In this document: one piece after another, positions 1-64,000 of the stretch | Layout of the letters: each line of letters begins with the position of its first letter | Position numbering within the stretch: position 1 is the first letter of the stretch | Source of the DNA: Cyanidioschyzon merolae | Lineage: Eukaryota | Length of the DNA: 64,000 nt | Assembly: GCA_000091205.1 (NCBI GenBank) | Contig: AP006489.2 | Strand: one strand, 5' to 3' | Notes under the pieces: model-generated | Told to the model about the DNA's origin: nothing | Databases searched by the model: none | The model's input: the letters and a program-made list of their open reading frames with translations, nothing else | Program-made: the position numbers and the translations under genes

Positions 1-1244
1 GGATTTGGTGCGAATGCTTGTCTGCTTTTCCAGGAAGCAACGGACTAGGGTGCTACCTTCAATGACGTACCTGCATTGCTAATACCGCATCGTTGGCACG
101 CGCGAACATGTCAACCGGTGCGTCGGTGAAGGAGGCGAAACGTCCCATGGAGTGCGACCCGGCGAGCAAACACCGCCAGAGGACACGCGGTAGACGCAGC
201 ATCGTAGGACACCGCGGGGGCAACAAGCTACGATCCCCCGAAGAGAAGCCTCGTTCATGTTTATGGAACGTATGGGTCCGGACACGACGACGATTGCAAC
301 CGTGGGTGTCGATCATCGTCGAGGTCTCGCAGATTACCGCTTCATTGCATGGGCACGATACCCTAAAGCAAAAATTGCCGCAGGATTCGCGGTATGCTTT
401 TGCAGCGGATGCAGAGGCTCGTGCTGGCTAGCAGTTGCTCGCTAGAAAGCAGCGAGCGTAGAGCTGGCCAACTATGCGCAAACTCGTGGGGATCAGCGGC
501 CAGCTAGTATCCCATCGCACTCTAGTCCGTTGTATGTCTAGGGCTGCTAGCTGGAGCGCAACCCCAAGCGTCCGCTGCCTCCAGAGTCGCGCTGCTTCCC
601 CAGTTCACGTCCAGTTGGCTAGAGGTACGTCATCTCCACGCCCGAACAGTAGTCTATCAGGTATCCCGAACCGGAACCTCGAACGAGCGCGTGACGTCAA
701 CGGATGGAGTCCTTACTTCCGGGGGCCTCAATTTCGTACCATCATCCGATCCGTGAGCGCTCCATACGTGCGTGAAGCGCCAGTCCCAGACTTGGCAACT
801 GCTAGTGCGCAACGCCCTTCACCTCCGCAAGTGTTACGTTGAGCCTGCATCCAACGCAAGTTACAGCTGCGGTTGGATGACCCTAAGCTTCAAAGCGTCC
901 GAAAACGAGAAATTGCTCCACGACACCTGCTCTTTAGGGCGCTCGGCCTCAGGGCACCCGCTTCCCCGCCCAGAAACCGCAACCCCTCGAAATGCTGGCA
1001 AGTGCCCGCGCGATCCCAGCTTCACGAGGATCGCTCACTGATCTGCTGGGAAAGCGAAACATCGTACACTGTCGTGTTGCTAGGTTGTACTGGGTTTCAA
1101 AGCTGACCAGCACTCAGGGTCAGGCGAAGCAACGTTCGCATCAGTCGCTCATCATTGTCAGCGTCATCCAAACGTGGTTCTAGAGCTCGTTGGTTACGAC
1201 GCTCTGGGAGGCGGCTGTGTCAGCACCGACCAGCCGAGCATACC

Positions 1245-4200
1245 ATGTCGGTCGCGAAACGAAAACGAAGACCTGCTGTGCAGGAGCTTCACGGACATGT
1301 CGAAGGCTGGGACGGTCCCGAGTACGCATTCTTGCTGCCGGTAGGCGCTGCTGCGTGGCGTCTGCGTTTCGACGCATGGTCAGGTGCCCTGGCCGGCTCT
1401 ACCGTCGTGCCGGAGCGGGAGCCCGTGGAGGGTTCGGCTTTTCCGGCTCAGGCGGGCCGTCAGTTCTCAGTAGAGGGTTTCCTCACTAGCACGAGGAGGC
1501 TGTCAGTGCATACAGCGCCAAAATCGCAGGCAGAGGCGGAGGCGGACGTACAGCTGAGACCCTGCGACCCGCGCAAGCACCCCGACTCGTTGGGAACGGG
1601 ACATTGCAGGCTTCGCCTTCTTCCCGCGTTTCCGTCAGACGCGAATGATGCGAATGATGAACGAACATTGATCGTTTTGCATCTGAATAGGGCGATAACA
1701 GAAGCCTACCTTGTAGCCCAGTTTGGGCGCTACGGTCCCGTAGAGCAGGCGCTCGTGCATTGCGACGAGCGGGGCACCCCCATGGGATTTGCGAGCATCC
1801 GCATGAAGTCCAAAGACGCGTGCCGTCAAGCGCTTCGTGAAATGCACAACAAAATACTCATGGGCTCTCGAATACAAGTGTTTGTTGATCCAGGCGGAGA
1901 TACGGCTGCCGCTCGACGACGAGCGTTAATCGATAGAAGGAACCGCTGGGAGCAGGAGCAACGAGCACAACTGGAGAAGCATCGTCGGCCTGTTGAAGCA
2001 CAGGCGCTAGATGCAGCTGCCGGTGCTCGTGGCGTTCCCCACGCTAGCCAGCGACCTGCTGATCGATTGAGTTTGACGTCCGACCAGCAAGGCGCTAGTC
2101 CGGCGGCGAATGGCGCTAGAGCCGATACTCTTGGTGTACAGGGACCTGACGATCGACTGATTTTGGCGTCAGATCAGCAACGTACCAGCCCAGTAATGAC
2201 TGCAAGCAGCGCACAGCACGCTGCTGTGACTCGATATGCTTCACGAGACGAACGCGACCCTCGGCAACGAGCGACTTGCGCTGGGCGTCATGGTCTCGTA
2301 CGGAGCGTGCAAGCGTCTCTGGTGAATGACGCGAGTCGCCGTGCATTCGCTGACGCACCCGAACTGGATAGGGAGCGCCCAAATCACGCTGACAGGTCGG
2401 TTTCGGGTCTGGATGCGTACCGCTCAGCAACAGCACGAGGTACGATCGCCGGGAATGCCTCCCGTACTGAATCGGGGGTCAGCGTGGCCCGAACAGGGGC
2501 ACCAACCGCTGGTGGCAGCTTTTCCGAAGATGCCAGGGTCATTCAAGTGGCGGGCGTTCCGGTAAAGACGCCGAGATCCGTACTCATGTCGGCGTTTCGA
2601 CGATTCGGTAAGATTCTTCGGATCAAAGGATGTGCAGAGCCTGGGAAGCGCGATGCCAGCGAGTCAGCGGTAACGTCGACCGAAGCGGAATCGCAAACCC
2701 GTACGTTCCTCATGTACTTCAGAACGAGGGAGCAGGCGCTAGAAGCTGCAGCTCACATGGATCAGCACATGATCATGGGGAAGCGTGTTCGAGTCTCGTG
2801 TGTTGTCGACCAGGCAGTGGCGTCCGGTTCGCGTCCCGAAATTGGAAACGTCAGGGATGACGCTGTAGAGGGCGCAGGACATGCCCAGGGACTCTTGTCG
2901 AGAGCGTCGATGGGTGCAAATGGGCGACTGGTCCATTCGGGGGCATCTGGGCATCCATCTTGGAAGCGACTTTCAGAAAGAGGACGCAGCTGCACCAATG
3001 CGCCGTCAGGCGTTACCGAGGACGCTGCCGTACGGGGACGCGTCGCCGGAGACCGCACTTTATACAATGCAGCAAAGCCGGTCTGTCCGACAAACTTCTT
3101 GGTTTCCACTGAGATTCACGCGGTGCGTCTGAGCACGCTACCGTTCAATACACCGCACTATGAACTTAATGAGGCGTTGGCGAGCGCTCCCTGTTCTGTG
3201 CGAACTGTCGCTCGAGCGCCCTTCTGGTACGTCCTCTTCGCTGACGCCGCCGATTTGTATCGCTTTACACGTTGGCTTCGCAGTCGTAACCAGGAGCTGC
3301 TCGGTTGTAGCATTCTGTTCGAGGCTTGCCGGGTAACACTCGCAGAGGACGGCTCCGGAATCCACGAGGTGACGCTCATGAGGGCTGAGCGTTCCTTTGC
3401 GACGCGCCTGGAACTCCTGGATGCGATTGGCGACATCTTCGAAGGGCAAGTGCGTCATGCACTTCTGCGGGATCTGCATCGCGAGATTCTCGATAAGGTT
3501 GCACAACAAGTCATGGAGACGTTCGAGGCCCGCATGCGTGAAAAGCTCGCCCGTCAACGACTCGAATCCGGTGGCGACAAAGCAGCCAAACCTCCGCGAA
3601 TGGGATCCGTTTCGCTGGACGTACTACCCGAGCTGGCGATGAGGCAGCGTTCGCGACGTTCGCCGGGGTCCCAGCCAGGAGCACCCCCCGACCCGCAGTC
3701 AGCAGTCGAGAAGGGAGCGAGTGCCTCATCTGCGGTGGCAGAACTGGCCCGTTTATCATCGCGATCTTCACTCGATCGCGCTGCACACGACTCGCTCTCA
3801 GTATCGCTCTTGGAAGATGTGGCGCCCGACGAGGACCAGGTGTACCTGCAAAGAGTTTTAGAGTGCTGCTTCCAACCGACGGACGATGTGCCGCCTCAGC
3901 TGAGCGCTTCGATCGTCAGTACCCTGGACCAAGACAAAAGCGATATCGCTACGCGCTACCGCGAGCACTGGAGCCCGTATCTGGAAACCTTGTTCGATAC
4001 GCATGGAATATGTATCAAGCAGAAGCTGCAGGAACCAGAGCCGCCAGCAAACTCCACCGGCTGCGCGCGAACTGAAGGCTATGCGGCGTTTTCGCGTGAG
4101 CTCAAGGCATTCCGTTGGCGTCCGCCGAAACAAGTCATTATTCCGGCGGATGAGGCCCGGCGCTGGAGTGCCACCGGCAGCCTGCGTGGTACCCGCGTCG

Positions 4201-4700
4201 AGCAACGCCAGCTCCTCTCTGCGGTCAGTGATCGTGAACAGACCGTACTCTATCTGCAACAGCGCGAACGATTCCTGCGCTTCTACCGCTCTGGGATTCA
4301 TGGCTACGGCTTGTGGGCGCTCGAGGACATCCCCGCCGGTGACTACATCATTGAATACCGCGGGGAGCTGGTACGCTCTGCTGTGGCCGACCTACGCGAA
4401 CGTGCTTACCGCCAGCAGGGCATGGGCGACTCGTTCATGTTTCGTATCGACGCGGATACCGTTGTTGATGCAACCCACATTGGAAGCGTTGCCCGTTTCG
4501 TGAACCACAGCTGCGATCCGAACGCGATCGCCCGAATCGTGCAACTCGGTGGTGCATCCCATATTCTGTTTTACAGCAAGCGTTCGATCTGTGTGGGCGA
4601 GGAGATTACCTACGACTACAATTTTGATATTGAGGATGATGCCTCCGAGAAGGTACCATGTTTGTGTGGAGCACCCAATTGCCGTCAGTATTTGAACTGA
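1245..4700 (+). CDS. SET1: Set1-type histone H3K4 methyltransferase (RRM, N-SET-like region, C-terminal SET + post-SET)
   Basis: A long ORF ends in a canonical SET domain (GYGLWALEDI..., NHSCDPN, EEITYDYNF) followed immediately by post-SET cysteines (CLCGAPNCRQYLN) at the extreme C-terminus. An RRM-like segment lies upstream (LIVLHLNRAITEAYLVAQFGRYGPVEQALV...). The ORF-track start at 1155 is TTG, so the start was re-trimmed to the first ATG at 1245 (MSVAKRKRRP...). Confidence 0.8.
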   Translation: MSVAKRKRRPAVQELHGHVEGWDGPEYAFLLPVGAAAWRLRFDAWSGALAGSTVVPEREPVEGSAFPAQAGRQFSVEGFLTSTRRLSVHTAPKSQAEAEADVQLRPCDPRKHPDSLGTGHCRLRLLPAFPSDANDANDERTLIVLHLNRAITEAYLVAQFGRYGPVEQALVHCDERGTPMGFASIRMKSKDACRQALREMHNKILMGSRIQVFVDPGGDTAAARRRALIDRRNRWEQEQRAQLEKHRRPVEAQALDAAAGARGVPHASQRPADRLSLTSDQQGASPAANGARADTLGVQGPDDRLILASDQQRTSPVMTASSAQHAAVTRYASRDERDPRQRATCAGRHGLVRSVQASLVNDASRRAFADAPELDRERPNHADRSVSGLDAYRSATARGTIAGNASRTESGVSVARTGAPTAGGSFSEDARVIQVAGVPVKTPRSVLMSAFRRFGKILRIKGCAEPGKRDASESAVTSTEAESQTRTFLMYFRTREQALEAAAHMDQHMIMGKRVRVSCVVDQAVASGSRPEIGNVRDDAVEGAGHAQGLLSRASMGANGRLVHSGASGHPSWKRLSERGRSCTNAPSGVTEDAAVRGRVAGDRTLYNAAKPVCPTNFLVSTEIHAVRLSTLPFNTPHYELNEALASAPCSVRTVARAPFWYVLFADAADLYRFTRWLRSRNQELLGCSILFEACRVTLAEDGSGIHEVTLMRAERSFATRLELLDAIGDIFEGQVRHALLRDLHREILDKVAQQVMETFEARMREKLARQRLESGGDKAAKPPRMGSVSLDVLPELAMRQRSRRSPGSQPGAPPDPQSAVEKGASASSAVAELARLSSRSSLDRAAHDSLSVSLLEDVAPDEDQVYLQRVLECCFQPTDDVPPQLSASIVSTLDQDKSDIATRYREHWSPYLETLFDTHGICIKQKLQEPEPPANSTGCARTEGYAAFSRELKAFRWRPPKQVIIPADEARRWSATGSLRGTRVEQRQLLSAVSDREQTVLYLQQRERFLRFYRSGIHGYGLWALEDIPAGDYIIEYRGELVRSAVADLRERAYRQQGMGDSFMFRIDADTVVDATHIGSVARFVNHSCDPNAIARIVQLGGASHILFYSKRSICVGEEITYDYNFDIEDDASEKVPCLCGAPNCRQYLN

Positions 4701-5581
4701 GAACGACTGCGGGAGCTGCTCGGTGAACGACAGTTGAGCTGGAGCGACCAAGCGCGGCACACGCTCTTGCGAGAAACCGGTACCAGTTCTGAAACGCAGC
4801 ACTGCGGCAGGGGCCGCTCTACAAACGCTGCCTTGGGAACCGTCCAGGTGCTACAGGCGCTCGGGCTGCGACGCTCAGAGCTGTGTTTCTTCTCGAGCGT
4901 ACACAGCGCCTCTTACAGGAGCGATGCGCGTGTATCCTGGGGCACGGTACGCAGGCAGGGGTATTGCAAGCGTCCGGGGGCTCCCTGGATCCCAGCGCTT
5001 GCCATCGGCTGCGAGGCTATCCGGTATCACCAGAGCGCTGGAAATGGATCCGAGCTCCCCAGTGGCATCCGCGGAGCGACGTCCACGCGTGTTCAGCACC
5101 AGTCCAAGAGCGTGTACGCTTCAGTGCCTGGAGGAACTTGTAGAGCACGCCTACGCTACGGGACGCGGACGTTGCCTCCGTTCCGCTGGAAACGAAAGCT
5201 AGGATGCATCGAGCTTTGCTGGAGCGCCTGTGAACCGCCCGAGTCACTAACAATGAACGCGATGTGCCTATATCATTCGTTCCAAGTGAAACGCTTTCAT
5301 CTATGGCGTTCCCCGGGTGTGCAGCAGAACCCAGAATGAGCCGTTTGGCGCTCAGACTTGTCCTCGTGATGCCGAAGCTTGTTGCCAGCGCAGGTCTTAC
5401 GCCAGTCCCTTATCGAAGCGCTCTTCTAGTCCGAAGCGTCTCTACAAAACCTAGGAGAAACGTCCTGCTCCCAGTACACACACACACACACCATAAACCG
5501 CTTAGGCTGGTGCGGTACGGAGAGTACCGCCCGCAGCTGTTTCGTGGCATCCGCGTTCTCTATTGAAACGCGGTGAACCTC

Positions 5582-6166
5582 ATGTGTTTGCGACACGTGC
5601 AGCGCGTTTCTCTCCTTCTGTTTCTCGGGTTTGCGGTACTTCTTGAGTTTGTGCCCAGTGAGGTGCACGGCTTCAGCTCCAACGACGTTCGAGCGAGACG
5701 CACTGTGTTTGTGGTCCACCCGCGCAGAGGCGGTACGCACCGTGTCTCGCTCGATACACCTCCGAACCCGGCAACGACGTGTACGTTTCGGTATGAGCAG
5801 GTGCAAGGTGCAACTCCGGAGACCTGGGAGCTTTTGATTTACGGAGATCGCACAGTAGGCGAGCTCGCTTGTCGAGCTCGGCGACTACCAGCGGCTCAAG
5901 CGACTGAACTTGGCGAGAACTTGGACGGTACCGGGATCGACTTAGCAGCCGAGCACGACTACGCTGCCCCGTCTTATCTGCTTTTCGAGGATATGCAGCT
6001 CGAACTTGGTGATAACGCGACGACAGTGATCGAAGCAGTGGCCTTCGACTCAAGCGGCGTACGGCTGGCGACCAGCGACCTCGTGTCGAGCGGTTCACAA
6101 CTGCGGACGCGTTCGGGGTTCATGGGAAATCTTCGAAGCGTGATGCTGAAGGCGCTACTTTACTGA
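5582..6166 (+). CDS. hypothetical protein with N-terminal signal-peptide-like hydrophobic segment
   Basis: The ORF track starts it with GTG at 5573. The first ATG (5582) gives MCLRHVQRVSLLLFLGFAVLLEFVPSEVHG..., a hydrophobic signal-like N-terminus. I recognise no domain. Confidence 0.3.
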   Translation: MCLRHVQRVSLLLFLGFAVLLEFVPSEVHGFSSNDVRARRTVFVVHPRRGGTHRVSLDTPPNPATTCTFRYEQVQGATPETWELLIYGDRTVGELACRARRLPAAQATELGENLDGTGIDLAAEHDYAAPSYLLFEDMQLELGDNATTVIEAVAFDSSGVRLATSDLVSSGSQLRTRSGFMGNLRSVMLKALLY

Positions 6167-6692
6167 CTCGATGCCTGGCGCTTACTGGTTTCGCTATCCT
6201 GCGCACATTGCGGGTGACTGCGGTGGAAGCGATGAGGTCTTAAGCGGAGATGTTGTGACCGCGCGACTGGCACAAGCGAGACAGAGAAGAAACCGGCGGC
6301 TTGATGTCCCGCACACACACCCCCCCGCCTGCTTGCATACAGTGGAACGATTGTTGGCAGGTATAGATGTAATGACGCGATATAGCAAGCATGCTTGTCT
6401 AGCGTGATGAGAGAAGCGCGCACATCGCTGACGCTGGTGCCACAAGCGCAGCTGCTGTCTACCTGTTTGAGGGTGTATGGCCAGGGGTCACGGATTGCGG
6501 GCATTGCCAAGCGCCGGGGTTGTTGCTGTGTGTATGTGTATGTGTGTGTGGTATACTTACAGGCCATGTCGTCTTGCACGTCGCGAGTCTGAAAGACTCA
6601 CGAGTTTTTGCTAGATAAAAGAGATGCTCTGGTGTACACTGGTTCATTATGGCGGTGCGCTGATAGATGCAGGCATCGCGTTATTCAACGTG

Positions 6693-8303
6693 CGATGACT
6701 TTTGAAGTACATGGAACGTATAGCCATGTTTGATTTTGTTTGTTTTTCTGGCAGGTATGCAACGAAAGGAATGCGTTTCGCAGACTGGGGAAAGGTCGGC
6801 AAGAGGCTCGATGGCGCCACTACTGGCTAGCGAAGAGAGGCCTTCGCATCAGAAGCAGCACAGAGTGCCTCCCTGGGGTCCGAGTGCACGAGCCACCTTT
6901 TGCGTCCGTTCGATATAGACCGCAAATATCAGACCAAGGCTCATGATCGCATCGTAGACTCTTCTGCATGGAGCTTTACGACCACCACCGTAGTGAGCAG
7001 CGGCAGATATCTGCGACCAATACGAAGCATTCGAGCAACACCGCAAAGCGCACTGGCGAGATACCTTGCTGTTAACCGAGAGGAAACGGGAAGACGTGTT
7101 TGCGAGGACGTCAAAGACCGGACGGAATATCAATCTGTATGCACATTGCGCAGCATCTGGACCAGCGTCTACCAAAGAGACTCATTCGCACCCGTTCAGC
7201 CCAGATGAAGACAACGTCTTCGCGATGGTGGTGTTCGTGCATCCCGAATCCAGGTGCATCGAAGCACTCGCCGTACCTGTAGATCAAGAGCACGGAGCCA
7301 GCGACCCAGGAAGAAACCAGATGAAGCTGCTCGATCTCCGGGGATTCTCTCTGGTAGGCAGCTGGGAATGATCGGCACCAGAGGGTATACCAGAAAATGG
7401 AATGCTGTTATCAGCACCAATCGCGACGCTCCGAGCTCTGCATCCAGCAGCGGGCGATGCTTGCGTCCGTTTCATTCAGAGCGTGCCAAAAACGTCCAAA
7501 CAGTTGATGCACGCGATACTCAGCGGGAATTCGGGACACCGCACCGGAGTCGCCGACAGTTTCGGCCGTATGGAGGCAACAAGCGCGCAAGTGTCGGGTT
7601 CTTCACTGATTTCGAACAGAAAATGACGAGAGGTTTGCGTCGTTTCGCGATAGCCTTCGGCGCTGGGCTTGAAGTTGCGCACACGCCCTGAACTCCTGCG
7701 CTCCGTCGACGAAAGCCGGCAGTGCGCACGGGAATCTGCGCTATACGATTCCCATCGGTGACTGAATCCCGGGCGACATCGATGCATCACGAGCGTGGGT
7801 GCTTGCTGCGACACGAATAGAAACAATCGTATGAAACAGCGTCGGATGCACGCCATGGTGTCCAGAAGGCTGAGCGGACGTCAGTTGGCGAGGCAATCGA
7901 AAAGCATTGCCCAGCTCGTGTGTGATGCCACCGGCTATCATGCACGCGAGCTCTCTCTCTCTCTGTGACGACTCGAACGCCTCCATTATTCACTGGGTAT
8001 GACCAGTGCTTCGAGAGCGTCCAGCGGCCTTGTGTCGAGCGAACGTTCCCGAAAATCGTTTCGTAATCAGCCTGGGCATCTTGCTGAAAAGCTGCAGCCT
8101 TGCGTCCAGAAACACAATGCATCAGTGACCAGGAGAACGCGCACTGGATGCTCACCCCGCAGGAACACACCGCTGTGCTTCGGGTGAGCAATCCATCAAG
8201 GCTGCAGCGACGTGCACCCATCCACCGGTAACGGTATTCCTCAACAGTATTTGAGCGATCATGGGGTTCCACGAATCAACTGTAGAGCGTATATCGCACA
8301 GCG
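6693..8303. repeat. Inverted repeat 1, arm A (~1.6 kb). It is a near-identical reverse complement of 12950-14551.
   Basis: Every ORF-track entry in 6730-8505 has a mirror-image twin on the opposite strand in 12674-14520 that differs by 0-1 aa; for example 7066..7371(+) equals 13879..14184(-). I located the boundaries by reverse-complement comparison: outer end ~6693 (..gatgacttttgaagtacatgg), inner end ~8303 (..gtagagcgtatatcgcac). Confidence 0.85.
7951..7964. repeat. (CT)7 microsatellite inside IR1 arm A. The arm B copy (13284-13299) is one dinucleotide longer.
   Basis: Arm A reads gcgag(ct)7gtgacg. Arm B reads cgtcacac(ag)7ctcgc, i.e. 16 nt versus 14 nt. This 2-nt difference explains why the mirrored ORFs of the two arms diverge after ...RVVT(E/Q)RER. 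Confidence 0.8.
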
Positions 8304-9161
8304 GTTGCCGTATCTGCCTAGGTGCTCGAAGATACTTGCCCGCAGAAACGCTGCTTGGTTTCGCGACACCTGAATTCGACTGGTAGGCAGGGGCCTGCAA
8401 TGCGCCGCCATCGGGGATGGAGAAACAGTTGCTTCGGAAGCCGCTTTCTAACAGGCCGTTACAATCAGACAGCACCGGTTTGGGAACTCGCGTCGACGTC
8501 GGCAAGTCTGTACTGCCTCAATGCAGCGGCCTCGATAAAGCCGGCACTCAGTAAAATGCCGGTTCTACTGAGTTTCGATTTTATCGGCGAACCCTGTTCT
8601 GGGCATGGCTGTTGTAAAGGCATCTGCAGAAGCGGGAGTGCATACGTCCACAGCGGCTTCCGTTTTGCACATTGGGCCGTGTCTGATTGAATGCATCGAT
8701 CACCTCCCGTGAAAATTCCTTTGAGAAAAGACTACAACGGAGGCGCTTCCATCCATGCCGCCCTCTGGCGGCAACAGATCCGCCTAATCCCCATCGCAGG
8801 GTACCAGGTGCAGTACTGCGGACAAGTGATATCCGCGGAAGCGACACTCCAGCCGACATCAGCCGCCTGCATTGATCGAAGTGACCGCCGCTTCTCACTC
8901 GACCATGCACTGTGTGAGCATTCGAGAGCAGCACGCAATTCATCACATACTATGTTCGACAAAGCCTGCGGTGTGCATTTCGCCAGAGATGCCAAAGACA
9001 AAACCGTTGTCGATGGCGGCTGGCCGAACCAGTTCAAAAAAGCGTCTCCAGGCATCTCTGAAGTTGTACGTTATGGAGCTTCGGGCCGAGAATCCGCATG
9101 CACTGCTCAGCGGCACGCCGCAGAATGTCCCGACGAGAACGTGCCTACACCACACCAGCCT

Positions 9162-9998
9162 TCAAGATAGGATAGACTCATCTTCGTCGTCAAGGACGCG
9201 CAAACTGGCCACTTCTACGATTCCTTGTTGATTTGTTTCGCGCTGAACGATTTCCTCGATCTCTCGAAACGCCCCAGGATCCGCCTGCACCGTCCAGAGA
9301 AGGGCACCGCCAGGCAACCACTCTTCCGACTCGCTCTCTACTGCGGCGCTGCCATCTTTCATTCGTACCGAGTCCGAACGAGAGGAACTGTGTGTACCGT
9401 CAGTTTCGCCTTGCTGCAACGGCTCCAGCCGGGCCTTGACCGCTTTGGCATCCCGCTGACTCGGTACGTGAATACGTAGACGCAGTCGTGCGCGCTCGAG
9501 GTCTAGACCACTCTGGGCTCGTAAGAGCGGTATCACTTCGAGCGCTTGTGCTTTTGCTGGTCGATTCGGCTGCACGGCAAAGTGGATCTCGCGAAGCGCT
9601 TTCTCAATGAGCCCAACAGGGAGCGGTTTCTTGGTCTCGCGACTGATGGTTTTCGCCGCCACAACACTCGCAATTTCATGAAGCTTTCGAGTGCTCTGGT
9701 ACTGGCGCTCGCGGTCCGACACCTGCAAGTCGCCGTGGAGCAGAATCTGGAGCAGCACAGCGTGCCGATCCCTGGTGCCAAAACAGCGCTCGAGGTCTGC
9801 GTTTGCGGCTAGTTTTCCCTTGGACACGTTCTCAAACACGTCCTCTACCTGGATCACCTCGTCGAGATCGCGAACGTGCCCCTCACGGTACGCCATAACC
9901 ATGTTCGGGTAGCATGCGATTTCGAAACGCTTGCCTCCTTTGCGCATGCGCACAACGCTCACGTTTGTAAGCCGTTTCTGAGTCACTGGTTGGAACAT
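9162..9998 (-). CDS. SBDS: SBDS/Sdo1 ribosome maturation factor
   Basis: [40 protein letters not shown]...LQVSDRERQ... aligns along its whole length with the SBDS family (human [36 protein letters not shown]...). The start was trimmed from the TTG/GTG-extended ORF (10046) to the ATG at 9998, which I checked as cat on the plus strand. Confidence 0.85.
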   Translation of the reverse strand: [278 protein letters not shown]

Positions 9999-11980
9999 GA
10001 TCACCCAGGAGAGGTTTCCTAGTTGTAAAATAGGTACACAGGCCACGAGCTGGCCCAGAAGGACCCCTACGCTCGGAGTGAATCAAGCAAATACCTCCAC
10101 AAGCACGAACGCTCCTGCGAGTACCACCACGCTGAACACCAGTCGAGCAGGAGCGAGTGGGCGCGCGGCGTCCGCTGGCGACGTGTCCGTTTTCCGGTAA
10201 CGCCACCGCTGCAGCGCGCCGGTCAGAGGCGTCACGCTCCTGTGACGCCTTAGGGGCATGCAAACGGCCCTGACAGCGATAGGATCGGTACCCGCGAACT
10301 GGATGAGGCGATTCCTCCCATGATTTGTTTGCTGAAGGTAGCGCTTGCTTGCTCGTGCTCGATGGCATGCTACAGGGTGCATGCCAGATGGCGAATGATG
10401 TTCGGTTCATTGGTCGATGTGGATCGTCATGGACGAGATGAGACTAGGGAAGAGGAGGCGGCAGGATATCTGGCGATCCGCGGCGTCGCTTGTCCATCGA
10501 CGCGTAAGGCTCGTGTGCGGCGGCCGTTCGCTCTCGAAAATGGGCCATATGCTCCATCGGATATCCAGGTGCACGAAGGCTAGCGTATGCTATCTCTGCG
10601 GAAGCGCGTCCGAACATGAAGATCAATCATAATCCATCGCTGGTTGATACTTTGAGCGCTGCATACGCATCGGGACGCGCTGGAATTCGGGTACAGATGA
10701 CCACGCACGCGTCCGCTGTGCTGCTCGGTGAGCGGGCGGTTGCGTTCACCAAAGTGCAGCCACGAGATGAAACGAGGTCGACGAGACTGCTTGGAAGCTC
10801 TCAGGGTGTTGCGACAGGTCGCTTTGTGGGCTACTGCTACCCACTGGATGCGGCGGAGACTCAAACGCACTCGCATGATTGCTATGAGCATCGCAGGGAT
10901 GCCAGCGGGAATCACGAGGCATCTGTCGCTCAGAGAGCCCTCGATCACGAACAGGAATGGAGTGTTTCGAGTGCTGTACAGCGCAAGAGCGGACGCCAAG
11001 AATCAGAACCCTGGAGATGCATTCAGAAACGCGTGCCGGCTGGTGCCTATCCTTGGGAGGAAGATCCGGCGAATTGTGCATGTCCATACTGGGGCGTGCT
11101 GCGCCAAGTCCCGTATCGCGTACCGACAGGGTCACCTTCACTCGATCGCAAATTGGAGACTCGACCCCAGGATTCATCCTCACAACCGAGTTTCTCGAAT
11201 GCATCGCGCCGCGAAAGCAGGTCTGTGTCCGCTGACTGCTCGAGCACAACCTGACAGTAAAAAAACCGGCCTCGCGCCCGATAGACCACACCCCGAGCTG
11301 ACACCCACTCTAGCATTGCAAAGTTGCCCTGTGTACGTGCAGCACCAGCTCTAGAGGCGCTATTGTGAACGCGAATGGCAGACACGGCGCACGATGCCGT
11401 GTGCGCAATGACCACCAGCACCACCACCATCGACCAGCAGGATGGTAAATGGAACTCGCTCATCGTGCATGGATCAATGGACGTTTCCCGAAACGCCAAT
11501 CTCAACGACTACGTCGGGAATTCCCTGGTCCGCATAAACCTGCTATCAGTCAAAGCGAATGCTGCGGGGTACCAGCATCATCGCCACAGGCACCATTCCA
11601 GGTAGCGAGCACGCGATCGCGGCAGCATCGAGCGCCACGCGACGTGGCGGGAAATGCGACACGCAGCCCAGATGTGCGATGCGTGATTGGCGCGTTTGCG
11701 GCAGTGCTCACGCAGGCTATCACTAATAGCGTTTCCAGGCGCTCTTTTCGATTTGTGCCACTCACTGGTGCTGTTCGTTGTGACGCTGAGTTCACGCAAC
11801 ATCAGCTCAGCTCGCTTACTCGAGACTCGAATCTGGTTACTGACTGCTGCCCGATCGTTGAGGTGTTCGAGTCTCGGAGCTATTGGAACGAGAACATTCG
11901 GGTGCTGACCCACAGGGTCCCGTTCGAGCACTGCGCGCTGTGAACGGCGTTATAGAAACGCACGAGGCAAAGTGCTGCAT

Positions 11981-12604
11981 ATGGCGAGCGGCAAGCGTAA
12001 AGGACTATCCTTCGATGACAAGAAAACCCGTTTGTTGGAGCTGTTCAATGAGACTTGCGATTTTTACACGTTAAAGGAGCTGGAGAAAATCGCCCCGAAA
12101 CTGAAAGGAATCATCACCCAGTCCGTCAAAGATGTGTTACAGTCGCTCGTAGACGATGATCTGGTGAACTCGGATAAATGCGGTGTCCAGACCATTTACT
12201 GGTGTTTGCCCTCAGAAGCCGTTGCCAAGAGGCAACGTCGGCTTGATGCGCTGCAACAGCAGCTGGCGGAGAAACGCCAAAAACTGACAGCGCTACAGCG
12301 CCAGCTGGTCCAAGTCCAGGCGGGTCGCGAGGACAGCGTTGAGCGTACAGCCGTACTGGAGAGGCTTGCAGCTTGTGAAGCGGCCTGGCGTGAACGGCAA
12401 CGAACGCTCGAGTCCTACCTCGAGTGCGACCCTGATGTCCTGGCGCAGCGCGAAACCGAAACCAAGACCCTGATTGAACAGGCAAATCGTTGGACCGATA
12501 ATCTCTACGTCATTCGAAGCTACGTCCAACGAAATCTAGGAGTTGACCTCGACCTATTCGATCAGCAGTTTGAGCTTAAGCCTGCGCTGCAGTATTTGGA
12601 GTGA
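11981..12604 (+). CDS. MND1: MND1 (meiotic nuclear division protein 1)
   Basis: [62 protein letters not shown]... closely matches the human MND1 N-terminus ([57 protein letters not shown]). The C-terminal coiled coil and the ANRWTDN motif are shared. ATG at 11981. Confidence 0.8.
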   Translation: [207 protein letters not shown]

Positions 12605-12910
12605 ACACGCATGCACAGGGTGCGGTATACCGTGCCTGCGGCCAGCGCTCTACCTCTATGTGTGCGCTGAGCGTTGGGCGGTGCTGCGTTCGCAGGTCGT
12701 CGTTTTCGTGATATCCTAAGGCTTGCGATGCCTGTAGCGTTAATCGTGCGAAAGCGGATTCGTCACGGGAACTTGACCGAAAGTCGCCTGGTGCGTGCAC
12801 CGCAACAGCACTCGATCCCGATGCGAAAGATCCTATGCGGTCTGATTCCTTTGTTCGTGGTAAAGGGAAAGCACCGTCAGAGGCTTGGGCCGCTCACGCG
12901 CTGCTCCGAG

Positions 12911-12947
12911 GCAGCCTGCTGCCGTCGTGGTATCGACGGCAGGCTGC
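12911..12947. other. Imperfect palindrome/hairpin (about 14-17 bp stem, 5-nt loop) directly abutting the inner boundary of IR1 arm B
   Basis: gcagcctgctgccgtcg tggta cgacggcaggctgc: the left arm is the reverse complement of the right arm apart from a 3-nt (cag) bulge. Arm B begins at ~12950. Confidence 0.6.
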
Positions 12948-12949
12948 GG

Positions 12950-14551
12950 TGCGATATACGCACTACAGTTGATTCGTGGAACCCCATGATCGCTCAAATA
13001 CTGTTGAGGAATACCGTTACCGGTGGATGGGTGCACGTCGCTGCAGCCTTGATGGATTGCTCACCCGAAGCACAGCGGTGTGTTCCTGCGGGGTGAGCAT
13101 CCAGTGCGCGTTCTCCTGGTCACTGATGCATTGTGTTTCTGGACGCAAGTCTGCAGCTTTTCAGCAAGATGCCCAGGCTGATTACGAAACGATTTTCGGG
13201 AACGTTCGCTCGACACAAGGCCGCTGGACGCTCTCGAAGCACTGGTCATACCCAGTGAATAATGGAGGCGTTCGAGTCGTCACACAGAGAGAGAGAGAGC
13301 TCGCGTGCATGATAGCCGGTGGCATCACACACGAGCTGGGCAATGCTTTTCGATTGCCTCGCCAACTGACGTCCGCTCAGCCTTCTGGACACCATGGCGT
13401 GCATCCGACGCTGTTTCATACGATTGTTTCTATTCGTGTCGCAGCAAGCACCCACGCTCGTGATGCATCGATGTCGCCCGGGATTCAGTCACCGATGGGA
13501 ATCGTATAGCGCCGATTCCCGTGCGCACTGCCGGCTTTCGTCGACGGAGCGCAGGAGTTCAGGGCGTGTGCGCAACTTCAAGCCCAGCGCCGAAGGCTAT
13601 CGCGAAACGACGCAAACCTCTCGTCATTTTCTGTTCGAAATCAGTGAAGAACCCGACACTTGCGCGCTTGTTGCCTCCATACGGCCGAAACTGTCGGCGA
13701 CTCCGGTGCGGTGTCCCGAATTCCCGCTGAGTATCGCGTGCATCAACTGTTTGGGCGTTTTTGGCACGCTCTGAATGAAACGGACGCAAGCATCGCCCGC
13801 TGCTGGATGCAGAGCTCGGAGCGTCGCGATTGGTGCTGATAACAGCATTCCATTTTCTGGTATACCCTCTGGTGCCGATCATTCCCAGCTGCCTACCAGA
13901 GAGAATCCCCGGAGATCGAGCAGCTTCATCTGGTTTCTTCCTGGGTCGCTGGCTCCGTGCTCTTGATCTACAGGTACGGCGAGTGCTTCGATGCACCTGG
14001 ATTCGGGATGCACGAACACCACCATCGCGAAGACGTTGTCTTCATCTGGGCTGAACGGGTGCGAATGAGTCTCTTTGGTAGACGCTGGTCCAGATGCTGC
14101 GCAATGTGCATACAGATTGATATTCCGTCCGGTCTTTGACGTCCTCGCAAACACGTCTTCCCGTTTCCTCTCGGTTAACAGCAAGGTGTCTCGCCAGTGC
14201 GCTTTGCGGTGTTGCTCGAATGCTTCGTATTGGTCGCAGATATCTGCCGCTGCTCACTACGGTGGTGGTCGTAAAGCTCCATGCAGAAGAGTCTACGATG
14301 CGATCATGAGCCTTGGTCTGATATTTGCGGTCTCTATCGAACGGACGCAAAAGGTGGCTCGTGCACTCGGACCCCAGGGAGGCACTCTGTGCTGCTTCTG
14401 ATGCGAAGGCCTCTCTTCGCTAGCCAGTAGTGGCGCCATCGAGCCTCTTGGCGACCTTTCCCCAGTCTGCGAAACGCATTCCTTTCGTTGCATACCTGCC
14501 AGAAAAACAAACAAAATCAAACATGGCTATACGTTCCATGTACTTCAAAAA
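12950..14551. repeat. Inverted repeat 1, arm B (reverse complement of 6693-8303)
   Basis: Same mirrored-ORF evidence as arm A. Inner boundary ~12950 (gtgcgatatacgcactacag), outer boundary ~14551 (..cttcaaaaagtcatcg|gactg). Confidence 0.85.
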
Positions 14552-14721
14552 GTCATCGGACTGAAAAGAACCCAAAGCATGCCCCGAGCGACAGCCGCCA
14601 GGCACTGGACCCGCAACCTTGGCGTCCAGCAGGATGCACCAAGTCGCATACACCGGAGGCACTTCCTTTCGCAAACCCGACCCATTGGCGGTGTCGTTGG
14701 TACACGTCGCCCCGTACTCCT

Positions 14722-16434
14722 ATGCGCGTAGCGTATGGATCAGCCCGAGGTGACTTGCGCTGGCGTGGTCAACTCCCGGAAGTAGACGGTGGCAAGTACA
14801 CTTGGGTCGGCGTCGAGTGGGACCCCGGCCCCGACGCTGACAAGCACGGGCGCCACGACGGTACCTTTCGAGGCAAGCGCTACTTCTCGTGCGAGCGAAC
14901 ACCGGCACGTGCGAGCTTCGTGCGCGCAGACCAGGTACACTTTCCACAGTCTCTGGGTTACCTTCTTGACGCGTACCAAAAACCAGGGACGCAGACGCAA
15001 CCGGGCGATGTGTCAGGATCGACGGAGCAACCGGCTGCTGGCGTAGCTCCGCTAGTCTCCGCTTGTCTGGCACGATCATGTGTCGTCTGGAACCCAGCTG
15101 AATCGGCGTTGGTTGCTGAACGTCACGGGAAAAGTGTTCGGTACTTGGACATATCTTTTGGACTTATCGAGTACTACGAAGACGTCGCAGAAATCCTGCA
15201 GACTTTTCCGAGACTTGAAGAGCTGGACATTTCGGGAAATCGATTGCGACCCCGCAACTCAACTACGATTTCGCCAAATCATGCGCTCAGCTCTATTGCG
15301 TGGGTGTCTCAGTCACTGCGGATTCTACGCTGGAACTGCGCAGGTGTCGAGACTTCGATCGCGGCGCTCGCTCAACTCGTCCTTGGTTGCACGGTGCTCG
15401 AGGAGTTGCGCCTCCATGGGAATCATATTCGACTTGAAGTACGCAGTACGAACACGACCATACTGCCTCGATCACTTACGCGCCTCTACTTGGGAGCGAA
15501 TCATTTGGAATGTGTTGCTTGTCTGCCGTCGCCTGAGCTCGAATTACTAGACTTGAGCGAGAACCCTGCACTGGATCGCTTGGGAGCGCCAGCCTCTTCC
15601 ACAGAGTGCTTTGCGCCACGGCTCTCTTCGCTGAACTTGACGGATACCTCATTCGTTTGCCTCGAGTTTCTAGCGGATCCCAATCACTTTCCGCAACTAC
15701 GTAACTTGCGTCTCCGCCATCTTCCACGGGATCACATTATAGCCCGAATGCCGTATCTAGAAAAACTGAATGGTTCAGAGATCACTGCTGCTGAGCGGCG
15801 GGAAGCAGAGCTGCGATTTCTCGCCGACTGGTCAACTGCTGCACAGGACGCGTTTGCATCGTCGCCTCTCAAGCGCCGTGTGGAAGCGCTTTGTCGCCAG
15901 TACGGTGTGAAAGCAGAGGCGCCTCTTCCACTGCCGTCGCCTCTGCCACACATGGAACGGGGATACGTTCCAGTGGTACTCGGGCAGCTGCGCATGGACG
16001 CGCCAGTGCCGACGCGGATTCCTCTTGCATCCCTCTCGCAATGCCAGCAGCAGCAGCAGCAGCAGCAGCTACTGCTGCAAGTACCAGCGTCCACACCTTG
16101 GTGGCTAGCGGAACGCATCGCCTTCACACAGTTGTCCGGGATCCGGAATCAGCTGGTATCGCCTCCGTCCGATGATCGTCATCATGTCGTCGTGCATCTA
16201 GCGTATGCAACCGCACATGAGCTTGCTTTGCAACCTCAACCCGATTGGCTGACAACGCTAGAAGAGCTTGATTCAGCTGGAAAGAGCCCAGTTTATGTGC
16301 TGGTCCACATCGAAAGGAACAAGTCACATGTCAAATGCTGCGACTCGAAGAGCGCTGCATCCGCGGCTGACGGTCTAGACGCGAACGCACCAGCCACTGA
16401 GACGCCAAGCCAATCAGTGCCGCTTGAATCGTAA
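14722..16434 (+). CDS. TBCE: tubulin-folding cofactor E-like (CAP-Gly domain + leucine-rich repeats); contains a CAG-encoded polyQ
   Basis: CAP-Gly signature MRVAYGSARGDLRWRGQLPEVDGGKYTWVGVEWDPGPDADKHGRHDGTFRGKRYFSCERTPARASFVR, followed by LRR units (LEELDISGNRL..., LEELRLHGNHIRL..., LELLDLSENPAL...). The first ATG is at 14722; the ORF-track start at 14488 is TTG and lies inside IR1 arm B. polyQ from (CAG)n at 16045-16069. Confidence 0.7.
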   Translation: MRVAYGSARGDLRWRGQLPEVDGGKYTWVGVEWDPGPDADKHGRHDGTFRGKRYFSCERTPARASFVRADQVHFPQSLGYLLDAYQKPGTQTQPGDVSGSTEQPAAGVAPLVSACLARSCVVWNPAESALVAERHGKSVRYLDISFGLIEYYEDVAEILQTFPRLEELDISGNRLRPRNSTTISPNHALSSIAWVSQSLRILRWNCAGVETSIAALAQLVLGCTVLEELRLHGNHIRLEVRSTNTTILPRSLTRLYLGANHLECVACLPSPELELLDLSENPALDRLGAPASSTECFAPRLSSLNLTDTSFVCLEFLADPNHFPQLRNLRLRHLPRDHIIARMPYLEKLNGSEITAAERREAELRFLADWSTAAQDAFASSPLKRRVEALCRQYGVKAEAPLPLPSPLPHMERGYVPVVLGQLRMDAPVPTRIPLASLSQCQQQQQQQQLLLQVPASTPWWLAERIAFTQLSGIRNQLVSPPSDDRHHVVVHLAYATAHELALQPQPDWLTTLEELDSAGKSPVYVLVHIERNKSHVKCCDSKSAASAADGLDANAPATETPSQSVPLES

Positions 16435-16681
16435 ACGATCACAAAAAGAAAGCGCTCCTCTAGGGTAGATTACGATGCAGCTATGCGCTTACATGTCTAT
16501 GGTTTCAGTCATCCATGCAAAACTGGGTCATGAGTAACATGGAATCGTGCACAAATGGTCGAACAAGTGGACGCCTCCCCTCATACAAATACACACACAC
16601 ATGCGAACGTTTACATGGGCACGGCTACCCATAGAGACACATACGCCTACACACCGCCACCTATGCCTGCTCGTCGAGATC

Positions 16682-19600
16682 CTATTGCGTCTCACCATTT
16701 GCCTGAGATGTGCTCACAAAATCGCTGCCCGACAGGATACCGAGTTGCTTGGCGATTTCCCGTAAACGCTCAATACACACCTTGTTTGTCTCATCGTGGA
16801 CATGGTAGCGCTCGAGAAACAACCGCACCTGGGACGCAGCAGATCGATCCGGAATCGTACGCAGCAGGAGATCGTCGTTCTCGAGCTCACGATCGTGACT
16901 CGAGCTTCGCTGCTGGCGTACCAACATAAGCGTTTCCGCCAGTGCGAGGTATGCCTCCGCAAGCGTGAACTGCTGTGGTGGCTGCGGCGCCGTCTGCTGG
17001 AGCCCAGCCCCGGCCGAAGCCATCTTTTTCGACCCGAACTGCGACGGACGTGTCGCTGTCTCGAGTGCTCGGATCGTCTTGCGACTGTACTCAAGCGCTT
17101 CCGCTAGATTGCCGTGCCTGGTTGCACAACGACGCAACGCGTCCCAAACGATCGGATCGCTGATACCTGTCGCTGCTACACTGCGTAACAGCGACTCAAG
17201 GGCGCTCATTTGACGCACCCTGACCGGGTCATCCACATGCACATCCTGGTCGGTAACCGAGGTTTCATCCAGAACGTCGCTCATGGCAGCGAGTATCGCT
17301 GCGAGAGCGGCGTGATCGTAGCCGTCGCGTCCGCGAAACTCGAGGAGCTTGCTCTGTGCTCGAAGTGCCAACGCCCATTCTTTGGCACCAGTGGCAGCGA
17401 TCAGGAGATTCTGCCATACCTGCCATGATTCAGGGCGTAAACGGGCCGCTTCTGCGAAACACTTGACAACGCGGTGTCGTTTGAGCATTGACGCTGGGTT
17501 ACCCGCTTCCTCGGCCATGGTCTGCCGCAGGAGAGCATGCCCTAGGTTGCTCCAGGCCTCGGCATGCTCGGGTTCGTACTGCACGGCGCTTGTGTAGGAC
17601 TCAGAGGCCCAGTCCCAGCGTCCAAGTTTCTGTGCACAAAAGCCACAAGCGAACCATATATCCTGGTGCAGGGGATTCACAGTCAGCGCTCGGCGAAAAT
17701 GTTCATAGGCACGCTGCCAGTCGCCACGGCGCATTGCCAGGCGTCCAAGTGAACGCTGGGCTCGTGCGTATCGCTCACCGCTGATTTGCCAGGCTTGGTT
17801 GTAGAGCGCCTCGGGGGTGCGATGTTCGTCCAGCGGGCGATCTCGTTCAGGCATCATGACCAACACATCGCCGAGCACACAGAGCAAACGCGGACTACGG
17901 TCACGGACGCGAAGCAGCTCTATGAGCATTTGGTAGGCTCGCGTCCAGTTGCCCATGAGTCGGTGGCAATCGACTGCGTGCTCCCACATCTCGAGTGATT
18001 GGAAAACGTCCAGTGCGGATTTCACCAAACCGAGACGACCGAGCATCCCGGCCCATTCGCGTTGCATCTGCCATCGTAGTGGATAGGCAGTAGCGAATGC
18101 GTACCAGAGGTGCTTCGTCAGTTCAGGTCGAGGTTGCGTGTCGTTGTAAAAGCGTTCCACAAGTTCCTCCATTTGCTCCATGACTCTTTCCTGAAATCGA
18201 GCACGATCTAGTTCGAGGCGAGTGCGCACGAGTAGCGCATATGCTCGAAGCAGGGCGTGCTCTGCCTGCGCTTCGGTTGATCGCTCGGTTGCCTCGATGA
18301 TGTACTCCACACAAGACCGAATGTTTTCCTTTGAGAGCGCAGTTGTGACCTGTTGTGAAGCATCAATGGCTACAAGTCCCGAAAGCAAGATACAATCTGT
18401 GACTGAGAGCGGATGTGGTGATACCTGCTCAGAGCCGACGCTCTCGATGCATACCGTATGGCCCAGGTACTCGTCGTCGCGCAGCGGTATTGCACGTGGC
18501 ATTCCCGCTGCATATGGAGACGAGTGAGCGTCTCGAACGACCACTGCCGCAGATTCGGTCTCCGGAGGTGCATCAGTCCCTTGATGATCATGTGCGGAAG
18601 CAGGCAACACCGCACGGCAACTCGAGTCCGGTATCATGACCGCTTGGCTACTGGGCACTGCACAGCTCGCTTTGCTTGCCGACTCGAGGCGAGGCTCGCT
18701 TCCGAACGAGCGTGCCTCTGCTGTCGTTCCGCAACATTCGAGAGTGGCACCCCGAGACGTTGCCCCAGATAGATCCAGGCTGCTCGCATTGTCGTGCTTC
18801 TCCTTGTTTTGGCAATCCGTTTCGCGACGATCAACCCTAGTCGCTGTTTCAGGCGGGACGGCATCCTCGTTACAATGGGTTCCACAGTGTCCGGTGGCAT
18901 GTTCAGCACAGCGCCTTCCGCCAGAAACCGGGTGCGTATCGGGTGCTGGAGTCCCATCGTGGCTTGTGGTGCTGATGCTGCTGCTGCGGTCGATACGCAC
19001 ACGCAACAACGCCATGGGGCGCTTCTGGTACCGCAGTCGAATGCCACGTTCGCCGCTGAAGCAGATGCGGGCACCTATCCTGCTCGCAGCATGCTCCAGA
19101 AACTCCCTCGCAACTTCTCCGAAGCTATAATAATGGTTCATCAGAGAGAACTCCATACTGGACAGGAAAGTTTCGGCGAGCGTTCCATCGAATGTCCATG
19201 AAGCGGTAACCTGCTGCATCCGGTAGCGAGGTCGGCTGAAAGGCGGCACCACAACCTGCACCTCAATCGTATTCGAGAGCGCTATAGCTTTCCCAATACT
19301 CAGGATCTGGTCCCGCAAAAGCGCAGATGGACCTGATAAACACTGTTGGTAGAGCCACAGTGCGCGAACATACCACCAGGCCTGATACGCTGAGGTCCAG
19401 TCCAGCTCAGCGAGGCACCGCGTCGCCTCCAGCAGGGCACAGGCAGGCGCGCACGCCGCTAGCCAGTCTTCGCCATCAACAGCGAGAGTGTCTCGTTCGG
19501 GCTCCTTCGTGGACCTGGTGACCCGAAGTGGCCAAGTGGCAGGAAGCGGCGGCCCCGTCCACTGATCACGCACGAACGCAAGTATCAAAGCTATGGCGCG

Positions 19601-19840
19601 TAGGTAGTGTGCCCAAAAGTGTGCGTTTGAAGCAGATTCCGCTACGAGTACCTGCTCTTGGGCGTTTACGAAACCTAGTGCGGTTTCAATGTCGCGGCGG
19701 ACAAGGTGCAAGGCCAAGTCTTCGAGATGCGGTGCAGTTTGGTCGCCGCCAATGTTCTCCGCTACAAGCCGGCGAAGATCCGCAGCCCCCAGGTCACGTG
19801 TATCCGCACCCGACCACAGCAGCTGCTCCAAAGCGGTCAT
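16682..19840 (-). CDS. TPR-repeat protein (TTC27-like candidate)
   Basis: The 1050-aa ORF has TPR-like units in its C-terminal half (..ALTVNPLHQDIWFACGFCAQKLGRWDWASESYTSAVQYEPEHAEAWSNLGHALL..). The track start at 19870 is GTG; the first ATG (MTALEQLLWS) is at 19840. Confidence 0.55.
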   Translation of the reverse strand: MTALEQLLWSGADTRDLGAADLRRLVAENIGGDQTAPHLEDLALHLVRRDIETALGFVNAQEQVLVAESASNAHFWAHYLRAIALILAFVRDQWTGPPLPATWPLRVTRSTKEPERDTLAVDGEDWLAACAPACALLEATRCLAELDWTSAYQAWWYVRALWLYQQCLSGPSALLRDQILSIGKAIALSNTIEVQVVVPPFSRPRYRMQQVTASWTFDGTLAETFLSSMEFSLMNHYYSFGEVAREFLEHAASRIGARICFSGERGIRLRYQKRPMALLRVRIDRSSSISTTSHDGTPAPDTHPVSGGRRCAEHATGHCGTHCNEDAVPPETATRVDRRETDCQNKEKHDNASSLDLSGATSRGATLECCGTTAEARSFGSEPRLESASKASCAVPSSQAVMIPDSSCRAVLPASAHDHQGTDAPPETESAAVVVRDAHSSPYAAGMPRAIPLRDDEYLGHTVCIESVGSEQVSPHPLSVTDCILLSGLVAIDASQQVTTALSKENIRSCVEYIIEATERSTEAQAEHALLRAYALLVRTRLELDRARFQERVMEQMEELVERFYNDTQPRPELTKHLWYAFATAYPLRWQMQREWAGMLGRLGLVKSALDVFQSLEMWEHAVDCHRLMGNWTRAYQMLIELLRVRDRSPRLLCVLGDVLVMMPERDRPLDEHRTPEALYNQAWQISGERYARAQRSLGRLAMRRGDWQRAYEHFRRALTVNPLHQDIWFACGFCAQKLGRWDWASESYTSAVQYEPEHAEAWSNLGHALLRQTMAEEAGNPASMLKRHRVVKCFAEAARLRPESWQVWQNLLIAATGAKEWALALRAQSKLLEFRGRDGYDHAALAAILAAMSDVLDETSVTDQDVHVDDPVRVRQMSALESLLRSVAATGISDPIVWDALRRCATRHGNLAEALEYSRKTIRALETATRPSQFGSKKMASAGAGLQQTAPQPPQQFTLAEAYLALAETLMLVRQQRSSSHDRELENDDLLLRTIPDRSAASQVRLFLERYHVHDETNKVCIERLREIAKQLGILSGSDFVSTSQANGETQ

Positions 19841-20208
19841 GATCAATCGAGTTTGGCTGCCGAAGCGCACAGGAAGCTACCGTTACGGACAGCGAGGTGG
19901 AAGCTTGGCACGAACGCCGGCAGTGCACCGCCACGCGGCGTCCAGTCGCCAAGTTTCCACTAGGTTTCGACGTGCGGCCGTTCACTGGTAGCCAATCGTG
20001 GACGCACAAAAACAACAAGCGGCTGCTTCAGTGCGTGCTCGCTGGTCACTGACGTACTTCGAAAGGCACTGAAGACGGAATTGGCACTGGAAATGCTTGT
20101 TGTGAGTGCGAAGCGGTATCCCAGCGGCAACAGACCCGGTAGCAACGCGCCTGCGCATAGCAAGCCGGTCGCGAAGGCTGCCGTCGAGACTCCTGCAGGG
20201 TAGCTCTC

Positions 20209-20242
20209 GAGAGAGAGAGAGAGAGAGCAGGAGAGAGAGAGA
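20209..20242. repeat. (GA)n microsatellite, interrupted
   Basis: gagagagagagagagagag ca ggagagagagagag, read directly. Confidence 0.8.
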
Positions 20243-20272
20243 TGCTTTTGGGTACATGTCTGCAGTGCGTGT

Positions 20273-20455
20273 TGGTGAAAGGTAGCAGGCGTTTCACGTG
20301 GTAAGAGGCCTGTGTTCAGAGCTTCTCTGACGTACGCTTTGTTATACATTTGCGGTACGTACTGGTGAAAGGTAGCAGGCGTTTCATGTCGTAAGAGGCC
20401 CGTTTTCAGAGCTTCTCTGACGTACGCTTTGTTATACATTTGCGGAGCGGACCGC
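20273..20455. repeat. 2 x ~91-bp tandem duplication in a divergent intergenic region
   Basis: The unit ggtgaaaggtagcaggcgtttca(c/t)gt(g/c)gtaagaggcc..gttatacatttgcgg occurs at 20273 and again at 20364, with 3-4 mismatches. Confidence 0.75.
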
Positions 20456-21211
20456 TTCAAGGCATGTCAAGTTACATAGAATGGGGCTCAGCATCAAAAA
20501 AAAGCGCTCCGTACGAATCAGAGCAAACTTCTGGTTTGATTCTCAGAATTCTTCAAGTACCTGGAGCAATTCGTAGTCGGAGGATCACGAGCGACATCTT
20601 CTTCCAGGGCGCATCGCCCTAGAAATCCGCGTACGGTGATGCTCCATGCCATCAACACAACACGGCTTGTGCAGGTAACAGGACAACGCTGCGCGGGTGC
20701 ATATCGGTTACAGCGTCTCGGGCAGCGAGCCAGGTTATGATCGGTATAGAGCGGGCCCGTAGGATCCCATGCACGTCCGCTGGATACGAGCGCAATACCG
20801 CATGTCACCATATACGACATGTTTGAGAGCAAGAACATATTGAATGCACGGCGACGTGTCTATTCAGTAGTGTTTCGACCCGAGGTTCCAACAGGGCCTC
20901 CTTGTAAATCTTCACATTTTCACCGCTACGATAACGCCGACCGCCGTTGAGCTACCAGAAAACAGAGTAGAGCATCCCATTTAGAGATCCAAATAACGCA
21001 GGATGTAAGCAAATGAGGCCTAGGCAATGCTACGTGAATGCTCGCTTCAGGAAACGCATCACGAGTGGATTCGCACCAGCTGAACGCTCTGACGAAGCGT
21101 TTCAAATCCTAAGCCACGTGCTTGCGCTTATTCCGCGTCCGGGCTGTGTCCGGGAACGTTTCAGAGAGGGTGGAGGGTTTTTGATGATGCCCAGGCACAA
21201 TACACCAGGTC

Positions 21212-22822
21212 ATGGAAACGAAAAACTGCGGCAAGCATTCGGATTATGAGAGCTCTGAGGAAGACTTTTTCGTTCTTAGTCGAGACGCTCCGGAACTGGA
21301 CGCGGACGTGCTTGCCGGCGAGTGCGAAGCTGTGGGCGCCTCCGACGATGACGCTATGTTTGCAGGACCCTCGTGGGAAGCCAAGACGACGCTTTCTGCA
21401 GCAGCTCGAGAGCGGAGACGACGCCGAAGCTGCCGCTTGTTGGGACGTTACGGGCCAACCTGGGCGGACTTGTCACCTGAACGCGGTAGTGCGTGTCCGA
21501 GCGTTCACGCCCGAATCGCAGCCGCAACCGCTTCAGTCGCGCCAGCGCAACCTGTAGACCGCAATGCACCAGCGGAAGATTCGTGTACGCCCCGTGGGAC
21601 AGCGCAATCAGAAGAAGAACGTGGAACTACGGACGAGTCCGGACGTCGAGTTTATCCGTCACCGGAGGCGAGTTTAGAGCAGTTGCTACGACGACGACGA
21701 CGACCGCTACGGACCGAGCCCGACGTCTGCTCGCAACTCGGTTCTGAACGCACCTCGCAGGCGAGTTTCGGACGAAACGCAGCGAGACCTATGAATGTTG
21801 GTGACAGCTCTAGCGACGAGGATGTCAAGCTCGTCGCAGAGTATCCAGCAGAGTCCGTAGAGCAGCAGTCACGAACAACATCGAATGAAAATCCACCGGT
21901 ATCGCAAGAGCCGATGATCACCGGCCTTTGTCGAGAAAGAGCGATGAACCGGAGAGGATCACAGAGCTCGGGATGCACGGGAACCAGTGGCAACCTGGTT
22001 TCTTCCGAGGAATCTGACGGACGTACACGGGATAAGCACGCGGAAAAGAGCCTGGTCCACCATCAAAACCACCAACAACAACAACAACAACACCAGGTTG
22101 ATATCGAGGCAGCGAGTCGCGATACAGGGCGCAAGACTGCCAGATCTCGACACAACAAATCCGGGGATCGTCGCACGGCCAAAAGCCTTCGCTCCAATCC
22201 AGAAGCCACTCGCCAGGAGACGGTACATGCACCGCTCAACCGACCTATTCCTATACGGATCATGATGCAAGGCATGGAAGAGCCAATGTATTTCACAGTT
22301 TTCCCGTACACCATACTGGATGAGATATTTGCCACATTTGCCCGGATGCACGGATTCGACTGGCACAACGATCCTCTGCATTTCTATCGGGAAGCCGACG
22401 CCACCCTCATATTGAGCGGTACGCGTACCATAGACTTGGCACTCCAAGCTGGCGAAACAATCCGAGCAGTTCTTCGTAGCGGTGAGCTATCGGCTCCCAT
22501 CCAACGGAACGCCTCTACTGCGGTGAATGCTCTTGCGTCATCCACGCGGCGCACGACGACCTCTGCGGGAACAGTAACATGGCTGCGGATTCGCTATAGC
22601 AGCACGGAAGCGCCTCGTTGCTACGCTTTTGCCATGCACGGCCCAGAGGCAGCTCCACTTGGTGTCCTATTCTCTCGCTTCTGCAAAGACGTCGGCATCT
22701 CCGAGAAACAAACACGATTTCTCGACCCCGACGGTGAGCCGCTCGACCCACAGAGCACAGCAGCCGAGGCGGGGCTTGAGCCAGACGACCTAATCGAGGC
22801 TCGCGTCCACAACGTTCCGTAA
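21212..22822 (+). CDS. Rad60/Esc2/NIP45-family protein: acidic/low-complexity N-terminus and two C-terminal SUMO-like domains
   Basis: Two ubiquitin/SUMO-fold-like segments: ..IRIMMQGMEEPMYFTVFPYTILDEIFATFARMHGFDWHNDPLHFYREADATLILSGT.. and ..WLRIRYSSTEAPRCYAFAMHGPEAAPLGVLFSRFCKDVGISEKQTRFLDPDGEPLDPQSTAAEAGLEPDDLIEARV. The second fits the SUMO pattern (RFxFDGExL...TP...GLEDxDxIE). ATG at 21212. (CAA)n and (GAC)n microsatellites lie inside it. Confidence 0.5.
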   Translation: METKNCGKHSDYESSEEDFFVLSRDAPELDADVLAGECEAVGASDDDAMFAGPSWEAKTTLSAAARERRRRRSCRLLGRYGPTWADLSPERGSACPSVHARIAAATASVAPAQPVDRNAPAEDSCTPRGTAQSEEERGTTDESGRRVYPSPEASLEQLLRRRRRPLRTEPDVCSQLGSERTSQASFGRNAARPMNVGDSSSDEDVKLVAEYPAESVEQQSRTTSNENPPVSQEPMITGLCRERAMNRRGSQSSGCTGTSGNLVSSEESDGRTRDKHAEKSLVHHQNHQQQQQQHQVDIEAASRDTGRKTARSRHNKSGDRRTAKSLRSNPEATRQETVHAPLNRPIPIRIMMQGMEEPMYFTVFPYTILDEIFATFARMHGFDWHNDPLHFYREADATLILSGTRTIDLALQAGETIRAVLRSGELSAPIQRNASTAVNALASSTRRTTTSAGTVTWLRIRYSSTEAPRCYAFAMHGPEAAPLGVLFSRFCKDVGISEKQTRFLDPDGEPLDPQSTAAEAGLEPDDLIEARVHNVP

Positions 22823-22852
22823 AGCTCGGCATCCGCAGCTTCCAGCTCGCTA

Positions 22853-23119
22853 TCACTGTACGGATGGAGCACCACCTGCCGCTGGCATGGGTTGGCCCTC
22901 CTGCAACAGCTCTCCAATACGCTGTACGGCGCCCATGTACTTGAAAACGCAGCGATCCACACAGACACCCTCACCAGTTTGCAACTCGCCGTCGTGATAC
23001 CGCGTCACGCACTTGCGGAAGCATGAATCCGTCATTTTTTGAAACAGGTCTGCGTAAAAGCTCATTTCCCTCCGAGCCAAGTCCACGGGGTTTACCCCTG
23101 CAGCAAGTGCACTAGCCAT
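22853..23119 (-). CDS. small Tim (Tim9/10/13 family, twin CX3C) mitochondrial intermembrane-space chaperone
   Basis: The 88-aa product MASALAAGVNPVDLARREMSFYADLFQKMTDSCFRKCVTRYHDGELQTGEGVCVDRCVFKYMG... has the C-x3-C ... C-x3-C spacing typical of small Tims. ATG at 23119 (cat on the plus strand). It lies 31 nt beyond the end of element copy A, in frame with the element ORF. Confidence 0.7.
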   Translation of the reverse strand: MASALAAGVNPVDLARREMSFYADLFQKMTDSCFRKCVTRYHDGELQTGEGVCVDRCVFKYMGAVQRIGELLQEGQPMPAAGGAPSVQ

Positions 23120-23149
23120 TGACACAGCCAACAACAAACGCCTTTGAAA

Positions 23150-25068
23150 AGAAAAACGCTGCCGCCAGTGGTGCACAGTAGTGGCGGCGAACGCGCCCCG
23201 GACAAGCAGTCTCCAGCTGACGGGCAGACGCATCCCAGCCTTGCTGGGCAGGCCACCCACCACTGGTTTCAACTTTTTCTCATATAGTTGGACTTTGAGA
23301 GGTTGTCCAACAAAGTTCTCTCTTGTCTGCTGTGGAGGTCTTTTCTCAATCGCCGCGCATCTCCTTATATTGACGGCGGCGTTAAAGTCTCGGTTCACAA
23401 ACCGCATACGTTTCTTGCCGTCGTTGGTTGTACTTACGAATGCGAGTAGCCCTCGCACTTTTGTTCTCCTCTCCATTTGCACCTCCGGCAGCGGTCCGTA
23501 CTTTGCTATGTCTTCAGGACTCCCCTGGCGCTTTTCCATCTCGACCCTTTGAAGTGTACACTCCAGCTCATGGTGTGTATCGGACGTTCGGAACTCATCT
23601 ATCCGTATCGTAACAAAACGCCGTGCATTCTCCTTGTACGTTCTTGTCGTTGGAGCTGGCGGAGTCCCTTTGTGGGTCTTCCAGCGCCCCACTCCGTATG
23701 CTACTACGAGCCTCTGACTTTCAAGCTCTCTCAAGGCACTCAACTCATTGAAAAATTCGCGAACGCCCGCTGCTGACCACAATACGGATTCATACGCAAA
23801 CGAGCCCACCGGGGCTTTGTATACTCTTCCCACAGCGCCTCCCAAGGAGCAACATGAACATCCATGCATTTCAGAAAAGCTTCAAAGTCCGCTGCGCGGC
23901 TCGTCACCTTGCTCATAGCTTCCAGGTGCTTCTTCAATCCAGCATTCTCTATCTCGATTTTCTTCCTTGCATTCATTATACCGGATTCTCGGTAGTATCT
24001 CGCTCTCGAGAACCTCAAACGACGCATGTCGTTCTGACGTAATTTACTGTGCGTACCGTATTCCGCACGCTGGGGTACTGCGATGGTTATGATATTTGTG
24101 TTTCCGGGGTCCGCGCCAACGACAAAGTCGTTATTCTCTACCTCTTGCGTCGCAGGATCCTCCTCTTTGTTTTCCTCATGCTTCGCCGCGCCAACGACAA
24201 GGTCGTTATCCTCTACCTCCTGCGTCGCAGGACCCGCCTTCTCCTTGTCTTCATCCTTCGTGACGGGCGCAGCCGAGGGAGGGACTGGCCGGGCTCTCTT
24301 CAACCGCCGATAGTGTATACACAAGGCTACTCCATCGGTTTCAATCATCAAAGTGAACAATTTTTGCTTGCTCACTCTCAAACGTTTAAAATTGAAGATA
24401 TTCTTCCAGTACGTCTCCCGGTTCTCGCCGGCGAAGTCCTCCCTGCTAACGTTGAACTCCGAACAGATCTCCTTCATGATGCCATGAAGGATTCCGGAGT
24501 CGATAGTCCCAAAATGTGACTTGATATTGGACAATGGGACCACGTTGAAGCGCTTCCCCATTAGGAAATCCTTCCGTCTCTCCCACTCTTCATTTGTCTC
24601 TTCACGCAGCATCACCGCTGCCTTGGCTTCGAGCTCTCGGTCCAGAAACACGAAATAGCACAGAATGAGGCGATCGTATCTTTCCTGATCTTTGCTCAAC
24701 TCTGATACCTTGTCTGTTGGATTCGGTAGCCCCAGTACCGCACGATGCTCTTGTATAACCGTACGGATCGCAGAAGCTTCATTCGTGCTCACTTTTGACG
24801 CCTTCTTGTCGACAAATTCGACCTCATCTTCACGCTTGCGATCTTTCATGATGCCATTGATAATCGTCCATTTTCCATTGCGAGAGATGCGCGGGTAGAG
24901 TGCAACCACGGCGCGTATCATGAAACGTTCGAGGTCCATTGTCAAATGGTTCTTCAGGTCCGTGAGGTACTTCTTCGCCCCGTAGGTGTACATATCCCGG
25001 TCACCCTTGTAGCGAGTACCCTCGAAGCTGTAAAAGGGGTGTTTTTCGTGGAGGGTATGCACTAGCAC
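23150..25068 (-). pseudogene. TnpB/Fanzor-like RuvC nuclease, disrupted copy
   Basis: Same protein as copy B, but the ATG of copy B is AGG here (tgatgg versus tgaggg), leaving no in-frame ATG. A 1-bp deletion in a T-run (gcgaatttttcaatgag versus gcgaattttttcaatgag in copy B, near 23756) splits the reading frame into ORFs 23740..25068 and 22853..23869. Confidence 0.65.
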
Positions 25069-26301
25069 ATTTTCCCTCCGCGTGTTCCCTGCGCCAACCC
25101 TCAGGTGACGAATAAAGGTTGCCGAAAACTCCCTCTGGAATCTCGACTGTTTCCATGTGCGTCACATCGCGATACATCTCCCTCGCCAAATGCATCAGTC
25201 CTGACGACGCCCTGGCAATACGCTTGGAGTACGACTAGGCACGTTTTTTGATGGCGCCTCGCAACTTTTCCCTGTACGAATCCTTGATATGTCCAAGAAG
25301 ACCGGCTTTCACTACCATTTCGTCGTACAGGTGTCTTTCTTGCCGCCTTCGACGTAGGGCCTCCCCTCTTCGGTCCTTCTTATCTTCCTTTTTTTCCGGA
25401 CTCGGCACTGTTTTTTGTTTTTTTTCTCTGGCAGCCGGCGACCCTGGGCCTCCAGGATCGTCGACTTGCTTTTTCATAACTTTCCTTTTTTAGATTTTTT
25501 TGAAAAAGAACGTTCTTTGAACGCTTCTGTTATATACTGCGAAAAAACGCTTGAATACACTTGTTTGAGGTTTGAAACACAATTGAAATCAAAACTATAC
25601 TTGGATATGAAGCTCACGAAAATCTGACTTTTACAGCTGAACGACACGCAACTGATCAAGATCGCGTTTCCCTTCAACGGCGGCGGCATGCGCGTCGTGC
25701 CAGTTGACTACTGCCAGCTCTGCCAGATGCACTCACTGACCGCGATGCGTGCACCGCGCGAGACGCTACACGGATCGATGAAGGACACGTGTCCGACGTC
25801 GCATTAGCACATGCGTGTTCTCACCGACGCACTGCAGCGGAAATCAGGTGTCCTAGATCGGAAACTCACGTAGAGTGATCCCCTGCGCTAGGCTCTGTCG
25901 CTGGTGCCGAAACTACTGCCCATCGCCGTACTACCCTAGCATACAAGGGGATGCTGGGGCCTGGCACAAAACTCAGCGATGACTCCAGCACACGCGTAGC
26001 CATCGTAGCATCTTGCGCTTTTGTGGGTAAGGCATGCATCAACCTAGTCATTAGGAGTTTCGATAGTTGTATTTATCGTACACAAACTAGGTGTAGTCGT
26101 GTACCCGAGTACGAATAATATACGTTTATTCCCGATTCTTGTTATGCATGCCGCACGGACGCTGGAATGAGGAACAGATTTGAATTCTGCTTTTATCCGG
26201 CGTCATCGGCGGGCACTGATGACAGTTCAGTATATTGCCATGCTGCCGTCGTTGTCTAACTTATGGTGTCTGCTTCGTTCGAAGGATCCGGTGATCTTGG
26301 T
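23150..26301 (-). mobile_element. TnpB/Fanzor-like nuclease element, copy A (inverted relative to copy B; decayed)
   Basis: The whole region is mirrored at 36619-39787 on the opposite strand; protein-level differences are ~10/650. Outer (3') boundary: identity with copy B ends after ..cagcgtttttcttt at 23150. Inner (5') boundary: high identity ends ~26301 (gcgatgcctc..), then ~70% similarity continues for ~140 bp more. A 1.2-kb AT-richer leader sits upstream of the ORF. Confidence 0.7.
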
Positions 26302-26614
26302 AGAGGCATCGCACACATGTAGCGTGCATATGTAGCACCGCGTTCGACCGACGCATTTCGCCCGGAACGATCGAGGCACCAGCAGCACAAGGCGCTGCAC
26401 CGACCTGAAGGACGGGCGGAGAGGCCCGGCAAGAGTAAATATTGTATAAAGTAGCATATTTAGGAATCTATATGATCCATTTTGCATACGCTGCACGAAA
26501 CGCTTGTCGCACTTGCGAACGCTTTGCAAGCGCTATCCGACAGCGCGTTTCAAGGGCGAACGCGTGCGTCTCGACGTAAAACCCACTGTGTGGAGGCGCT
26601 AGGAGCGCTCTAGA

Positions 26615-28084
26615 ATGCAGTCGCTCGTTGGATCCACTGCAAATAGAGACCCGGATGGCGTGGCAGAAGAGGCGAGACCTGGACACGTTGGTTTCGATCC
26701 GCAGCGCCCCTCGTTCTGTCTACAAGGGGAACGCGAGAAAATCGACGCTGAACGGGCACGGGCTCTCTTCACACCGCTTCGAGATGCAAGCATCGCAACA
26801 ACCTCGGGAACAGAAGCTGATCCGAGCTTTGAACGAGTGTCGCTTTCGGGCAAGTCATTCGATGTAGAGGCGGCGGGCGTTGCTGCGGAGCATATTGCGC
26901 TGTTACGACCTGGTTCGGTGCGGTACCTACAACTGGCGGATGTGATTGCTGGCCAGTCCGAAATCGAGGCCCTGCAGGTGCTGGAGTTGCTCGCAGCAGC
27001 GTTCGCTGCTCATCAAGTGGTAGAGCTGGACCTCAGTGACAATGCACTGGGCGCTAAAGGTGTTCGAGCGTGCGCAGCGCTGTTCCAGCGCTCGGAACGG
27101 CTCGAAAGCCTGATCCTCTGTAACAACGGCCTCGCTGCAGACGCGATCAAGCTCATTGTGGACGCGTTGACGGGATCCGAAAAACGTGTATACCTCAAAA
27201 AACTACATCTCTTCAACAATCTATTGAAAGACGAGGGTGCCCTCGCTTTGGTGCCGCTTATCGAGCGAGCACCACTGTTGGAGGATTTCCGTTTCGCCTC
27301 GCTGCGGGTCTCTCGAGGCGGGAGCATTGCCGTGGCTGAAGCTCTGACCCGCGTAGCGCCAACGCTTAGACGCCTCGATATGACCGATAATGTTATCGGC
27401 AAGGACGGCGCGAAAGCGCTTGCCCAGCTCCTCGAACAACAGACGCACCTCGAGGAATTGTACCTGCGAGATTGCCTGCTCACCGATGCGGGTGCACGCT
27501 GTATTTTAGAGGCACTCATGCGACAGACGGAGCAACCGCGCCTTCGCGTACTGGACTTGTCAGGAAACGAGCTCATCGGCGCCGCAACTGGTTCACTGTT
27601 AGGCAAATTCCTTGAACATTGCGCCCCGACGCTAACACATCTGCGCCTCGACGAGAACGAACTGGGTGACGGGGGGGCACTTGCGATCGCCAATGCATTG
27701 GCCAGGGATCCGCAGCGTTTTCGACTCGTTGAACTCTCACTATATCTGAACGATATTGGCGGCCGCGCTGCTTTCATGCTCGTCCAGCGCTGTGTTCGGA
27801 TTGCAAGTATGTGCGTCTTGAATCTGAACGGGAATCGTCTGGGATGCATCGCGCTAGAGCACATAGAGCGACTGGTTGCTGGTACACCTCTTGCATCCAG
27901 TTTTGTGGATCTGGACGAAAACAATGAATCCGAGGACGAAGATGCCACCTCCGATATCTTCCAGCAACTCCGCATCGTGGAGGGATCAGACTCGGCCGAA
28001 GCCGAAGCCGAAGCCGACGCAATCACCGCACAGTTGCACGATCTGCAGGTCACCACAGCACCCAATGCCAGCGAGGCGTCGTGA
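26615..28084 (+). CDS. RanGAP-like leucine-rich-repeat protein (RNI-type LRRs followed by an acidic tail)
   Basis: Repeated RNI-type LRR units (LDLSDNALGAKGVRACAALF.., LILCNNGLAADAIKLIVDAL.., LDMTDNVIGKDGAKALAQLL.., LDLSGNELIGAATGSLLGKF.., LRLDENELGDGGALAIANAL..) followed by an acidic stretch DENNESEDEDATSD...AEAEAEADA, as in Ran GTPase-activating proteins. ATG at 26615. Confidence 0.55.
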   Translation: MQSLVGSTANRDPDGVAEEARPGHVGFDPQRPSFCLQGEREKIDAERARALFTPLRDASIATTSGTEADPSFERVSLSGKSFDVEAAGVAAEHIALLRPGSVRYLQLADVIAGQSEIEALQVLELLAAAFAAHQVVELDLSDNALGAKGVRACAALFQRSERLESLILCNNGLAADAIKLIVDALTGSEKRVYLKKLHLFNNLLKDEGALALVPLIERAPLLEDFRFASLRVSRGGSIAVAEALTRVAPTLRRLDMTDNVIGKDGAKALAQLLEQQTHLEELYLRDCLLTDAGARCILEALMRQTEQPRLRVLDLSGNELIGAATGSLLGKFLEHCAPTLTHLRLDENELGDGGALAIANALARDPQRFRLVELSLYLNDIGGRAAFMLVQRCVRIASMCVLNLNGNRLGCIALEHIERLVAGTPLASSFVDLDENNESEDEDATSDIFQQLRIVEGSDSAEAEAEADAITAQLHDLQVTTAPNASEAS

Positions 28085-28298
28085 TCCTGAAAACAAAGCG
28101 AACGAGTCAGCTATGAACTGAACGATACACCTGGAGCGCACTCCAGCATTTCGCTTTACATCCCTTCATGGTGCGGGTAACGCACCGCCAGCGACGGCGG
28201 TAGCTCAGTGCGAGCGCTGGCGCCTCGAATCCACGCGACTTCCAGAGAGGGAGAGGGCGCGCGCGATGCCGTACCCCTCGGCAACCAGAGCGTCCCGC

Positions 28299-30689
28299 TT
28301 ACCAGATAAAGTCGCCAAGTTGATGCCGCTGTCGATGATGGACGTGATATTCACGGATACCCGATTCGGTGCCGACCATCAGTGAGGACCCGTGTCGCGC
28401 GAATCCCAGACCAGCGATATGTTCCTCCTGCTCTTGCCACGGTGAGCCTCTTCTGCTCGCTTCGTCGGAACGACCCGCGCTTGAGAGGTTGATGGTCTGT
28501 ACTTGGTCGCCATAGGTTCTGGCACAGGCAATGTGTACGTATTTTTGATGCTCAGCAAAAACCAAAAGATCAACGTCGGCCTCTGCGGGGGAGAACTTCA
28601 CTGAGCGGCATGCACTACGGATCGGGAACAGCGACTGGGTATAGTAGCGGACCAGCGGCTTGTTGAGAAAACGTGTATCCCATACACAGCACGTGCCGTC
28701 CTGGCTTGCGACTGCAAACTGCCGACCCGATGGATGCCAGGCAGCAGAGATGCCGGCATCCAGGGCCTCGCGCAGGGTGGTATGAAGACGAAACCCACCC
28801 CCCGTGCTTGGCGATAAGGAGTCGAAGAGGAAAACCTCAGCGCTATCGCCCACAGCGAGCAGTCGCTTCGCGTCCGGTGAGACAGCTGTGTAGTTGATAT
28901 TTGTGGAACAGCGAATAACCTGGTCGGGTTCTAAGGTTCGTGCGCGGCGCTGTGATGCAAGCGTTGATGACGGTAATCCAGATGAAGCTGAATGTGCATC
29001 GTTTGTGGTGGACGCGACGTGACCTTCCCGCACGCGTTCCAGATCAAAGATTTTCACTGATTCATCGTTCGTTGATACCAGCAGGTATCGCGGAAGAGCG
29101 CCTGACCACGCTGTGGTCGGTGCGTCCCATGATGTTGCCTCCAGATACCAAGACTGCGTTCGTGCCGCGTCTGCCGGTGTCGGCGCCATGGTAAGCGCAT
29201 TGTTCACCACACCGGCTCGCAGCTCGCCACAGAGCAACGTTGTGCAGTGTACTGAATCCGTAACTTCTGCCGTCCGACCCAGATGCGGGCCCCAAAACCC
29301 GCTCTGTTCAACAGCCAAGTCGTACTGTTGGTATCCCCAACGATATGAACCCTCTAGCTCTCGAGTTATGTGAGCGGGTGTCCGCTCCACTCGGCGGTTG
29401 AGATATGAGTCGTCGTCGTCGTCGTCGGTTAGATTTTCCCCCTCTTGCGGGTATGCGTCTGGTGAGCCATCATGATCAGCTTGGATGCCCTCGCTTGCAA
29501 TGTGATTCAGGTGCCCAACTACCAGCTGACCACCTTGTCCGCCCACAGCAACGTACGGTTCCATGACGCATAGGCTTGTTGGCCAGAACGAATATTTTTG
29601 AAGTCTTTGCGAGCGGTAGCGCTTGTCTGTGGGAGCAGGCGACATCTCTCGCTCCGTTGGCATACTTGCCGATGGAGGACGCCTCAATGCAGATGGATGC
29701 GTGCTTGTTTCGAGTTGTCTACTCGAACGCTGCCAAGAATCTTGATTCAGCAAGGCGGTCGTGCGCCCAGAAGGCTCCAATCGAGGTCGCGGGTCCATCG
29801 CCTGCCGTGGATCTGCCGAGCGCCTTGATCGCGACCTTGCGGGCACCGTACGATAGTTATTCACTCCTGATTCTCTATCCTGGACAGATACAGGGCCAGT
29901 GCCGCCAACCCGAACGAGCCGAATACGAGTGTCTGCGCTAGGTGCTTCGCGGATCAATTGCGTAAGCATGCGCGCACTCTGCTCCAACTCCAAACGTAAA
30001 AGCTCATCGATCTGCGAACCCGCGAGCATCGTGGCGGCTTCGGCGCCAGTGAGTGGCATGAACAGCGGCAGAACACTCGCGTCTGGCTCGCTGTTCGCGC
30101 CTGCGGTGGAGCGTCGCGGACTGCGGTCACGTCGATCACTTGGAATCCTTCCCGCGGTGGCAGTACGCGTGGGCACGGGCAGGTATGCGGAGCTCACGTC
30201 GTTGTCGTCAGCATCGTCCCAGAGGTGAGATGCGTCATGAAACTCTGGCAGGTTGGCTCGCGCTGTCTCACCAGCATCTGCACGTCTCTGACGCTCTCGC
30301 AGTTCTCTCCGCAAAAGAAAAAGGTAGCGCTCACGAGCAAGGCTTTCGAGGGCATCGCGAACCCGGCTAGCTACACGTGCGCCAGCCGGGAGCGCCGCCG
30401 CTCGGACACTAGCTGTGTCTCCTTCTTGAGCTAGCGTGTGCCAGTACTTCAAGTCCAGCCGCCGAAGCGACCCCTCTGACACAAAGTACACAAACCGTCC
30501 CGTACCGAATGGATACGAAGGCACGTGAAGCAAGTCCCGCAGTTGCCAGTGCTGGATAGTACACGGCTCGTCGTAGAAGAGACAGGGCGAAACGGAAACA
30601 AAGTCAGCGGAGCTGTTAGCCGCGTTCTTGGTTACGACTCTCCAGACAGCACCAACTTCGGTCTCCGTCGGTGCCCCTGGAATCGTCAT
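28299..30689 (-). CDS. WD40-repeat protein (unknown family)
   Basis: ~800-aa ORF. The C-terminal half has WD-like units (..ISAAWHPSGRQFAVASQDGTCCVWDTRF.., ..SVKFSPAEADVDLLVFAEHQKYVHIA..). The track start is TTG at 30713; the first ATG (MTIPGAPTE) is at 30689. Confidence 0.5.
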   Translation of the reverse strand: MTIPGAPTETEVGAVWRVVTKNAANSSADFVSVSPCLFYDEPCTIQHWQLRDLLHVPSYPFGTGRFVYFVSEGSLRRLDLKYWHTLAQEGDTASVRAAALPAGARVASRVRDALESLARERYLFLLRRELRERQRRADAGETARANLPEFHDASHLWDDADDNDVSSAYLPVPTRTATAGRIPSDRRDRSPRRSTAGANSEPDASVLPLFMPLTGAEAATMLAGSQIDELLRLELEQSARMLTQLIREAPSADTRIRLVRVGGTGPVSVQDRESGVNNYRTVPARSRSRRSADPRQAMDPRPRLEPSGRTTALLNQDSWQRSSRQLETSTHPSALRRPPSASMPTEREMSPAPTDKRYRSQRLQKYSFWPTSLCVMEPYVAVGGQGGQLVVGHLNHIASEGIQADHDGSPDAYPQEGENLTDDDDDDSYLNRRVERTPAHITRELEGSYRWGYQQYDLAVEQSGFWGPHLGRTAEVTDSVHCTTLLCGELRAGVVNNALTMAPTPADAARTQSWYLEATSWDAPTTAWSGALPRYLLVSTNDESVKIFDLERVREGHVASTTNDAHSASSGLPSSTLASQRRARTLEPDQVIRCSTNINYTAVSPDAKRLLAVGDSAEVFLFDSLSPSTGGGFRLHTTLREALDAGISAAWHPSGRQFAVASQDGTCCVWDTRFLNKPLVRYYTQSLFPIRSACRSVKFSPAEADVDLLVFAEHQKYVHIACARTYGDQVQTINLSSAGRSDEASRRGSPWQEQEEHIAGLGFARHGSSLMVGTESGIREYHVHHRQRHQLGDFIW

Positions 30690-33600
30690 TGTACAACAAC
30701 CTCGCAGGCACAAGAGTTACCAGCGAAAACAATGTAAACGCGTCACACTTGACGAGGCCCCAAGTAGCACGGCCTCCTCCGCAGACTCCGGAAGGCTAAA
30801 GCGCCTGCGCACAGCGCTGAAACACGAGCCGCGCACGCATCGCAGCGGCACGCATTGCACGCCTGCTGTCCTCGGCACGCATCGCAGCGGCCTGCGTGTA
30901 TCCTGGATTCTACGACATGCGTCTGCGCGATGCGTCATAGCACCCCAGAATAGGCTGAGACTGGCACGAATGGCGACGGATAGCGCATCCTATCGTGGTA
31001 AAGGCACGGCAACGAGAGGTACAGAGACTTGAAAGGCGAATGATCTGGGCGTTGGGCAGTATATTTTTTGCGCGTGCATGCTTGTGTGCGGCTTGACATG
31101 TACGCGTTGCGGGGGTCTTGGGCGCGCTCCGGCCTGCACTGGCTATCAGGTCCGAGCGCGGCAAATGGGAAACTGCCGGGGGAATATGCGTGGTGGTGCG
31201 GAACGATGGGCACGCTCTCGGGTGCTGATAACCATGGCGTCTGCGGGGATCACTGCTTTATGTCAGCGGTTCTGTGCGCCGAAACACCCGAGTGTTCCCG
31301 GTCTGCAGTGCGCATTCGTTCATGCGATGATACATGAGAATGTCGCATAATGCAGCACGATTGACGTTAATCATTTGAATAGCCAAAGCGTCCCGAGTCT
31401 ATGTATATGACGCTCCAGCGTTCGTGGTGCGTTCAGTCATGCGGTACCGTTCCAGTACCTTGCACCTGGAGCGAATCCAACGCCCTCTCTTCAAGCCGTT
31501 GAAGTGCTCGTTGGAAGTTGTTAGCGTTCTAGCAAAATACCCACACTGATGACGAAATCTGTCGAAATCACACCCTTGAAAACTTGCTCGATACGGATCC
31601 GTTGTGCGCTATGGAATCACGGAACATTTTCGAATGTTCATCGAGATGAAGTTTCGGTGCAGATAGTGCTTTCGTGTATTGTTTCTGGTAGAATTATACC
31701 ATAGCCAGCCGCTCATTTTCGATAGCCTCGCCACCTGACGTTCGGGTATCATACCACGCATTATCTCGTGCAACTGGCTCTGTTTTAGAAGCTTATACTC
31801 TACCAGTTTCAGCGTGCACCCGCGCTCATGGTGCGTGCATGACATGCCGAACAAATCTGTGGGGATCATAGAGCATCGATCATTGCAGTCAATGTATGCT
31901 TTCGCGGAACGAGCAGGCATGCAGGCCTTGCGCGCTACCGCAGGTCCAGCGTCGAGAGCTCCCTTCACCGAACGACGCGACATGTCGGTCGTTTCCTGTT
32001 CCACCTCGTTGAACAAGATGACGAACGCACTGTTCTTGACTTTGTGCAATCGTTACTGTTGGTGGCCAGAGCGTGGTCTCATGTACACGCCCAAGAAATC
32101 GCCCAATCATCCATCAAGACGCTCGTGTATTCTCTGAATCGTAGAATCACATCGATCAGTCGAACGAGTTATGGTACGCGATGGGGAACGTACAACGCCA
32201 ACGGGGTGTGCTTCATAAATTGCTCGATTTTCGGAACGTATTCCTTGTTGAATTGTTTCAGAGGAACGGGATGTACGACGATTTCAGAATGGTACTTCAG
32301 CTCCGACACTTTTTCTATATCTCCTGGTCATTTTGTGGAAGAATCACTGTTATCTTCGTACGGCGCTTGCTTTGACTCGTTCTCTTCCTGGCCGGGTAAC
32401 ATGGGTGCATGCGCTTTACTACATATCCGTATTATTCCGTGGTATTTTTGCACAACGGGTGATCCCTCGCACTGAATCTCGCCTATTGCATAGGTATATC
32501 TACAATGGTTTAAATACGCTCTCGTCATCGTAACCGTCGCGAGTACGTCCACAGATCGGAACGCGGCGTGCCGCTTTCCTCATGCACGAGAAAAGATGTA
32601 GCGGAGTAGTTCAGAATAGGTAAAGATACAGAAAAATTCGTGTAGGGGCTGAAGTATGGAGATTAATACAATTCTCGGTTGATCCGCGAGCGTGAGAATT
32701 GCGTTTGACAACAGGGAGAACGGCTTTCTCTCGATTTATCTGGGGAGAAACAGCTAAGACGAAGAGCAGCTTAACGCCAGTCTCAGCCGCGCACTCCTTG
32801 ATCGCTTTTTAGTGATGAAAAGGGACGTTCTCTAAGAGCAAGAGACAGGAATATGCGATGGGGTAGCCTCGATGCGTGCTTCAACGAAGGATGAGATGCC
32901 GCATGATCCACTTCTTTGGGGAGTTGTAGGCGGGCACACGACAGTATCGACATTATGACTGAAGTTGTCGTCATTCTCGCTTGCTTCTTTTTAACGAGCA
33001 GAATTTTGACCCTTTTTGAGTACCCATGTAGAGTTCAATCAAATATCCCGAAAAAGATCTCATCGAGTGAGAAGAATGCGCGCCGATCCCGCAAGAAGTG
33101 TTGGCGTTGCAGCACGAAGACGTTCGTGTGTTCTTCCACCCGCAACGGTCTCTCACAGCAGCGAACTATCTTTTTTCGTCCGTTCATGTCTCTTCATCAT
33201 TATGCATATCGACGGTATGGAATCTTTAATTATGTATCTTAATTGACAGTATTTTCTAGAGAACGCTTTTCGTGGAATGCTTTGACGAAGTCACCGTCCT
33301 GAAGATAGGAACTAAGAAGTTCTGCCTCGGGTGCACGACGTTCAGATTAAGGATGCTGAGAAGGATTGCTCACCTACCTGCCTAATCAAGAATGACCGAC
33401 ATGGAAAAGCAGCGCCGATTTTCGGAAGCTAGCTGTGACAGCGTGCGTCTTTCGGCGAAACTTTTCCAGTCTATAGGATACGTCACTTTTACTGAATGTT
33501 TGCAAGAAATAGCAAACAAAAACAAATAGGATATGCAGGTATAGGTGCTCCAGAATACACTGCTCGGAATATAACAGTGGCATCCCGAACGGATCCATGC

Positions 33601-34638
33601 ATCGGCGGCTGCATTTCCGGAATAGCACTTGCGAGACACGACGCGGCCGTGTTGATCAATGGTGAACGCTTTCCGTGTGCTTTCGGCCTCTGTGAATGGC
33701 GCACACGCTCTAGTGCGTCCAAGAAATGATGGGTTTTATGCAGGTCAACGCACTCAATGTCCCGCATAGGTGAGAGTCTTTACGGATAAGCGGTTTCCGT
33801 TATCGACCCGGTCAGGCGTGAACAACCCGATACGATTACGCTCCGCACAGTATTTTTACATGCTGCCCGCATGTTTTCTAGATGGCCTGCCCATGCCAGT
33901 AAGCATGCAAAAAAGACTCGTATTCGGATGCGAATGTTTCGAGAAAGATCCACCACAAAAAAGCTTGAAGCGTTTCAGTGGCGCAGTTTGCTACTCATGC
34001 ACACGTGGAAGCTCGTCGAGACGAGTCTACCTAGGCCGCGCATTCTATGCAGAAACTCACCCTCTGATCAAGTTGCTTTCCGCACCATCATCAGATGGCC
34101 CTGTGCATGCAATGAAGGATGACGAAATACACAAAATCGGATGCAGACGGTATGCGCCGGTCGTCGAAAGCCAAACAAGCTCCAAACCGATCAAGTGAAG
34201 GAGTCAAGCTTGATCGCTCCCGCCATGCGCCCCGCCCTGACCTCGCAGTGGACACAAAGCACTCCGAGGAAACAGCATTGTTTCGTGACCGACGTGCAAA
34301 CCAGCCCGCGTTGCTGGCGATCGCGTGCATGTGTAGCATACTGAGTCTTGGGATACGCTTCCGTCCTATGCAGATCCGAATGGAACCGGGAGCAGTATAA
34401 GGACCGTGCCATTCTCGCCATATGCTCCGCCAAGGCCGGTATCCGAACGTCTTTGCCAACCATTCGCGAAACAAGAACCCAGTATTGACTGGAGTCGCAG
34501 ACCAGTCGGGTCCCCTAGGCGAAAACTTTGTATAATATGGACAGGAAAACTGCCGCGCCGCCTTTCGCACCAGCGCTGGTGCCTTGACACTCATGAACGA
34601 CGCCTGATAGCTGTGCAATCCGACAGCTTGTTTGTGAT

Positions 34639-34896
34639 CTACACTTTGGCATCTGCACGCGATGATGAGGTTTGCGATTTTACCTGCTCAAGCTGCGCCC
34701 GCAAGCGCTCCAGTTCCGTCTCCACTCGCAGAGCGCGCTGGTCCACGTTGTGAATCTCCTCCTCCATACCACTAAAAGTCTCGCGGACGAGCGCGTTTGC
34801 CTTCAAAATATCATAGTGCAGGCGCAGAAACCCAAGTCCACCAGTAACCGTTGCACCCAAACAGAAAGCTGCGAGCCTGGAACGAAAGCTTGCCAT
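34639..34896 (-). CDS. small hypothetical protein (N-terminal TM-like segment + coiled coil)
   Basis: The ATG-initiated part of ORF 34639..35151 gives MASFRSRLAAFCLGATVTGGLGFL...ETELERLRAQLEQVKSQ. It sits in a low-GC gene desert and has no recognised domain, so this is a weak call. Confidence 0.25.
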   Translation of the reverse strand: MASFRSRLAAFCLGATVTGGLGFLRLHYDILKANALVRETFSGMEEEIHNVDQRALRVETELERLRAQLEQVKSQTSSSRADAKV

Positions 34897-36618
34897 GGTA
34901 GTGTCAGTAGACAACTGCGTTGCCAGTGCTGCCGCGTTGCTGGCGACACGCCCGCCATTGCGTTGCGCGCTATGCCCACATGGCGTTAAGATCGGTGTGC
35001 TCTCGTCTTTCCACTCAAGTCTGTGACACTCCTGCTGCGCTTTAGAGCAGGGGATCGAAATCATGAAGCAATGTACAGTATAGAGCGTAGACGAATTGCG
35101 TGTAGGGTATATTTTTTTAATGAACAGTTCAAGAAAGACCGCATTCCTCATTCGGTTGAGTCATAACCCAGTACTCAGATGAATGACGAGCACAGAAAGA
35201 GGATATGCGCTCCGCGCCAAAAATCGATACGCTCAAAGACTGGGTGCGGTCAATGGCAGAAAACGAGTCGTCGATCACCTTGCAGAATGCAAACGTGTCG
35301 ATAGTAGCCGCGACGGTAGTCTCTGTTTCTCAAGTGCGTGTTCGTGTGCTCTGAAAGACTGGGATACAGTCTCAAAAAAGGAGTCCTAGTTCACGCACGA
35401 ACAGCTTTGACCGAAATCGCAACTACAACAAAGTTCCTCGAGAGTTGCCATCGATATGAAGCACAGCAACGTCGATTTCTTTTTCCAGACGATGAGAGTT
35501 TCTTCAGATGAAACGGTTGGAATGTATTTGGGTATTCGCGGAGAAGGAGCCATTTTAATATACGATGGAGCTCGAAGAGAAGGCTAGTACAACGGCACCA
35601 ACCACTTTGTCGGATCATAGCAGACTTTTCCCTTGACGTCTAATAATACCCTTCTATGGGACAACGTGGTATTTCACCATTCCTCTTCCGTTTGAGCATT
35701 TGCAGATTATATCGGGCAAGAGCTGCTTTTCATTCTTCCGTAAACTCCGCGGTTCAACCCCAACGAATGAAAGTTTCATATCGTGAAACGAAAGGATCGC
35801 TCCGCTGGGCGCATTGCTGGAGCGCTCAGCAAACTATGCCACACACAGAGACATATTTTTGTCTTTCTTCCACAAGTCTTTCACCATCCAAGCAGGTCCT
35901 CACCTTAAGACATAAACAAGTGCATTCATTCTCGAGAAATAAAAAAACCAAGGCATGAGCTCGTGTGCAGTCTTCAGAAGATCGAGACGAAGAGCAGGCA
36001 ACGGAGTTCTTCGATGATAGACAAGCACGGAGAGGCGACAGAGCACCAAATGGCATAGAGGGCGCGACTTCAAGGAATACTCGCTTTGGTGAGTCTAAGC
36101 AGTGGCAATAACCCCTTGAGTTCGAGAACCGAGAATTTAATGCAGCTATTTATATCAGGAAATGTGCGGTGCCTAGGACGAGACCCGCGGAGCTGATACG
36201 AGACAAGTTTGTGGAGCAGTCTCTCGAGGTCGAATCGTAAAAGGAGAAACTGAAGCCGATCGCAGGATCGGTCGAAAAAGGCTGGGAGTCGTCTGTACTT
36301 AGGTATTAACTTACCCTACGTAGTTGCGCGACCTGTTTGTTTCACTGGCATGTATGCTCTAGCGATAGCCCGTACGTTCCGCAGCAATATTACTGGGAGT
36401 GAAAAAACAGCAGGCAGTCATCGAACGTTCGGGAGCGTATGAATGGCAGGGTACGGTTAAGCTCAAGGTTCGGCGCTTGCACAACTCCATAACGGCGAGG
36501 GTCGTGCCAGTGATCCGACAGGGTACACCAGCTGGCAGTATGTGATTTTGTCATGCGCCCCGATCCTGCCAGGCGAAATGCAAGGGTCAGCCGTCAAGGT
36601 ACATTTAGACGCAGCATG

Positions 36619-39600
36619 CGCGATGCCTCTACCAAGATCACCGGATCCGTCGAACGAAGCAGACACCATAAGTTAGACAACGACGGCAGCATGGCAATAT
36701 ACTGAACTGTCATCAGTGCCCGCCGATGACGCCGGATAAAAGCAGAATTCAAATCTGTTCCTCATTCCAGCGTCCGTGCGGCATGCATAACAAGAATCGG
36801 GAATAAACGTATATTATTCGTACTCGGGTACACGACTACACCTACTTTGTGTACGATAAATACAACTATCGAAACTCCTAATGACTAGGTTGATGCATGC
36901 CTTACCCACAAAAGCGCAAGATGCTACGATGGCTACGCGTGTGCTGGAGTCATCGCTGAGTTTTGTGCCAGGCCCCAGCATCCCCTTGTATGCTAGGGTA
37001 GTACGGCGATGGGCAGTAGTTTCGGCACCAGCGACAGAGCCGAGCGCAGGAGATCACTCTACGTGAGTTTCCGATCTAGGACACCTGATTTCCGATGCAG
37101 TGCGTCGGTGAGAACACGCATGTGCTAATGCGACGTCGGACACGTGTCCTTCATCGATCCGTGTAGCGTCTCGCGCGGTGCACGCATCGCGGTCAGTGAG
37201 TGCACCTGGCAGAGCTGGCAGTAGTCAACTGGCACGACGCGCACGCCGCCGCCGTTGAAGGGAAACGCGATCTTGATCAGTTGCGTGTCGTTCAGCTGTA
37301 AAAGTCAGATTTTCGTGAGCTTCATATCCAAGTATAGTTTTGATTTCAATTGTGTTTCAAACCTCAAACAAGTGTATTCAAGCGTTTTTTCGCAGTATAT
37401 AACAGAAGCGTTCAAAGAACGTTCTTTTTCAAAAAAAGTCTAAAAAAGGAAAGTTATGAAAAAGCAAGTCGACGATCCTGGAGGCCCAGGGTCGCCGGCT
37501 GCCAGAGAAAAAAAACAAAAAACAGTGCCGAGTCCGGAAAAAAAGGAAGATAAGAAGGACCGAAGAGGGGAGGCCCTACGTCGAAGGCGGCAAGAAAGAC
37601 ACCTGTACGACGAAATGGTAGTGAAAGCCGGTCTTCTTGGACATATCAAGGATTCGTACAGGGAAAAGTTGCGAGGCGCCATCAAAAAACGTGCCTAGTC
37701 GTACTCCAAGCGTATTGCCAGGGCGTCGTCAGGACTGATGCATTTGGCGAGGGAGATGTATCGCGATGTGACGCACATGGAAACAGTCGAGATTCCAGAG
37801 GGAGTTTTCGGCAACCTTTATTCGACACCTGATGGTTGGCGCAGGGAACACGCGGAGGGAAAATGTGCTAGTGCATGCCCTCCACGAAAAACACCCCTTT
37901 TACAGCTTCGAGGGTACTCGCTACAAGGGTGACCGGGATATGTACACCTACGGGGCGAAGAAGTACCTCACGAACCTGAAGAACCATCTGACAATGGACC
38001 TCGAACGTTTCATGATACGCGCCGTGGTTGCACTCTACCCGCGCATCTCTCGCAATGGAAAATGGACGATTATCAATGGCATCATGAAAGATCGCAAGCG
38101 TGAAGATGAGGTCGAATTTGTCGACAAGAAGGCGTCAAAAGTGAGCACGAATGAAGCTTCTGCGATCCGTACGGTTATACAAGAGCATCGTGCGGTACTG
38201 GGGCTACCGAATCCAACAGACAAGGTATCAGAGTTGAGCAAAGATCAGGAAAGATACGATCGCCTCATTCTGTGCTATTTCGTGTTTCTGGACCGAGAGC
38301 TCGAAGGCAAGGCAGCGGTGATGCTGCGTGAAGAGACAAATGAAGAGTGGGAGAGACGGAAGGATTTCCTAATGGGGAAGCGCTTCAACGTAGTCCCATT
38401 GTCCAATATCAAGTCACATTTTGGGACTATCGACTCCGGAATCCTTCATGGCATCATGAAGGAGATCTGTTCGGAGTTCAACGTTAGCAGGGAGGACTTC
38501 GCCGGCGAGAACCGGGAGACGTACTGGAAGAATATCTTCAATTTTAAACGTCTGAGAGTGAGCAAGCAAAACTTGTTCACTTTGATGATTGAAACCGATG
38601 GAGTAGCCTTGTGTATACACTATCGGCGGTTGAAGAGAGCCCGGCCAGTCCCTCCCTCGGCTGCGCCCGTCACGAAGGATGAAGACAAGGAGAAGGCGGG
38701 TCCTGCGACGCAGGAGGTAGAGGATAACGACCTTGTCGTTGGCGCAGCGAAGCATGAGGAAAACAAAGAGGAGGATCCTGCGACGCAAGAGGTAGAGAAT
38801 AACGACTTTGTCGTTGGCGCGGACCCCGGAAACACAAATATCATAACCATCGCAGTACCCCAGCGTGCGGAATACGGTACGCACAGTAAATTACGTCAGA
38901 ACGACATGCGTCGTTTGAGGTTCTCGAGAGCGAGATACTACCGAGAATCCGGTATAATGAATGCAAGGAAGAAAATCGAGATAGAGAATGCTGGATTGAA
39001 GAAGCACCTGGAAGCTATGAGCAAGGTGACGAGCCGCGCAGCGGACTTTGAAGCTTTTCTGAAATGCATGGATGTTCATGTTGCTCCTTGGGAGGCGCTG
39101 TGGGAAGAGTATACAAAGCCCCGGTGGGCTCGTTTGCGTATGAATCCGTATTGTGGTAAGCAGCGGGCGTTCGCGAATTTTTTCAATGAGTTGAGTGCCT
39201 TGAAGGAGCATGAAAGTCAGAGGCTCGTAGTAGCATACGGAGCGGGGCGCTGGAAGACCCACAAAGGGACTCCGCCAGCTCCAACGACAAGAACGTACAA
39301 GGAGAATGCACGGCGTTTTGTTACGATACGGATAGATGAGTTCCGAACGTCCGATACACACCGTGAGCTGGAGTGTACACTTCAAAGGGTCGAGATGGAA
39401 AAGCGCCAGGGGAGTCCTGAAGACATAGCAAAGTACGGACCGCTGCCGGAGGTGCAAATGGAGAGGAGAACAAAAGTGCGAGGGCTACTCGCATTCGTAA
39501 GTACAACCAACGACGGCAAGAAACGTATGCGGTTTGTGAACCAAGACTTTAACGCCGCCGTCAATATACGGAGATGCGCGGCGATTGAGAAAAGACCTCC

Positions 39601-39787
39601 ACAGCAGACAAGAGAGAACTTTGTTGGACAACCTCTCAAAGTCCAACTATATGAGAAAAAGTTGAAACCAGTGGTGGGTGGCCTGCCCAGCAAGGCTGGG
39701 ATGCGTCTGCCCGTCAGCTGGAGACTGCTTGTCCGGGGCGCGTTCGCCGCCACTACTGTGCACCACTGGCGGCAGCGTTTTTCTTTA
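36619..39787 (+). mobile_element. TnpB/Fanzor-like nuclease element, copy B (intact ORF)
   Basis: Reverse-complement twin of 23150-26301. 5' boundary ~36619, with diverged homology back to ~36470. 3' boundary 39787, immediately after ..caccactggcggcagcgtttttcttt. A GC-rich imperfect hairpin (gccgcca N14 tggcggc, 39746-39773) lies 15-40 nt inside the 3' end. The two copies share no terminal inverted repeat. Confidence 0.7.
37832..39787 (+). CDS. TnpB/Fanzor-like RNA-guided-nuclease-family protein (RuvC-I/II/III, degenerate zinc finger), ~651 aa to the element end. There is no stop codon; the ORF continues in frame into the aminopeptidase gene downstream.
   Basis: RuvC-I: ..[20 protein letters not shown] (D331). 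TS/zinc-finger region: [23 protein letters not shown]. RuvC-III: [19 protein letters not shown] (D572), the classic DxNAAxNI motif. The order and spacing match TnpB/Cas12/Fanzor. The ATG at 37832 is preceded by an in-frame TGA. The ORF track lists the read-through as 37832..41404. Confidence 0.65.
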
Positions 39788-39829
39788 GACAGGCTTTTGT
39801 TTTCGCTGCCGTCGTCCTCCAGAAGCAAA

Positions 39830-41404
39830 ATGAACGCTGAACCAGGTGTTCCCAACTCGGACCACAACCGCACACGACAAATGCCTGGTGGGAACACAAC
39901 CGAGCAGGACGCACTCGCCGATCGCTTGCTTCGCTTTCTCGATGCGTCACCGTCTCCGTACCACGCAGTCGAGACCGCAAAACTGCTTCTAGAAACAGCT
40001 GGCTATACTGAGCTTCGGGAGGACTGTTCCTGGTTGGGGCGAGTTCATCCCGGAGGACGCTATTATACGACACGCAACGAGTCAACAATCGTTGCCTTTC
40101 GAGTGGGGCGAGCGTTTCACGTCGACGCGGTGAACGGCGGTGAGCTCCGACTCGTTGGCGCGCACACCGACTCGCCGTGCTTTCGAGTCAAACCACGAAG
40201 TCGCGTGAGCGACGCAAATTATGAAAAAGTTGCAGTCGAGTGCTACGGGGGCGGCCTCTGGTACACCTGGTTCGATCGCGACCTCAAGTGTGCTGGGCGG
40301 GTCATCTGGCGCTGTGCGTCCCCAACGGACCCGGCACAGGGCACCAGCCGATCGACCAGTTGGCAGTGCACACTCGTTCATGTACGGGAACCCATTTTGA
40401 GAATTCCATCATTGGCAATCCACTTAGATCGAGAAGTGAATCAGGGCTTCGCCCCGAACCGACAAACGCATTTGGTGCCGGTTGCCGCCACCGCATTGAA
40501 CAGAACAAAGTTGCCACAGTGTCAAGAGCGCCATGCCACTGCACTTACGGGAGCAGTTATTCACACTCTTCAACAGGACATCATGCCCGTTAAAGAAGAT
40601 CCGATGAGCATCACGCGTGATGCAGGCGGTATCGTTATTCATGACTTTGACCTCTGTTTGGCAGACGCACAGCCAGCGAGCATTGGTGGCGTTCAGCGGG
40701 AGTTCATCTTCGCTTCGCGTCTAGACAACCTGTTTTCCTGTTTCGCGGCACTCGAAGCGCTCCTCTCCCTGGATTCCGAGGCTGGGGTGGAAAGCGGTGC
40801 CGAGTCGGCGGTCTGCATGGTTGCGCTTTTCGACCATGAGGAGTGCGGTAGCGGTAGTGCGCAAGGCGCTGCGTCTCCGCTTGTCAGCGACCTGATTCGA
40901 CGTGTTCTAGCGTGTTTATGGACGGGGAAAACGGATGCAGGCGCTTTCGAGGACGCTGTTCAATACACGATCCGCCGCTCATTCTTGATCAGTCTCGATA
41001 TGGCGCATGCTGTCCATCCAAACTACGCGGAAAAGCATGAGAGTGGCCATCAGCCGCTCTTAGGCCATGGCCCTGTTCTGAAAGTCAACGCAAACCAGCG
41101 GTATGCAACTGACGGGTGGAGCGCTCATCTCCTCCGCGCTGTTGCCGAATGCTGTGATTCACCTATACCGCTGCAGGAGTACGTTGTGCGGAACGATATG
41201 CCTTGCGGCAGCACCATTGGACCCATTGTAGCTGCTGGTACCGGCGTACGAACTGTTGATGTAGGTGCACCAAGTCTTTCAATGCACTCGATTCGGGAAA
41301 TGGCGCATGTACGAGATCTATGGTACACCGTCAAGCTTTTGCAAGCGTTCATGCGATGTTTCGGTGAGGTCCGGGCGTCGCATAATACAGCGTGCGTGAC
41401 GTAG
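39830..41404 (+). CDS. DNPEP: aspartyl aminopeptidase (M18 family)
   Basis: ..LLRFLDASPSPYHAVETAKLLLETAGYTELREDCSWL..TRNESTIVAF..LRLVGAHTDSPCFRVKPRS..YGGGLWYTWFDRDL..LRIPSLAIHLDREVN..MAHAVHPNYAEKHE..NDMPCGSTIGPI..LSMHSIREMA aligns along its whole length with human DNPEP. Start taken as the ATG at 39830 (MNAEPG); the ATG at 39881 is an alternative. It begins 43 nt after the element end, in the same frame as the element ORF. Confidence 0.85.
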   Translation: MNAEPGVPNSDHNRTRQMPGGNTTEQDALADRLLRFLDASPSPYHAVETAKLLLETAGYTELREDCSWLGRVHPGGRYYTTRNESTIVAFRVGRAFHVDAVNGGELRLVGAHTDSPCFRVKPRSRVSDANYEKVAVECYGGGLWYTWFDRDLKCAGRVIWRCASPTDPAQGTSRSTSWQCTLVHVREPILRIPSLAIHLDREVNQGFAPNRQTHLVPVAATALNRTKLPQCQERHATALTGAVIHTLQQDIMPVKEDPMSITRDAGGIVIHDFDLCLADAQPASIGGVQREFIFASRLDNLFSCFAALEALLSLDSEAGVESGAESAVCMVALFDHEECGSGSAQGAASPLVSDLIRRVLACLWTGKTDAGAFEDAVQYTIRRSFLISLDMAHAVHPNYAEKHESGHQPLLGHGPVLKVNANQRYATDGWSAHLLRAVAECCDSPIPLQEYVVRNDMPCGSTIGPIVAAGTGVRTVDVGAPSLSMHSIREMAHVRDLWYTVKLLQAFMRCFGEVRASHNTACVT

Positions 41405-42331
41405 GTGCACAGATGGGGAATTACCGTTCGAAACGCGCACAAATGATGAGCTGACCGTGAATGATACGTAAAGAGAGTCCGTTGCACGATCTGCTGTCGA
41501 TTTCTGTACGCTACGAGCTACAGGCAGACTTTTATAGCGCACCCGTTTCGCGGAGACATCCAGCATTGCATATGCAGGGAAAACCTGTTCCACGAAACCG
41601 TCGCAAAGCTTGTTCGCTTTCGCTCTTGATCAAAAAAGCCCAGGTCACGAGCGCGGTCGTGCAAGACGCCAGCAACAACCCACCATGGTCAAAAGATGGA
41701 TCCGCAGCTTGATCGAGCAACATCCGATCGAGGTTCGCCGCTGTCAAGACACCTTTGACGCCACGAATCGACCGCTGTGGTGCGTCTGTCTCCAAAGTGG
41801 CTCCAGAAGTCAGGCTCGCCGGCAAAAAAGCATCCTCGATACCAGTAATCGACCGCAACGGGAGGTGCTGCATACGACTCTGTCCGAGAGAAACCAAATC
41901 GAATCCGTCGTTTCATCAGCAGCTTCAGTTGGTCGCGGGACAACGCAAAGCCCTTCTTACGTCCAGAAAAGCTCGTGCGGAATCAGCAGGGACACAGAAG
42001 CGACAGCCGTGGCGACAGCAGGGAGCGCAGCTTGCCGTGCAGCAGCCCCTGAAAGCCAGCGCTCGTCTCCGTCTGCGCCGTACGAGCTGACTGTTACGTG
42101 CAGCGAAGCCACAAAATACCAGCGATGGGTCAGTCGAGTTTTGCACGTAAAAAGATGCAAAAAGAGGAGCACATAAAGACTTCTCTAGCGCGGATAGACC
42201 GTGCGAAGGTAAGCTGTACGACGCTCTACCGAGAGCGCTCAAAAGTACTCCTGCCACAAACTGCTGTCCACCAGCAAATCTCTAGCGAATCGCAGCGACC
42301 TTGTACCACGCTTTCAAAGACGTTGCTCATC

Positions 42332-42571
42332 CTAAAAACGATCAGGGCCACCGCAACCACGAATCGCTGTTCCTACCGCAAGGAAGAAGCCAAACACAGC
42401 TGCTCCACCAAGGGTCGCCCGCGCCGCCAAACCAACGCGTTGCGCAACAGAAACACTTCGGTACCGCGAGGCCTCGTAGCCACCGAAGAGAGCGCCAAAG
42501 GTAGCTCCAACAGCACCACCTAGCATAGCGCCGTACTCGATCTTACGCAGGCATGCGTCGTTCAAGGCCAT
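42332..42571 (-). CDS. ROMO1/Mgr2-family small mitochondrial membrane protein
   Basis: MALNDACLRKIEYGAMLGGAVGATFGALFGGYEASRYRSVSVAQRVGLAARATLGGAAVFGFFLAVGTAIRGC... has Gx3Gx3G glycine zippers and a C-terminal IRGC, as in ROMO1 (..GFVMGCAVGMAAGALFGTF..GGTFGTFMAIGMGIRC). ATG at 42571. Confidence 0.6.
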   Translation of the reverse strand: MALNDACLRKIEYGAMLGGAVGATFGALFGGYEASRYRSVSVAQRVGLAARATLGGAAVFGFFLAVGTAIRGCGGPDRF

Positions 42572-44600
42572 GACGCTAACCACGCGACTCGAAGTACGCA
42601 AAGCAGCACGGCAGGCGATGCGCAGCGAAGCAGGCAGTCGCAGCGCTGCCGCGAGATTCCAACTGCGCTGCACGGCGAGGCAGATGCCTGTTTGTTCAGA
42701 CGTGATCAAAACCAGTGTCATGAAAAATAGCCTCTGTTGCACATGGAAAGACAAGGCATAGATGGGGTTGTGGAATATCAGAGGGTATGGGCAAAAGATG
42801 AGCATCGCACGGGGCTCGTGCACAAGGCTAACGCGCACCAACGGGTTTCGTCTGTTGCAAAGATTCTGCCCCCAAGACAGATACGTACCGGGCAGCATGG
42901 CTTTTGGATGCACGGGCATGACGAGGCCTCTTGGGAAAACATACGCTGTACCCTATGATTATGAGCAGTAGCTGCCCGATCGAATGCGTCTGGTCCGAGG
43001 CATCAATCGAACGCCTGAGCTAAAACGTTGATGGCAGCGGGCTCGACACCCATGCTCGAATACTATAGAATGGCTCCAGTTGCCGAGCTTGTGCGTGATC
43101 ACCAAGGTTTGGCTCTTTCTCTCTAGTATAATCAGCACCATCCAATGCAGGATTTTTATGCGAAAGCTCCCTCTTCCTGTTTCTTTCCTCGGATTTGAGG
43201 ATACCAGTCTCTCCTACTACGCGAGCTTCTTTTTCGTCAGTCATAAAATCTTGATGGCGGTACTCGAGTCCCGATTTCACGGTTTCTACCTACTACTGAC
43301 GATGCGTTTGATTCATCGACGGTATTTCCGACCAATGCTTCATTTGCCATGTCCATCTTCTCGGCATGCGGCCTCGATGTGCTCGTCGCAGCGGTGATAC
43401 GTTCCTGTGCTCAGCAGTTTTCAAATGTACAACGCAGTTGCTTTCCAGAGCGCAAACTGCGGGGCCCGGACGCTTCATGTATCGCTCAGTACATGCCCTT
43501 GAGAGATTCAGAGGGCTTGCCTCGATGCCCTGCTTTGCTCCGCCCAGAGCCGTATCTACGATCAGGGGCTTCTCCCGGGCGATGCTGTCGGCGAGTACCC
43601 TGTTCGATATACGTGCAAGAGCTCGCCGCGCCGTGTTATGCAGCGTTTATAGAACGTGATGTTCTCGAGTACGGAGAGAGTACCATAAAGAGAAGCTACG
43701 CCAGAGATCAAGTCGAGCAAGTTCGATCTGTCCACGGTTCCGTCACACAGAGCGACAACGCACGCTCCAATGGAAACGACCGCAGCGATCACTTAAATCC
43801 GAGGCCAGCACCCATTTTACGTGCAAAAAGACGAGGCAGGAGCACCCCGGAGCATATTCCGTGAGCGCTTCTATCCTGATGTAGGATATTGTTTCAACGA
43901 TGACCAAAAATTATGGCGACTTTGTTTTTCGAGTTACCCAGGTAATTCTATACAAAATAATTTAGTTAGATTTCGGCATGAGTCTGTGAAAAAGTCGTCA
44001 AGGCACGACGTCAAGCTCGTTTCCGCATCAGTACAAAAGCGCGAAATGATACGCCCACGATTAATCTTGAAAATTAAAGATAAGAAACCACAACACTTCG
44101 TGTTTTGAACATGCTCCACACCAGAGAATGAGAACAATGGAGACTTTGAAGTATGTAGAGCACAACGATTTCCGTTTTTTTAAAAAGCATTTTTGGAAAG
44201 CATTCAAAATCATCTTGATTCCGGGTATGGAACAAATTCCAGCAGCAACGTTTCGAGCGAGCAACTCTGAAACGACAACCGAAAATTCTAGCACTGGGCA
44301 TGGATTTGCAAGACGCTATTGCTGTGCTAACAAAGCTGATGCTTCATATGGAACATGGATCAAATAATCCAAAGACAGAAGCAGTCTCATCAGTCGAACG
44401 TACCAGTTCACAATGAAACGATTGCAGCGCATCATCGGTAAGCGAACGCACAGCAGCTTGGCGGGAAAATCCTGCAGAGCTGCGTGTTGTCGATCGATGC
44501 GTGCAGCAAGTCACGCATGATGCGCTTCTCGGGTAGTCCCGCACGGTAGACAGAGGCGGTGCACAGCACCCACGAGAATCGTTTGATAACCGCGTTGTTC

Positions 44601-44978
44601 ATGGAAACCCCCGAATTAGGTTGTAATTCTGATCTAACGGAAACGCGGGAGGTTCTAGAATACGTCCTGCACCTCGCTGAGGAAGTAGAACGAAACCGCG
44701 GGGGTGCCGTGCGCTTCGAGGATACCGCTTTACGAACGGTGGCGGAACTCGTTCGAGCGTATGTGACCCAGACACTAGTGCCCGACCTGGTTGCGTTTGC
44801 CAGGCACGCTAAAAGACAGCGGCTCCTTGCAGCCGACGTTTTGCTCTGTGCTCGACGAAATACTGACCTACGAGTCGCACTAGAGCAAAAACTGCAGCGA
44901 CCCGACTTTGAAAGCGAAGCAGATACCACCGCCGACATGCCGCTGAACGAGCCGCAGCCGGATGATGCTTTATTCTAG
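44601..44978 (+). CDS. CENP-S/MHF1 histone-fold protein
   Basis: ..LRTVAELVRAYVTQTLVPDLVAFARHAKRQRLLAADVLLCARRNTDL matches the CENP-S core (..FAKDLEMFASHAKRTTINTEDVKLLARRSNSL). ATG at 44601. Confidence 0.6.
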   Translation: METPELGCNSDLTETREVLEYVLHLAEEVERNRGGAVRFEDTALRTVAELVRAYVTQTLVPDLVAFARHAKRQRLLAADVLLCARRNTDLRVALEQKLQRPDFESEADTTADMPLNEPQPDDALF

Positions 44979-45718
44979 TGACGCGCGGGGCTTGTTGCAG
45001 AACCATATATCCCTAAGTTGTCTACGGCAATGAATATCTCACAGACGGGTGGGTTTCACGGCCGAAGCGCGCCGCTCGGAAGCGACACTGGACACCACCC
45101 AGCATCAGCTGCTGCTGCTGCCGCCTGCGGGCGCCAGACCGCACTGGCCATAGGCTGTTGCGCACCTATCGAAGGCGAACCAGCAACGATCCGTAGCTCG
45201 CTGCCCGGCACTGCCATGCGAATAGTCAACGCGTCTCTGCGGGCGAGTCGTCGGCTCATACCCGCATAGATTTCACGCCATACTTGGGATGGCGATCCGC
45301 GACGTCCTGCATTAGATTCCATCCGGCGGTGTCGCTTGGGAGCCTCGAATCCGTTGCGGCTGCTAATGTCACCCGTGCGACAGTCATCGACCAGCATCCG
45401 AGGAACGGGCGGCTGCTCGGCGTAAGCAGTCTGCCTGTCACATTCAGCCTGGAGTAGCTGGCGGCAATGAGCCGCGGGCACGTGCCCTCCGCATAGCCAA
45501 CATATCCGCACGACTCGCCACGATTCAAGCATATCAGATGACACGGGCTCGCTGGTGACGATGCCCATGTCAGGTGCGCAGTCAGTCTTCACGAGGGGAG
45601 ATCTCCACTTTTCGACCCTGCTCAGGTTGTTGCGAAACCACGATCCAGGCACTTGCTGAACTAGTCACCTAGGGCGCGCTGCGCATGGATTCGTCCGTCG
45701 CTCCGTCCTAGAACTAGG

Positions 45719-48565
45719 TCATTCAGCAGGAAGGCGTTTTGCGCTTTTTCCTGTGCGCTCTGTCGAATCATTCTCATGGTATGGGAACGGGCTTCCCAGA
45801 AAAATAATGCGCAAGAGCGCCGCGAATGGGATGTGCCATCGGCGCTGCATGAAACAAATAAGGTAGTAGCATCCCCCGGAAAACACGAAGCTGAAAAGAA
45901 AAGCGCACCTCCAAGCCGCATCTACCCATGATAGTTGCCTACGAAGCAACATGCTCGCGAGGCGCTGTAAGAAACGAGTTATCGAATAAGCAATCGCTGC
46001 CGAAAACCACCTGAGGAAAAAAGCATGAACCTGAGCAAGGTGATCGAGCATCGTGCTGAGAAGCTGCGCCCCTAGAAACTGAGTAAGACCTATCGCCGCG
46101 ATCCCTAGCGTGAGCTTATACGCGAAGTAGGCGACCTCATTTTCGCCCTTTCCCCGGATATCATACCAGTACGTTGAATTCCATTCGCGGTAGAGATCCA
46201 GAAAGCGCAAACTGGTGCGCCGCAGCAGGAAATAGTCCGCGAGAATGATCCCCGTCAGCGTTCCCGCTAAAGCGCCCATCACTGGCAGCACAATCCGTCG
46301 CAGACCCGTGGCACCCAAAAAGAGCGTGACACCGAGCGAGCTCGCGGCCAGCGACGTGGCCCCAATGGCAAGCACTGCGGTGATTGCCCGCGTGAGCAAC
46401 CCGTGACCAAAGAACTTCTCGAGCGACCGGCGTGCTGGCATTAGATGCACGGCATTGTTCGAGAGAAGCACGGCTCCAGCAAAGCACAGCGCTGCAGCGG
46501 GCCGCGTCCAGGCAAAAGCGTCCGCAATGAGCGTGGACGGGGCGAACAGCCGCTCCAGAGAGTCAAGTGTTGAAGCGCCCCAGAACAACTGACTCAGATA
46601 GCTCATCGCAAAGATCGTTGGAACAACGCCCAGCGCCACGCCCATCAGTTGGTGTGTCTGGTCCTTGGCTCCCTTTGCAACATCGCCATACGTCACAATG
46701 GGCAAGGCTAGTGCGCTCCCCACGAGACAAGTAAGCGGAAGCATCATCGAGGGATCGAAGACGCCATAGGCAGCTGCTCGTTCCAATACACCACTCCAGA
46801 CAGAACGATTCCATCCGGTCGCCGGTAACGATGCGACCAAGCCCGGCACTAGGCCCGACGCGGCTATGAAAGACCCAGATAGCCACAGCACAGGTGCAAC
46901 CGTGCGGCTCAAGATAACTGCCCTGCCAACGTTTCTAGCATAACGCGGCACACTGAGAGTCGTTTGCGCTGAACGCGCATCCTGTTGTGGGGTCAATCGA
47001 AAAAGCCCCCACAAGGGCGGCTCTTCCGAATACGGCGTCAGTGTCATCAACGTCTGTTGCCTGGCGAGTGGCCCGCTCTGGCTCAGCAGCACAAGCTGCA
47101 ACACATAGAAGACCAGTTTCCCCGTTGACCGAGCAATCGCTGGTTCTACGCGCACCGTCGAAAGCCAGGGAGGACAATGCCGTGCGAGCGCCGTCAACAA
47201 CGGGCTCATCCCAGCAAACGCTTCTGCAAGACATGCGGCTCCAAACGCTGAAGTGATGCTGTAGATCAGCACCGCTATCATAATTCGCGTGCAGCAGAAT
47301 ATCAACCTGCCGCCCCGATGACCAAAGGCGGCTCTGCTAACGACGCCCGTACTGGTGCCGTATCGTGTCGTAGGATGCACTAAGAGCGCCGTCAAAAGCA
47401 CAAGAGCTAGCGACGCAAACGTTAGCGTCAACACAGACGCAGACATGCCGTGCCAAGCTAGCACTTGTACAAGCTGAGGCAGCGCTCCGCCGTACCTGGA
47501 CCCCGCAACCCCATCGGATGCGATTTTCTCTGCCAGTTGGCTCGCGATGGGAGCCCCTGCCCAGCTCATTGCATTGAGCGCACATAACAGCCAGAGCGCA
47601 CCATTATTGATTGTCTGGGTGAACCACCAGAATGCGAGCGAGAAACCATGCTGTGCTCGCGACCTCGCTGGAAAGTACTCGCCAAGCGTGCACTTCCAGT
47701 CCAGTTCGCTGGGTTGTACGAGCGGCTCGTACGGCTTCGAGCCGCCGCCGCGGAAGAGCCATCCGAGGCCCCAGGCAACGTCGGCGATGAGTAGCAACAG
47801 GATACCCAGTTGGACGGGGCGCTCAAGTCGTAGTGCTGCAGGAAAGTGCGGTGAAACAAGCCAGATAAAAAGAAGTACATACGCTGCGAGCCACGAAGCC
47901 GAAACATAGCGACCCAGCAATCGAACACGAGCGCGAAAGAGCTGAGAGCGCAGCATCCACAGAGCGTGACCCCAGGTCGACTCGCTTTCACTTGCATCCA
48001 GGGTTTGTGCTGGAGGATCAGCGTGCACTCTTGCTCGATTCGCGTTGGGCTCTACGTCACAATCTCGCCAAGTTGAGAAACCGCCGCGCCGCACCTGAAG
48101 CCGCCTCACTCGGTGCACAGCCTTGACGCAGGGCTTAGGTCCTAGCTTGGCGTCTACTGGTGCCCAGCTGCTTCTTCGATAGGTGCCGTACCAAGCATCA
48201 ACGACCTGGAAACACTGGACGCAGCTGCCGACGAAGCCCAGTGCCCTATCCGCGCTCCAGGGTTTGCCGATCGGCACCCAGTGCGACCGGCAACGAGTAC
48301 GTTCCCCGCCGCGACACCAAAGTAGCGGTTGTAGTGTTCCGGATACCCTCACTTCTGAATATGGATCGCAGCTCCCGCGAAAGCACCTCGGTTGCATTGT
48401 CCCGTGACACGACAGCACGTCGACGGATACCCGCAAGGCACCAGCGGCAGCAACAAAAGCAGTACAGAATACTTGACCGCTGCAGCGACGCGTCGTCAGC
48501 CACAGACGTCTGAGATTGCAATGCATCCCCGAAGCGCTCGCTCTGCTCTTTTCGTGGTATTGCAT
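45719..48565 (-). CDS. polytopic membrane transporter; the C-terminal half is NCS1-like (nucleobase:cation symporter-1 family)
   Basis: Many hydrophobic segments. The C-terminal region ..GIILADYFLLRRTSLRFLDLYREWNSTYWYDIRGKGENEVAYFAY.. resembles the NCS1 signature around TM10-11 (..ADYwLvRrg.l...LY...YyY..G.NwrA..A). The N-terminal ~220 aa of the open frame look non-protein-like, so the real start may be the ATG at 47956 (MLRSQLF..). Confidence 0.5.
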   Translation of the reverse strand: MQYHEKSRASASGMHCNLRRLWLTTRRCSGQVFCTAFVAAAGALRVSVDVLSCHGTMQPRCFRGSCDPYSEVRVSGTLQPLLWCRGGERTRCRSHWVPIGKPWSADRALGFVGSCVQCFQVVDAWYGTYRRSSWAPVDAKLGPKPCVKAVHRVRRLQVRRGGFSTWRDCDVEPNANRARVHADPPAQTLDASESESTWGHALWMLRSQLFRARVRLLGRYVSASWLAAYVLLFIWLVSPHFPAALRLERPVQLGILLLLIADVAWGLGWLFRGGGSKPYEPLVQPSELDWKCTLGEYFPARSRAQHGFSLAFWWFTQTINNGALWLLCALNAMSWAGAPIASQLAEKIASDGVAGSRYGGALPQLVQVLAWHGMSASVLTLTFASLALVLLTALLVHPTTRYGTSTGVVSRAAFGHRGGRLIFCCTRIMIAVLIYSITSAFGAACLAEAFAGMSPLLTALARHCPPWLSTVRVEPAIARSTGKLVFYVLQLVLLSQSGPLARQQTLMTLTPYSEEPPLWGLFRLTPQQDARSAQTTLSVPRYARNVGRAVILSRTVAPVLWLSGSFIAASGLVPGLVASLPATGWNRSVWSGVLERAAAYGVFDPSMMLPLTCLVGSALALPIVTYGDVAKGAKDQTHQLMGVALGVVPTIFAMSYLSQLFWGASTLDSLERLFAPSTLIADAFAWTRPAAALCFAGAVLLSNNAVHLMPARRSLEKFFGHGLLTRAITAVLAIGATSLAASSLGVTLFLGATGLRRIVLPVMGALAGTLTGIILADYFLLRRTSLRFLDLYREWNSTYWYDIRGKGENEVAYFAYKLTLGIAAIGLTQFLGAQLLSTMLDHLAQVHAFFLRWFSAAIAYSITRFLQRLASMLLRRQLSWVDAAWRCAFLFSFVFSGGCYYLICFMQRRWHIPFAALLRIIFLGSPFPYHENDSTERTGKSAKRLPAE

Positions 48566-50208
48566 TGATGAGCTTTTCTTGAATGCGTATTGTTCACGAT
48601 TGGAGTGAAGCAATGAGGGTCTACGGATGCATACCTAGTTTTCGTATTCTTGATTGTCTTTTATCGAATGGCTTCTTCGACTTGACATCGCAGGATTTCG
48701 TGAGAGATCGCCAGAATCGACATCACTTGCGAGGCCCTGAACGTAGCGTTCGTCAAATAATTGAGAACATGATCCAGTGTATTGGTAGAGGCGTCCGCTC
48801 TACTGCTTTCTTTGTGTGCAACATGCTCAAATCATGCATGCTTCAAGTTTTCCATGTTTTTGTTACGTAGCAGCTGTAAGGTACAGCAATTCTCGCAGCT
48901 GCATTTGCGAGGAATATGATTGACATCTTAACTTGGCGACTGTTTCTAACGCGCATACCGAAAGATCTCAAATTTTGGTAACTCCAATCATCGGGTCGGT
49001 TCGAAAGGAAAATCCTCCACTGGCTGAGACAATTGACGAAACGAGTTTCGGCATCTGTTTGGTGCGTCTCACACTGTATACTTCCACCGTCTGCCGTCTT
49101 TTCTCGCAGCATACGAAAGGGTGCTGGGCTCGAGCTTGAAATCGACACAGCGATCGATCCTAGCGGAGCGGGTGTCAACGCTACCAACAAGGGCGCGTCA
49201 TCGAATCGACTTTGTTCGATTTTCCCCAAGCCTGGAATTTCCTTTCGGTACTCGACTCGTACTGGGCAGCAATTCGTTCCAGCAATGCTCTATCAAGTGG
49301 TTTAGCGTGCACGTGCGCGTCCAGCGGACAGTCTACTCGTCCAGGGTATCACGCAGCACTAGCCCGCGATCGTAAGGCCCCGACCGGGTGCCGCAAACCA
49401 TGGCATCAGGGCAAACCTTCCGGATCCATCGACGACATGTACGGAGCGATGAAGCACACCTCGAAGTCGCAAAGGATCGCCCTCAGAGAATCAGGTGTGG
49501 TGGTGGACATCCTAGAGAACACCTGGCCGCGGTCAAGTGTCACCACTGCGAATGGCGTACCAATGCTGTATGCGAACTGGATCAGCGTCTCAAACGAAGT
49601 GTAGATCACAGCTTCTACCAGTGCATGGTATTCGTCGGCAACAGCCGGATACATCGTAATGGGCCTTTAAAACTGTCATGAGCATGCTTCGAGTGCTGCC
49701 AGCAGAACTGGTGCGACAAGGGCACCGGCGTATTGAAAGCCGGTGACAAGAGAGAGGCAATGAACGTAGCTTCGGAAAATGCCCCGCATATGCTATCGCT
49801 TCTGATAGCCCGAGGGTGCCAAAACTCTACCTTATGCGCCAGTTTTGGATACCCGTTCCATTGTATTCCGATATGGACGTAGCGTCACCACTAGCACGGT
49901 AGTGAATGCTTTCATCGAGGTATCCATGGACAACATTGGAAAGAAACGCTACCTGAATCCAGATCAAGCGACATGATGCGTCTTGGACCGTGGGTTCGGA
50001 GCCGCAAAAACGCGGACGCAACACCAACTTGGATATGCTGCGCTCCAGCAGGGAACACGACGTTCCGCATGATACACGTCTCTTCCGAGGCGAGATGCCG
50101 CATCCTAGATACCGATGCGACGAACCTGGGCGTTGTCGCTCAGTAGCCTACGCATGATGCCGGACATCCTCAATGAAATGCCAGTCACAACTATGTGCGC
50201 AAAAAAAC

Positions 50209-51549
50209 TCAAGCGACCGGATGGTGTTCGCAATCATTTGCGCCATTCGATGACTCCGCATCTCGCCGGATATAGAACAGAATATAACCGCAATCGCTAG
50301 AGCATGAACCGGTAACGCTCTGGCCACTCTCTGAGATGCCAAACACTTCCTGGAGGGAGTAGTCCTCCACAACCTCTACCTGGTCGTCGTCGTAGAGCAT
50401 CCAGATGCCGCCGCTGCTCTTAGCCAGCGTAACATAATGTCCATGGCTGGGGCCTGCACCCACGTGCACCACCACAGAGAATAGCTCGTAGAGGCCATCC
50501 ACGTCCTCGGCGTCATCACTGACGTTGCAAACGCGAAGCTCCATCGGAAACGAAATGCGATAATTCAGTTTCTTGTACAAGAGCTTCATGTTCGCCTCGA
50601 GAAATTTGAAACGCTTCAGATGCAGCGCCAGAACTTGAGGCACTCTGCGAATGAGCATGCGTTTCTCGGCCTCCTGCAGCGTTCGACAGACGTTGCAATA
50701 GAACTTGTCGCCAGAACGCAACATCTCATGGGCAGAAAAGTTTCTTAAGCAGGCAGATATAGAACTATGCTGCTCAATATCAAGACTCAAGTCCAAAAAA
50801 TGCTCTTCACGCCGCGTTATCGTCTCACAGCCCAGACATCGCGTTTCGTTGACGAGCTCGCCTTGGAAAATGCGCTCGACGAACGTTGTAAACTGCTCCT
50901 CTGAGCTCACGCCGCCTTGGCTAGGCTCAGACGCCAACAGGTGCATTCGGTGCTCCTCCTTCAAAAGTTCAGAGCACTGATTCAAAAGAAAATTCAAGAA
51001 TTCATGAGAGTCGTGGTGCATGTAGCCTGCGAAGAGGTCACTCGTTTGTCGCACTCGGGCGATGAAGTTCCGCGGTTCAACCAGACCGGTGTACGTGGCG
51101 GTCTGTGGAGCCAGTACTGTGCCGTCAAGCACGCCTGTGTTCGGAGAATGTCGAGCAAGTGCCGCCACAGACACGCTTACAACGGGACCGTTCGAGTTCT
51201 TTCCCTTGAGGCCGTGGAGCTCTGCAAAGAGATCCGCCAGTGCTGTTAGCACGTTCTCCCGATACCCGGCTTGGTTATTGCGGTAGGGATAGTTGTCGGG
51301 GATCAGGTCGCCCAGCGCCACACCAGACTTGGTTCGACGTCCGCGTTCGCGTCGACGCTGCAGCTCGGCGAAGAAAGTCAAAACTTCCCGACGAAACGGT
51401 TCGCAGAAGTAAAGCGCTTGGATGATCGAGTTCGCGTAGCAAGTGTTACCGTAGTTTACCAGGCCGCAGTACCGTTCTCTTCGAGAGCTGGGGAGTGATC
51501 GAGCGTGGTTCTCGAGACGAGAACGCATTGTAACAGCCCCGTTGGCCAT
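50209..51549 (-). CDS. ubiquitin carboxyl-terminal hydrolase, USP12/USP46 (Ubp9)-type
   Basis: Cys box YCGLVNYGNTCYANSIIQALYFCEPFRREVL and His box ..GPSHGHYVTLAKS..MLYDDDQVE. The first ATG (MANGAVTMRS) is at 51549; the track start at 51612 is non-ATG. Confidence 0.85.
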   Translation of the reverse strand: MANGAVTMRSRLENHARSLPSSRRERYCGLVNYGNTCYANSIIQALYFCEPFRREVLTFFAELQRRRERGRRTKSGVALGDLIPDNYPYRNNQAGYRENVLTALADLFAELHGLKGKNSNGPVVSVSVAALARHSPNTGVLDGTVLAPQTATYTGLVEPRNFIARVRQTSDLFAGYMHHDSHEFLNFLLNQCSELLKEEHRMHLLASEPSQGGVSSEEQFTTFVERIFQGELVNETRCLGCETITRREEHFLDLSLDIEQHSSISACLRNFSAHEMLRSGDKFYCNVCRTLQEAEKRMLIRRVPQVLALHLKRFKFLEANMKLLYKKLNYRISFPMELRVCNVSDDAEDVDGLYELFSVVVHVGAGPSHGHYVTLAKSSGGIWMLYDDDQVEVVEDYSLQEVFGISESGQSVTGSCSSDCGYILFYIRRDAESSNGANDCEHHPVA

Positions 51550-51800
51550 GGCTCGGTCGCTACGACTCGCTACGAGCCAAGCCAGATGCACAAGCTGACT
51601 CTCTGCACACACGGAAACCTGCGAGCCTTAGAGAAAAACGCCTAGAAGCTAACCGCTTCTCGCGCGAAGCCAAGTCCAACTTGCCGTGAACAAACCTACC
51701 TTTCCCGATCTCCAAGGGTAGACGCGTCTCAGGAAGTTGCTTTCAGACCGTTCAGCGTTGGCAGAAGCATACCTGGTGTCCAAGAGCAGGCTGTAGCAGG

Positions 51801-52385
51801 ACGTACCAGATCGATCGATGAATCGCTGCGCGGGAGGCGTCTGACCTGCAAGATCAATCGAAAAGCAACTTGTTCTGGATATTTATGTATAAATAGGATT
51901 TTACTGGATGATCCTGACGTACCAGATCGATCGATGAATCGCTGCGCGGGAGGCGTCTGACCTGCAAGATCAATAGGCAAGCAACTTGTTCTGGATATTT
52001 ATGTATAAATAGGATTTTACTGGATGATCCTGACGTTACGATCGATCGATGAATCGCTGTGCGGGAGGCGTCTGACCTGCAAGATCAATAGGAAAGCAAC
52101 TTGTTCTGGATATTTATGTATAAATAGGATTTTACTGGATGATCCTGACGTTACGATCGATCGATGAATCGCTGTGCGGGAGGCGTCTGACCTGCAAGAT
52201 CAATCGAAAAGCAACTTGTTCTGGATATTTATGTATAAATAGGATTTTACTGGATGATCCTGACGTTACGATCGATCGATGAATCGCTGTGCGGGAGGCG
52301 TCTGACCTGCAAGATCAATAGGCAAGCAACTTGTTCTGGATATTTATGTATAAATAGGATTTTACTGGATGATCCTGACGTTACG
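51801..52385. repeat. Minisatellite: 5 tandem copies of a ~116-bp unit, each containing TATAAATAGG
   Basis: The unit acgt(a/t)ac(c)agatcgatcgatgaatcgctg(c/t)gcgggaggcgtctgacctgcaagatcaat(c/a)g(a/g)aaagcaacttgttctggatatttatgtataaataggattttactggatgatcctg starts at 51801, 51917, 52033, 52148 and 52263. The array ends with a truncated sixth start at ~52378. Confidence 0.9.
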
Positions 52386-53142
52386 GAAGCATCCGAGAAC
52401 GCACGTCATTTTGCGGCTGTATATCCGGACGTGTTTCTTCAAACATCCTGCGAGGGTGCGAGCGTTGCTAGTCGTCATCGTGAAACCCACGTCAGTCCCG
52501 ATGCAGATGCTCCATCCGTTCAAGGTTTCCTCTTCAAAGTTATCCAGAGGAAAAGAGACTTTATCCAGCGAGTCCAGATCTGGATATCCACTCGATACCG
52601 CTGGACGCGCCGCCGTTCTTGTCGCGTGCAGGCAGAACGGCTCTGCGATACCCATTCATAAACTTGCTTCAAGAGCTGGATGCCGAAGCGTGCGCGTGAA
52701 CAAGGTCGCACCGTATGCAACGCTGGGGAAACTGCGACTTGAGTTCGCACCAATTGTTCCAATTGTCCTTCGCATGCGCAATTCGTTGTGCCGGACTCCT
52801 TTTTACACAAGTGCATGACGACGGGCGTTACCGTGCCTCAGCTTGTTTCCCTATCCAGCCAGTCTAGTTCAGCCGCGCTCTCCACTTGGTTCAACCTGGA
52901 AACTGCATTGCAATGGCAACGTAAAGCTTCGAAGCACTAACCAACACCCTGCATACTCAAGGCATGTATCGGCGAACGCACCGAACCTGCTTCTTAGCAA
53001 GCAACCTAGCCGCTCAAAGTCGACGGCAAGCGGTGCGCTGGCTGCACACGGGCCAGTCGGCGCTAGACTGGTGTCCGCGGACGCGCTCGTTTATCGCAAA
53101 CGAGAGTCGCGCTGACGCTTGCTGGCTTCGACCTGGTTCTCG

Positions 53143-54339
53143 ATGACAGAGAAACCAACAGGAACACCCTCTAGTGATGGATCTGTGGTGACACCCTGGC
53201 AAGTCACCGGTGCAGTCGACTACGACAGGCTCATCGCCACGTTCGGCACAACACCACTGACCAGCACACTCGTGGAGCGCGTGGAGCGACTCACTGGCAA
53301 GAAAGCCCACCACTTCCTCCGCAGAGGGATCTTCTTCTCCCATCGAGACCTGGATCAGCTTTTAGACGCATACGAAAACGGTCAGCGTTTCTACCTCTAC
53401 ACCGGTCGCGGTCCCTCGTCGGAGGCGCTCCACCTTGGACATTTGATCCCCTTCATCTTCACTAAGTATCTACAGGACGCGTTTCGAGTCCCGCTGGTCA
53501 TCCAGCTCACTGACGACGAAAAGTTCCTTTTTTCCAAACATGACGTAAGCTCACACCCGCTTGAAAGCTATATCCAACTCGGCCGTGAGAACTCCAAGGA
53601 TATCATAGCATGTGGTTTCGATCGCGAACGAACGTTTCTTTTCGCTGATTCCGACTATATCGGCTGGCTATACCCGAATGTAGTTCGTATTCAACGAGCA
53701 GTAAGCTTCAGCCAGGTGCGTGGCATTTTCGGTTTTCAACACTCGGATAACATTGGCAAAATCGCGTTTCCAGCAGTGCAGGCTGCCCCAGCGTTTAGCT
53801 CGTCGTTTCCGCACCTATTTCCCACGAAGCAGCAGATCCCATGCCTGATTCCATGCGCGGTAGACCAGGATCCTTACTTCCGGATGACGCGTGATGTGGC
53901 TCCACGACTTGGTTATCGGAAACCTGCGTTGATTCACAGCAAGTTCTTCCCGCCGCTCCAAGGGGCCGAAGGCAAAATGAGCGCCAGCGATCCGAATTCG
54001 GCGATCTTTCTCAGCGACTCTGCCGCCCAGATAAGAAAGAAAGTGAATAAATACGCATTCAGTGGCGGGCGCGACACCGTCGAGGAGCATCGGCTCTACG
54101 GAGGGGATTGTGCGCGTGACATTGCATTCCAGTATCTGTGTTTCTTCCTGGAGGATGATGACCGACTTGAAGATATTCGCGAGGCCTACTCTACCGGACG
54201 CATGCTTAGTGGAGAGATCAAAGCGGAGCTCGTGCGTTGTCTACAACCCATGCTTGCAGACTTGCAGGCAAGGCGGCAAGCGGTATCCAATGCGGATGTG
54301 GAAGAGTTTATGCGTATTCGACCGTTGATCGTTGAATAG
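53143..54339 (+). CDS. WARS: tryptophanyl-tRNA synthetase (eukaryotic/archaeal-type class I)
   Basis: HIGH-type motif ..[23 protein letters not shown].. and KMSAS motif ..[17 protein letters not shown].., with overall similarity to cytosolic TrpRS. ATG at 53143 (MTEKPTG). Confidence 0.9.
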
Positions 54340-55413
54340 TGCGAGGCAGTGCATCGGTTGTTGCTCACAAGCGTTTCCAATGGATTGCGTTCGTGGCCTA
54401 ATTCAGACAGCCAAGAATATCTCCTGTCTATGGTATTGCATGGGCGCTTGCTCACAGGGGTCTCCAGAGCATCAAAGATTCGTTTCTCATGCGCACAACG
54501 CGCTATCCGAGTTGCCTATGCGGAAATGCACCCCAAACTTCGCTGGAGATCAGCACTAGACATCATCTACCCGTCCAGAAAACGAGCGATGCTTCCCTCC
54601 AGCAGGGAGACCACGGAAGCGCGCCAGCATCATGCCATGGAACGCGTCAAGCACAAGGATTCGACATGCCAGCATGAGTGCTGCCTGTAGAGAGATACTC
54701 TAGAGCGCGCACCCGAAACTTGTGCAGCTGCTTAGCAGTGGACATGTAGGGCACGTGTGCTTGTGTTATTGTTGACGGCGCTTGCTTCTGGTGTCTGCGC
54801 TCGTCCCAGCGGTTGCCGTGAACGCGTTTACCTTCTATATAGTGCGGACGCACAGCATACCGTTTCTGAGCAGGACTCCACTCGCCCATGAACACCGCAC
54901 CGTCGACCAGGAGCGTCGTACGGATGCTTCCGTTGCCAGGGTGACGCGATCGCTACGAGGCTTCGATGCATCGCAGCCGTGCCGAGTCGTTTCCAGCACA
55001 CTTTACCGTTACTTGGAGATAAGGCGAATCGAAACGAGGCCCTGTTGCAGCGTTTCCCAGCGCTGACCTGCTCGAGCGCCGCCCAGCACAGTGCCTCTCT
55101 GGGACGACCGTCATCTACGCTACCGCTCGGGTACCTAGCACGGAAGCGTGCGCAACCCTTCGGCTTGCCCCCAATATACTAGAAATAGAAACCGCTATAC
55201 AACGCCTGCCCTGAAACAGCGGTCAAAAACACCGTACAACATTGTAGGCAGGGCCTCGAACCGGATCTCCCAGTGAGCGACTTGCCTGGAGCGTCTCGAG
55301 CACTGCGTCCTGAACCCAACACGCTTCGGTTGCGCATGAAAGCAGAAATCCCCGCAGCGAGTCTGCTTGTTGACCGATTCTCATATATGCGCTCCAAGTA
55401 CCGTCAGTATCCA

Positions 55414-58400
55414 TCAGTGGCGGCACTGCGACTGAGCGAAGAAGCGTCGCAACCATTGTTCATTGGGAACCACGACGCAGCAGCGAAGGTAGAGCTTTTG
55501 GGTTTCCACGAGCTCGGCAAAGGCCAACAGGGGCGGCGTCACATTCCTCAGGCAACTCGATGGATGTATCGAGGCAAGCGAGGCATCGGGTGCTGGGTTC
55601 TTCGACATCCGGCGCCCGACTCCGCGCCAAGGTCGCGCGAACGGAGAAAGCACCAGGTAGAAGGGCTGGCCACGAAACCACGTCAAACGTGCTATGTTCG
55701 TATAAAATCCACTCAAGAAGGCTAGAGTGATACGCTGCTCTAGAGGCAGTGTAATCGGGCTGGACGCACCTGCTTCAAAACCGCACTCGGACAGCCGAGG
55801 TGTTTGCTGCAGTTGCGATTTTCGTAGCGCCTCCAGGTGCAGCATGCGTTCCAGTTGGTGTCGAATGCTACGCGCTCGCCGAAGCGCCCGACACTGGACG
55901 AAATGCTGCTCGCACCATTCGGTGCTACAGGATGCAGCTGTCCACGCACTATACACCTGCAGCAAACGATGAATATCGCCAGCGGCTGCAAAGAGCTGCT
56001 CCTGTGCGCGGGAGGCAGCGAGTCGCTCCACGGGATCGCGAGGTCGAAGCCACACATCACCCCCGGTGCTGCTCTCGCCGGCTCCCACGGAAAGCATCGA
56101 TACGATCGTTAATGCCTCGTCTAGGCACCGGAGGTCGACCGCTGCGAGTAGAAAGCGACCAAGACGCGGATCCAGAGGCAGCTGTGCGAGACGTGCGCCC
56201 ACTGGAGTCAGCTGACCCGTTGCATCCTCTAGTGCAGCCAGCATCCAAAGATGCTGCATCGCAAGCACGAGCCGCGCTGCAGGAGGCGGATCCAAGAACT
56301 CCACCACTGGACGCCCGTTTCGGCGTTCGAGCAGCTCAGTAGCGCGCTCGATCACACCCAGCTGCAGCAAGTTCAGGATCAACTGCGACAAGTCCGTTCG
56401 GGAAATCTCCGGAATCGGTTGCGGCAAGAGCTCCTGCTCCCAAGAACCTCGTGAATAGAGGCGGAAACAGTGCCCAGGAGCAGTGCGGCCCGCTCGACCT
56501 GCGCGCTGTCTAGCCGATGCCTGTGAGATTGGACTCAGAATCAGCCGTTCTACACCCGCTAGTCCGTTCGGGAGGAAAACTTTCTGTTTCGCTAGACCCG
56601 AATCGATCACATAACGAACACCATCGATTGTTAGCGAGGTCTCCGCAACATTCGTCGCAAAGATGCATTTGCGGGTGCCGGGCGCTGAACGCGCAAGCGC
56701 TTGCTGTTGCTGTGCGAGCGACATGTTCGCGTACAACGGGAGCACCACGAGACGACGCTTCGGAGAGGTGCTCACATCGAGCGCACGCTCAGCGGCTTCC
56801 GCACGTTCCCGAGTGATCCCAACAGCTGCCTCGACATCGTCCTGTCCGGGAAGAAAGGCCAGAATATCCCCATCGGCTTCCCGGAAGTGAATATCTAGGG
56901 CTAGCGTCACAGCAGCAGCGAGATAATCGGTGGCAAAGCGTCCACCGCCGCTGGTCCGCTGTTTCGGCATTCGCCAGCGAGGGAGTGGTACCCAATGTAT
57001 CTCTACGGGATACGCTTTGCCGGGAATCTCCAAAACTGGAGCATTGGCGAAAAAAGAGGTGAAATGGCCGGCATCAAGTGTGGCACTTGCAATCAACAGA
57101 CGCTGCTGGACCGTCTCGTGGGCGGCCTTCGCGTTGGAGTCATACAGACGGCGCTTCAGGACTGTGAGCAGCAGGTCGGTATGGAGGGAGCGCTCGTGCG
57201 CCTCGTCAACGATGAGAACGTTGTATGCAGACAGCGTTGGATCCATAGCCGCTTCCCGCAGCAGCACCCCATCCGTCATGTATTTGATTTCCGTTTCTGG
57301 GCCAGTGCGGTCATCGAAGCGGATGGTGTACCCGACTAGACCGCCCAGGGATGTTTGCATCTCTGCGGCAACGCGACTTGCAAGCCGAGTTGCCGCAAGG
57401 CGACGCGGCTGTGTGCATCCTATCCACCTGCCAACAACACGTCCACCGGGTTCTTCGAGCTGGGTGCTCGCTTCACCGCCATCAAAGCGATGACGATGAC
57501 GACGACGAGTCCAACCTGCCTTCCAGAGAAACTGCGGGATTTGTGTGGACTTGCCTGATCCAGTTTCACCTACAACAAGCACAACAGGGAAGCGCTCAAC
57601 GAGGTCAAGAAGCACTGCTTCGCACTGGGCGATAGGCAGTGCGGTACTGCCTGCCCCGGGAACCCAAGCAGTGCCTCCATGAGTCTCGTGCACGATGCCA
57701 CGTGAAACTGCATTTCTAGTCATGGTGCTTTCTGGATCCTGATCAAGAAGACCGTAAACCTCAGCACGCGTCATTTCAGATACTCTGTTTTCGCATGTAG
57801 CCGCTGATGCTGCTGCAGGCTCTGAGCTTCGGTTGCGTTCCGCTTCTGCGCACATGGAGGCGTTTGGAGGACACGGCACGATGCTATTACCTGCGCATGG
57901 TAGACGGCATGCGTTCGGCACCGAGGGTATTTGGATTTGCCCCAAAGCGCGTGGCTCGTAGACATCGCCTGCGTTGTCTGTGCTCTTGTCCATGCGATGA
58001 CTCGAGATGTGCAGTCTGTCGCCAGGTTCACTGTCGGCAATAGAAGGCACTGAAGTGCAGCGAATAGGCACGATATTCGGGGGAAAGGCTATCCGATCAT
58101 GACTCGAATCCCTTGACCGGGACGCGATTCTTTTTGTTGCGTCTACGTTCTCTAATCCAATACCTGTTGCCACTTTTCCGAGTATTCTTTGCGCCGCCGC
58201 ATCTGCTACTGCTGGTGCTGGATTAGTAGCCGGTGATTGCCGTTTCTTCCCACTTTGCAACGTTGTTTTGTCATCTGGAGAGGCCGTCTCGTCACCACCG
58301 ACGGATTTCTGTCCACTACAAGCCGCGGAACGTGTTGATGCAGTGTTCTCGTCAGGTGCAGCAGTACTCGTAAGCGCACAAGTCCTTGTTGTTGAACGAA

Positions 58401-59292
58401 TTCCTGCACCGAAGCCAGCACTACCGTGCTCCACATACCGTTCGATGCCCTCAGTAAGCGACAAAGAGTCCGAGGAAACCAAGTCTTTGCCGTGCTGAAG
58501 CCACCACAGCAGCAAGCCGCTGCCGTTTCTTGATGCACGGCAAAGTTCACCAGGTGTGCGCCACAGCTTTGGAACAGCCGCTTCCCAGAGACGAGGTCGA
58601 GACGACGAATCGCCAGAAAACTTGGTCACAAGGTGCTCTAAAGAGCGGCTCGTGGATTCACGTAACCCCAGCGTGTCCAAAAAAGGAGCCCAGCGGAAAG
58701 CAGCAGACACAGACCAGCGCCCAGTGGTATCCTGTGCGGCTTCATAGAGCTCGACACATGAACGCTCTGCTTCATCAGGGATCTCTCTATGGCAACCGCT
58801 GATCGACGATACTGTTTGCGGGTATCCAGCAGCCGCAGCTGCAGCTGCCAGTGTAGATGCCGCGCTGGCATCCAGTTGGTTCAGCGCGCCAAGCGTAAAT
58901 CCAGTCCAGTCGACGCCACTGCAACTGCATGGACCTGCTTTCACGCTTTTCGGTTGACTCGGAACTATTTGCCATCGAGATTTGCGTTGACGCTTTCCAG
59001 TTTGTCCGGTGTCCGCGCCCAATGCGTCAGCTTTCGCCTCGGTGCACTGGACACGCACTTCTCCCGCCTCTCGTTGTGCAGCAACCCAGAGTCGCCAGCC
59101 GAGTGCTTCATCGAGCGTACCCGCAAGTTTGTCTCCAAACGTTCCCGAAATACGCTCCAGAAACACATTCACGCTGCCGCTTTCCAGTGCCGCCTCACGA
59201 AGTACATCGATGAGGTGCGGGTTACCGAGTCCCAGCAGGCAACGTGCCGTGCAGTTAAAGTCAACGCACGGCGACTCCGCTACCCCTACCAT
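55414..59292 (-). CDS. DEAH-box RNA helicase (DHX family) with a long low-complexity N-terminal extension
   Basis: Walker A VVLVVGETGSGKSTQIPQFL; DEAH box VLIVDEAHERSLHTD; SAT LIASATLDA; motif V/VI TNVAETSLTIDGVRYVIDSG and QRAGRAGRTAPGHCFRLYS; an HA2-like region follows. The track start at 59361 is TTG and the first ATG is at 59292. The true start is uncertain. Confidence 0.8.
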   Translation of the reverse strand: MVGVAESPCVDFNCTARCLLGLGNPHLIDVLREAALESGSVNVFLERISGTFGDKLAGTLDEALGWRLWVAAQREAGEVRVQCTEAKADALGADTGQTGKRQRKSRWQIVPSQPKSVKAGPCSCSGVDWTGFTLGALNQLDASAASTLAAAAAAAGYPQTVSSISGCHREIPDEAERSCVELYEAAQDTTGRWSVSAAFRWAPFLDTLGLRESTSRSLEHLVTKFSGDSSSRPRLWEAAVPKLWRTPGELCRASRNGSGLLLWWLQHGKDLVSSDSLSLTEGIERYVEHGSAGFGAGIRSTTRTCALTSTAAPDENTASTRSAACSGQKSVGGDETASPDDKTTLQSGKKRQSPATNPAPAVADAAAQRILGKVATGIGLENVDATKRIASRSRDSSHDRIAFPPNIVPIRCTSVPSIADSEPGDRLHISSHRMDKSTDNAGDVYEPRALGQIQIPSVPNACRLPCAGNSIVPCPPNASMCAEAERNRSSEPAAASAATCENRVSEMTRAEVYGLLDQDPESTMTRNAVSRGIVHETHGGTAWVPGAGSTALPIAQCEAVLLDLVERFPVVLVVGETGSGKSTQIPQFLWKAGWTRRRHRHRFDGGEASTQLEEPGGRVVGRWIGCTQPRRLAATRLASRVAAEMQTSLGGLVGYTIRFDDRTGPETEIKYMTDGVLLREAAMDPTLSAYNVLIVDEAHERSLHTDLLLTVLKRRLYDSNAKAAHETVQQRLLIASATLDAGHFTSFFANAPVLEIPGKAYPVEIHWVPLPRWRMPKQRTSGGGRFATDYLAAAVTLALDIHFREADGDILAFLPGQDDVEAAVGITRERAEAAERALDVSTSPKRRLVVLPLYANMSLAQQQQALARSAPGTRKCIFATNVAETSLTIDGVRYVIDSGLAKQKVFLPNGLAGVERLILSPISQASARQRAGRAGRTAPGHCFRLYSRGSWEQELLPQPIPEISRTDLSQLILNLLQLGVIERATELLERRNGRPVVEFLDPPPAARLVLAMQHLWMLAALEDATGQLTPVGARLAQLPLDPRLGRFLLAAVDLRCLDEALTIVSMLSVGAGESSTGGDVWLRPRDPVERLAASRAQEQLFAAAGDIHRLLQVYSAWTAASCSTEWCEQHFVQCRALRRARSIRHQLERMLHLEALRKSQLQQTPRLSECGFEAGASSPITLPLEQRITLAFLSGFYTNIARLTWFRGQPFYLVLSPFARPWRGVGRRMSKNPAPDASLASIHPSSCLRNVTPPLLAFAELVETQKLYLRCCVVVPNEQWLRRFFAQSQCRH

Positions 59293-59711
59293 ACCAAGTG
59301 CCGGAGTACAACCAGCCTCCGTCTCTGAAACGACGACGCCAAAAGCCCACACCAGCTTCAATTTGCTGGATCAGCGAACAACGAAACCTCTGTCATCCAA
59401 GTGCTTGGACGTCGAGGAAGCGAAACGGGTTGCTCGCACACCCTGGCTCGAAGGAACCTAGAGTATACACTTGAACGGACGCTTCGCGGCGAAGCTGATG
59501 CATTCACAGCGAGGCTTGTTGTGTACTGACGGCTGGGCAGCGACTGGTTCACGATTGTTCTTTCAGCGGCAAGAAGACCCAGCTTGTGGCTTGTCGGTTA
59601 CAAAAGAGAGCACATGTGTCCATAGACGCCTTGCATACGTGAGAATCACTTTTCTTTATAGGGCTTCGAGGCGAGCAGGGTAGCGATCGCGGGTACACAG
59701 CAACGGGCGCC

Positions 59712-62249
59712 ATGGCTAGCACGGGGGAGTCGGCGGCAGCCCTGGAGACACCGCTTGCTGCTGAGGCCTTCCGTGAAATGCTCAAGGACTTGGATACGAA
59801 TGCTGCTCCTATGATTAATGCTTTGGCTTGGATAGCACTCGAGAACGAAGACGGAGCTCGGGAGATTGCAGCGCTGCTGCTAGAGCGCCTAGAGCGAGGC
59901 GCGTCCGCGCTACAGTCGGACAAACGAGCAAACTCGCGAACATCATCCCTAGACAAGGTATCGGGGGCAAAGGATAGCGCGGTAGCAGTCTCAGAAGACG
60001 CCCTACTCGCAACGCTCTACCTGATCGACTCGATCATCAAAAGAGTCGGTCCTTTCCTAGACGCTGCGCAGCGGTATCGGAGCTATCTCCAGGAGCAAGG
60101 TCTGGCGGCGCTGTTGCGACAGCTAAGGAAAACCCATACCGCACTTGCCCCGAGAATTGACAAGCTTGTAAACCTGTGGCAAGATGCTCGATACTTTGGA
60201 CGAGCGTTCACAGAGCAGGTATTCGAACGCGAACGAGATGCCCCGTCGGTGCCGGCATCCTCAGCACCGTCCACAGAGCCTGGTGCTCCGGAGCGAGCAT
60301 CGTTGCAGTCGACCGGCACAACCACGGCCAGTGCTTGGTCTAGCGTACAGCTGGCGCCGTCGTCGAGTTCCATGGTGGACGCAGGCCGTTTGCCAGATGC
60401 CAGTGGACCGAACGCTGACATCCAAGTCGCCTCGGAGCGTTTGATTCAATTCGTCCAGCAAGGAATCCTACCACCAGCAGAGGATGTAACTCTCTTTGAT
60501 CGTCTCGTACAGGCGCAGCTGAGCGTGCTGGGTCCCCGCGACTGGTCTTTGCGGCAGTATCTGGAGCAGTTGCGGATGCAGATGCAGGTTGCCATCCGCT
60601 CTCTCGCTGAGGCTAAAAGAGCTTCCTGGATGGGTGCAGGCCGGGCGCCCGGCATGACCCCCGATATGCCTGGTGCGCTCATCGGCGGCGTACAGCAAAC
60701 GGTACCGCCTTCTGCGGCGGTGCCTTCGACGTTGCCGTACGGGGCTGTTCCGCCGGCTTCGTTGCAGCGACCTCTTCCAGGCTCGAACTGGAACCCCATG
60801 GAGCACTCCGCTGCACCAGGCTATTCCCTGAACTGGTCAGTGCCGGGCACAGCGGCAGCGGTCTCTTTCTGGGGCGGCGGAACACATACCGCCTCAACGC
60901 ACAGCCACACGAGTGCGGTAGGCGCACCGCCGAGTACTGACGAGGCTGAAAGTGTCTCTTCGGGAAGCGAGCGTCCACGACGGAAACGGCGTGAGCGCTG
61001 TGTTAGCTTTTGTGACATCAAACGAATTTCACCATCGCACGCTGTTGAACAGCTCTACAACAGGCTCCCATTAAAAGCGGATGGTACGGGTATTCGGTTT
61101 CGGACGCGGACACAGCTCCGGGATCATTTGGACTGGGTGTTCGCGGAGAATCAGCGGACACGCCTCCGTCAACGCGGTGGTATGTCGCGAAACTGGTTCA
61201 TGAATGCGACTGAGTGGATGCAACATGCAGGTGGATATCCTGGTACCGGTTTCGAGTCGCCGCCAGCTGATGCAGTAAGTGGCGGTCTGGCTCCCTCTCG
61301 CGACGCGTTCGTGGAAGCGGGGCTCGTGTTTGCAGCACCAGCCTCCTCGGATACGGAAACGAACTTGCGAGGCACCGGTCATGATAACGTGGCAAGCATG
61401 GCGACGGAGGTGAGCAGTGACCGAGCGCGACGCCTTGCCGACGGCTCTGCTGCGCCTGCTTCAACATCGGAGGCGATTCCGGCCATTATTGAGGACGCGG
61501 TTTGTCCGGTATGTCATGAAGAACTTGAGACTTTCTATGATGCCGAGAGAGATCAGTGGCTTTGGCGTGATGCGGTCATGGATACGGAAACCGGCTTTGC
61601 GTTCCATCGTCAGTGCTATGGCGAAGGGGTTAATTTGCTATTAGATGAACGTGCGGAGCATACCGCAGCAGCAACAGAAGAAGAAGAAGAAGAAGAAGAA
61701 AGCCCAACAGCGTCCGAGTCGGCGTACCCAGCGAAGCGTCAGCGTTCCAAGTCCGGGGACGAGCCCGGGAAATCCGAGTTGTTCGCTGCGGCCACCGTTC
61801 CGCAAGCTGCTGTGGAGTATGAAAAACTGCATCAGTCGCATCATCAGCTCGCTGAGGAAAGCAGGTCGGTTTCACAAGGCGACACAGCCGCTCGTGATCG
61901 TAATGCATTGCTTCAGAATGCTGCAAACACGTCAACTGATGCCCGCAAGCTGAATGAGCAGCTGCTACCGCACACGCTTGAGTCGTCAAGAACAGAGCGG
62001 CAACCTCACGTTGTTGGGGATGGATCTCAGGCGACAGAGCGATTCACAGAGCCTTCGTGCTCAGCGGAAGCAAGTTCCTCGCAAGCGTTGCGGCACTCGG
62101 ATGCAGAGGAGCTAGAGGCGCTTACCGTTCGAGAGCTGCGAGCACGCCTCGATCGTGCGGGTGTTCCTCATCGACATCTGAAACGAAAGGCAGACTTAGT
62201 AGCAGCGCTCGCGGCGGATGCAACGAGCGTCGCCCAGGAGCATCCGTAA
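59712..62249 (+). CDS. Pcf11-like protein: N-terminal CID domain, Pcf11-type zinc finger, and a C-terminal SAP-like motif
   Basis: CID-like ..LATLYLIDSIIKRVGPFLDAAQRY... Pcf11-type zinc finger CPVCHEELETFYDAERDQWLWRDAVMDTETGFAFHRQCYGE (compare human ..CAICQEKFEQFWDEEEEEWHLKNAI....YHPSCY). SAP-like C-terminus LTVRELRARLDRAGVPHRHLKRKADLVAALA. PolyE from (GAA)8 at 61677-61700. ATG at 59712. Confidence 0.7.
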   Translation: MASTGESAAALETPLAAEAFREMLKDLDTNAAPMINALAWIALENEDGAREIAALLLERLERGASALQSDKRANSRTSSLDKVSGAKDSAVAVSEDALLATLYLIDSIIKRVGPFLDAAQRYRSYLQEQGLAALLRQLRKTHTALAPRIDKLVNLWQDARYFGRAFTEQVFERERDAPSVPASSAPSTEPGAPERASLQSTGTTTASAWSSVQLAPSSSSMVDAGRLPDASGPNADIQVASERLIQFVQQGILPPAEDVTLFDRLVQAQLSVLGPRDWSLRQYLEQLRMQMQVAIRSLAEAKRASWMGAGRAPGMTPDMPGALIGGVQQTVPPSAAVPSTLPYGAVPPASLQRPLPGSNWNPMEHSAAPGYSLNWSVPGTAAAVSFWGGGTHTASTHSHTSAVGAPPSTDEAESVSSGSERPRRKRRERCVSFCDIKRISPSHAVEQLYNRLPLKADGTGIRFRTRTQLRDHLDWVFAENQRTRLRQRGGMSRNWFMNATEWMQHAGGYPGTGFESPPADAVSGGLAPSRDAFVEAGLVFAAPASSDTETNLRGTGHDNVASMATEVSSDRARRLADGSAAPASTSEAIPAIIEDAVCPVCHEELETFYDAERDQWLWRDAVMDTETGFAFHRQCYGEGVNLLLDERAEHTAAATEEEEEEEESPTASESAYPAKRQRSKSGDEPGKSELFAAATVPQAAVEYEKLHQSHHQLAEESRSVSQGDTAARDRNALLQNAANTSTDARKLNEQLLPHTLESSRTERQPHVVGDGSQATERFTEPSCSAEASSSQALRHSDAEELEALTVRELRARLDRAGVPHRHLKRKADLVAALAADATSVAQEHP

Positions 62250-62415
62250 AAGGTTGAAAAAACCAAAGTCGCGGGACTCCGAGGCAGCGTCTCTTATGAT
62301 GGCACGAGAGTTTCGGTGTTTATCGGACGCGCTTCCGGGACGGATGCTGATAGTGGCTGCCAGTCTGACGCTCCACTGAACAGGAGCGCGATTCACTGCA
62401 AGATTTCCGGGCCTC

Positions 62416-62435
62416 GTGTGTGTGTGTGTGTGTGC
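62416..62435. repeat. (GT)10 microsatellite
   Basis: cgtgtgtgtgtgtgtgtgtgtgcg, read directly. Confidence 0.85.
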
Positions 62436-64000
62436 GTTGCGCTCTGTGAAGGCCTGTGGATCGAGGAGCTTGCACGCGCACCGTACGGAAGGAGCGTTCT
62501 CCTTCGACCTTGGCGGAACGGGTACGGCGCTCTAGATCACAGAATTGAAAGTAGAGCGTTTGCCTGCATGTGCTGCAACGTTGCCGAAACGCTCTAGTGC
62601 TGCACGATGAGCTTCCAAAGTGACGTCATTTTTCACGACGCAGAATGCCAGGTTACGCATCTTGGTTCCGGGAATGCGGCGGCTTCTCTCAAGTCAGATG
62701 AAACTTCCCACAGGGTACTGCTCGCTTTGTTCCTGACCTGCAATTTTTTACTGAACATGTTTGAGAGATACAACTTTGGAATTCCATGGACAGGAGTACA
62801 GACTTGCGGATACATATGTGATTTTAGGGCTCTGATTTGTCGCTTCGTATGGGATCGTTCGAAGCGTTGCTGCGGGGTTTCGTTCCGCCGCTGTCATCGA
62901 GTTGATTCGCGACGCCCCCGAACACGGGTTCGTAAGCTACCGGGTAGCATCATTCAGCTCATACGTACAGGCCCTCACTCTTCTTCTTCTCATTTCGTTT
63001 AGAATCACCAAGAGACGAATTCTACAAGTTTTCGATCTATCAGTTTTCCCCTTTGCAGTGAGCCGGTGTCCGAGCAAACGTGGCGCTAATGCATCCGATG
63101 GATACCATGAGCAGACATGAGGGAGAAGAAGCGAAGCTGGCCGGCGATGTGGAGTTCATGAAGCGAATTCTATGTCTTTCGTACGGAGCGTCGGCGGCAT
63201 TCACGAACCATTGGAGGAACGAACAGGAAACGTGTTGCGGGACGCAATGCTGTCCGTAATGAAACAAGTACCAAGAAGAAATCCTGGGCTGGCGAGGAAC
63301 TCGAGCGATTCCGATCCGTCCACGCTCGAATCGTAACAAGCGATGATGCATACTCCAGCGGAATCGATCGCTGCGATGACTAAAGTCCGAGTCCAGAATC
63401 CTTGTTCATGTGATCACAAATGGCAGTTTGCCGCTGATAGCATATCCAGCGCGGGGTATCGTGTTGCGGTGACATCTCGGTTAGTAGCTGGCCCCAAAGA
63501 AATCATGATTTTGCCTTTGACCGGAATCGATGATTTGACGTGGAAACTTCACTGAATGCTTGGCAAGAGCTAGTGAATGAGTCGCCAAGCAACGACGTTG
63601 CGTTTGTCCGTCATCGATCCAAGAGCGCGCATCGCAGCTCCAAAGGTTGCATTGGAATAAAATTATGGAATAATTGAAGCATGCATGATTTGATCATGAG
63701 ACAAGTTAGGAGCTGGGAAGCGTGGAAGCCTTTGCATACAATTTGGATCATGAGATTGATGGTCTACGAACCGTGGTGCGATGTCATCGCAAGCCATCTA
63801 CATCGCGTTGCCGTGTCGAATACCGCCTGAAAAGCGGTGAAGGAGCCATCCCGAACAGACAACCGAGAACTCTAAAACGGCATGTAAATCCACAAGTTCC
63901 TACGGATGCATATCGAGTATCGAGGTTTTCTATCTCAAATAGAACAGTAAGCAGTCGAAAAGAATAACAAATCGAGCAGTTCCGTGGACCAGGTGAATCT

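Follow-up and report, generated by a model that had tools for sequence, protein, structure and literature searches.

Fanzor proteins are the eukaryotic relatives of the bacterial RNA-guided nuclease TnpB. In Cyanidioschyzon merolae, the Fanzor1 element CMe-1A is present in ~150 copies of ~3 kb without terminal inverted repeats (TIRs) or target-site duplications (TSDs), and its published copies are ~80% identical to the consensus (PMC3627910, Bao & Jurka 2013). An earlier paper described a WSV486-like interspersed repetitive element of 253 copies with a mean length of 3.2 kb (PMC1955436, Nozaki et al. 2007). The two are the same family, the main interspersed repeat of C. merolae. A pair of 1.6-kb inverted repeats that brackets the genes SBDS and MND1 was taken in a first-pass annotation for an uncharacterised element, unrelated to the other repeat of the 64-kb stretch of strain 10D nuclear DNA analyzed here (the window). 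Both statements need correction. At the protein level the arms match the family described in those two papers (family profile, 38.9 bits, E 1e-13), and each is a 5′-truncated pseudogene relic of this known repeat. The features of the locus are as follows.

5582–6166, plus strand: left-flank gene, UPF0556-like, conserved in the relatives.
6693–8302, plus strand: arm A, with the relic ORF running from the outer to the inner end.
7018–7339, plus strand: upstream part of the relic, weaker, collinear and in a different frame (HMM positions 298–407).
7365–7832, plus strand: pseudogene core of arm A (HMM positions 417–568; 38.9 bits, E 1e-13), with two in-frame stops.
7951–7964: (CT)7 microsatellite in the arm, with its mirror in arm B at 13286–13299.
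7970–8050, plus strand: downstream part of the relic, weak, collinear and in a third frame (HMM positions 605–631).
8303–12945: unique central segment of 4643 nt, potentially invertible, with the divergent SBDS/MND1 pair.
9162–9998, minus strand: SBDS, with Pfam support.
11981–12604, plus strand: MND1, with Pfam support.
12946–14559, minus strand: arm B, the reverse complement of arm A, with the relic ORF running from the outer to the inner end.
13418–13885, minus strand: pseudogene core of arm B (27.8 bits, E 3e-10).
14722–16434, plus strand: right-flank gene, tubulin-folding cofactor E (TBCE), BAM79560.

The inverted-repeat pair itself is confirmed, with 99.08% identity between arm A and arm B in a single alignment of 1626 columns (BLASTN and MAFFT). 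A repeat search of the window returns it as two inverted blocks, 6700–7967/13283–14550 (1268 nt, 100%) and 7951–8302/12946–13297 (352 nt, 99%). Just beyond the arm ends the identity drops to random, and the ends are sharp and the same in both arms. A 1.6-kb match at 99% is far beyond chance. The arms differ by 8 substitutions and two indels, one of 1 nt that lies 6 nt inside the outer end and one of 2 nt at 7963. The last had been read as a one-unit difference in (CT)n length, but (CT)7 is equally long in both arms and the 2 nt are an additional TG alongside. The CT run length differs among environmental arm copies.

As the first-pass annotation had it, the arms lie in intergenic DNA, and SBDS and MND1 occupy the ~4.6-kb spacer. 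Arm A follows the 5582–6166 ORF, with 527 nt between the stop of this ORF and the arm start, and arm B precedes TBCE, whose start codon (14722) is 163 nt downstream of the outer end of the arm. Window proteins are exact matches to C. merolae 10D entries with five consecutive accessions, BAM79557 to BAM79561. The left-flank UPF0556-like ORF is absent from the NCBI protein set of strain 10D.

An origin of the repeat from misassembly of the reference can practically be dismissed. The junctions with the left and the right flank both recur in independent environmental assemblies, and central-segment contigs break off within an arm at either end. Since 8 substitutions and 2 indels distinguish the arms, the two were assembled separately, and no support for an artefact was found.

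A working protein-coding gene in the arms was considered and rejected, as no Pfam or NCBIfam match to the arm ORFs was found. A non-coding RNA gene was likewise rejected: no Rfam match at the gathering threshold occurs anywhere in the window, and no tRNA or tmRNA genes were detected. The earlier description of the arms as free of functional proteins and of RNA-gene motifs is therefore upheld by these searches, and for the protein also by the frameshifts and stops. The longest opposite-strand ORF is regarded as unconstrained because its length differs between the arms (161 vs 177 aa). No TSD, TIR or junction microhomology is present at either arm, in agreement with the first-pass annotation for TSD and TIR, and no homology past the arm ends, a sign of longer ancestral copies, was found. 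The missing TSD and TIR are not decisive against transposition, since the parent Fanzor1 family has neither (PMC3627910).

The window contains another inverted pair, 9 kb away, made of full-length 3.2-kb members of the family. In tblastx comparison with this 3.2-kb element, the arm gives two collinear matches with a spacing of 368 vs 366 nt. A family HMM of 36 sequences from the protein family of the element matches the arm with 38.9 bits (E 1e-13) in plus-strand frames only, and a scan of the whole window with it matched both arms; in a control of 300 dinucleotide shuffles the best score was 2.4 bits. The similarity of the arms to the Fanzor1/TnpB-like family, as a relic, is significant against the profile. 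BLASTP of the arm against dozens of family proteins gives 28–34% identity across ~150 aa, with E down to 2e-20. The family profile also matches the solved Fanzor1 structures 9cf0 (E 4e-17) and 8gkh (E 1e-11). It alone reached Fanzor1: a single-sequence phmmer search with the ORF of the 3.2-kb element returned nothing from PDB, Pfam or NCBIfam. The precomputed Pfam label of the protein of this element is DUF8286. Because one profile matches both the arms and the solved Fanzor1 structures, the arms are Fanzor1 relics, and both inverted pairs of the window come from one transposon family. The two pairs differ in state, with intact 3.2-kb copies in one and dead 1.6-kb relics in the other.

The pseudogene state of the arms is evident. 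At least two frameshifts and at least two in-frame stops are common to both arms, so that three reading frames are used, and the first ~190–300 profile positions are missing. The arm fragment corresponds roughly to the 3′ half of the ORF and the 3′ tail of the element. The core of arm A has AFGAG and TESRAT where the family has AYGAG and DEFRTS; at RuvC-I the motif GADPG has decayed to FVHPE, and DSNASI is retained at the RuvC-III motif D-x-N-A-A-x-N-I of the family. A working Fanzor1/TnpB-like gene needs an uninterrupted ORF that encodes the RuvC catalytic triad; the arms have none. At the DNA level, the similarity of the arm to the other elements and relics of the window is a single 29-nt stretch and nothing more; this stretch, 90% identical to the arm, belongs to a second relic at 31576–32085. 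The claim that neither arm resembles the nuclease element fails at the protein level. With 28–34% amino acid identity and no DNA similarity, the arm relic belongs to a deeply diverged lineage. Judged indirectly, by the window copies, the arm also falls outside a strict definition of CMe-1A, as it is 1.6 kb long and has no DNA similarity to the two full-length copies in the window.

In the available data, the arm is observed at one locus only. A 30-mer from the arm occurs in 5 metagenome contigs, every one at the SBDS-MND1 locus, and among 5.8 billion proteins the arm ORF falls in its own protein cluster only. No further near-identical arm copies were found in the metagenome collections by near-identical DNA matches and called ORFs, and the dispersed copies with the same termini that would mark an active transposable element did not appear in the collections searched. 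The insertion is specific to the C. merolae lineage. In Cyanidiococcus yangmingshanensis and a second relative, the gene order and strands at the syntenic locus are as in 10D, and neither the arm, nor a Fanzor signal, nor an inverted repeat is present there. Since the genes are at the ancestral syntenic position, the arms and the genes between them did not travel together as one unit. Of the intergenic gaps in C. yangmingshanensis, one measures 1296 nt vs 2995 nt in 10D and the other 544 nt vs 2115 nt, each ~1.6 kb shorter than its 10D counterpart. Definition of the empty sites from the intergenic DNA of the relatives failed, as the alignment is limited to coding regions.

We consider it rather probable that a dead Fanzor1 relic was duplicated locally and in inverted orientation, in the C. 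merolae lineage only, and that gene conversion has since kept its copies similar. As expected for a local inverted segmental duplication, the data show just two copies, which lie near each other and are missing at the orthologous loci of the relatives. The first-pass annotation had offered two options, a recent inverted segmental duplication or two opposed copies of a non-autonomous element, and had noted that absence of the arm at orthologous loci would point to a local duplication. With the arm absent in two relatives and dispersed near-identical copies lacking in the collections, the former option is favored over the latter. The shared frameshifts and stops, the same sharp ends and the lack of any other near-identical copy argue that a single decayed relic was copied. 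A Fanzor1 fragment would have entered the locus in the C. merolae lineage only. The relic, already decayed, may then have given rise to an inverted copy nearby, for instance through template switching in replication or repair; no junction microhomology or other mark of a duplication mechanism is seen at the breakpoints. The copies would thereby have come to flank the ancestral SBDS-MND1 pair in opposed orientation with the relic 3′ ends inward.

Alternatively, a 1.6-kb non-autonomous element derived from Fanzor and mobilised in trans may have inserted twice, the second time by a local hop in the opposite orientation. We regard this as unlikely. The sharp and identical arm ends agree with it, as does the ~1.6 kb added to each otherwise conserved intergenic gap. 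The second inverted pair, of full-length family members, 9 kb off in the same window speaks for it too, and the parent family is dispersed without TIRs or TSDs, hence their lack is not contrary (PMC3627910). However, recent activity should have left additional copies, and no further near-identical copy was found in the metagenome DNA or protein clusters. With 28–34% amino acid identity and no DNA similarity between the arm and the in-window family members, no active partner is evident either. The genome could also hold older, more diverged members of the arm sublineage that have these termini, and such copies would favor transposition.

Under the preferred local duplication, intrachromosomal gene conversion would have homogenised the arms. 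The repeat is present in every strain examined, and the arm-to-arm divergence of 0.50% is not above the 0.34–0.71% found from strain to strain in unique DNA. At site 6865 the two 10D arms have G, whereas 23/23 environmental arm copies have C. Interior arm variants are common to both contexts, and several polymorphisms are shared between the arms; only the outermost and innermost A/B differences remain linked to the flanks. At least some of the environmental arm sequences derive from assemblies of short reads, in which the two arms can become blended. From the one clean site, which changed in both arms, the shared polymorphisms, and the low divergence of a repeat carried by every strain examined, we infer that conversion probably keeps the arms alike.

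The arm pair also offers homologous recombination a substrate, through which the 4.6-kb segment could be inverted; the geometry permits such an inversion, as was noted at first. It would be nearly silent, because each gene faces an identical arm either way. The large cruciform proposed along with it is unlikely: on the established behavior of inverted repeats, extrusion is not expected with a spacer as long as 4.6 kb. A possible but doubtful reading is that the segment flips in natural populations by homologous recombination and that both orientations coexist. Environmental contigs of both junction types are found, namely the reference type (left flank to SBDS side in L010 and L020, right flank to MND1 side in L024 and L030) and the flipped type (left flank to MND1 side in L009/L025, L026, L027 and L028). 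The variants at the outer and inner extremes of the arm agree with the immediate flanks in every contig, and polymorphism common to both arms fits ongoing exchange. Nevertheless, the Lemonade Creek study, a possible source of the JGI samples, describes Illumina short-read data only (PMC11662350), and short reads cannot span 1.6-kb arms, so that either path through the repeat is a legal assembly. At least some of the two-orientation contigs are short-read assemblies. Many other contigs end at the arm ends, and L026–L028, which begin at the expected MND1 transcript start, may be assembled transcripts whose path took the branch with the best coverage. An untargeted look turned up no contig that connects the right flank with the SBDS side, and the finished 10D sequence and both relatives share a single orientation. 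Phasing of the environmental contigs by arm variants is uninformative, since interior variants are shared between the contexts. A literature search for inversions or structural variation at the SBDS-MND1 locus found nothing relevant.

More generally, C. merolae Fanzor1 elements might tend toward near-identical inverted neighbours that drive recurrent natural inversions of the genes between them, a speculation to which we give little credence. If it were true, a transposon family of RNA-guided nucleases would be a source of structural polymorphism in a highly streamlined eukaryotic genome, and a recurrently inverted segment would carry the meiotic MND1 and SBDS of ribosome maturation. The arm pair is without demonstrated function, and no new kind of element or mechanism is revealed. 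The locus illustrates how defunct pieces of transposons can continue to influence genome structure, and is a test case for whether inverted repeats in a tiny, readily recombining haploid genome flip and evolve in concert. It also matters to those who engineer C. merolae through homologous recombination, since SBDS, MND1 and TBCE lie next to identical inverted sequences of 1.6 kb.

Compared with CMe-1A, the arm has the same protein family, the same motif order (RuvC-I, AYGAG, DEFRTS, D-x-NAA-x-NI) and no TIRs or TSDs. Unlike CMe-1A, it is half as long, 5′-truncated, full of frameshifts and stops, and seemingly restricted to one locus, with 28–34% amino acid identity and no DNA similarity to the copies in the window. 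In the bacterial composite transposons Tn10 and Tn5, two inverted IS-related copies similarly bracket unrelated genes, whereas the C. merolae arms encode nothing functional. The gene-converted palindromes and inverted repeats of plastids and the primate Y chromosome differ from the present pair in that the C. merolae arms are small (1.6 kb) and without functional genes; here conversion is supported at one clean site only and inversion is a possibility. They share with it kilobase arms of ~99% identity, a unique spacer, signs of concerted change, here at site 6865, and a geometry that allows inversion of the spacer.

A repeat search of the window returned two adjoining inverted pairs (6700-7967/13283-14550 and 7951-8302/12946-13297), which were joined by BLASTN and MAFFT into one alignment of 1626 columns with 99.08% identity. 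This bears out the inverted repeat with arms of about 1.6 kb and about 99% identity reported in the first-pass annotation. The arms extend over approximately 6693-8302 (arm A) and 12946-14559 (arm B), and the identity between them falls to random exactly at the arm ends. Between them are 8 substitutions and two indels, one of 1 nt located 6 nt from the outer end and one of 2 nt at 7963. The length difference had been ascribed to one (CT)n unit; it stems instead from an extra TG beside the (CT)7 run, whose length does not vary between the arms. The annotation is empty inside both arms. The neighboring genes were assigned by exact protein matches and Pfam, and their accessions, all of C. merolae 10D proteins, run consecutively:

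1245-4700, + strand, SET/RRM protein (BAM79557)
9162-9998, - strand, SBDS (BAM79558)
11981-12604, + strand, MND1 (BAM79559)
14722-16434, + strand, tubulin cofactor E, TBCE (BAM79560)
16682-19840, - strand, TPR protein (BAM79561)

Both arms are located 3′ of the divergently transcribed genes SBDS and MND1, and the TBCE start codon is 163 nt beyond the end of arm B. On the left side, a 194-aa ORF at 5582-6166 (+) carries a UPF0556 domain (Pfam E 4e-8). It is conserved: C. yangmingshanensis and many environmental contigs have it as a called gene. Among the NCBI, UniRef and EukProt proteins of C. merolae 10D it is absent, and the accessions of the genes on either side follow one another directly; it is likely a gene missed by the reference annotation. 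A short perfect hairpin (CTGCCGTCG ... CGACGGCAG) is found within 12900-12945, directly inside the inner end of arm B and about 300 nt 3′ of the MND1 stop codon. Elsewhere in the window, a tandem array at 51800-52499 consists of about 6 copies of 115-116-nt units sharing 89-98% identity.

No Rfam family or tRNA was found in the arms, in agreement with the earlier failure to see an RNA-gene motif, and the arm ORFs match nothing in Pfam or NCBIfam. It had also been stated that neither arm resembles the nuclease element, which is wrong at the protein level. Arm A gives two collinear tblastx matches, in different arm frames, to the element at 36617-39801 (the right arm of the other inverted pair); they are spaced nearly alike (368 vs 366 nt), and the better one has 31% identity over 58 aa. 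For the ORF of this 3.2-kb element 75 homologues were collected, and a family HMM was built from 36 sequences, namely the ORF itself and 35 homologues of at least 450 aa. Arm A scores 38.9 bits (E 1e-13) at profile positions 417-568; on either side are weaker collinear pieces (298-407 upstream, 605-631 downstream) that are each read in a different frame. In 300 dinucleotide-preserving shuffles of the arm the score reached at most 2.4 bits. In BLASTP the arm segment is 28-34% identical to dozens of family proteins, the lowest E value being 2e-20. The tblastx collinearity, HMM, BLASTP and shuffle control together make a solid case for homology between the arms and the nuclease element.

The element's protein contains the motifs GADPG, AYGAG, DEFRTS and DFNAAVNI. 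A 21-sequence family profile matches the Fanzor1 structures of Parasitella (9cf0, E 4e-17) and Spizellomyces (8gkh, E 1e-11); weak matches to the Cas12f1-like TNB domain are seen in 8 of its 21 sequences, and the only precomputed Pfam label is DUF8286. A six-frame HMM scan of the whole window, in which both arms score, detects six Fanzor1 copies or relics:

6693-8302 and 12946-14559, relics forming arms A and B
23133-26315 and 36617-39801, 3.2-kb elements, inverted pair
31576-32085, - strand, relic (74.7 bits)
35951-36249, + strand, relic (12-26 bits)

The last two relics sit between the arms of the other inverted pair. That pair is composed of full-length elements of about 3.2 kb, 98-99% identical and 10.3 kb apart, with the ORFs pointing outward; the left copy is split over three reading frames and the right one is nearly intact. 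At 37832-41404 (+) the Fanzor1 ORF of the right element continues without a stop into an M18 aminopeptidase gene, giving a 1190-aa ORF that is probably a coincidental read-through of the ORF listing and no real fusion.

The arm covers approximately profile positions 190/298 to 631 of 652, followed by a 3′ tail of about 250 nt, and lacks the 5′ half of the full element. Its reading frame is interrupted by two or more frameshifts and two or more in-frame stops, and its RuvC-I context is destroyed, with FVHPE replacing GADPG; every defect is common to arms A and B. At the DNA level no similarity of the arm to the other copies in the window was detected, except for one 29-nt stretch, 90% identical, in the relic at 31576-32085. 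By these features the arm is an old member, now dead, of a Fanzor1 sublineage that has diverged deeply. In each arm the relic reads from the outer to the inner end, so that the relics and the genes SBDS and MND1 meet 3′ end to 3′ end.

No dispersed near-identical copy of the arm was found in protein clusters or in the metagenome contig collection, and within these collections the arm is seen at this locus only. The 145-aa arm ORF finds no homologues beyond its own cluster, its exact matches adjoin only the left-flank gene or SBDS, and all five metagenome contigs matching an arm-interior 30-mer belong to this locus. Neither a target-site duplication nor a terminal inverted repeat is present at arms A and B, as had been noted for a single arm. 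Two origins had been put forward earlier. The inverted segmental duplication is retained and favored, in a local and lineage-specific form; two opposed insertions of a non-autonomous derivative become the main rival, which we rate as unlikely.

The syntenic loci of two relatives bear on the duplication. In C. yangmingshanensis, where the TBCE orthologue (50% identity) lies on a 434-kb NCBI contig, gene order and strands are those of 10D (SET+, UPF0556+, SBDS-, MND1+, TBCE+, TPR- and onward). A second relative from a JGI metagenome has the same order among the recognised genes, with no UPF0556 gene identified, and the coding regions of both align collinearly with the window on the same strand. 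Neither locus shows arm similarity, a Fanzor profile signal or an inverted repeat. The UPF0556-SBDS gap is 1296 nt in C. yangmingshanensis vs 2995 nt in 10D, and the MND1-TBCE gap 544 vs 2115 nt; each 10D gap is longer by about 1.6 kb, the length of an arm. The second relative has larger gaps (MND1-TBCE 1648 nt), yet no arm. The shared gene order, armless relatives and gap excess show that the arms are lineage-specific additions and that the central segment has its ancestral orientation in the reference. The site of the left 3.2-kb element is also empty in both syntenic loci, with short Tim10-LRR gaps and no Fanzor signal; the site of the right one lies outside them.

Unique DNA of the environmental C. 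merolae-like contigs diverges from 10D by 0.34-0.71%, and the two 10D arms diverge from each other by only 0.50% (8 of about 1610 sites), even though all environmental populations compared have the inverted repeat. Site 6865 is G in both 10D arms and C in 23 of 23 environmental arm copies, linked to the left or right flank. Of the differences between the 10D arms, only the outermost (6698/6699) and innermost (8300) track the flanks across strains; those at 7737 and 8098 are each private to one 10D arm, and the others are polymorphic in both flank contexts. Gene conversion between the arms would give such a pattern, with the caveat that short-read assemblies can blend the two arms. An environmental copy of arm A (L020, 1963-2303) has a 131-nt tandem duplication near the outer end and the copy in contig L028 a 9-nt deletion at 7333-7341, so the arms tolerate indels. 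We consider it fairly probable that a dead Fanzor1 relic was copied locally in inverted orientation, in the C. merolae lineage only, and that the two copies have since been kept alike by gene conversion.

Environmental contigs crossing a whole arm present both configurations of the central segment:

left flank-arm-SBDS side, reference: L010, L020
right flank-arm-MND1 side, reference: L024, L030
left flank-arm-MND1 side, flipped: L009/L025, L026, L027, L028

Many more contigs stop at the arm boundary. The newer JGI samples may stem from the Lemonade Creek project, which produced Illumina short-read metagenomes and metatranscriptomes of a 10D-like population (PMC11662350). A 1.6-kb repeat is beyond the span of short reads, and both paths through it are legal in an assembly graph. 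The starts of L026-L028, 209-280 nt 5′ of the MND1 start codon, are those expected of transcript assemblies, and the flipped join of these contigs could come from a coverage-driven branch choice. Inversion of the SBDS-MND1 segment is therefore plausible, at a fairly low probability. If it occurs, it is expected to be nearly neutral, since the whole divergent pair turns with its shared upstream region and each gene meets an identical arm in either orientation. Nine contigs (L001-L008, L010) begin or end within about 35 nt of one another at approximately 10106-10140, about 110-140 nt 5′ of the SBDS start codon. Chimeric joins to unrelated sequence occur there in two of the nine. Such ends are compatible with either a transcription start site, provided the assemblies derive from RNA, or a local fault in assembly.

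The large cruciform suggested earlier is unlikely, given that inverted repeats in general do not readily extrude across a spacer of 4.6 kb. C. merolae is not known to possess the core RNAi machinery, and should it indeed lack it, hairpin transcripts would not be expected to act through small RNAs either. The most interesting question is whether Fanzor-derived inverted pairs, of which this window has two, cause real inversions in the field.

The C. merolae Fanzor1 family has been described previously, and the arm arrangement is also of a known kind. A novel interspersed element, present in 253 copies with a mean length of 3.2 kb and accounting for about 5% of the genome, was reported by Nozaki et al. 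(2007); its truncated ORF has weak similarity to WSSV WSV486 (PMC1955436). Bao and Jurka (2013) described the Fanzor1 CMe-1A, with about 150 copies of about 3 kb that lack TIRs or detectable TSDs, and also listed Fanzor1 in shrimp white spot syndrome virus (PMC3627910). The CMe-1A copies are each only about 80% identical to the consensus, and by this measure the pair at 23133-26315/36617-39801 is unusually similar.

Follow-up and report, generated by a model that had tools for sequence, protein, structure and literature searches.

Two near-identical inverted repeats in a 64,000-nt stretch of Cyanidioschyzon merolae DNA (contig AP006489.2; the window) are, with a probability that we put at about 0.8, decayed copies of the Fanzor1 DNA transposon family CMe-1A, in which the ancestral nuclease would have worked with an RNA (fRNA) transcribed from the 3' part of the element, and the interiors of the two copies appear from their sequence to have been homogenised by gene conversion or recombination. 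Fanzor1 proteins are eukaryotic RNA-guided nucleases under development as compact genome editors, and a lineage not yet described would deserve attention; the lineage treated here has been on record since 2013. C. merolae is a thermo-acidophile in which homologous recombination works efficiently and whose tiny genome is completely finished, with 20 chromosomes in strain 10D, and it is therefore convenient for asking what a Fanzor does for its transposon in vivo. The experimental template for such work is the 734-aa family consensus or a 752-aa environmental copy and not the locus in the window, where the open reading frame (ORF) originally flagged is a pseudogene that has been truncated and that continues in frame into a host gene. 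What is added here is the delimitation of the likely guide-RNA region and of the terminal hairpin.

Family membership and Fanzor1 features

The flagged element, copy B, occupies 36617..39786 on the plus strand, and copy A occupies 23148..26315 on the minus strand, each delimited by repeat search and by MAFFT pair alignment against the other. The copies differ at 30 places over ~3170 nt (~99% identity), with 28 substitutions and two 1-nt indels, in agreement with a preliminary description of this DNA that had reported two inverted, near-identical copies of ~3.15 kb. The same description had noted an absence of terminal inverted repeats (TIRs), and comparison of the ends likewise revealed none linking them. 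CMe-1A was described as a family of ~150 copies averaging ~80% identity, with a consensus of 3169 bp, a protein of 734 aa, and a 5' segment of 635 bp equal to TE-N2_CMe (Bao and Jurka, 2013, Mobile DNA 4:12; Repbase). Positions 689-3169 of this consensus align to window positions 37233-39794 and 25699-23139 with 84-88% identity, and by this alignment both repeats are copies of CMe-1A. Exact protein matches, through CMG032C and RanGAP, gave C. merolae 10D as the host, and a kinetoplastid host, at first suggested by intron-less, GC-rich genes, was thereby rejected. The repeats share with the published family the host, the N-terminal protein sequence, the motifs, a length of ~3.17 kb and the lack of TIRs, and the published consensus too ends inside the terminal hairpin. 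The family has thus been known since 2013 and is not new; the earlier expectation that it was probably unannotated holds for the ORF, which has no gene model in the public protein collection, but not for the family, already published as CMe-1A.

Unlike the published form, the window copies are both pseudogenised, form an apparently converted inverted pair, and lack the 635-bp TE-N2_CMe module. Consensus positions 1-640 have no match in them; a different module of ~570-650 bp stands in its place (36617..37183 on the plus strand in copy B) and is also present in family loci L036, L017, and L072. By this comparison the window copies belong to a subfamily with a 5' module unlike that of the published consensus. 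Related stretches have also been confirmed in hot-spring metagenomes (n=190).

Single-sequence searches of Pfam, NCBIfam, and PDB gave no match for the protein. A profile built from 19 homologs and searched against PDB, on the other hand, matched the Parasitella Fanzor1 PpFz1 (9cf0) with an E-value of 7.8e-18, in an alignment that brings together the DPG, DEFRTS, and RD-NAA blocks, and GtFz1 with an E-value of 0.02. In a Foldseek search of PDB with an AF2 model (pLDDT 62.5; core 70-90), the best seven matches were all Fanzor1 (SpuFz, PpFz, GtFz; E-values down to 6e-10), and these were followed by Cas12 proteins, including Cas12o and Cas12f. According to this model, the protein has the Fanzor/TnpB fold (WED-REC-RuvC), and the original assignment, by which a transposon-like repeat carries a RuvC nuclease of TnpB/Fanzor type, is upheld by the family profile and Foldseek together and withstands, at the profile level only, the refuting check set in the preliminary description. 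The characterised Fanzor1 proteins (SpuFz1, 8gkh/9ceu; PpFz1, 9cf0; GtFz1, 9cer) resemble it in overall fold (Foldseek E-values 6e-10 to 5e-6), in the DPG, IDEFRTS, and NRD motif blocks, and in a RuvC-II site that appears to be rearranged. However, identity to them is only 13-15%, for a C. merolae protein known here from its sequence and model.

The motifs first noted by eye are present on the plus strand of copy B, namely GADPGNTN (38816-38839), IDEFRTS (39332-39352), and QDFNAAVNI (39542-39568), and the numbering of D331 and D572 is correct. The codon of the RuvC-I residue D331 lies at 38822-38824 and that of the RuvC-III residue D572 at 39545-39547. The canonical RuvC-II position is taken by AYG, with the G470 codon at 39239-39241, and an alternative glutamate, E503, is encoded at 39338-39340. 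No family member departs from D331, G470, E503, and D572, nor from any residue of A468-Y469-G470. Invariant AYG together with E503 in DEFRTS agrees with the rearranged RuvC-II described for Fanzor proteins, in which an inert Gly or Pro occupies the canonical Glu position and an alternative conserved Glu is found elsewhere (Jiang et al., 2023). The Fanzor1 motif D-X(125,275)-[TS][TS]-X-X-[Zn finger]-X(5,50)-RD (Bao and Jurka, 2013) can be followed through most of its length: 175 residues separate D331 from T506/S507 (codons 39347-39352), and the RD pair is kept in copy A and the family and reads QD in copy B (Q571 codon, 39542-39544). Between TS and RD the C4 zinc finger (OrfB_Zn_ribbon/TNB) was not found; this clade keeps only His, His, and one Cys (...LLAFVST), a further difference from the characterised Fanzor1 proteins, as the Zn-ribbon cysteines are largely replaced. 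Pfam TNB gave sub-threshold matches, in distant relatives only (E-value 4.8e-4; 20.7 bits against a cut-off of 26.3). PF26935, which is listed for homologs, is a domain of unknown function only (DUF8286).

Bacterial TnpB with its omega-RNA (IS200/IS605) is likewise a single-RuvC nuclease with the order D...[TS][TS]...RD, and its guide-RNA scaffold overlaps both the gene, at the 3' end, and the element, at the right end, as does the candidate here. In contrast to TnpB, the C. merolae element has a eukaryotic host, an NLS-like N-terminus, and an apparently rearranged catalytic Glu; it has no TnpA partner in the window or the inspected loci and no Pfam OrfB match at threshold. Just before RuvC-I, at 38673..38820 (plus strand), copy B carries two tandem 75-nt coding units (...ATQEVE(D/N)ND(L/F)VVGA...), the number of which differs between family copies.

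Layout and decay of the two copies

In copy B, the 5' module is followed at 37184..37455 (plus strand) by the start of the Fanzor core (GCATCGCGGTC...), which is common to most family copies and is an AT-richer stretch (GC 0.44) of either 5' untranslated sequence or promoter. The 1.2-kb leader that was initially proposed was not confirmed as such: it is composed of a non-coding 5' region of 839 nt and of ~375 nt of degraded N-terminal coding sequence. The family start codon is the ATG at 37456, from which a remnant of the native N-terminus (MKKQVDD...KKQK...RRRRQERH, with a basic NLS-like stretch) extends over 37456..37698 on the plus strand and agrees with the N-terminus of the CMe-1 protein as published. 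Both copies carry an in-frame TAG at 37696-37698 and, relative to the consensus and to the intact relative L001, have lost 2 nt at ~37814 (within 37810..37818, plus strand); these two lesions remove ~125 N-terminal residues, including the NLS-like stretch. Reassignment of the stop codon as the reason for the in-frame TAG was rejected, as the 2-nt deletion stays and host genes terminate normally.

The ORF had been taken to be intact, with 651 aa from the ATG at 37832 to position 39787, and none of this could be sustained. The ATG at 37832 is a fortuitous internal Met, and the Fanzor1 part of the frame, N-terminally truncated, covers 37832..39733 on the plus strand. The native stop position of the family (39734..39736), TAG or TAA in 22 of 35 copies, is CGG in copy B, because of which the frame stays open from 37832 to 41404 (1190 aa) and runs into a host aspartyl aminopeptidase gene (BAM79567, 524 aa; 39830..41404, plus strand) that lies outside the element. 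Copy A has lost its native stop as well, and its frame runs into the host Tim10 gene (BAM79563, 88 aa; 22853..23119, minus strand), the ATG of which lies 1 nt past the 3' end of the copy. Copy A has in addition a 1-nt deletion near 23755/23756, opposite position 39178 of copy B, which splits its ORF into pieces of 442 and 338 aa. Copy B carries R571Q in the RD motif. From these lesions, both window copies are judged to be dead or crippled. Fanzor-Tim10 and Fanzor-aminopeptidase fusions have already been spread by automated gene callers.

A truncated protein may still be made from the internal start in copy B, where the base at 39178 holds the catalytic half in frame. That copy B makes a working or domesticated Fanzor1 in this way, perhaps joined to the aminopeptidase by read-through, is very unlikely. 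It is the only copy to keep that base, and with it the WED/RuvC half in frame, while a frameshift is present in copy A and in four wild orthologs; D331, E503, and D572 are intact and the frame is open for 1190 aa. Such a protein would nevertheless be deprived of the ~125 conserved N-terminal residues with their basic NLS-like stretch and of the Arg of a strictly conserved RD motif; its native stop is mutated away, the aminopeptidase begins only at 39830 in the reference annotation, and the in-frame state is not kept in wild strains.

The family dN/dS of 0.33 shows that the protein was under selection in the past. The ancestral element, by analogy with Fanzor1 and TnpB systems that have been characterised, would have encoded a nuclear-targeted Fanzor1 of ~734 aa. 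This protein would have been a single-RuvC endonuclease with a rearranged site, composed of the Asp in DPG, the Gly at the canonical RuvC-II position, the alternative Glu in DEFRTS, and the Asp in RD-NAA.

Origin of the near-identity between the copies

The identity of the two copies collapses within the element at both ends. At the 5' edge, 36536..36616 of copy B (plus strand) lies outside the 99% tract and is homologous to the edge of copy A (~26316-26399) and to the independent copies L017 and L072; copies A and B are 56% identical here, against a mean of 30% and a maximum of 45% in a random control. At the 3' end, the tail of copy B at 39787..39819 (plus strand), which holds the 3' arm of the terminal hairpin and a tail in common with the independent copy L027, shows 16 differences from that of copy A over 33 positions (P~4e-24 if the divergence were 1%). 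The element tract is ~3.17-3.28 kb long, copy B ends ~11 nt upstream of the host ATG at 39830, and no extended homology was seen in the pair alignment beyond the copies. Segmental inverted duplication was ruled out for this pair, as the flanks are without identity and the edges are graded. A second inverted pair in the window (6704-8302 and 12946-14546) has sharp edges, and segmental inverted duplication is possible there. Diverged relics lie at 7021-8089 and 31540-32100 of the window.

Because the 99% tract sits inside older insertions whose extreme ends are ~50-56% alike, ectopic gene conversion or recombination between the two inverted repeats would have made the interior of these insertions uniform. 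On the alignments, gene conversion from one old insertion to the other accounts best for the 99% identity, and the donor could also have been a third copy elsewhere in the genome. Orthologous copies are found at both sites in wild strains that are ~1.2% diverged, with mosaic SNP patterns, and the differences between A and B are mostly private to one copy.

The preliminary description had proposed a recently active family, which the edges, the wild-strain orthologs, and the state of the family do not support: in only 12 of 84 family loci do the catalytic motifs lie in a single open frame, and a single locus is full-length. A fresh insertion of copy A or B from an active CMe-1A master, with the 99% identity reflecting young age, would account for an identity that stands out over 3.17 kb from the family average of ~80%, and for flanks free of the extended homology that a large segmental duplication would leave. 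Yet such an insertion would hardly share its inactivating lesions with the other copy or differ from it so sharply in the 3' tail and 5' edge; copies with mosaic alleles at both sites in the wild strains and a mostly decayed family speak against it as well, and we consider it quite improbable.

An inversion between the copies is possible, as three metagenome contigs pass from the inner flank of copy A through one element into the outer flank of copy B. Two attempts to check for the inversion with Tim10- and RanGAP-anchored contigs gave no confirmation, because assemblies break at the repeat. It has also been considered whether the inverted pair is an active recombination substrate, whose copies would evolve in concert and whose gene-bearing segment of 10.3 kb, situated between them, would be flipped; in this reading, the end of the family's candidate guide RNA would lie preferentially a short way ahead of co-oriented host start codons. 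An active substrate of this kind is regarded as unlikely. In its most ambitious version, a Fanzor1 still functional at another place in the genome would be directed by these 3' ends to make the breaks that drive homing-like gene conversion; if true, eukaryotes would thereby have a counterpart to the TnpB-assisted retention of transposons.

The conserved 3' end

A conserved region without codon periodicity covers 39600..39819 on the plus strand of copy B and includes a terminal hairpin at 39764-39815. The codon-position periodicity (0.08/0.07/0.19) vanishes from ~39600, while conservation continues to ~39815, against a variability of 0.58 in the flank. The hairpin occurs in most copies, and its inner stem exists in two mutually incompatible, self-complementary forms (compensatory subtypes); a shuffle test of the hairpin was biased by the way in which the loop was anchored. 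RNAalifold on the whole 3' block returned 3 pairs only, because of register shifts between the hairpin subtypes. Helices upstream of the hairpin in a hand-built 3' structure showed no covariation beyond shuffle controls and are not claimed as structural elements, and a search of Rfam gave no match.

The fRNAs of Fanzor systems are located at exactly the same 3' position (Jiang et al., 2023), and by this analogy the conserved region with its hairpin is likely to be an fRNA (guide-RNA) scaffold, its place in the element being one more likeness to the characterised Fanzor1 systems. An fRNA transcribed from the 3' ~200 nt of the element would have been loaded onto the ancestral Fanzor1. It would overlap the end of the ORF and finish in the long hairpin at the element boundary, and the guide would come from the adjacent flank. 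As the copies carry different 5' modules, their 5' junctions yielded no TAM or target motif.

Alternatively, the hairpin may act in transposition as a signal in the DNA. In this tentative reading, to which we give appreciably less weight, the hairpin and conserved 3' end would be recognised as DNA by a transposase of the rolling-circle or single-strand kind (Helitron2- or IS200/IS605-like) supplied in trans, and would not be a guide scaffold. The 3' ends are constant and the 5' ends heterogeneous or truncated, there are no TIRs, and a subterminal 3' hairpin is present. The same pattern was described for the Helitron2-type Fanzor1 elements CRe-1/2/3 (Bao and Jurka, 2013). These non-autonomous Chlamydomonas elements likewise encode Fanzor1 only, and the subterminal 3' hairpin with 5' truncation and 3' overabundance is a Helitron2-type trait that the C. 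merolae family displays. It differs from them in an ORF without introns, and no asymmetric terminal inverted repeat was evident when the copy ends were compared. To our knowledge, there is no Helitron partner in C. merolae. The stems are, moreover, rich in G-T pairs, which are tolerated only in sense-strand RNA, and neither the window nor the inspected loci showed a RepHel or TnpA gene. TnpB and Fanzor systems use the same end for both purposes, and a scaffold and a transposition signal could coexist.

Fanzor1 identity and family membership

Repeat search and pairwise alignment recovered the two inverted, near-identical copies of the preliminary description at 36617-39786 (plus strand; copy B) and 23148-26315 (minus strand; copy A). 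They are 99% identical: of the 30 differences in ~3170 nt, 28 are substitutions and two are 1-nt indels. As had been stated, no terminal inverted repeats join the element ends, all quoted protein motifs are present, and the numbering of D331 and D572, counted from the ATG at 37832 in copy B, is right. The protein had also been called TnpB/Fanzor-type, with the lack of a profile hit as the observation that would count against the call. On their face, single-sequence searches against Pfam, NCBIfam, and PDB sequences, which gave no match, did so; a 19-sequence family profile, however, matched Fanzor1. A homolog search retrieved 69 relatives, with JGI metagenomes as the main source, and in the 19-sequence alignment D331 (DPG), A468-Y469-G470, E503 (DEFRTS), and D572 (RD-NAA-NI) are invariant. 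The profile matched the solved Parasitella parasitica Fanzor1 (PpFz1; 9cf0) in two stretches (E = 7.8e-18), in which DPGR, LIDEFRTS, and NRD..A..N align residue for residue, and matched the Guillardia Fanzor1 at E = 0.02. Foldseek with an AlphaFold model (mean pLDDT 62.5; catalytic core 70-90) also bears out the call: ranks 1-7 are SpuFz, PpFz, and GtFz (E 6e-10 to 5e-6), and Cas12o and Cas12f come next. The motif order agrees with the Fanzor1 definition D-X(125,275)-[TS][TS]-X-X-[Zn finger]-X(5,50)-RD (Bao and Jurka). The C4 zinc ribbon has degenerated in this clade, and Q replaces the R of the RD motif in copy B. The invariant AYG and the DEFRTS glutamate would agree with the RuvC-II rearrangement reported for Fanzors. 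The assignment of both repeats to the Fanzor1 family is correct.

The flanking ORFs are exact C. merolae 10D proteins (CMG032C, RanGAP, Tim10, and aspartyl aminopeptidase) of a 584-kb chromosome. One Fanzor1 family, CMe-1A, is already catalogued for C. merolae: its ~150 copies are ~80% identical to a consensus of 3169 bp, its protein has 734 aa, and TIRs are absent (Bao and Jurka, 2013). When the published consensus and protein (Bao and Jurka, 2013, supplement) were compared with the window copies, consensus positions 689-3169 aligned to both at 84-88% identity, and the N-terminus of the published protein was matched by an interrupted upstream ORF at 37456; the copies are therefore members of this known family. 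In contrast to the consensus, they lack its first 640 bp (TE-N2_CMe) and bear another 5' module, which is also found in three independent metagenome copies.

Decay of the open frames

Alignment to an intact 752-aa relative (L001/P0001) mapped the lesions of the copies. The ORF of copy B had been regarded as intact, yet both copies share an in-frame TAG (37696-37698) as well as a deletion of 2 nt near 37814, with a loss of ~125 N-terminal residues that include a basic KKQK...RRRRQ stretch; the methionine codon at 37832 is internal and follows the frameshift by chance. Nor does the ORF end at 39787, as had been proposed: the frame from this ATG stays open to 41404 (1190 aa). The native stop, TAG or TAA in 22 of 35 family copies, is CGG here (39734-39736), so that the frame passes the element end, entering the aminopeptidase gene in copy B (annotated start 39830) and Tim10 in copy A (annotated start 23119, 1 nt beyond the element). 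The copy A frame is itself broken in two by a 1-nt deletion. Among 84 fetched loci, only 12 have a single open frame across the catalytic motifs, and only one is full length; most family copies are now dead. The dN/dS among open copies is ~0.33, and the protein was therefore under selection while the family grew.

Because the element frame continues without a stop into the host gene, metagenome gene callers label fusions of the Fanzor C-terminus as 'TIM10' or 'aspartyl aminopeptidase' [P0142, P0147 (326 aa), P0138 (228 aa), P0133 (669 aa), and P0127 (580 aa)]; such names are an annotation artefact that is spreading through databases. Just 5' of the RuvC-I aspartate codon, a 75-nt coding unit occurs twice in tandem in the window copies (38673-38820); other family copies (L005, L043, L050, and others) have one to three such units.

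Origin of the near-identity and other repeats

The 98-99% identity had been taken as a sign of recent family activity, which finds no support in view of the many dead copies and of edges that have diverged inside the element. Family homology exceeds the identical tract, reaching ~36536 at the 5' side (in common with metagenome loci L017 and L072) and ~39819 at the 3' side, where a hairpin 3' arm and tail are common to L027. In the 3' tail, copies A and B differ at 16 of 33 positions, against ~1% expected from the core (P~4e-24), and at the 5' edge they are 56% identical, compared to a mean of 30% and a maximum of 45% in random controls. Fresh transposition is an unlikely origin, because a copy made by it would match uniformly to the very ends. 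Hot-spring metagenomes hold near-identical orthologs of both sites, with unique flanks ~1.2% off the reference. The sites that distinguish A from B show a mosaic pattern in these orthologs, and most of them are private to a single reference copy; only B has the base at 39178 by which its frame stays open. On these sequence comparisons, the 99% identity is most simply explained by two old inverted insertions that underwent ectopic gene conversion with each other.

An inversion-type join was counted in three JGI-assembly contigs. Contigs L008, L009, and L033 (also L059 and L012) read reverse-complemented 27600..26316, one Fanzor element, then 39802..42329, an order that links the inner flank of copy A to the outer flank of copy B and that is expected with the 10.3-kb segment 26316-36616 flipped relative to 10D. 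Since the remaining contigs all end at the repeat, this order may reflect either a true inversion polymorphism or the route that an assembler took through the repeat.

A second inverted pair (6704-8302, plus strand; 12946-14546, minus strand) is 99-100% identical with sharp edges, and its 3' ends point inward, the reverse of the first pair. Within it lies a much older relic, a strongly decayed RuvC half of Fanzor type (tblastn 7021-8089; ~30% aa identity to the homologous protein P0054). Two further Fanzor relics lie in the window. That at 31540-32100 (minus strand), in a lower-GC stretch, has 39% aa identity to P0054 residues 493-671 (E = 4e-29) vs. ~32% to CMe-1-type proteins, and is probably derived from a different Fanzor1 lineage; only one Fanzor family is listed for the C. 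merolae genome (Bao and Jurka). A CMe-1A-type 3'-half fragment at 35903-36351 (plus strand), with 66-71% DNA identity to 39400-39760, precedes copy B by ~200 nt in the same orientation, and L017 and L072 repeat this head-to-tail layout (upstream 3' end, ~110-nt spacer, 5' module). About six ~115-nt units form a tandem array at 51800-52499.

The 3' region and the 5' modules

Across 35 independent copies, variability in clear coding sequence is 0.08, 0.07, and 0.19 at codon positions 1, 2, and 3. Codon periodicity is gone from ~39600 with conservation still high; past the native stop, variability is ~0.21-0.24 to ~39815, and 0.58 in the flanks. In most copies a long hairpin occupies the final ~50 nt (mean z -1.7; z below -2 in 15 of 35), with two inner-stem versions, TTCGA/TCGAA and TTTTC/GAAAG, each self-complementary and mutually incompatible. 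A loop-anchored arm-swap test, biased by the choice of anchor, gave 82% pairing vs. 50% with arms exchanged among copies. Subtype-specific consensus folds have one common architecture; no covariation was found in the upstream helices predicted for the 3' region, which had no match in Rfam. The region matches Fanzor guide RNAs (fRNAs) and TnpB omega-RNAs in position and layout, from which we infer that the 3' end of an intact element would encode a candidate guide-RNA scaffold, with the adjacent flank as guide. The hairpin would also be compatible with a function in transposition at the DNA level, as the C. merolae copies have constant 3' ends and heterogeneous 5' ends, like the Helitron2-type Fanzor1 elements of Chlamydomonas; the many G-T pairs in the hairpin would favor a sense-strand RNA.

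Both window copies finish 1-11 nt before a co-oriented host start codon (39819-39830; 23117-23121). In a crude, ORF-based count over the 35 independent loci, at least one of them a duplicate, 25 have their nearest downstream ORF in the same orientation and 10 in the opposite one, and in 11 this ORF starts within 150 nt.

At the other end, an imperfect short inverted repeat (36619-36633, CGCGATGCCTCTACC; 37177-37191, GGTGCACGCATCGCG) flanks the window-specific 5' module, a hint, possibly due to chance, that this module was itself inserted at the 5' end of the core. TE-N2_CMe (consensus 1-640) adjoins Fanzor cores upstream in forward orientation, upstream inverted, or downstream of the 3' end (L003, L020-L023, L031, L039, L043, L045, L069, and others), and behaves as an independent element that pairs with Fanzor units rather than as a constant 5' component of them. 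In the window, a 90-nt direct repeat pair (20248-20427) includes TTCAGAGCTTCTCTGA, a sequence that L002 and L004 also have in the 5' flank of their Fanzor copies.

Follow-up and report, generated by a model that had tools for sequence, protein, structure and literature searches.

Every omegaRNA so far characterised for a Fanzor1 or TnpB nuclease is encoded at the 3' end of the ORF and extends to the right end of the element, and that of GtFz1 overlaps 17 codons (PMC10432273). In the solved Fz1 omegaRNAs, a first stem-loop (SL1) of 7 bp and a variable second one (SL2) precede the guide (PMC11423790). The Fanzor1 family CMe-1A of the red alga Cyanidioschyzon merolae was described in 2013 by Bao and Jurka (PMC3627910) as an element of ~3 kb with a Fanzor1 ORF, many copies ~80% identical to the consensus, a 5' part of ~635 bp common to TE-N2_CMe, and neither TIRs nor TSDs. 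That description predates the discovery of omegaRNA, and it says nothing of a 3' module, hairpins, solo tails or where copies lie with respect to host genes.

The window analysed here, 64,000 nucleotides of chromosome 7 of C. merolae 10D, contains two inverted copies, A and B (Table 1), which on the evidence of their sequence are members of CMe-1A. The published description matches them in species, in length (a near-identical block of 3.17 kb), in the Fanzor1 ORF, in the identity among copies (357 related stretches at 59-83%) and in 5' sequence of ~600 nt common to another repeat, positions 36617-37184/37252 being present in only a subset of copies. With TIRs lacking in both as well, the described element is this element itself. 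CMe-1A is thus a known transposon family, largely decayed, with ~150 genomic copies in which the 3' end is conserved and the 5' modules are variable; some members retain an intact ORF (e.g. P0001, 752 aa). New relative to PMC3627910 are the 3' module, its hairpins, the solo tails and the placement next to host genes, and the omegaRNA, if real, would join a type of guide RNA already known.

Table 1. Features of the two CMe-1A copies and their 3' ends, in window coordinates
Feature	Position	Strand	Remarks
Copy B block	36617..39786	+	99.1% identical to copy A; inside CMe-1A Fanzor1 element, true element ends elsewhere
Copy A block	23148..26315	-	Inverted partner of copy B block
Fanzor1 pseudogene, copy B	37456..39736	+	RuvC motifs present; TAG, frameshift, lost stop
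3' module, copy B (candidate omegaRNA scaffold region)	39700..39808	+	5' limit taken from solo copies with only this part
3' module, copy A	23126..23234	-	nhmmer E 3e-20; CM 88 bits
SL1, copy B	39746..39773	+	7-bp stem, 14-nt loop; near-invariant CACTACTGT motif at 39751-39759
SL1, copy A	23161-23188	-	Same hairpin
SL2 terminal hairpin, copy B	39774..39797	+	8-11 bp; degenerate
SL2, copy A	23137-23160	-	Intact
G/T-rich stretch, copy B	39798..39808	+	Weakly conserved family-wide, 0.2-0.6 bit per position
G/T-rich stretch, copy A	23126-23136	-	Equivalent of 39798..39808
First truly variable flank, copy B	39809..39829	+	Runs to M18 aminopeptidase ATG at 39830

The ORF carries the motifs DPGNTN, IDEFRTS and N(R/Q)DFNAAVNI. 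The RuvC-like catalytic D, E and D stand in canonical order in both copies and are invariant or nearly so in 13 relatives, and the RuvC D/E/D motifs are kept across relatives at 25-76% identity. Pfam, PDB sequence and profile searches returned no match. The seven best PDB matches by Foldseek, obtained with a structure model of low confidence (pLDDT 55.7), were all Fanzor1 (E 1e-9 to 3e-5), with SpuFz first (1e-9), then PpFz and GtFz; ISDra2 TnpB came next. Motifs and predicted fold together identify the ORF as a Fanzor1 of the TnpB superfamily. Judged by their reading frames, both window copies are pseudogenes and inactive relics, as an in-frame premature TAG (37696-37698 in B), a frameshift between ~37800 and 37832, and the replacement of the family stop codon by CGG (39734-39736) are common to A and B, and neither has an intact ORF. 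In the family, the stop column reads TAG, TAA or TGA in 33 of 51 copies. Neither A nor B can therefore supply the protein itself, and at best they would contribute RNA for a protein made elsewhere.

In alignment, the blocks of A and B differ at 28 positions (0.9%), none of which falls in the last 217 nt. Directly past 39786, 5 of 13 positions differ and 8 still match, and the A/B similarity also runs on beyond the left boundary of the block; in other loci, family homology starts at 36513-36567 and continues beyond 39786. Because the family sequence extends past 39786 and the A/B similarity past the left boundary, the block looks like a conversion or duplication tract, gene conversion or duplication presumably having made the two copies alike. 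It is unlikely that A and B delimit a composite transposon; the 10 kb between them are occupied by ordinary host genes (RanGAP-like LRR, WD40). Among the retrieved loci no orthologue of copy A was found, and a look-up of the host aminopeptidase for an empty site in another strain returned no record.

At the 3' end of the family we delineated a discrete module of ~110 nt, which starts ~35 nt before the family stop codon and ends 60-72 nt after it (39797-39808). The stretch 39700-39808 is conserved in at least 80 tails and is reused in solo copies. Three such solo tails (L016:943-1021, L039:390-466 and L046:1575-1652) lack Fanzor coding DNA and share only the sequence from 39700 onward; they form the 3' end of another repeat and are followed by 15-22 variable nt and then by the 5' module of a full CMe-1A. 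In at least 50 other copies the conserved family sequence continues past 39786 through CTTTnGAAAGGCGTT to 39797, and then weakly to ~39808, columns 39787-39797 matching the rest of the tail in conservation (majority-base fraction 0.76 vs 0.53 further out, 51 copies). The idea that the sequence past 39786 is a preferred host target was rejected, since 586 kb of sequence contained no empty site with CTTTnGAAAGGCGTT, which hence belongs to the element. The G/T-rich stretch that follows can pair with the 3' arm of SL1 and the linker, and either closes the module or reflects a preference in target sites. The right flanks of the copies are weakly similar to one another.

These limits bear on an earlier note, which had read the end of A/B identity at 39786 as the right end of the element and had drawn an omegaRNA-like scaffold across the last few hundred nucleotides of the ORF. 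The near-perfect identity up to 39786 was borne out; the break there is not a clean end and falls within the loop of SL2, with the conserved columns 39787-39797 still to come. Of the proposed scaffold, what stands is a discrete 3' module on the coding strand that can form two stem-loops, the first of them the hairpin of the note; the proposed extent does not stand: 39400-39736 (~335 of the 410 nt flagged) is Fanzor coding sequence, so that the conservation within it needs no RNA explanation, and a scaffold would more likely cover ~60-100 nt, from 39700 or 39737 to 39797. The flanking strings quoted as guides were correct as sequence and were started 11-22 nt too early; 39787-39808 and its equivalent in copy A consist mostly of the conserved 3' arm of SL2 and the family-wide G/T-rich stretch.

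The 7-bp GC stem with a 14-nt loop singled out in the same note was confirmed by reading, GCCGCCA (39746-39752) pairing perfectly with TGGCGGC (39767-39773). By itself this hairpin is unremarkable, as perfect GC-rich 7-bp hairpins with loops of 3-20 nt number 70 in the window vs 33 +/- 9 after shuffling, i.e. about one per 900 nt. In the single-sequence MFE folds of copy A, L055 and many other copies, SL1 is followed by a linker of 0-1 nt and SL2. The family consensus of SL2 is AACGTTTTTC-TTTT-GAAAGRCGTT or GTCGTTCGA-CTT-TCGAACGGC, and across subfamilies its pairing is achieved by differing sequences and registers (CGTTTTTC/GAAAGRCG, CGTTCGA/TCGAACG, CGTTCTA/TAGAACG and CTTTCGA/TTGAAAG). The tails of L023, L053 and L081 are unrelated, yet form long hairpins of -23 to -36 kcal/mol.

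In the structure and covariation check suggested for the right ends, 52 tails were aligned by CM to the two-stem model; 74.5% of cells paired and ~25% did not, and double changes occurred in 30 cells, vs 15.5 +/- 4.5 in shuffled data (reached in 0 of 500), in an alignment fitted to the model. The covariation score was 0.113 vs 0.093 after shuffling (0 of 500) and all slid controls were lower, with the caveat that related sequences can beat shuffles without any structure. The covariation of SL1 rests on essentially one pair; the second pair of the stem appears as C-G, U-A, A-U and U-G. On the coding strand SL2 is more stable through its G-U pairs (mean -9.4 vs -5.8 kcal/mol; z -1.70 vs -0.96). 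The MFE z-scores of the A and B tails are weak (-0.1 to -1.1), and the post-stop region averages about -1.2 on each strand, close to coding controls. The two-stem-loop fold thus has moderate covariation support and weak thermodynamic support. Apart from these, hardly any consensus structure emerged when RNAalifold was run over all 364 columns of the alignment (-6.6 kcal/mol), and an Rfam search gave no match. Two further helices were considered: a long-range one between AGTAGTRGGTGG in the coding region and CCGCCACTACT, derived from RIBOSUM scoring, had no double changes and values at or below those of shuffles, and was rejected; an outer helix of CGTCAG (39711-39716) with CTGGCG, modelled on the relatives, was not supported, being overall no better than shuffles, with a few compensatory cases (L002, L025 and L074).

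A different explanation is that nothing functional is present at A and B. The hairpins would be chance products or relics in a repeat that is old and decays neutrally, and common ancestry would have produced the semblance of structure. This explanation draws on the frequency of comparable hairpins in the window, the weak fold z-scores, the pseudogene state of both copies and the ~80% identity to the consensus (PMC3627910). It also accords with tail conservation of 0.76-0.87, no better than that of third codon positions (0.77-0.88), which could simply reflect the age of the family; third-position conservation itself shows no rise toward the 3' end. We nevertheless regard it as unlikely: the subfamilies keep SL2 in differing sequences and registers, none of the 500 shuffles and no slid control reached the observed double changes, solo copies reuse the module as a discrete unit, and some members keep an intact ORF.

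The main rival to a guide-RNA scaffold is that the tail acts mainly in cis, as a mobility signal at the level of DNA; a subterminal hairpin formed by one strand would mark the 3' end for an enzyme that copies or mobilises the element, as at the right ends of Helitron, IS91 and IS200/IS605. The family lacks TIRs and TSDs (PMC3627910) and keeps its 3' end while its 5' modules vary, and its most consistently conserved feature is a terminal hairpin of varying sequence. Three copies carry perfect or near-perfect long palindromes that resemble fold-back products, and the solo tails carry the module in the way that non-autonomous partners share termini. Besides, extension of the hairpin into the G/T-rich stretch adds -7.0 kcal/mol vs -4.2 for random flanks (P = 3e-6). 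This is an effect at the family level only: the downstream 13 nt of a copy paired with its own upstream arm no better than the flanks of other copies did (P = 0.96). Against a cis signal, neither an HUH nor any other transposase is associated with the family, the transposase of its nearest relatives is a DDE_3 Tc1/mariner enzyme that works with TIRs and TA rather than hairpin ends, many of the stem pairs are G-T and would be weak in DNA, and by reading, the 5'-TC/CTRR-3' hallmarks of Helitrons were not seen at the element ends. We consider a mainly cis-acting tail possible, at a low probability; it is compatible with an omegaRNA, as both roles coexist in TnpB elements.

The position of the tails next to host genes raises a further alternative, namely that the tail is ordinary expression sequence, either the 3' UTR or terminator of the Fanzor mRNA or the promoter or 5' UTR of the downstream host gene. 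Of 35 independent copies, 18 have a same-strand ORF of at least 100 aa whose ATG is no more than 120 nt from the tail, vs 20% of random positions. In A the ATG of a Tim10-like gene is 17 nt past the tail and in B that of the M18 aminopeptidase 32 nt past it, and these host genes must therefore be transcribed from or through the element. The hairpin of the first subfamily also overlaps U-runs (GCGUUUUUCUUUU), but the second subfamily is without a U-run (CGTTCGACTTTCG), a promoter role leaves unexplained why paired stems are kept by different sequences, and the solo tails lie upstream of another repeat, not of genes. As the whole account of the tail, this appears distinctly improbable.

Taking these together, the most likely function of the CMe-1A 3' module is that of an omegaRNA scaffold, a reading that we hold with moderate confidence by analogy with the known systems. 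Its position and predicted architecture are those of known Fanzor1 omegaRNAs, which supports the comparison (PMC10432273, PMC11423790). With SpuFz1 and PpFz1 (Saito et al. 2023, PMC10432273; Xu et al. 2024, PMC11423790), the module would share two stem-loops with a short linker and a first stem of 7 bp; the best fold matches of the protein are to SpuFz, the scaffold would measure ~60-100 nt and any guide would lie directly 3' of SL2. CMe-1A differs from them in that it shows no sequence similarity, 3' inverted repeat, TIR or TA ends, and has bases past SL2 that are compositionally biased rather than free. A further parallel would be the omegaRNA (reRNA) of ISDra2 TnpB in IS200/IS605, which is encoded by the 3' part of the nuclease gene together with the right end, where a subterminal DNA hairpin also lies, and which takes its guide from the flank; its scaffold overlaps the ORF more, and the transposase (TnpA) and TAM of that system are known. 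The solo tails recall the 'ghost' omegaRNA loci of Spizellomyces punctatus (PMC10432273), where the 3' non-coding module likewise stands apart from any Fanzor gene, but the solo tails number three among the loci searched and sit at the 3' end of another repeat. Helitrons offer a likeness of another kind, lacking TIRs and TSDs and having, ~10 nt from the 3' end, a hairpin conserved in structure and variable in sequence, whereas no RepHel gene and no TC/CTRR termini were seen in CMe-1A, and the relatives in its Fanzor clade are associated with Tc1/mariner.

If the module acts as an omegaRNA scaffold, it would be transcribed in active members with or from the Fanzor gene, and the resulting RNA would presumably form the scaffold bound by the Fanzor protein. 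A guide of ~15-20 nt would derive from the DNA on the 3' side of SL2, an arrangement known from SpuFz1 and PpFz1, and would start at ~39798-39809 in B and 23136-23125 in A; in copy B it would lie within 39798-39829 if the system worked in a Fanzor-like manner. Truly variable sequence begins only ~11 nt past GGCGTT, and in the solo tails a variable spacer of 15-22 nt follows GGCGTT. A guide ought to vary freely, but the bases just past SL2 are G/T-rich in all copies and complementary to the 3' arm of SL1, so that an alternative long terminal hairpin competes with SL1. The left-end flank was too variable for a TAM or a left-end target to be defined.

The relatives L084-L093 (25-42% identity) carry an upstream DDE transposase gene, a TIR ending in ...GAGTATA and a TA target. 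In these Tc1/mariner-type relatives, two stem-loops also follow directly after the stop codon, with z down to -6.7, and a CM search of them found no CMe-1A tail. The CMe-1A tails end in the hairpin without such a TIR, and the Tc1/mariner features were not found in the family, which appears to have lost the transposase and inverted repeats carried by its relatives.

A far more speculative proposal, to which we assign a very low probability, is that CMe-1A amplified to its present copy number without a transposase, using its own Fanzor-omegaRNA. An RNA-guided break next to a tail-like site would be repaired by one-ended copying from the conserved 3' module, the copying stopping at variable points. 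Such a process would explain why the 3' module is invariant and the 5' modules variable or 'fuzzy', why TIRs and TSDs are absent and the right flanks weakly similar, and why solo tail, variable nucleotides and next element follow one another at a spacing that approximates a guide length or cleavage distance. If it were true, the choice of target, or else selection for a promoter that reads outward, would account for how often copies sit 1-110 nt upstream of co-oriented host genes.

The loci A and B themselves are dead copies, and the sequences first proposed as their guides belong to the element. The limits of the module (39700 to 39797-39808, with two stem-loops) show which RNA to seek and where a guide could start. 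The red alga C. merolae is a model organism amenable to genetics whose genome is very small, and a Fanzor1 family native to it, with its guide-RNA module defined, would offer a natural setting in which to learn what eukaryotic RNA-guided nucleases do for their elements.

As the window encodes three host proteins, namely CMG032C, a RanGAP-like protein and the aspartyl aminopeptidase BAM79567, that are identical to proteins of C. merolae 10D, it is assigned to the nuclear DNA of this red alga. It carries two copies, A and B, of one repeat, which differ at 28 positions (0.9%). The ORF of this repeat has RuvC motifs of the TnpB/Fanzor type, including N(Q/R)DFNAAVNI, that are kept in its relatives down to 25% identity, and it gave no match when searched against Pfam, PDB sequences and PDB profiles. 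An AlphaFold model of its protein, of low confidence (pLDDT 55.7), had only Fanzor1 structures as its seven top PDB matches, SpuFz (E 1e-9) being followed by PpFz and GtFz, and the next match was ISDra2 TnpB. By its published description, the element is CMe-1A, an already known Fanzor1 family of C. merolae (Bao & Jurka 2013, PMC3627910) with ~150 copies at ~80% identity to the consensus, a length of ~3 kb, no TIRs and undetermined TSDs; another repeat, TE-N2_CMe, equals its 5' 635 bp (PMC3627910). An omegaRNA of CMe-1A is apparently not treated in the accessible parts of the literature that pairs Cyanidioschyzon with Fanzor. At its 5' end, the element is built of modules: most family copies become homologous from ~37184 and carry one of several unrelated modules upstream of this point, and the TE-N2-like 5' module (36617-37184 in B, 25748-26315 in A) is carried by only a subset. 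Copy pairs lie head to head at several loci (L005, L060, L038, L077). Within the Fanzor ORF, an acidic linker before RuvC-I holds a 75-nt tandem duplication (38673-38822, 24111-24260) whose units number 2-4 and differ between loci.

Coordinates of the two copies, the stem-loops of the conserved 3' end (tail) and the solo tails (window positions unless a locus is named)
Feature	Coordinates	Strand	Remark
Copy A	23148-26315	minus	3.17-kb repeat
Copy B	36617-39786	plus	inverted relative to copy A
SL1	39746-39773	plus	hairpin of the earlier note; loop has near-invariant CACTACTGT
SL2	39774-39797 (B coordinates)	plus	terminal hairpin, 8-11 bp
SL2 version			CGTTTTTC-TTTT-GAAAGRCG
SL2 version			CGTTCGA-CTT-TCGAACG; register shifted by 3
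SL2 version			CGTTCTA/TAGAACG (L009)
SL2 version			CTTTCGA/TTGAAAG (L019 and L071)
Solo tail	L016:943-1021		no Fanzor coding DNA
Solo tail	L039:390-466		no Fanzor coding DNA
Solo tail	L046:1575-1652		no Fanzor coding DNA

The earlier note had read the end of the element from the point where essentially perfect A/B identity stops abruptly, with guides from 39787. A and B indeed agree at all of the 217 nt that end at 39786 and differ at 5 of the 13 positions that follow, but among the 51 distinct 3' ends aligned from 83 related loci fetched, family conservation continues through CTTTnGAAAGGCGTT to 39797. The majority-base fraction up to this position, 0.76, is at the level of the remaining tail and falls to 0.53 further out, where the next 11 nt, to ~39808, are still biased towards G/T (0.2-0.6 bit per position). 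As CTTTnGAAAGGCGTT had no occurrence apart from the rest of the element in the 586 kb searched, it is taken as element and not target. To the left, beyond 36617, A and B are still 62% similar over ~50 nt, and the homology of other family copies begins at 36513-36567. Since homology runs past both of its edges, the 99.1% A/B block is internal to two older, more diverged copies, and it is best explained as a gene-conversion or partial-duplication tract. Judged from these alignments, the identity break at 39786 is not the element end, and the bases proposed as guides, in B and at the equivalent position of A, are conserved element sequence; the observation was real but over-read, with a wrong boundary and wrong guides. 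A second inverted repeat pair, unrelated to CMe-1A, lies at 6700-8302 and 12946-14550 (~1.6 kb, 99-100% identity), and high-identity inverted duplicates may be more general in this region, possibly via conversion. A repeat finder also marked a tandem array at 51800-52499, with 5-6 copies of 115-116-nt units that are 89-98% identical.

Past the family stop position lie ~60 nt of conserved non-coding sequence, which form two adjacent stem-loops, SL1 and SL2, in single-sequence folds of A, of the related locus L055 and of many other copies. The hairpin GCCGCCA/TGGCGGC with its 14-nt loop was found exactly as described (39746-39752 with 39767-39773), and hairpins of this type are common in the window (70 against 33 ± 9 in shuffles). 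SL2 is intact in A (23137-23160) and degenerate in B, and the A/B identity break falls inside its loop. Its pairing is maintained across subfamilies by differing sequences, and L023, L053 and L081 have tails that are unrelated in sequence, yet form long hairpins (-23 to -36 kcal/mol). G-U pairs give SL2 greater stability on the coding strand than on the other (z -1.70 vs -0.96). In the MAFFT alignment, the paired-cell fraction of SL2 was reached by 0 of 500 shuffles and its double changes were matched by 4 of 500, while those of SL1, nearly all at one pair, were matched by 13 of 500; these pair counts give modest support to the two-stem structure. A covariance model built from this structure matched 52 tails, every one on the coding strand of the element, and in the resulting alignment, which is fitted to the model and consists of related sequences, 74.5% of cells were paired, double-change cells numbered 30 against 15.5 ± 4.5 in shuffles, and the covariation was unmatched by any shuffle or slid control. 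Neither of two other helices that were tested, one long-range and one outer, had support. For the tails of A and B, folding shows no gain over shuffles (z -0.1 to -1.1). A DNA-level terminal hairpin serving mobility, which may coexist with omegaRNA function, is a serious rival because the omegaRNA reading faces the weak thermodynamic signal of the tails, a conservation equal to that of third codon positions, and an alternative fold. The bases 3' of SL2 are biased in composition and complementary to the 3' arm of SL1, by a pairing that is not copy-specific, and would allow a long terminal hairpin (39767-39777 with 39803-39813 in B).

An nhmmer profile of the tail retrieved the three solo tails, which are homologous to Fanzor copies from ~39700 of B onward, ~35 nt 5' of the stop; upstream of this point, they have another repeat in common, at its 3' end. 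On their 3' side, 15-22 variable nt are followed by GGGCTCGATGTAYGGG..., leading into the TE-N2-like 5' module of full CMe-1A. As solo tails share only sequence from ~39700, the 3' module is delimited to 39700-39808 and is a discrete, reused unit of ~110 nt. By eye, degenerate tail-like sequence was also seen ahead of the 5' module in both A and B. Most of the interval in which the scaffold had been proposed (39400-39810) is coding sequence, namely 39400-39736. The solo tails recall the "ghost" omegaRNA loci of S. punctatus, and the omegaRNA of GtFz1 has a 17-codon overlap (PMC10432273). In every solved Fz1 complex the SL1 stem is seven base pairs long, and SpuFz1 and PpFz1 have one variable SL2 ahead of the guide (PMC11423790); the predicted layout of the CMe-1A tail matches this order of a 7-bp SL1 and then SL2. 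By analogy, a guide would start past SL2, not at 39787 but at ~39798-39809 in copy B (23136-23125 in copy A). Fanzor relatives at 25-42% identity (L084-L093) lie downstream of a DDE_3 (Tc1/mariner-IS630-type) transposase gene, have two stem-loops directly past the stop (z down to -6.7) and belong to elements with a sharp end at ...TTCATGAGTA|TA (four independent insertions of one element). In contrast to these Tc1/mariner-type relatives, CMe-1A has neither transposase nor TIR.

Co-oriented host genes start just downstream of CMe-1A 3' ends (23117-23136 and 39798-39832 in the window; 35 independent loci). For 18 of the 35, an ORF that has an ATG and is at least 100 aa long starts within 120 nt of the tail, compared with 20% for random positions; the ATG lies 17 nt past the tail in A (Tim10-like gene) and 32 nt past it in B (M18 aminopeptidase gene). 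In metagenome strains, the copy-B orthologues (L007, L008, L045) are 97-99% identical and share the right flank, but their homology to the window stops upstream of 36557 (compared with window 36300-36557), which suggests that strains differ structurally beside the left side of the element. A and B have in common an in-frame TAG at 37696, where P0001, a relative with an intact ORF, has VD, and a frameshift near 37800-37832. Of 51 copies, 33 have TAG, TAA or TGA as the family stop codon; in both A and B it is replaced by CGG (39734-39736), so that their Fanzor frames read into the downstream host genes and join the host ORF in frame (ORFs 37832-41404 in B and 22853-23869 in A). Both loci are pseudogenes, that is, dead copies. 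For the family, we favour with moderate confidence, as the best explanation, that the 3' end of this Fanzor1 element carries an omegaRNA-like module; the candidate RNA module would be new, and the element family CMe-1A was already known.

What the first reader, a model, noticed from the sequence alone, without database searches (positions are those of the whole stretch)
38690..39560. Non-canonical catalytic architecture: acidic residue absent at the expected RuvC-II position, a conserved IDEF glutamate next to the TS motif, and a zinc finger reduced to a single cysteine
At roughly 38 residues before the TS motif, where TnpB has the RuvC-II glutamate (..vvEDL..), this protein reads [11 protein letters not shown], with no acidic residue. 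An acidic pair sits in [13 protein letters not shown], immediately before TS. The CxxC...CxxC zinc ribbon that normally follows TS is reduced to [13 protein letters not shown]. Relocated catalytic glutamates have been described for Fanzor1-type proteins, so this copy may belong to that class or be a variant of it. If so it would be a rearranged RuvC active site to test biochemically.
Basis: partly seen in the sequence, partly recalled or inferred. Interest (0 to 1): 0.5.

Follow-up and report, generated by a model that had tools for sequence, protein, structure and literature searches.

The report
Decayed red-alga Fanzor1 transposon nuclease copy
This stretch is a broken copy of an already-described transposon nuclease gene (Fanzor1, element CMe-1A) of the red alga Cyanidioschyzon merolae; its "relocated" catalytic glutamate is the normal, published Fanzor arrangement, and the only mildly unusual point is that this whole branch of the family has lost the zinc finger.

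Summary
The sequence features are real. The 1190-aa ORF (37832-41404) has D331 in a DPG motif, G470 in VVAYGAG where TnpB has its RuvC-II glutamate, E503 in IDEFRTS, D572 in [10 protein letters not shown], and one cysteine between TS and D572.

They are not a new architecture. The window is C. merolae 10D chromosome 7. The element is the CMe-1A Fanzor1 transposon described by Bao and Jurka in 2013. Glycine at the canonical site plus a glutamate just before [TS][TS] is the published hallmark of all Fanzors. E503 aligns to SpuFz1 E541, which binds Mg2+ in the cryo-EM structure. The model's seven best fold matches are all solved Fanzor1 structures.

This copy is a pseudogene. It has a GAG-to-TAG nonsense codon, a 2-nt deletion, a lost stop codon that fuses it in frame to the real aspartyl aminopeptidase gene, and substitutions at conserved sites (H511R, R571Q).

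The zinc-finger loss is genuine but belongs to the clade. 114 of 129 assessable top family representatives lack both Cys pairs while keeping the catalytic glutamate and RD motifs. The Fanzor papers I read do not mention this.

Low interest overall.

The parts
36615..39800 (+). Copy A of the CMe-1A-type Fanzor1 transposable element. The left end is approximate. The right end is 39795 by the published consensus, and conservation among copies runs to about 39800.
   Evidence: It is 99% identical to a second copy over about 3.19 kb, and the flanks are unrelated. It matches published CMe-1A consensus nt 648/689-3168 at 82-88%. In more than 40 independent insertions, similarity stops at this right end.
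37456..37698 (+). N-terminal coding remnant: a basic NLS-like stretch plus the first helix, equal to consensus aa 1-80. It ends in a TAG nonsense codon at 37696-37698, where the consensus has GAG.
   Evidence: tblastn of the CMe-1 consensus and codon comparison. Copy B carries the same stop.
37814..37815 (+). Site of a 2-nt deletion (consensus AAGACC, window AACC) that shifts the frame between the N-terminal remnant and the long ORF.
   Evidence: Shared by copy B.
37832..39733 (+). Main body of the Fanzor1 pseudogene, aa 1-634 of the 1190-aa ORF. It spans the REC/WED region, the RuvC domain and a degenerate TNB domain.
   Evidence: Homologues P0001-P0069. PDB profile hits to PpFz1, SpuFz1 and GtFz1. 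AF2 model and Foldseek search.
38594..38602 (+). T255-D256-G257, the TDG motif characteristic of the Fanzor1 WED domain.
   Evidence: Invariant in alignment A1. The motif is described in PMC10711439.
38673..38820 (+). 75-nt tandem duplication (38673-38745 and 38748-38820) in the acidic linker. It duplicates the lead-in to RuvC strand beta1.
   Evidence: Self-blastn. Seen as a 25-aa insertion relative to the CMe-1 consensus.
38822..38830 (+). RuvC-I motif D331-P332-G333 (DPG). This is consensus D431.
   Evidence: D331 is invariant in A1 and present in 36/40 rows of A3. It aligns to SpuFz1 D383 (PMC10432273).
39224..39247 (+). Strand beta4 and the canonical RuvC-II position: LVVAYGAG, with G470 (39239-39241) in place of the TnpB glutamate.
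   Evidence: G470 is kept in 34/34 rows. The AF2 model has a strand at 465-470. It aligns to SpuFz1 'VVMGD'. Gly/Pro at this site is reported for Fanzors (PMC10530073).
39335..39352 (+). D502-E503-F-R-T506-S507. E503 (39338-39340) is the relocated RuvC-II glutamate (Ealt), equal to consensus E603.
   Evidence: E503 is kept in 32/32 rows. It lies in the loop after strand 497-501. It aligns to SpuFz1 E541, PpFz1 'IDEFRTS' and GtFz1 'PEHYTS'.
39353..39541 (+). TNB (Nuc) domain without a zinc finger. The first CxxC is replaced by T-H510-R511-E-L, and the second Cys pair by A554-F555-V-S-T. The only cysteine is C515 (39374-39376).
   Evidence: Modelled with pLDDT about 76-83.
39539..39559 (+). RuvC-III motif N570-Q571-D572-F-N-A-A. 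D572 (39545-39547) equals consensus D672. The R of the family's 'RD' motif is mutated to Q in this copy only.
   Evidence: D572 is kept in 28/28 rows. Position 571 is R in 24/28 rows and Q only in the window copy. Copy B retains CGA, coding R.
39734..39736 (+). Lost stop codon: consensus TAG, window CGG. The frame therefore runs on through the element end.
39776..39800 (+). Right-end terminal hairpin remnant (CGTTTTTC-TTTA-GACAGGCT) plus TTTGT. This is a candidate last stem of the omega/reRNA scaffold or a transposition signal. It is degenerate in this copy.
   Evidence: RNAalifold found no consensus structure, so this part is tentative.
39830..41404 (+). Aspartyl aminopeptidase (Peptidase_M18) host gene, BAM79567 / XP_005535853. 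It is not part of the element. It is fused to the pseudogene only by an open reading frame.
   Evidence: Pfam hit with E 3.8e-136. Exact match to the annotated 524-aa C. merolae protein.
23139..26315 (-). Copy B of the same element. It has the same nonsense codon and 2-nt deletion, plus a further 1-nt deletion near 23755.

Best explanation
The region encodes the RuvC/TNB half of a dead copy of the CMe-1 Fanzor1 gene. This gene is carried by the roughly 3.2-kb non-autonomous CMe-1A transposable element of Cyanidioschyzon merolae.

Intact members of the family are inferred to be omega-RNA-guided, Mg2+-dependent double-strand DNA endonucleases of the TnpB/Cas12 lineage. Their active site is built from three residues (window numbering, then consensus numbering):
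- D331 (D431), at the end of beta1 in the DPG motif.
- E503 (E603), in the loop after beta5 within DEFRTS.
- D572 (D672), at the start of the RuvC-III helix within NRD.

A glycine (G470) fills the place where most bacterial TnpBs have the glutamate. This is the ordinary Fanzor active site and not a new rearrangement.

The whole clade to which CMe-1 belongs has lost the C4 zinc ribbon of the TNB domain. The domain is still modelled as a folded beta-hairpin unit, presumably held together by hydrophobic packing.

The window copy itself cannot make the enzyme. It carries a nonsense codon, a frameshift, a lost stop codon and substitutions at conserved sites. Its twin, 99% identical and sharing the same lesions, shows it was copied after it died, either in trans or by recombination.

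Shown here: family identity, motif correspondence, fold, pseudogene lesions, and clade-wide zinc-finger loss. Inferred: nuclease activity of intact members, the omega RNA, and how the TNB domain folds without zinc.
For: Host and element:
- Nine window ORFs are exact matches to C. merolae 10D proteins BAM79557-BAM79573 on a 584,452-bp record.
- The CMe-1 protein and CMe-1A DNA consensus sequences from Bao and Jurka 2013 match at 74% aa and 82-88% nt. Their element length is 3169 bp, against about 3.19 kb here.

Family membership:
- The family profile hits PpFz1 (1.9e-13), SpuFz1 (1.6e-6) and GtFz1 (2.6e-4). D331, G470, E503 and D572 align to SpuFz1 D383, G505, E541 and D606.
- E541, D383 and D606 coordinate Mg2+ in SpuFz1 (PMC10432273).
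- The seven best Foldseek matches are Fanzor1 structures, with E from 9e-11 to 5e-6 over 635-760 columns.
- Secondary structure places E503 just after a strand. PMC11423790 puts the catalytic Glu on the loop between the fifth strand and the TNB domain.
- The DPG and TDG motifs are invariant.

Literature on the relocated Glu.

Pseudogene status: TAG at 37696-37698, a 2-nt deletion at 37814/37815, TAG to CGG at 39734-39736, and unique substitutions Y508D, H511R, G514E, F555 and R571Q.

Clade-wide zinc-finger loss: (114/129 representatives lack both Cys pairs). The family has 5733 representatives at E<=1e-3.
Against: - No coordinates could be inspected, so the 3D proximity of D331, E503 and D572 rests on alignment to solved structures and on secondary structure. 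It was not measured.
- The AF2 model is of moderate quality (mean pLDDT 67.8, pTM 0.53). It lacks the N-terminal ~125 residues.
- No member of this zinc-finger-less clade has been assayed, so activity is inferred from conservation only.
- The omega RNA was not demonstrated. RNAalifold found no consensus structure in the last 150 nt, and only 8/27 terminal hairpins are clearly better than shuffles.
- Pfam-A gives no significant hit to the Fanzor part. The only precomputed family is DUF8286.
Confidence: 0.9

Rival explanations
1. This copy, or the 1190-aa ORF, is a functional gene. It would be either an active N-terminally shortened Fanzor or a domesticated Fanzor-aminopeptidase fusion protein.
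For: - The frame is open for 1190 codons from an ATG and runs in frame into the Peptidase_M18 domain.
- D331, E503 and D572 are all still present.
- Some metagenome gene calls of the aminopeptidase are N-terminally extended, at 577-669 aa.
Against: - The annotated aminopeptidase starts at M667, and most cluster members are 524 aa.
- The ORF lacks about 125 N-terminal residues that are conserved in all full-length relatives. These are cut off by a nonsense codon and a frameshift.
- The read-through exists only because TAG became CGG.
- Copy B has the same lesions next to a different flank, plus one more frameshift.
- Conserved residues, including the R of the RD motif, are mutated only here.
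- The exact 1190-aa product is in no database.
Confidence: 0.04
2. The clade is a catalytically altered or exapted Fanzor derivative. On this view the zinc-finger loss marks loss of DNA cleavage, for example an RNA-guided binder or regulator like inactivated TnpB derivatives, and not an active nuclease.
For: - The C4 zinc finger was called strictly conserved in TnpB and Fanzor (PMC3627910).
- It helps hold the 5' end of the omega RNA in SpuFz1 (PMC10432273).
- Exapted and inactivated TnpBs are known (PMC10691335).
- No transposase is encoded in CMe-1A.
Against: - D, E and D are invariant down to 26% identity, which is not expected for an inactivated nuclease.
- The genes are multi-copy and transposon-borne.
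- Distant members sit next to DDE_3 transposase genes.
- Zinc-finger loss with retained predicted activity is described for large TnpB branches such as RIIIr-4 (PMC10691335).
- GtFz1 works with a reduced TNB domain (PMC11423790).
Confidence: 0.12
3. In the Cyanidiales subclade the zinc site is not lost but rebuilt from other ligands (H610, H611, C615, C625 of the consensus: THHELGC...EKC), giving a non-canonical H2C2 zinc knuckle.
For: - H510, H511 and C515 equivalents are present in 58/61, 57/61 and 56/64 related genomic copies.
- The consensus carries a second Cys at 625.
- H occupies the position of the first Cys of the canonical CxxC.
Against: - All positions in these young copies are about 85-95% conserved, so the counts do not discriminate.
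- Outside the subclade these four positions vary freely.
- The spacing H-H-x3-C-x9-C is not a known zinc-knuckle spacing (my own knowledge).
- The window copy has lost two of the four (H511R, C525R).
Confidence: 0.1

Closest known systems
CMe-1 Fanzor1 protein / CMe-1A transposable element of Cyanidioschyzon merolae (Bao and Jurka 2013, Mobile DNA 4:12; PMC3627910)
   Same: - Same host genome.
- Same length class (3169 bp).
- 82-88% nt identity over consensus nt 648-3168 and 74% aa identity.
- Same 3' end.
- No TIRs and no encoded transposase.
- Same DPG ... VVAYGAG ... DEFRTS ... NRDFNAA layout, with no C4 zinc finger.
   Different: - The window copies carry an unrelated 5' module of about 570-620 nt, a 75-nt internal duplication and inactivating lesions.
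- The 2013 paper describes the C4 zinc finger as strictly conserved, although its own CMe-1 consensus lacks it.
- The right end appears to extend about 5 nt beyond the published consensus.
Solved Fanzor1 nucleases: SpuFz1 (8GKH), PpFz1 (9CF0), GtFz1 (9CER)
   Same: - Overall fold. These are the top 7 Foldseek hits.
- DPG RuvC-I motif.
- Gly at the canonical RuvC-II place.
- Catalytic Glu in the (D/P)E(F/Y/H)xTS loop after beta5.
- (R)D/N in RuvC-III.
- TDG motif in the WED domain.
- Borne on a eukaryotic transposon.
   Different: - All three solved proteins keep a CxxC...Cx4C zinc ribbon in the TNB/NUC domain. The CMe-1 clade has none.
- Sequence identity is only 13-16%.
- No omega RNA has been defined for CMe-1.
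Ealt / TnpB2 / pro-Fanzor / RIIr-type TnpBs and Fanzor2 (e.g. ApmFz2, TvTnpB)
   Same: - The RuvC-II glutamate is relocated about 45-50 residues C-terminal, six residues before the zinc-finger position.
- The canonical site holds Gly or Pro.
- Reported absence of collateral cleavage.
   Different: - These are prokaryotic or IS607-type, more compact, and retain the zinc finger.
- Fanzor2 RNAs have a pseudoknot.
Zinc-finger-less TnpB branches (e.g. RIIIr-4; Altae-Tran et al. 2023, PMC10691335)
   Same: Loss of the C4 zinc finger across a whole branch, with conserved and presumably active catalytic residues.
   Different: These branches are prokaryotic or phage-borne. Their rearrangement is in RuvC-III and not RuvC-II, and the loss was independent.

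Membership tests
Fanzor1 | RuvC-I aspartate in a DPG motif | tested here: met
   D331-P332-G333. In the 40-sequence alignment, D is in 36/40 rows, P in 39/40 and G in 35/40. It aligns to the DPG/DPN of PpFz1, GtFz1 and SpuFz1.
Fanzor1 | Relocated RuvC-II glutamate (Ealt) just before [TS][TS], with a non-acidic residue (Gly/Pro) at the canonical position | tested here: met
   E503 is kept in 32/32 rows and G470 in 34/34. E503 aligns to SpuFz1 E541. It lies in the loop after a beta strand.
Fanzor1 | RuvC-III 'RD' motif followed by xNAAxN | tested here: met
   D572 is kept in 28/28 rows and NAA is present. The family has R571 in 24/28 rows, and this copy alone has Q571.
Fanzor1 | C4 zinc finger (CxxC...CxxC or Cx4C) between [TS][TS] and RD | tested here: not met
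   One Cys in this copy. The clade consensus is THHExG...RGLLWCxST. 114/129 assessable top representatives lack both halves. The feature is known to be dispensable in some TnpB branches (PMC10691335), so this lowers strict motif membership but not homology.
Fanzor1 | Fanzor1 fold: bilobed REC/WED plus RuvC/TNB, and a TDG motif in WED | tested here: met
   The top 7 Foldseek hits are Fanzor1 structures over about 600+ columns. T255-D256-G257 is invariant. The model is of moderate confidence.
Fanzor1 | Guide (omega/reRNA) encoded at the 3' end, overlapping the ORF end and the right transposon end | tested here: inconclusive
   The 3'-terminal ~150 nt are conserved up to a sharp boundary in more than 40 insertions, and most end in a hairpin. 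RNAalifold finds no consensus, and fold z-scores are weak. No RNA data are available.
Fanzor1 | Eukaryotic host, multi-copy, carried by a transposable element | tested here: met
   The host is C. merolae nuclear chromosome 7. There are two 99% identical copies plus older fragments in the window. More than 80 related loci occur in metagenomes.
Fanzor1 | RNA-guided, Mg2+-dependent dsDNA cleavage | not testable with these tools
   Requires biochemistry. This copy is a pseudogene.
Canonical TnpB (IS200/IS605, Pfam OrfB_IS605 / Cas12f1-like_TNB) | Glutamate at the canonical RuvC-II position and a significant match to PF07282/PF01385 | tested here: not met
   G470 sits at the canonical site. PF07282 is only sub-threshold in relatives (E 0.004-3) and absent for the window protein.

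The most novel reading that the evidence does not exclude
CMe-1 belongs to a large and diverse clade of Fanzor1 nucleases. More than 100 clusters at 50% identity show the signature DEFRTS...RGLLWCxST...NRDxNAA. Some members lie next to DDE_3 transposase genes, and one lies on a contig whose other genes suggest a giant virus. The clade has dispensed with the TNB zinc finger yet keeps an intact D-E-D triad. If its intact members are active RNA-guided nucleases, the zinc ribbon is not needed for Fanzor1 function. The Fanzor papers I could read do not state this, and regex-based Fanzor surveys that require CxxC...CxxC would have missed these proteins.
Probability: 0.5. Interest if true: 0.35.

Novelty: already known. 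Interest (0 to 1): 0.15.

Why it matters
For the finding as stated, it matters little. The relocated glutamate is the textbook Fanzor active site. It has already been tested by mutagenesis and seen in cryo-EM structures. This locus is a dead copy of a transposon family catalogued in 2013.

Three practical points follow:
- The 1190-aa ORF is an annotation trap. It joins a pseudogene to a host gene.
- Motif or regex definitions of Fanzor/TnpB that require a C4 zinc finger miss a sizeable clade.
- That clade offers natural zinc-free TNB domains. These could be informative for understanding or minimising Fanzor editors if an intact member proves active.

Tried and rejected
- **Alternative genetic code.** I considered that the in-frame TAG might be read as an amino acid. 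I rejected this because the consensus has GAG there (a single-nt change). Nine neighbouring ORFs also match annotated standard-code proteins exactly.
- **Intron instead of frameshift.** Rejected. Homology is continuous across the site and a 2-nt deletion explains the shift.
- **Pfam-A scans.** No significant family was found for the Fanzor part. The precomputed PF26935 is only DUF8286, and the local library does not report it.
- **Full-length profile against PDB.** This found only PpFz1. A profile of the RuvC half was needed to reach SpuFz1 and GtFz1.
- **Exact-sequence look-up of the aminopeptidase on contigs.** Nothing was found. The cluster look-up succeeded.
- **Taxonomic names for distant zinc-finger-less members.** None were obtained. 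One assembly accession was recovered without an organism name.
- **Omega-RNA search.** Single-sequence folds of the 3' end gave z of -1.0 and -1.7. RNAalifold on 27 right ends found no consensus. Terminal hairpins occur in shifted registers, so no clean covariation could be counted.
- **Rebuilt H2C2 zinc site.** Conservation counts in young copies do not discriminate.
- **3D distances between D331, E503 and D572.** These could not be measured because model coordinates are not exposed.
Full report
**Observation**

- VVGAD331PGN
- SQRLVVAYG470AG (aa 462-472, no acidic residue)
- RIDE503FRTS
- DTHRELEC515TLQRV
- VNQD572FNAAVNI

Only one cysteine lies between S507 and D572.

It is not chance. In an alignment of 17 relatives reaching down to 26% identity, D331, G470, E503 and D572 are invariant. 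In 40 relatives E503 is kept in 32/32, D572 in 28/28 and G470 in 34/34 ungapped rows.

**What the ORF really is**

Pfam finds only Peptidase_M18, at aa 702-1173. Nine ORFs of the window are exact matches to annotated proteins of Cyanidioschyzon merolae 10D (BAM79557-BAM79573, on a 584,452-bp record). One of them is the 524-aa aspartyl aminopeptidase BAM79567, which starts at M667, nt 39830.

The upstream 666 aa have 69 homologues, all unnamed metagenome proteins. Pfam knows them only as DUF8286.

The element carrying them is repeated in the window. Region 36615-39800 (+) and region 23139-26315 (-) are 99% identical, with unrelated flanks.

**Identity with a published element**

Bao and Jurka (2013, PMC3627910) described one Fanzor1 family in C. 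merolae, named CMe-1A. They reported 3169 bp, about 150 copies, no TIRs and no transposase.

Their supplementary consensus protein (734 aa) is 74% identical to the window copy. Their DNA consensus matches at 82-88% over nt 648-3168. The published consensus itself reads ...VVAYGAG...PVDEFRTSYTHHELGCTLQRV...RGLLALVSTT...VNRDFNAAINI. The architecture has therefore been public since 2013.

**This copy is a pseudogene**

Relative to the consensus, the window copy carries these changes.
- GAG to TAG at 37696-37698.
- A 2-nt deletion at 37814/37815.
- A 75-nt tandem duplication (38673-38820).
- Loss of the stop codon (TAG to CGG, 39734-39736). The frame then runs through the right end and 35 nt of spacer into the aminopeptidase gene.

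It also carries substitutions found in no other family member: Y508D, H511R, G514E, F555 and R571Q. R571Q destroys the R of the 'RD' motif. Further changes affect conserved W385 and C492, among others.

Copy B shares the nonsense codon and the 2-nt deletion, and it has one more frameshift. The element was therefore copied after the gene had died. Of 65 distinct related genomic copies, 23 have stops within the C-terminal 145 codons alone.

**The 'non-canonical' active site is the canonical Fanzor one**

The literature is consistent on this point.
- Jiang et al. (PMC10530073) showed that Fanzors replace the RuvC-II Glu by Gly/Pro and use a conserved Glu about 45 residues downstream. ApmFNuc E467A is inactive.
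- Yoon et al. (PMC10711439) define Fanzors by DPG plus 'Ealt', six residues before the zinc finger.
- Schargel et al. (PMC11832414) see E467 in the ApmFz2 triad.
- Xu et al. (PMC11423790) place the Glu on the loop between beta5 and the TNB domain.
- In SpuFz1, residues E541, D383 and D606 bind Mg2+ (PMC10432273).

The tests run here agree with that picture.
- A profile of the RuvC half of this family hits PpFz1 (1.9e-13), SpuFz1 (1.6e-6) and GtFz1 (2.6e-4).
- D331, G470, E503 and D572 align to SpuFz1 D383, G505, E541 and D606 (residue count checked by hand).
- An AF2 model (mean pLDDT 67.8, RuvC/TNB region about 75-90) has strands at 326-331, 465-470 and 497-501, with E503 just after the last strand.
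- Its seven best PDB matches are all Fanzor1 structures, followed by Cas12 proteins.
- The Fanzor1 WED 'TDG' motif is invariant as T255-D256-G257.

**The zinc finger**

All three solved Fanzor1s keep CxxC...Cx4C, and SpuFz1 has a CCCC site. In this family the first pair is replaced by H-x-x-x. The second pair survives only as a single Cys in RGLLWCxST. The Cyanidiales subclade has lost even that Cys and reads RGLLALVST.

A profile search of 1.84 billion representatives found 5733 relatives at E<=1e-3 and 460 at E<=1e-30. Among the best 150, 129 could be assessed. Of these, 114 lack both halves of the finger, with a median of 41 residues and usually one Cys between TS and RD.

Two distant members lie directly downstream of DDE_3 transposase genes. 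One of them is on a contig that also carries an mRNA-capping-enzyme gene and an Rpb7-like gene, which suggests a giant virus.

The loss is therefore real and old. It applies to the clade and goes with strict conservation of D-E-D. Loss of the finger in whole TnpB branches is already documented (PMC10691335). I found no explicit statement of it for Fanzor1.

**Mechanism**

Intact family members most likely work as other Fanzor1s do. An RNA transcribed from the 3' end of the element guides the protein to complementary DNA beside a TAM. The single RuvC site (D431/E603/D672 in consensus numbering) then cuts both strands. The TNB domain positions the substrate without zinc. All of this is inferred.

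The 3' end was examined in more than 40 independent insertions from metagenome contigs whose genes are near-identical to C. merolae genes. Similarity persists to ...GAAAGGCG plus about 5 nt and then stops abruptly. Most copies end in a hairpin.

However, the hairpin registers differ and RNAalifold finds no consensus. Fold energies are only weakly better than shuffles. The guide RNA therefore remains unproven.

**Verdict**

It is a decayed copy of a known element showing the known Fanzor active site. The one point worth a footnote is the clade-wide absence of the zinc finger.

Noticed in passing
window 23139-26315 (-): A second copy of the same element, 99% identical. It shares the TAG nonsense codon and the 2-nt deletion and adds a 1-nt deletion near 23755. 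It retains the family-consensus H511 and R571 where copy A has R and Q. Its flanks are unrelated to copy A's, so a dead copy was propagated.
   Followed up: yes
window 35954-36348 (+): An older fragment of the 3' part of a CMe-1-type element, about 71-73% nt identical to consensus nt 2736-3086 and containing stop codons. It lies about 270 nt upstream of copy A's left end.
   Followed up: partly
window 6693-8311 (+) and 12936-14558 (-); also 31573-32085 (-): A 1.62-kb inverted duplication (99.1% identical) contains a strongly decayed Fanzor-like relic, with 26-29% aa identity to aa 322-518 and stop codons. Another relic lies at 31573-32085. The region is rich in Fanzor debris of several ages.
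   Followed up: partly
window 36615-37187 (+): The 5' module of copies A and B does not match the first ~650 nt of the published CMe-1A consensus. That consensus segment is itself said to derive from another element, TE-N2_CMe. The family therefore seems to swap 5' modules.
   Followed up: partly
window 38673-38820 (+): A 75-nt tandem duplication inside the ORF repeats 'ATQEVE(D/N)ND(L/F)VVGA', the lead-in to the RuvC-I strand. Relatives such as P0001 carry further copies of this unit.
   Followed up: no
window 39776-39800 (+); loci L011-L084: Across more than 40 independent insertions the element ends about 5 nt beyond the published consensus (GGCG + TTTGT/TTCGG/TTTGG). Most right ends can form a terminal hairpin, either CGTTTTTC-TTTT-GAAAGGCG or GTCGTTCGA-CTTT-CGAACGGCG, but in shifted registers. 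This could be the last stem of a guide-RNA scaffold or a transposition signal.
   Followed up: partly
window 39734-39830 (+): The right end of copy A lies only 35 nt upstream of the aspartyl aminopeptidase start codon. Stop-codon loss makes an in-frame 1190-aa ORF. Metagenome gene calls of this aminopeptidase with 577-669 aa probably reflect the same trap.
   Followed up: partly
L003:645-3569 and L004:5018-7806: Distant zinc-finger-less family members (P0199 and P0344) sit directly downstream of DDE_3 (PF13358, IS630/Tc1-mariner-like) transposase genes. The L004 contig also encodes an mRNA capping enzyme-methyltransferase and an Rpb7-like protein, which suggests a giant virus.
   Followed up: no
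L051, L053, L054, L056 (about 1660-1760): In several related loci the element's 3' end is replaced by (CA)n-rich GCGCACACAC repeats instead of the normal right end.
   Followed up: no

Follow-up and report, generated by a model that had tools for sequence, protein, structure and literature searches.

Two open reading frames (ORFs) in the DNA considered here encode the same type of nuclease, run out of the mobile element that carries them without meeting a stop codon and continue in frame into the host gene downstream, which raises the question whether this open 3' end is a working layout of the element, a fusion gene or a product of decay. The window, i.e., the whole stretch of DNA that was analysed, comprises 64,000 nt of chromosome 7 of Cyanidioschyzon merolae 10D, and its host proteins match BAM79567 and BAM79563 exactly. 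The ORFs extend over 37832..41404 on the plus strand (1190 aa, copy B) and 22853..23869 on the minus strand (338 aa, copy A). An earlier note on this DNA was right in stating that both enter the downstream host genes without a stop, and that the nuclease ORF shares its orientation and frame with both host start codons (at 39830 and 23119).

A Fanzor1 element upstream of two host genes

The downstream part of the copy B ORF is the coding sequence of an aspartyl aminopeptidase (BAM79567; 39830..41404, plus strand), an exact database protein with a Peptidase_M18 match (E=4e-137), and that of the copy A ORF is the coding sequence of Tim10 (BAM79563; 22853..23119, minus strand), which matches zf-Tim10_DDP (E=6e-18). 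The nuclease part of the 1190-aa ORF, its first 666 codons (37832..39829, plus strand), represents a truncated Fanzor1 reading frame. The previous assignment of the nuclease to the TnpB type holds, in the more specific form of a eukaryotic Fanzor1, as judged from profile matches and invariant D/E/D residues. The single nuclease protein of the window gave no match in Pfam-A or PDB, and only a family profile of 17 members did so, matching the Fanzor1 proteins of Parasitella parasitica (9cf0, E=5e-18) and Guillardia theta (9cer, E=8.6e-5). The split RuvC residues are invariant in the family protein alignment and all present in the window ORF, namely D331 of RuvC-I (GADPG, 38822..38824), E503 of RuvC-II (IDEFRTS, aligning to DEFRTS of 9cf0, 39338..39340) and D572 of RuvC-III (DFNAAVNI, 39545..39547), all on the plus strand. 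The family protein alignment contains no conserved Cys columns that would correspond to zinc-finger Cys pairs between RuvC-II and RuvC-III; such pairs are a common feature of Fanzor1 nucleases rather than a strict requirement.

The Fanzor1 carrier is a repeated mobile element, with 276 related stretches in metagenome contigs and further relics inside the window. For the family analyses, 64 sequences were aligned, and 43 distinct insertion sites are represented among those analysed; the other copies fetched share ~66-76% protein identity with the window copies. By host genome, length, protein type and 5' module, the element appears to match CMe-1A, a Fanzor1 transposon family known from C. merolae since 2013. 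Copy B extends over 36535..39797 on the plus strand, with an approximate 5' limit that may lie further upstream and a 3' limit set where the terminal hairpin closes, although it may extend up to 39806. Copy A is the same element in inverted orientation (23137..26399, minus strand), its interior being 98-99% identical to that of copy B.

The consensus stop codon of the family

The alignment of 64 sequences places the consensus stop of the family at 39734..39736 (plus strand), ~60 nt 5' of the 3' terminus. This column reads TAG in 32/64 and TAA in 9/64 sequences (41/64 stops), and counted by site an in-frame TAG or TAA is present at 27 of 43, plus two sites where only some alleles have it. Both window copies show CGG at this position, where the native stop was apparently lost. 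Sense codons are found in the column at 14 sites, eight of them with Gln (CAG or CAA). The excess of third-codon-position variation runs to about 39721 and is gone 3' of there, and distant homologues stop within a few tens of residues of the 39734 column, none of them reaching the element terminus. The idea that a stop-less ORF represents a TnpB-type layout is therefore not borne out, since 27 of the 43 sites stop at one conserved column; these are also the very cases which the earlier note had named as speaking against it, i.e., further copies in which the ORF terminates inside the element. A stop supplied by splicing, as also suggested there, is not needed to explain the open ORF.

Two further candidates for a native stop were rejected. 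The CAG codon at 39605..39607 (plus strand) is replaced by TAG in alleles of both insertions from other strains, but by family count TAG occurs in 12/64 sequences only and TTG is the commonest codon, which leaves this position as an informative polymorphism. A TAA at the GQ codon of two sequences (L002, L003) corresponds to CAA in 55/64, and the Q is conserved in distant homologues.

Of all open frames sampled, the four longest, in L023 (739 codons), window copy B (654), L013 (606) and L050 (551), have no stop at the 39734 column, and the frames of L023, L013 and L050 close 23-33 codons past the stop column, at or just beyond the terminus. The lineage of L023 and L034, which carries CAA at the stop column, is present at two or more sites. 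Stop-less copies may have gone on spreading, with run-on ORFs being tolerated in, or typical of, an active sublineage.

Decay and relation of the two copies

Both window copies are pseudogenes, with an N-terminal nonsense codon and a frameshift common to A and B. A remnant of the Fanzor N-terminal region, rich in K/R and with the conserved VVK motif, lies at 37456..37698 (plus strand) in another frame and ends at a nonsense codon, and three-frame translation puts the frameshift of copy B after this codon, near 37800; in a tblastn search with the protein P0001, residues 1-99 and 95-752 accordingly fall in different frames. In copy A, a frameshift at 23752..23755 (minus strand) also splits the nuclease ORF, in addition to the defects shared with copy B. 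Orthologous copies occupy both sites in other strains. Alleles of copy B (L064, L065) and of copy A (L005) carry the TAG at 39605 and read PPQ*TR, and further alleles from other strains show a TAG at the YE codon (L006), a +1 T (L007) or a -1 G (L009). Note that the Tim10-junction alleles with broken frames were found via an 88-aa gene call, a search favouring such alleles. Fused gene calls in the aminopeptidase cluster vary in length (577, 580 and 669 aa).

The two copies had been treated as separate witnesses of the open 3' end, but they are not independent. They form inverted repeats of 98-99% identity (23133-26315 and 36617-39801), ~10 kb apart, and because of this identity, which probably arose by gene conversion, the loss of the stop should be regarded as one event, not two. 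The identity patterns suggest that gene conversion most likely homogenised the interiors of A and B: the near-identical core extends to 39786/39787 in copy B and to 23148 in copy A, reaches the family termini at neither end, and gives way on either side to a fading similarity (by eye ~60-70%) with no abrupt break. A second inverted pair in the window (6700-8302 and 12946-14550) is 99-100% identical and holds a very degenerate Fanzor relic.

The ends of the element

The end of the element had been placed at 39787, which is indeed where the A-B near-identity stops, yet family conservation runs to ~39797-39806. The accompanying suggestion of a true right end further out proved correct, as it lies ~10-20 nt beyond and includes a terminal hairpin, and the weak flank similarity noted previously (14/22) corresponds to the 3' arm of this family-wide hairpin plus the T/G-rich tract. 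The 3' 250 nt of the element are conserved, with two hairpins after the stop, and RNAalifold over 255 nt yields -3.1 kcal/mol and no strong common fold. Hairpin 1 (39735..39751, plus strand) directly follows the stop position and folds in most copies; in our own reading of the alignment, its variants GCGGG..CTCGC and GCGCG..GCCGC differ by a G-C/C-G swap. The best-kept motif of the untranslated 3' end, CGCCGCCACTACTGT (39745..39759, plus strand), shows a column identity of 0.90, and CGCCACTACTGT is invariant across five aligned copies. The terminal hairpin (39776..39795, plus strand) has two mismatches in copy B and is better kept in the copy A counterpart (23139-23158). It exists in two family versions, CGTTCGA/TCGAACG and CGTTTTTC/GAAAGGCG, which both fold and differ in register, so that folding was performed sequence by sequence; 24 of the 36 copies gave a 3' hairpin with z<-1.5. 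Next to the terminus, the flank follows no more than a loosely defined T/G-rich pattern, in which 65-70% of sites have G at +2 and +5. Scanning the window for Rfam families and tRNAs returned no matches. The two hairpins and the conserved motif suggest that the untranslated 3' end is a transposon end, perhaps forming part of a guide-RNA scaffold.

Most family copies start at ~37182-37352 and few at ~36535; in the long copies, family homology begins at 36535/36536, with a hint of weak similarity further upstream. The 5' module at 36535..37180 (plus strand), which is lacking in many copies, agrees in size with the 635-bp TE-N2_CMe-like part of CMe-1A as given in the published passages on that element.

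Placement relative to host start codons

According to the flank comparison, only 17 nt (23120..23136, minus strand) lie between the copy A terminus and the Tim10 ATG, and the copy B terminus is followed by a T/G-rich tract and then the host leader up to the aminopeptidase ATG (39798..39829, plus strand). The insertion layout proposed earlier stands in one part, since a bias toward positions just 5' of co-oriented ATGs is seen family-wide, but not in the in-frame state: among the 18 sites with a co-oriented ATG within 130 nt, the host ATG is in frame 0, 1 and 2 in five, six and seven cases, indicating no in-frame preference in the family. Compared to a rough null, the 3' ends adjoin co-oriented start codons in excess, the 5'-side distances being too sparse as a control. 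The Tim10 upstream spacer of Cyanidiococcus measures 811 nt and is element-free, and the start codon and N-terminus of the protein are conserved; the intergenic DNA at the empty Cyanidiococcus sites is too diverged for an alignment giving the insertion point. A tentative and somewhat doubtful proposal is that the family lands, or is retained, with its hairpin 3' end tens of nucleotides 5' of co-oriented ATGs and displaces the native upstream region. The element 3' end would then have to supply the promoter or leader, also for probably essential genes such as that of Tim10, and a guide transcribed off the flank of each copy would match a host 5' leader.

Explanations for the run-on frames

We regard the run-on fusion, with a probability of roughly 0.78, as the outcome of decay of old Fanzor1 copies combined with a chance frame. 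The consensus Fanzor ORF ends with TAG or TAA ~60 nt before the terminus, followed by two hairpins and the ACTACTGT motif, and in the lineage of the window copies this stop would have mutated to CGG. Copies A and B would carry the same stop loss because their interiors were made alike, most probably through gene conversion. Once the stop was lost, the frame remained open through the 3' tail, where stops are scarce in each of the three frames (0/2/1 in 74 codons), and it enters the host coding sequence because no more than ~17-32 nt separate the element end from a co-oriented host ATG, the in-frame state at both sites being a coincidence. If the stop was lost only once, the chance of finding both junctions open and in frame is a few percent, as a rough estimate before post hoc selection is allowed for. 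There is no sign of a fusion protein being produced or under selection; the host proteins would start at their own ATGs and the run-on ORFs would presumably remain untranslated.

The open 3' end might instead be the working layout of an active sublineage, with the ORF running on through the terminal hairpins and closed by a stop in the flank, or the TAG might be leaky and read as Gln. In favour of such readings are the long ORFs without the stop, the spread of the L023/L034 lineage, the eight Gln codons among the 14 sense sites and the stable hairpin directly 3' of the stop. Nevertheless, this appears unlikely in view of the majority of sites with TAG or TAA, both stop types being present, the absence of codon periodicity past 39721 and the C-terminal extensions, which are unlike in length and sequence among copies; CAG is explained by T-to-C transitions alone, and the window copies are pseudogenes in any case. 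A functional or regulated fusion, with joint translation of the nuclease and the host gene or with splicing that joins them or supplies the stop, would account for the uninterrupted frame at both sites of strain 10D, but is extremely improbable, considering the random host ATG frames across the family, the upstream stops or frameshifts in alleles of other strains, the unequal lengths of the fused gene calls, the conserved start and N-terminus of Tim10 in element-free Cyanidiococcus, and the broken Fanzor N-terminal region. It also counts against splicing that C. merolae has very few introns, and trans-splicing was dropped as an explanation, the host being C. merolae and no kinetoplastid.

Concerning the origin of the pair, A and B could represent one inverted segmental duplication, i.e., a single site copied rather than two insertions, as might be suspected from the identity of their interiors compared to that with other copies and from the other near-perfect inverted pair in the window. 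This is quite improbable, because unrelated host genes flank each copy on both sides, each has its own diverged family termini outside the near-identical core, the syntenic Cyanidiococcus region is empty at both sites, and both are occupied by orthologous copies in other strains.

On the preferred reading of decay and chance, a missing stop in dead copies of an already described CMe-1A-like family is an ordinary phenomenon, and the run-on ORF should be annotated neither as a fusion gene nor as a TnpB layout of a special kind. As by-products, the analysis defines the 3' end of this Fanzor1 family (consensus stop, two hairpins, terminal CGTT), whose ends had been reported as not determined, and provides statistical evidence that elements directly adjoin co-oriented ATGs in very compact red-algal genomes. 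Since C. merolae is genetically tractable, host expression behind a 3-kb insertion and guide targeting of 5' leaders are directly testable.

Comparison with known systems

The family shares a 3' hairpin, the lack of target site duplications and terminal inverted repeats, oriented insertion and variable 5' ends with the Helitron, IS91 and Replitron-type (HUH) transposons (general features in PMC10288648), but the copies examined contain no Rep or helicase gene and TC...CTRR end motifs were not seen in them, which makes this likeness only a resemblance. With the IS200/IS605 elements (TnpB, omega RNA) it has in common a nuclease gene on the 3' side, a short conserved non-coding end, a hairpin at the right end, no reported terminal inverted repeats or target site duplications, and an arrangement that would allow a guide to be read from the flank. 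It differs from them in being eukaryotic, in its ragged 5' ends and in an ORF that normally ends ~60 nt before the terminus; moreover, autonomous IS200/IS605 members carry TnpA (Y1 HUH), whereas, apart from the Fanzor frame, the ORFs listed across copy B are short and mostly antisense.

The solved Fanzor1 nucleases (9cf0, 9cer) have the same split RuvC with the D/E/D motifs in the same order, and DEFRTS and RD.NAA align. At the zinc-finger Cys pairs of 9cf0 (CPKC...C), the C. merolae family has THxE (THRE/THHE), and the window copies differ from the solved enzymes in being pseudogenes with a putative guide RNA only. The closest counterpart is CMe-1A, the Fanzor1 family described for the C. merolae genome, with ~150 copies of ~3 kb, without terminal inverted repeats or target site duplications and with a separable, TE-N2_CMe-like 5' module of 635 bp (Bao and Jurka, 2013; PMC3627910). 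The published passages on CMe-1A make no mention of a consensus stop, terminal hairpins or placement relative to host ATGs. Set against this description rather than the Repbase consensus, the window element shows nothing that speaks against identity: it resides in the same genome, measures ~3.2 kb, carries one Fanzor1-type ORF, which is long in some copies, shows no terminal inverted repeats, and occurs in diverged copies, many of them missing a separable 5' module (~645 bp here).

The family stop codon and the 3' end of the element

The listing of open reading frames bears out the two nuclease-host ORFs described in the earlier note, 37832..41404 (+ strand, 1190 amino acids) and 22853..23869 (- strand, 338 amino acids), in both of which the host ATG is co-oriented and in frame with the nuclease. 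The downstream parts are a Peptidase_M18 protein on the side of copy B and a Tim10/DDP zinc-finger protein on that of copy A; exact look-up identifies these host parts as BAM79567 and BAM79563 of C. merolae 10D and the neighbouring ORFs on the 584-kb chromosome as CMG032C, RanGAP, and CMG045C, which makes the window nuclear DNA of a red alga. The nuclease copies form inverted repeats (23133-26315 and 36617-39801) of 98-99% identity about 10.3 kb apart, with the boundary of near-identity at 39786/39787 in copy B and 23148 in copy A.

Among 64 non-identical 3' tails aligned from 80 related loci on hot-spring metagenome contigs, the column corresponding to 39734-39736 reads TAG in 32 and TAA in 9; the window lineage has CGG there, and the other tails CAG, GAG, CAA, TAC, TCG, or TGG. 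Counted per distinct insertion site, 27 of 43 show a stop, 2 have one in some of their alleles, and 14 carry a sense codon. The third codon positions of the ORF body are less conserved (about 0.81) than the first and second ones (0.92-0.95), a contrast which is weaker but kept to about 39721 and absent in 39722-39811. Distant homologs (38% identity) end about 15 codons past the conserved F.GQ motif, and none of them reaches the element terminus. From the stop counts, the end of the codon-position contrast, and the ends of the distant homologs, it is concluded that the consensus ORF of the family ends with WRRFV and a stop codon, some 60 nt short of the terminus, and that this stop has been lost in the window lineage. 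Neither the previously proposed layout of an ORF without a stop codon nor a stop supplied by splicing is supported.

Family conservation per 10-column block is 0.75-0.92 up to about 39794, 0.58 in 39795-39804, and at background beyond, so the earlier suspicion of an end further out than 39787 was right. Conserved 3' of the stop position are a hairpin at 39735-39751 (+ strand), the highly conserved CGCCACTACTGT motif, and a terminal hairpin ending in ...CGTT. The latter occurs in two versions, CGTTCGA/TCGAACG and CGTTTTTC/GAAAGGCG, both of which fold; per-sequence folding yields z<-1.5 in 24 of 36 copies, while copy B retains a degraded form of the structure and copy A a weak one. The approximately nine bases past it are loosely T/G-rich (G at +2 in 28/43 sites and at +5 in 30/43), and a comparable tract lies 5' of the Tim10 ATG in element-free Cyanidiococcus, so the tract may be target sequence instead of element. 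The flank similarity of 14/22 nt noticed past 39787 is thus that of the 3' arm of the terminal hairpin and the T/G-rich tract.

In-frame junctions with the host genes

The significance attached to the in-frame junctions is not supported, as the frame of the host ATG relative to Fanzor (0/1/2) is distributed 5/6/7 over the 18 family sites at which a co-oriented ATG follows within 130 nt, and other strains carry frame-breaking alleles. The same insertions have TAG at 39605 in other-strain alleles of copy B (L064, L065) and copy A (L005). On the Tim10 side, L006 has a TAG in place of the YE codon, L007 one T too many, and L009 one G too few ahead of Tim10; the Tim10 alleles were found via an 88-aa gene call, a selection favouring broken frames. 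Gene calls in the aminopeptidase cluster differ in length (524, 577, 580, and 669 aa), so upstream stops vary between strains, and few stops occur in any frame of the tail. Judged from the broken alleles, the varying stops, the frame distribution, and the stop-poor tail, the nuclease-host fusion is best read as chance. Since the longest open frames sampled (loci L023, L013, and L050 and copy B of the window) all lack a stop at the consensus column and the L023/L034 lineage, with CAA, is present at two or more sites, run-on ORFs may instead be tolerated or mark a once-active sublineage, an explanation regarded as improbable.

Position relative to host start codons

The supposed preference for sites just 5' of start codons finds support at the family level. 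Of 41 sites, 27 have a co-oriented gene as their closest downstream neighbour and 14 a convergent one (binomial p=0.06). Where the gene is co-oriented, its first ATG follows the terminus by 7, 11, 14, 15, 18, 32, 38, 38, 39, 54, 57, 64, 68, 93 nt, and upward. The median of these distances is 93 nt; for convergent genes, measured to the gene end, it is 407 nt (one-sided Mann-Whitney p=0.0075). In some cases the true start may lie downstream of the first ATG, and a few termini are poorly aligned. In spacers of the same sequences that contain no element, the median length is 280 nt for tandem, 774 nt for divergent, and 247 nt for convergent genes. Thirteen of the 27 co-oriented genes start within 68 nt, compared to some 6-14% under uniform insertion, a rough estimate from a rough null. 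Pfam domains of ordinary host genes were present in 8 of 10 downstream ORFs checked. This proximity may be the sole part of the findings that is new.

No Fanzor homology was found in the 21.5-kb syntenic region of Cyanidiococcus yangmingshanensis, where the Tim10-RanGAP spacer measures 811 nt and that before the aminopeptidase 755 nt; both insertions are thus specific to the Cyanidioschyzon lineage. The start codon of Tim10 is conserved and only 17 nt separate it from the element terminus, so Tim10 transcription would have to begin inside the element or run through it.

Two more decayed Fanzor fragments lie at 35957-36348 (+) and 31573-32085 (-). The former ends about 150-200 nt before copy B; two elements therefore stand head-to-tail upstream of one host gene, and may represent repeated insertion at one site. 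The sole stretch of the 30.7-39.9 kb region conserved with Cyanidiococcus at the DNA level (34715-34896, 71%) corresponds to a gene call of 85 aa on the minus strand in that alga and is thus probably a small conserved gene. Tandem repeats occupy the spacer between two divergent genes (51925-52499, about five 115-nt units) and that upstream of CMG032C (20248-20427, two 90-nt units, 84% identity).

Decay and probable homogenization of the copies

Compared with intact relatives, copy B is interrupted twice in its reading frame, by a nonsense codon that closes 37456-37698 and by a frameshift near 37800, and the start of its ORF at 37832 is an internal Met. Copy A has the same two lesions plus a further frameshift near 23752, and both copies are dead. 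Their near-identity ends short of the family termini on both sides with a gradual drop in similarity, the pattern expected if two old inverted copies had undergone gene conversion. Another inverted pair (6700-8302 and 12946-14550, 99-100% identity, 4.6 kb apart) holds a very degenerate Fanzor relic with stops and about 25% amino acid identity to the query protein (7356-7811 and 13439-13894). The near-identity of so old a relic suggests local homogenization or palindromic duplication, and local homogenization of inverted copies thus seems to occur in this region. The missing stop is one event, common to copies A and B.

The codon at 39605-39607 (B) and 23342-23344 (A) is CAG in both copies of 10D; it is TAG in the other-strain alleles L064 and L065 (B) and L005 (A), and apparently in both copies on contig Ga0080006_1139435, a pattern which would fit concerted evolution.

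Identity of the element and comparison with CMe-1A

Searched alone, the 666-aa upstream (nuclease) part has no match in Pfam-A or the PDB; it has 69 metagenome relatives, many with PF26935/DUF8286. In an alignment of 17 relatives, D331, E503, and D572 are invariant (contexts GADPG, DEFRTS, and RD.NAA), and the profile matches the solved Fanzor1 proteins 9cf0 (E=5e-18) and 9cer (E=8.6e-5), with which the initial TnpB assignment holds as Fanzor/TnpB. Within the ORF, a tandem duplication of 75 nt (38673-38822 in copy B, 24111-24260 in copy A) codes for an acidic repeat just before the RuvC-I motif, whose number differs among family members (four units in the member protein P0001, none in distant homologs).

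Across loci L011-L090, family copies have ragged 5' ends, with homology starting at the equivalents of 36535, 37182, 37250, 37330, or 38655, whereas the 3' ends are constant; several loci (L017, L047, L062, L063, L076, L085) contain two or three copies, often inverted. Many copies start at about 37182 and few at about 36535, implying that some 645 bp at the 5' side form a separable module. The listing of Bao & Jurka (PMC3627910) gives one Fanzor1 family for C. merolae, CMe-1A, described there as about 150 copies of about 3 kb with about 80% identity to the consensus, no TIRs, TSDs entered as undetermined and class as unknown, and 5' 635 bp in common with TE-N2_CMe. The window element, about 3.26 kb long, agrees with CMe-1A as set by this published description.
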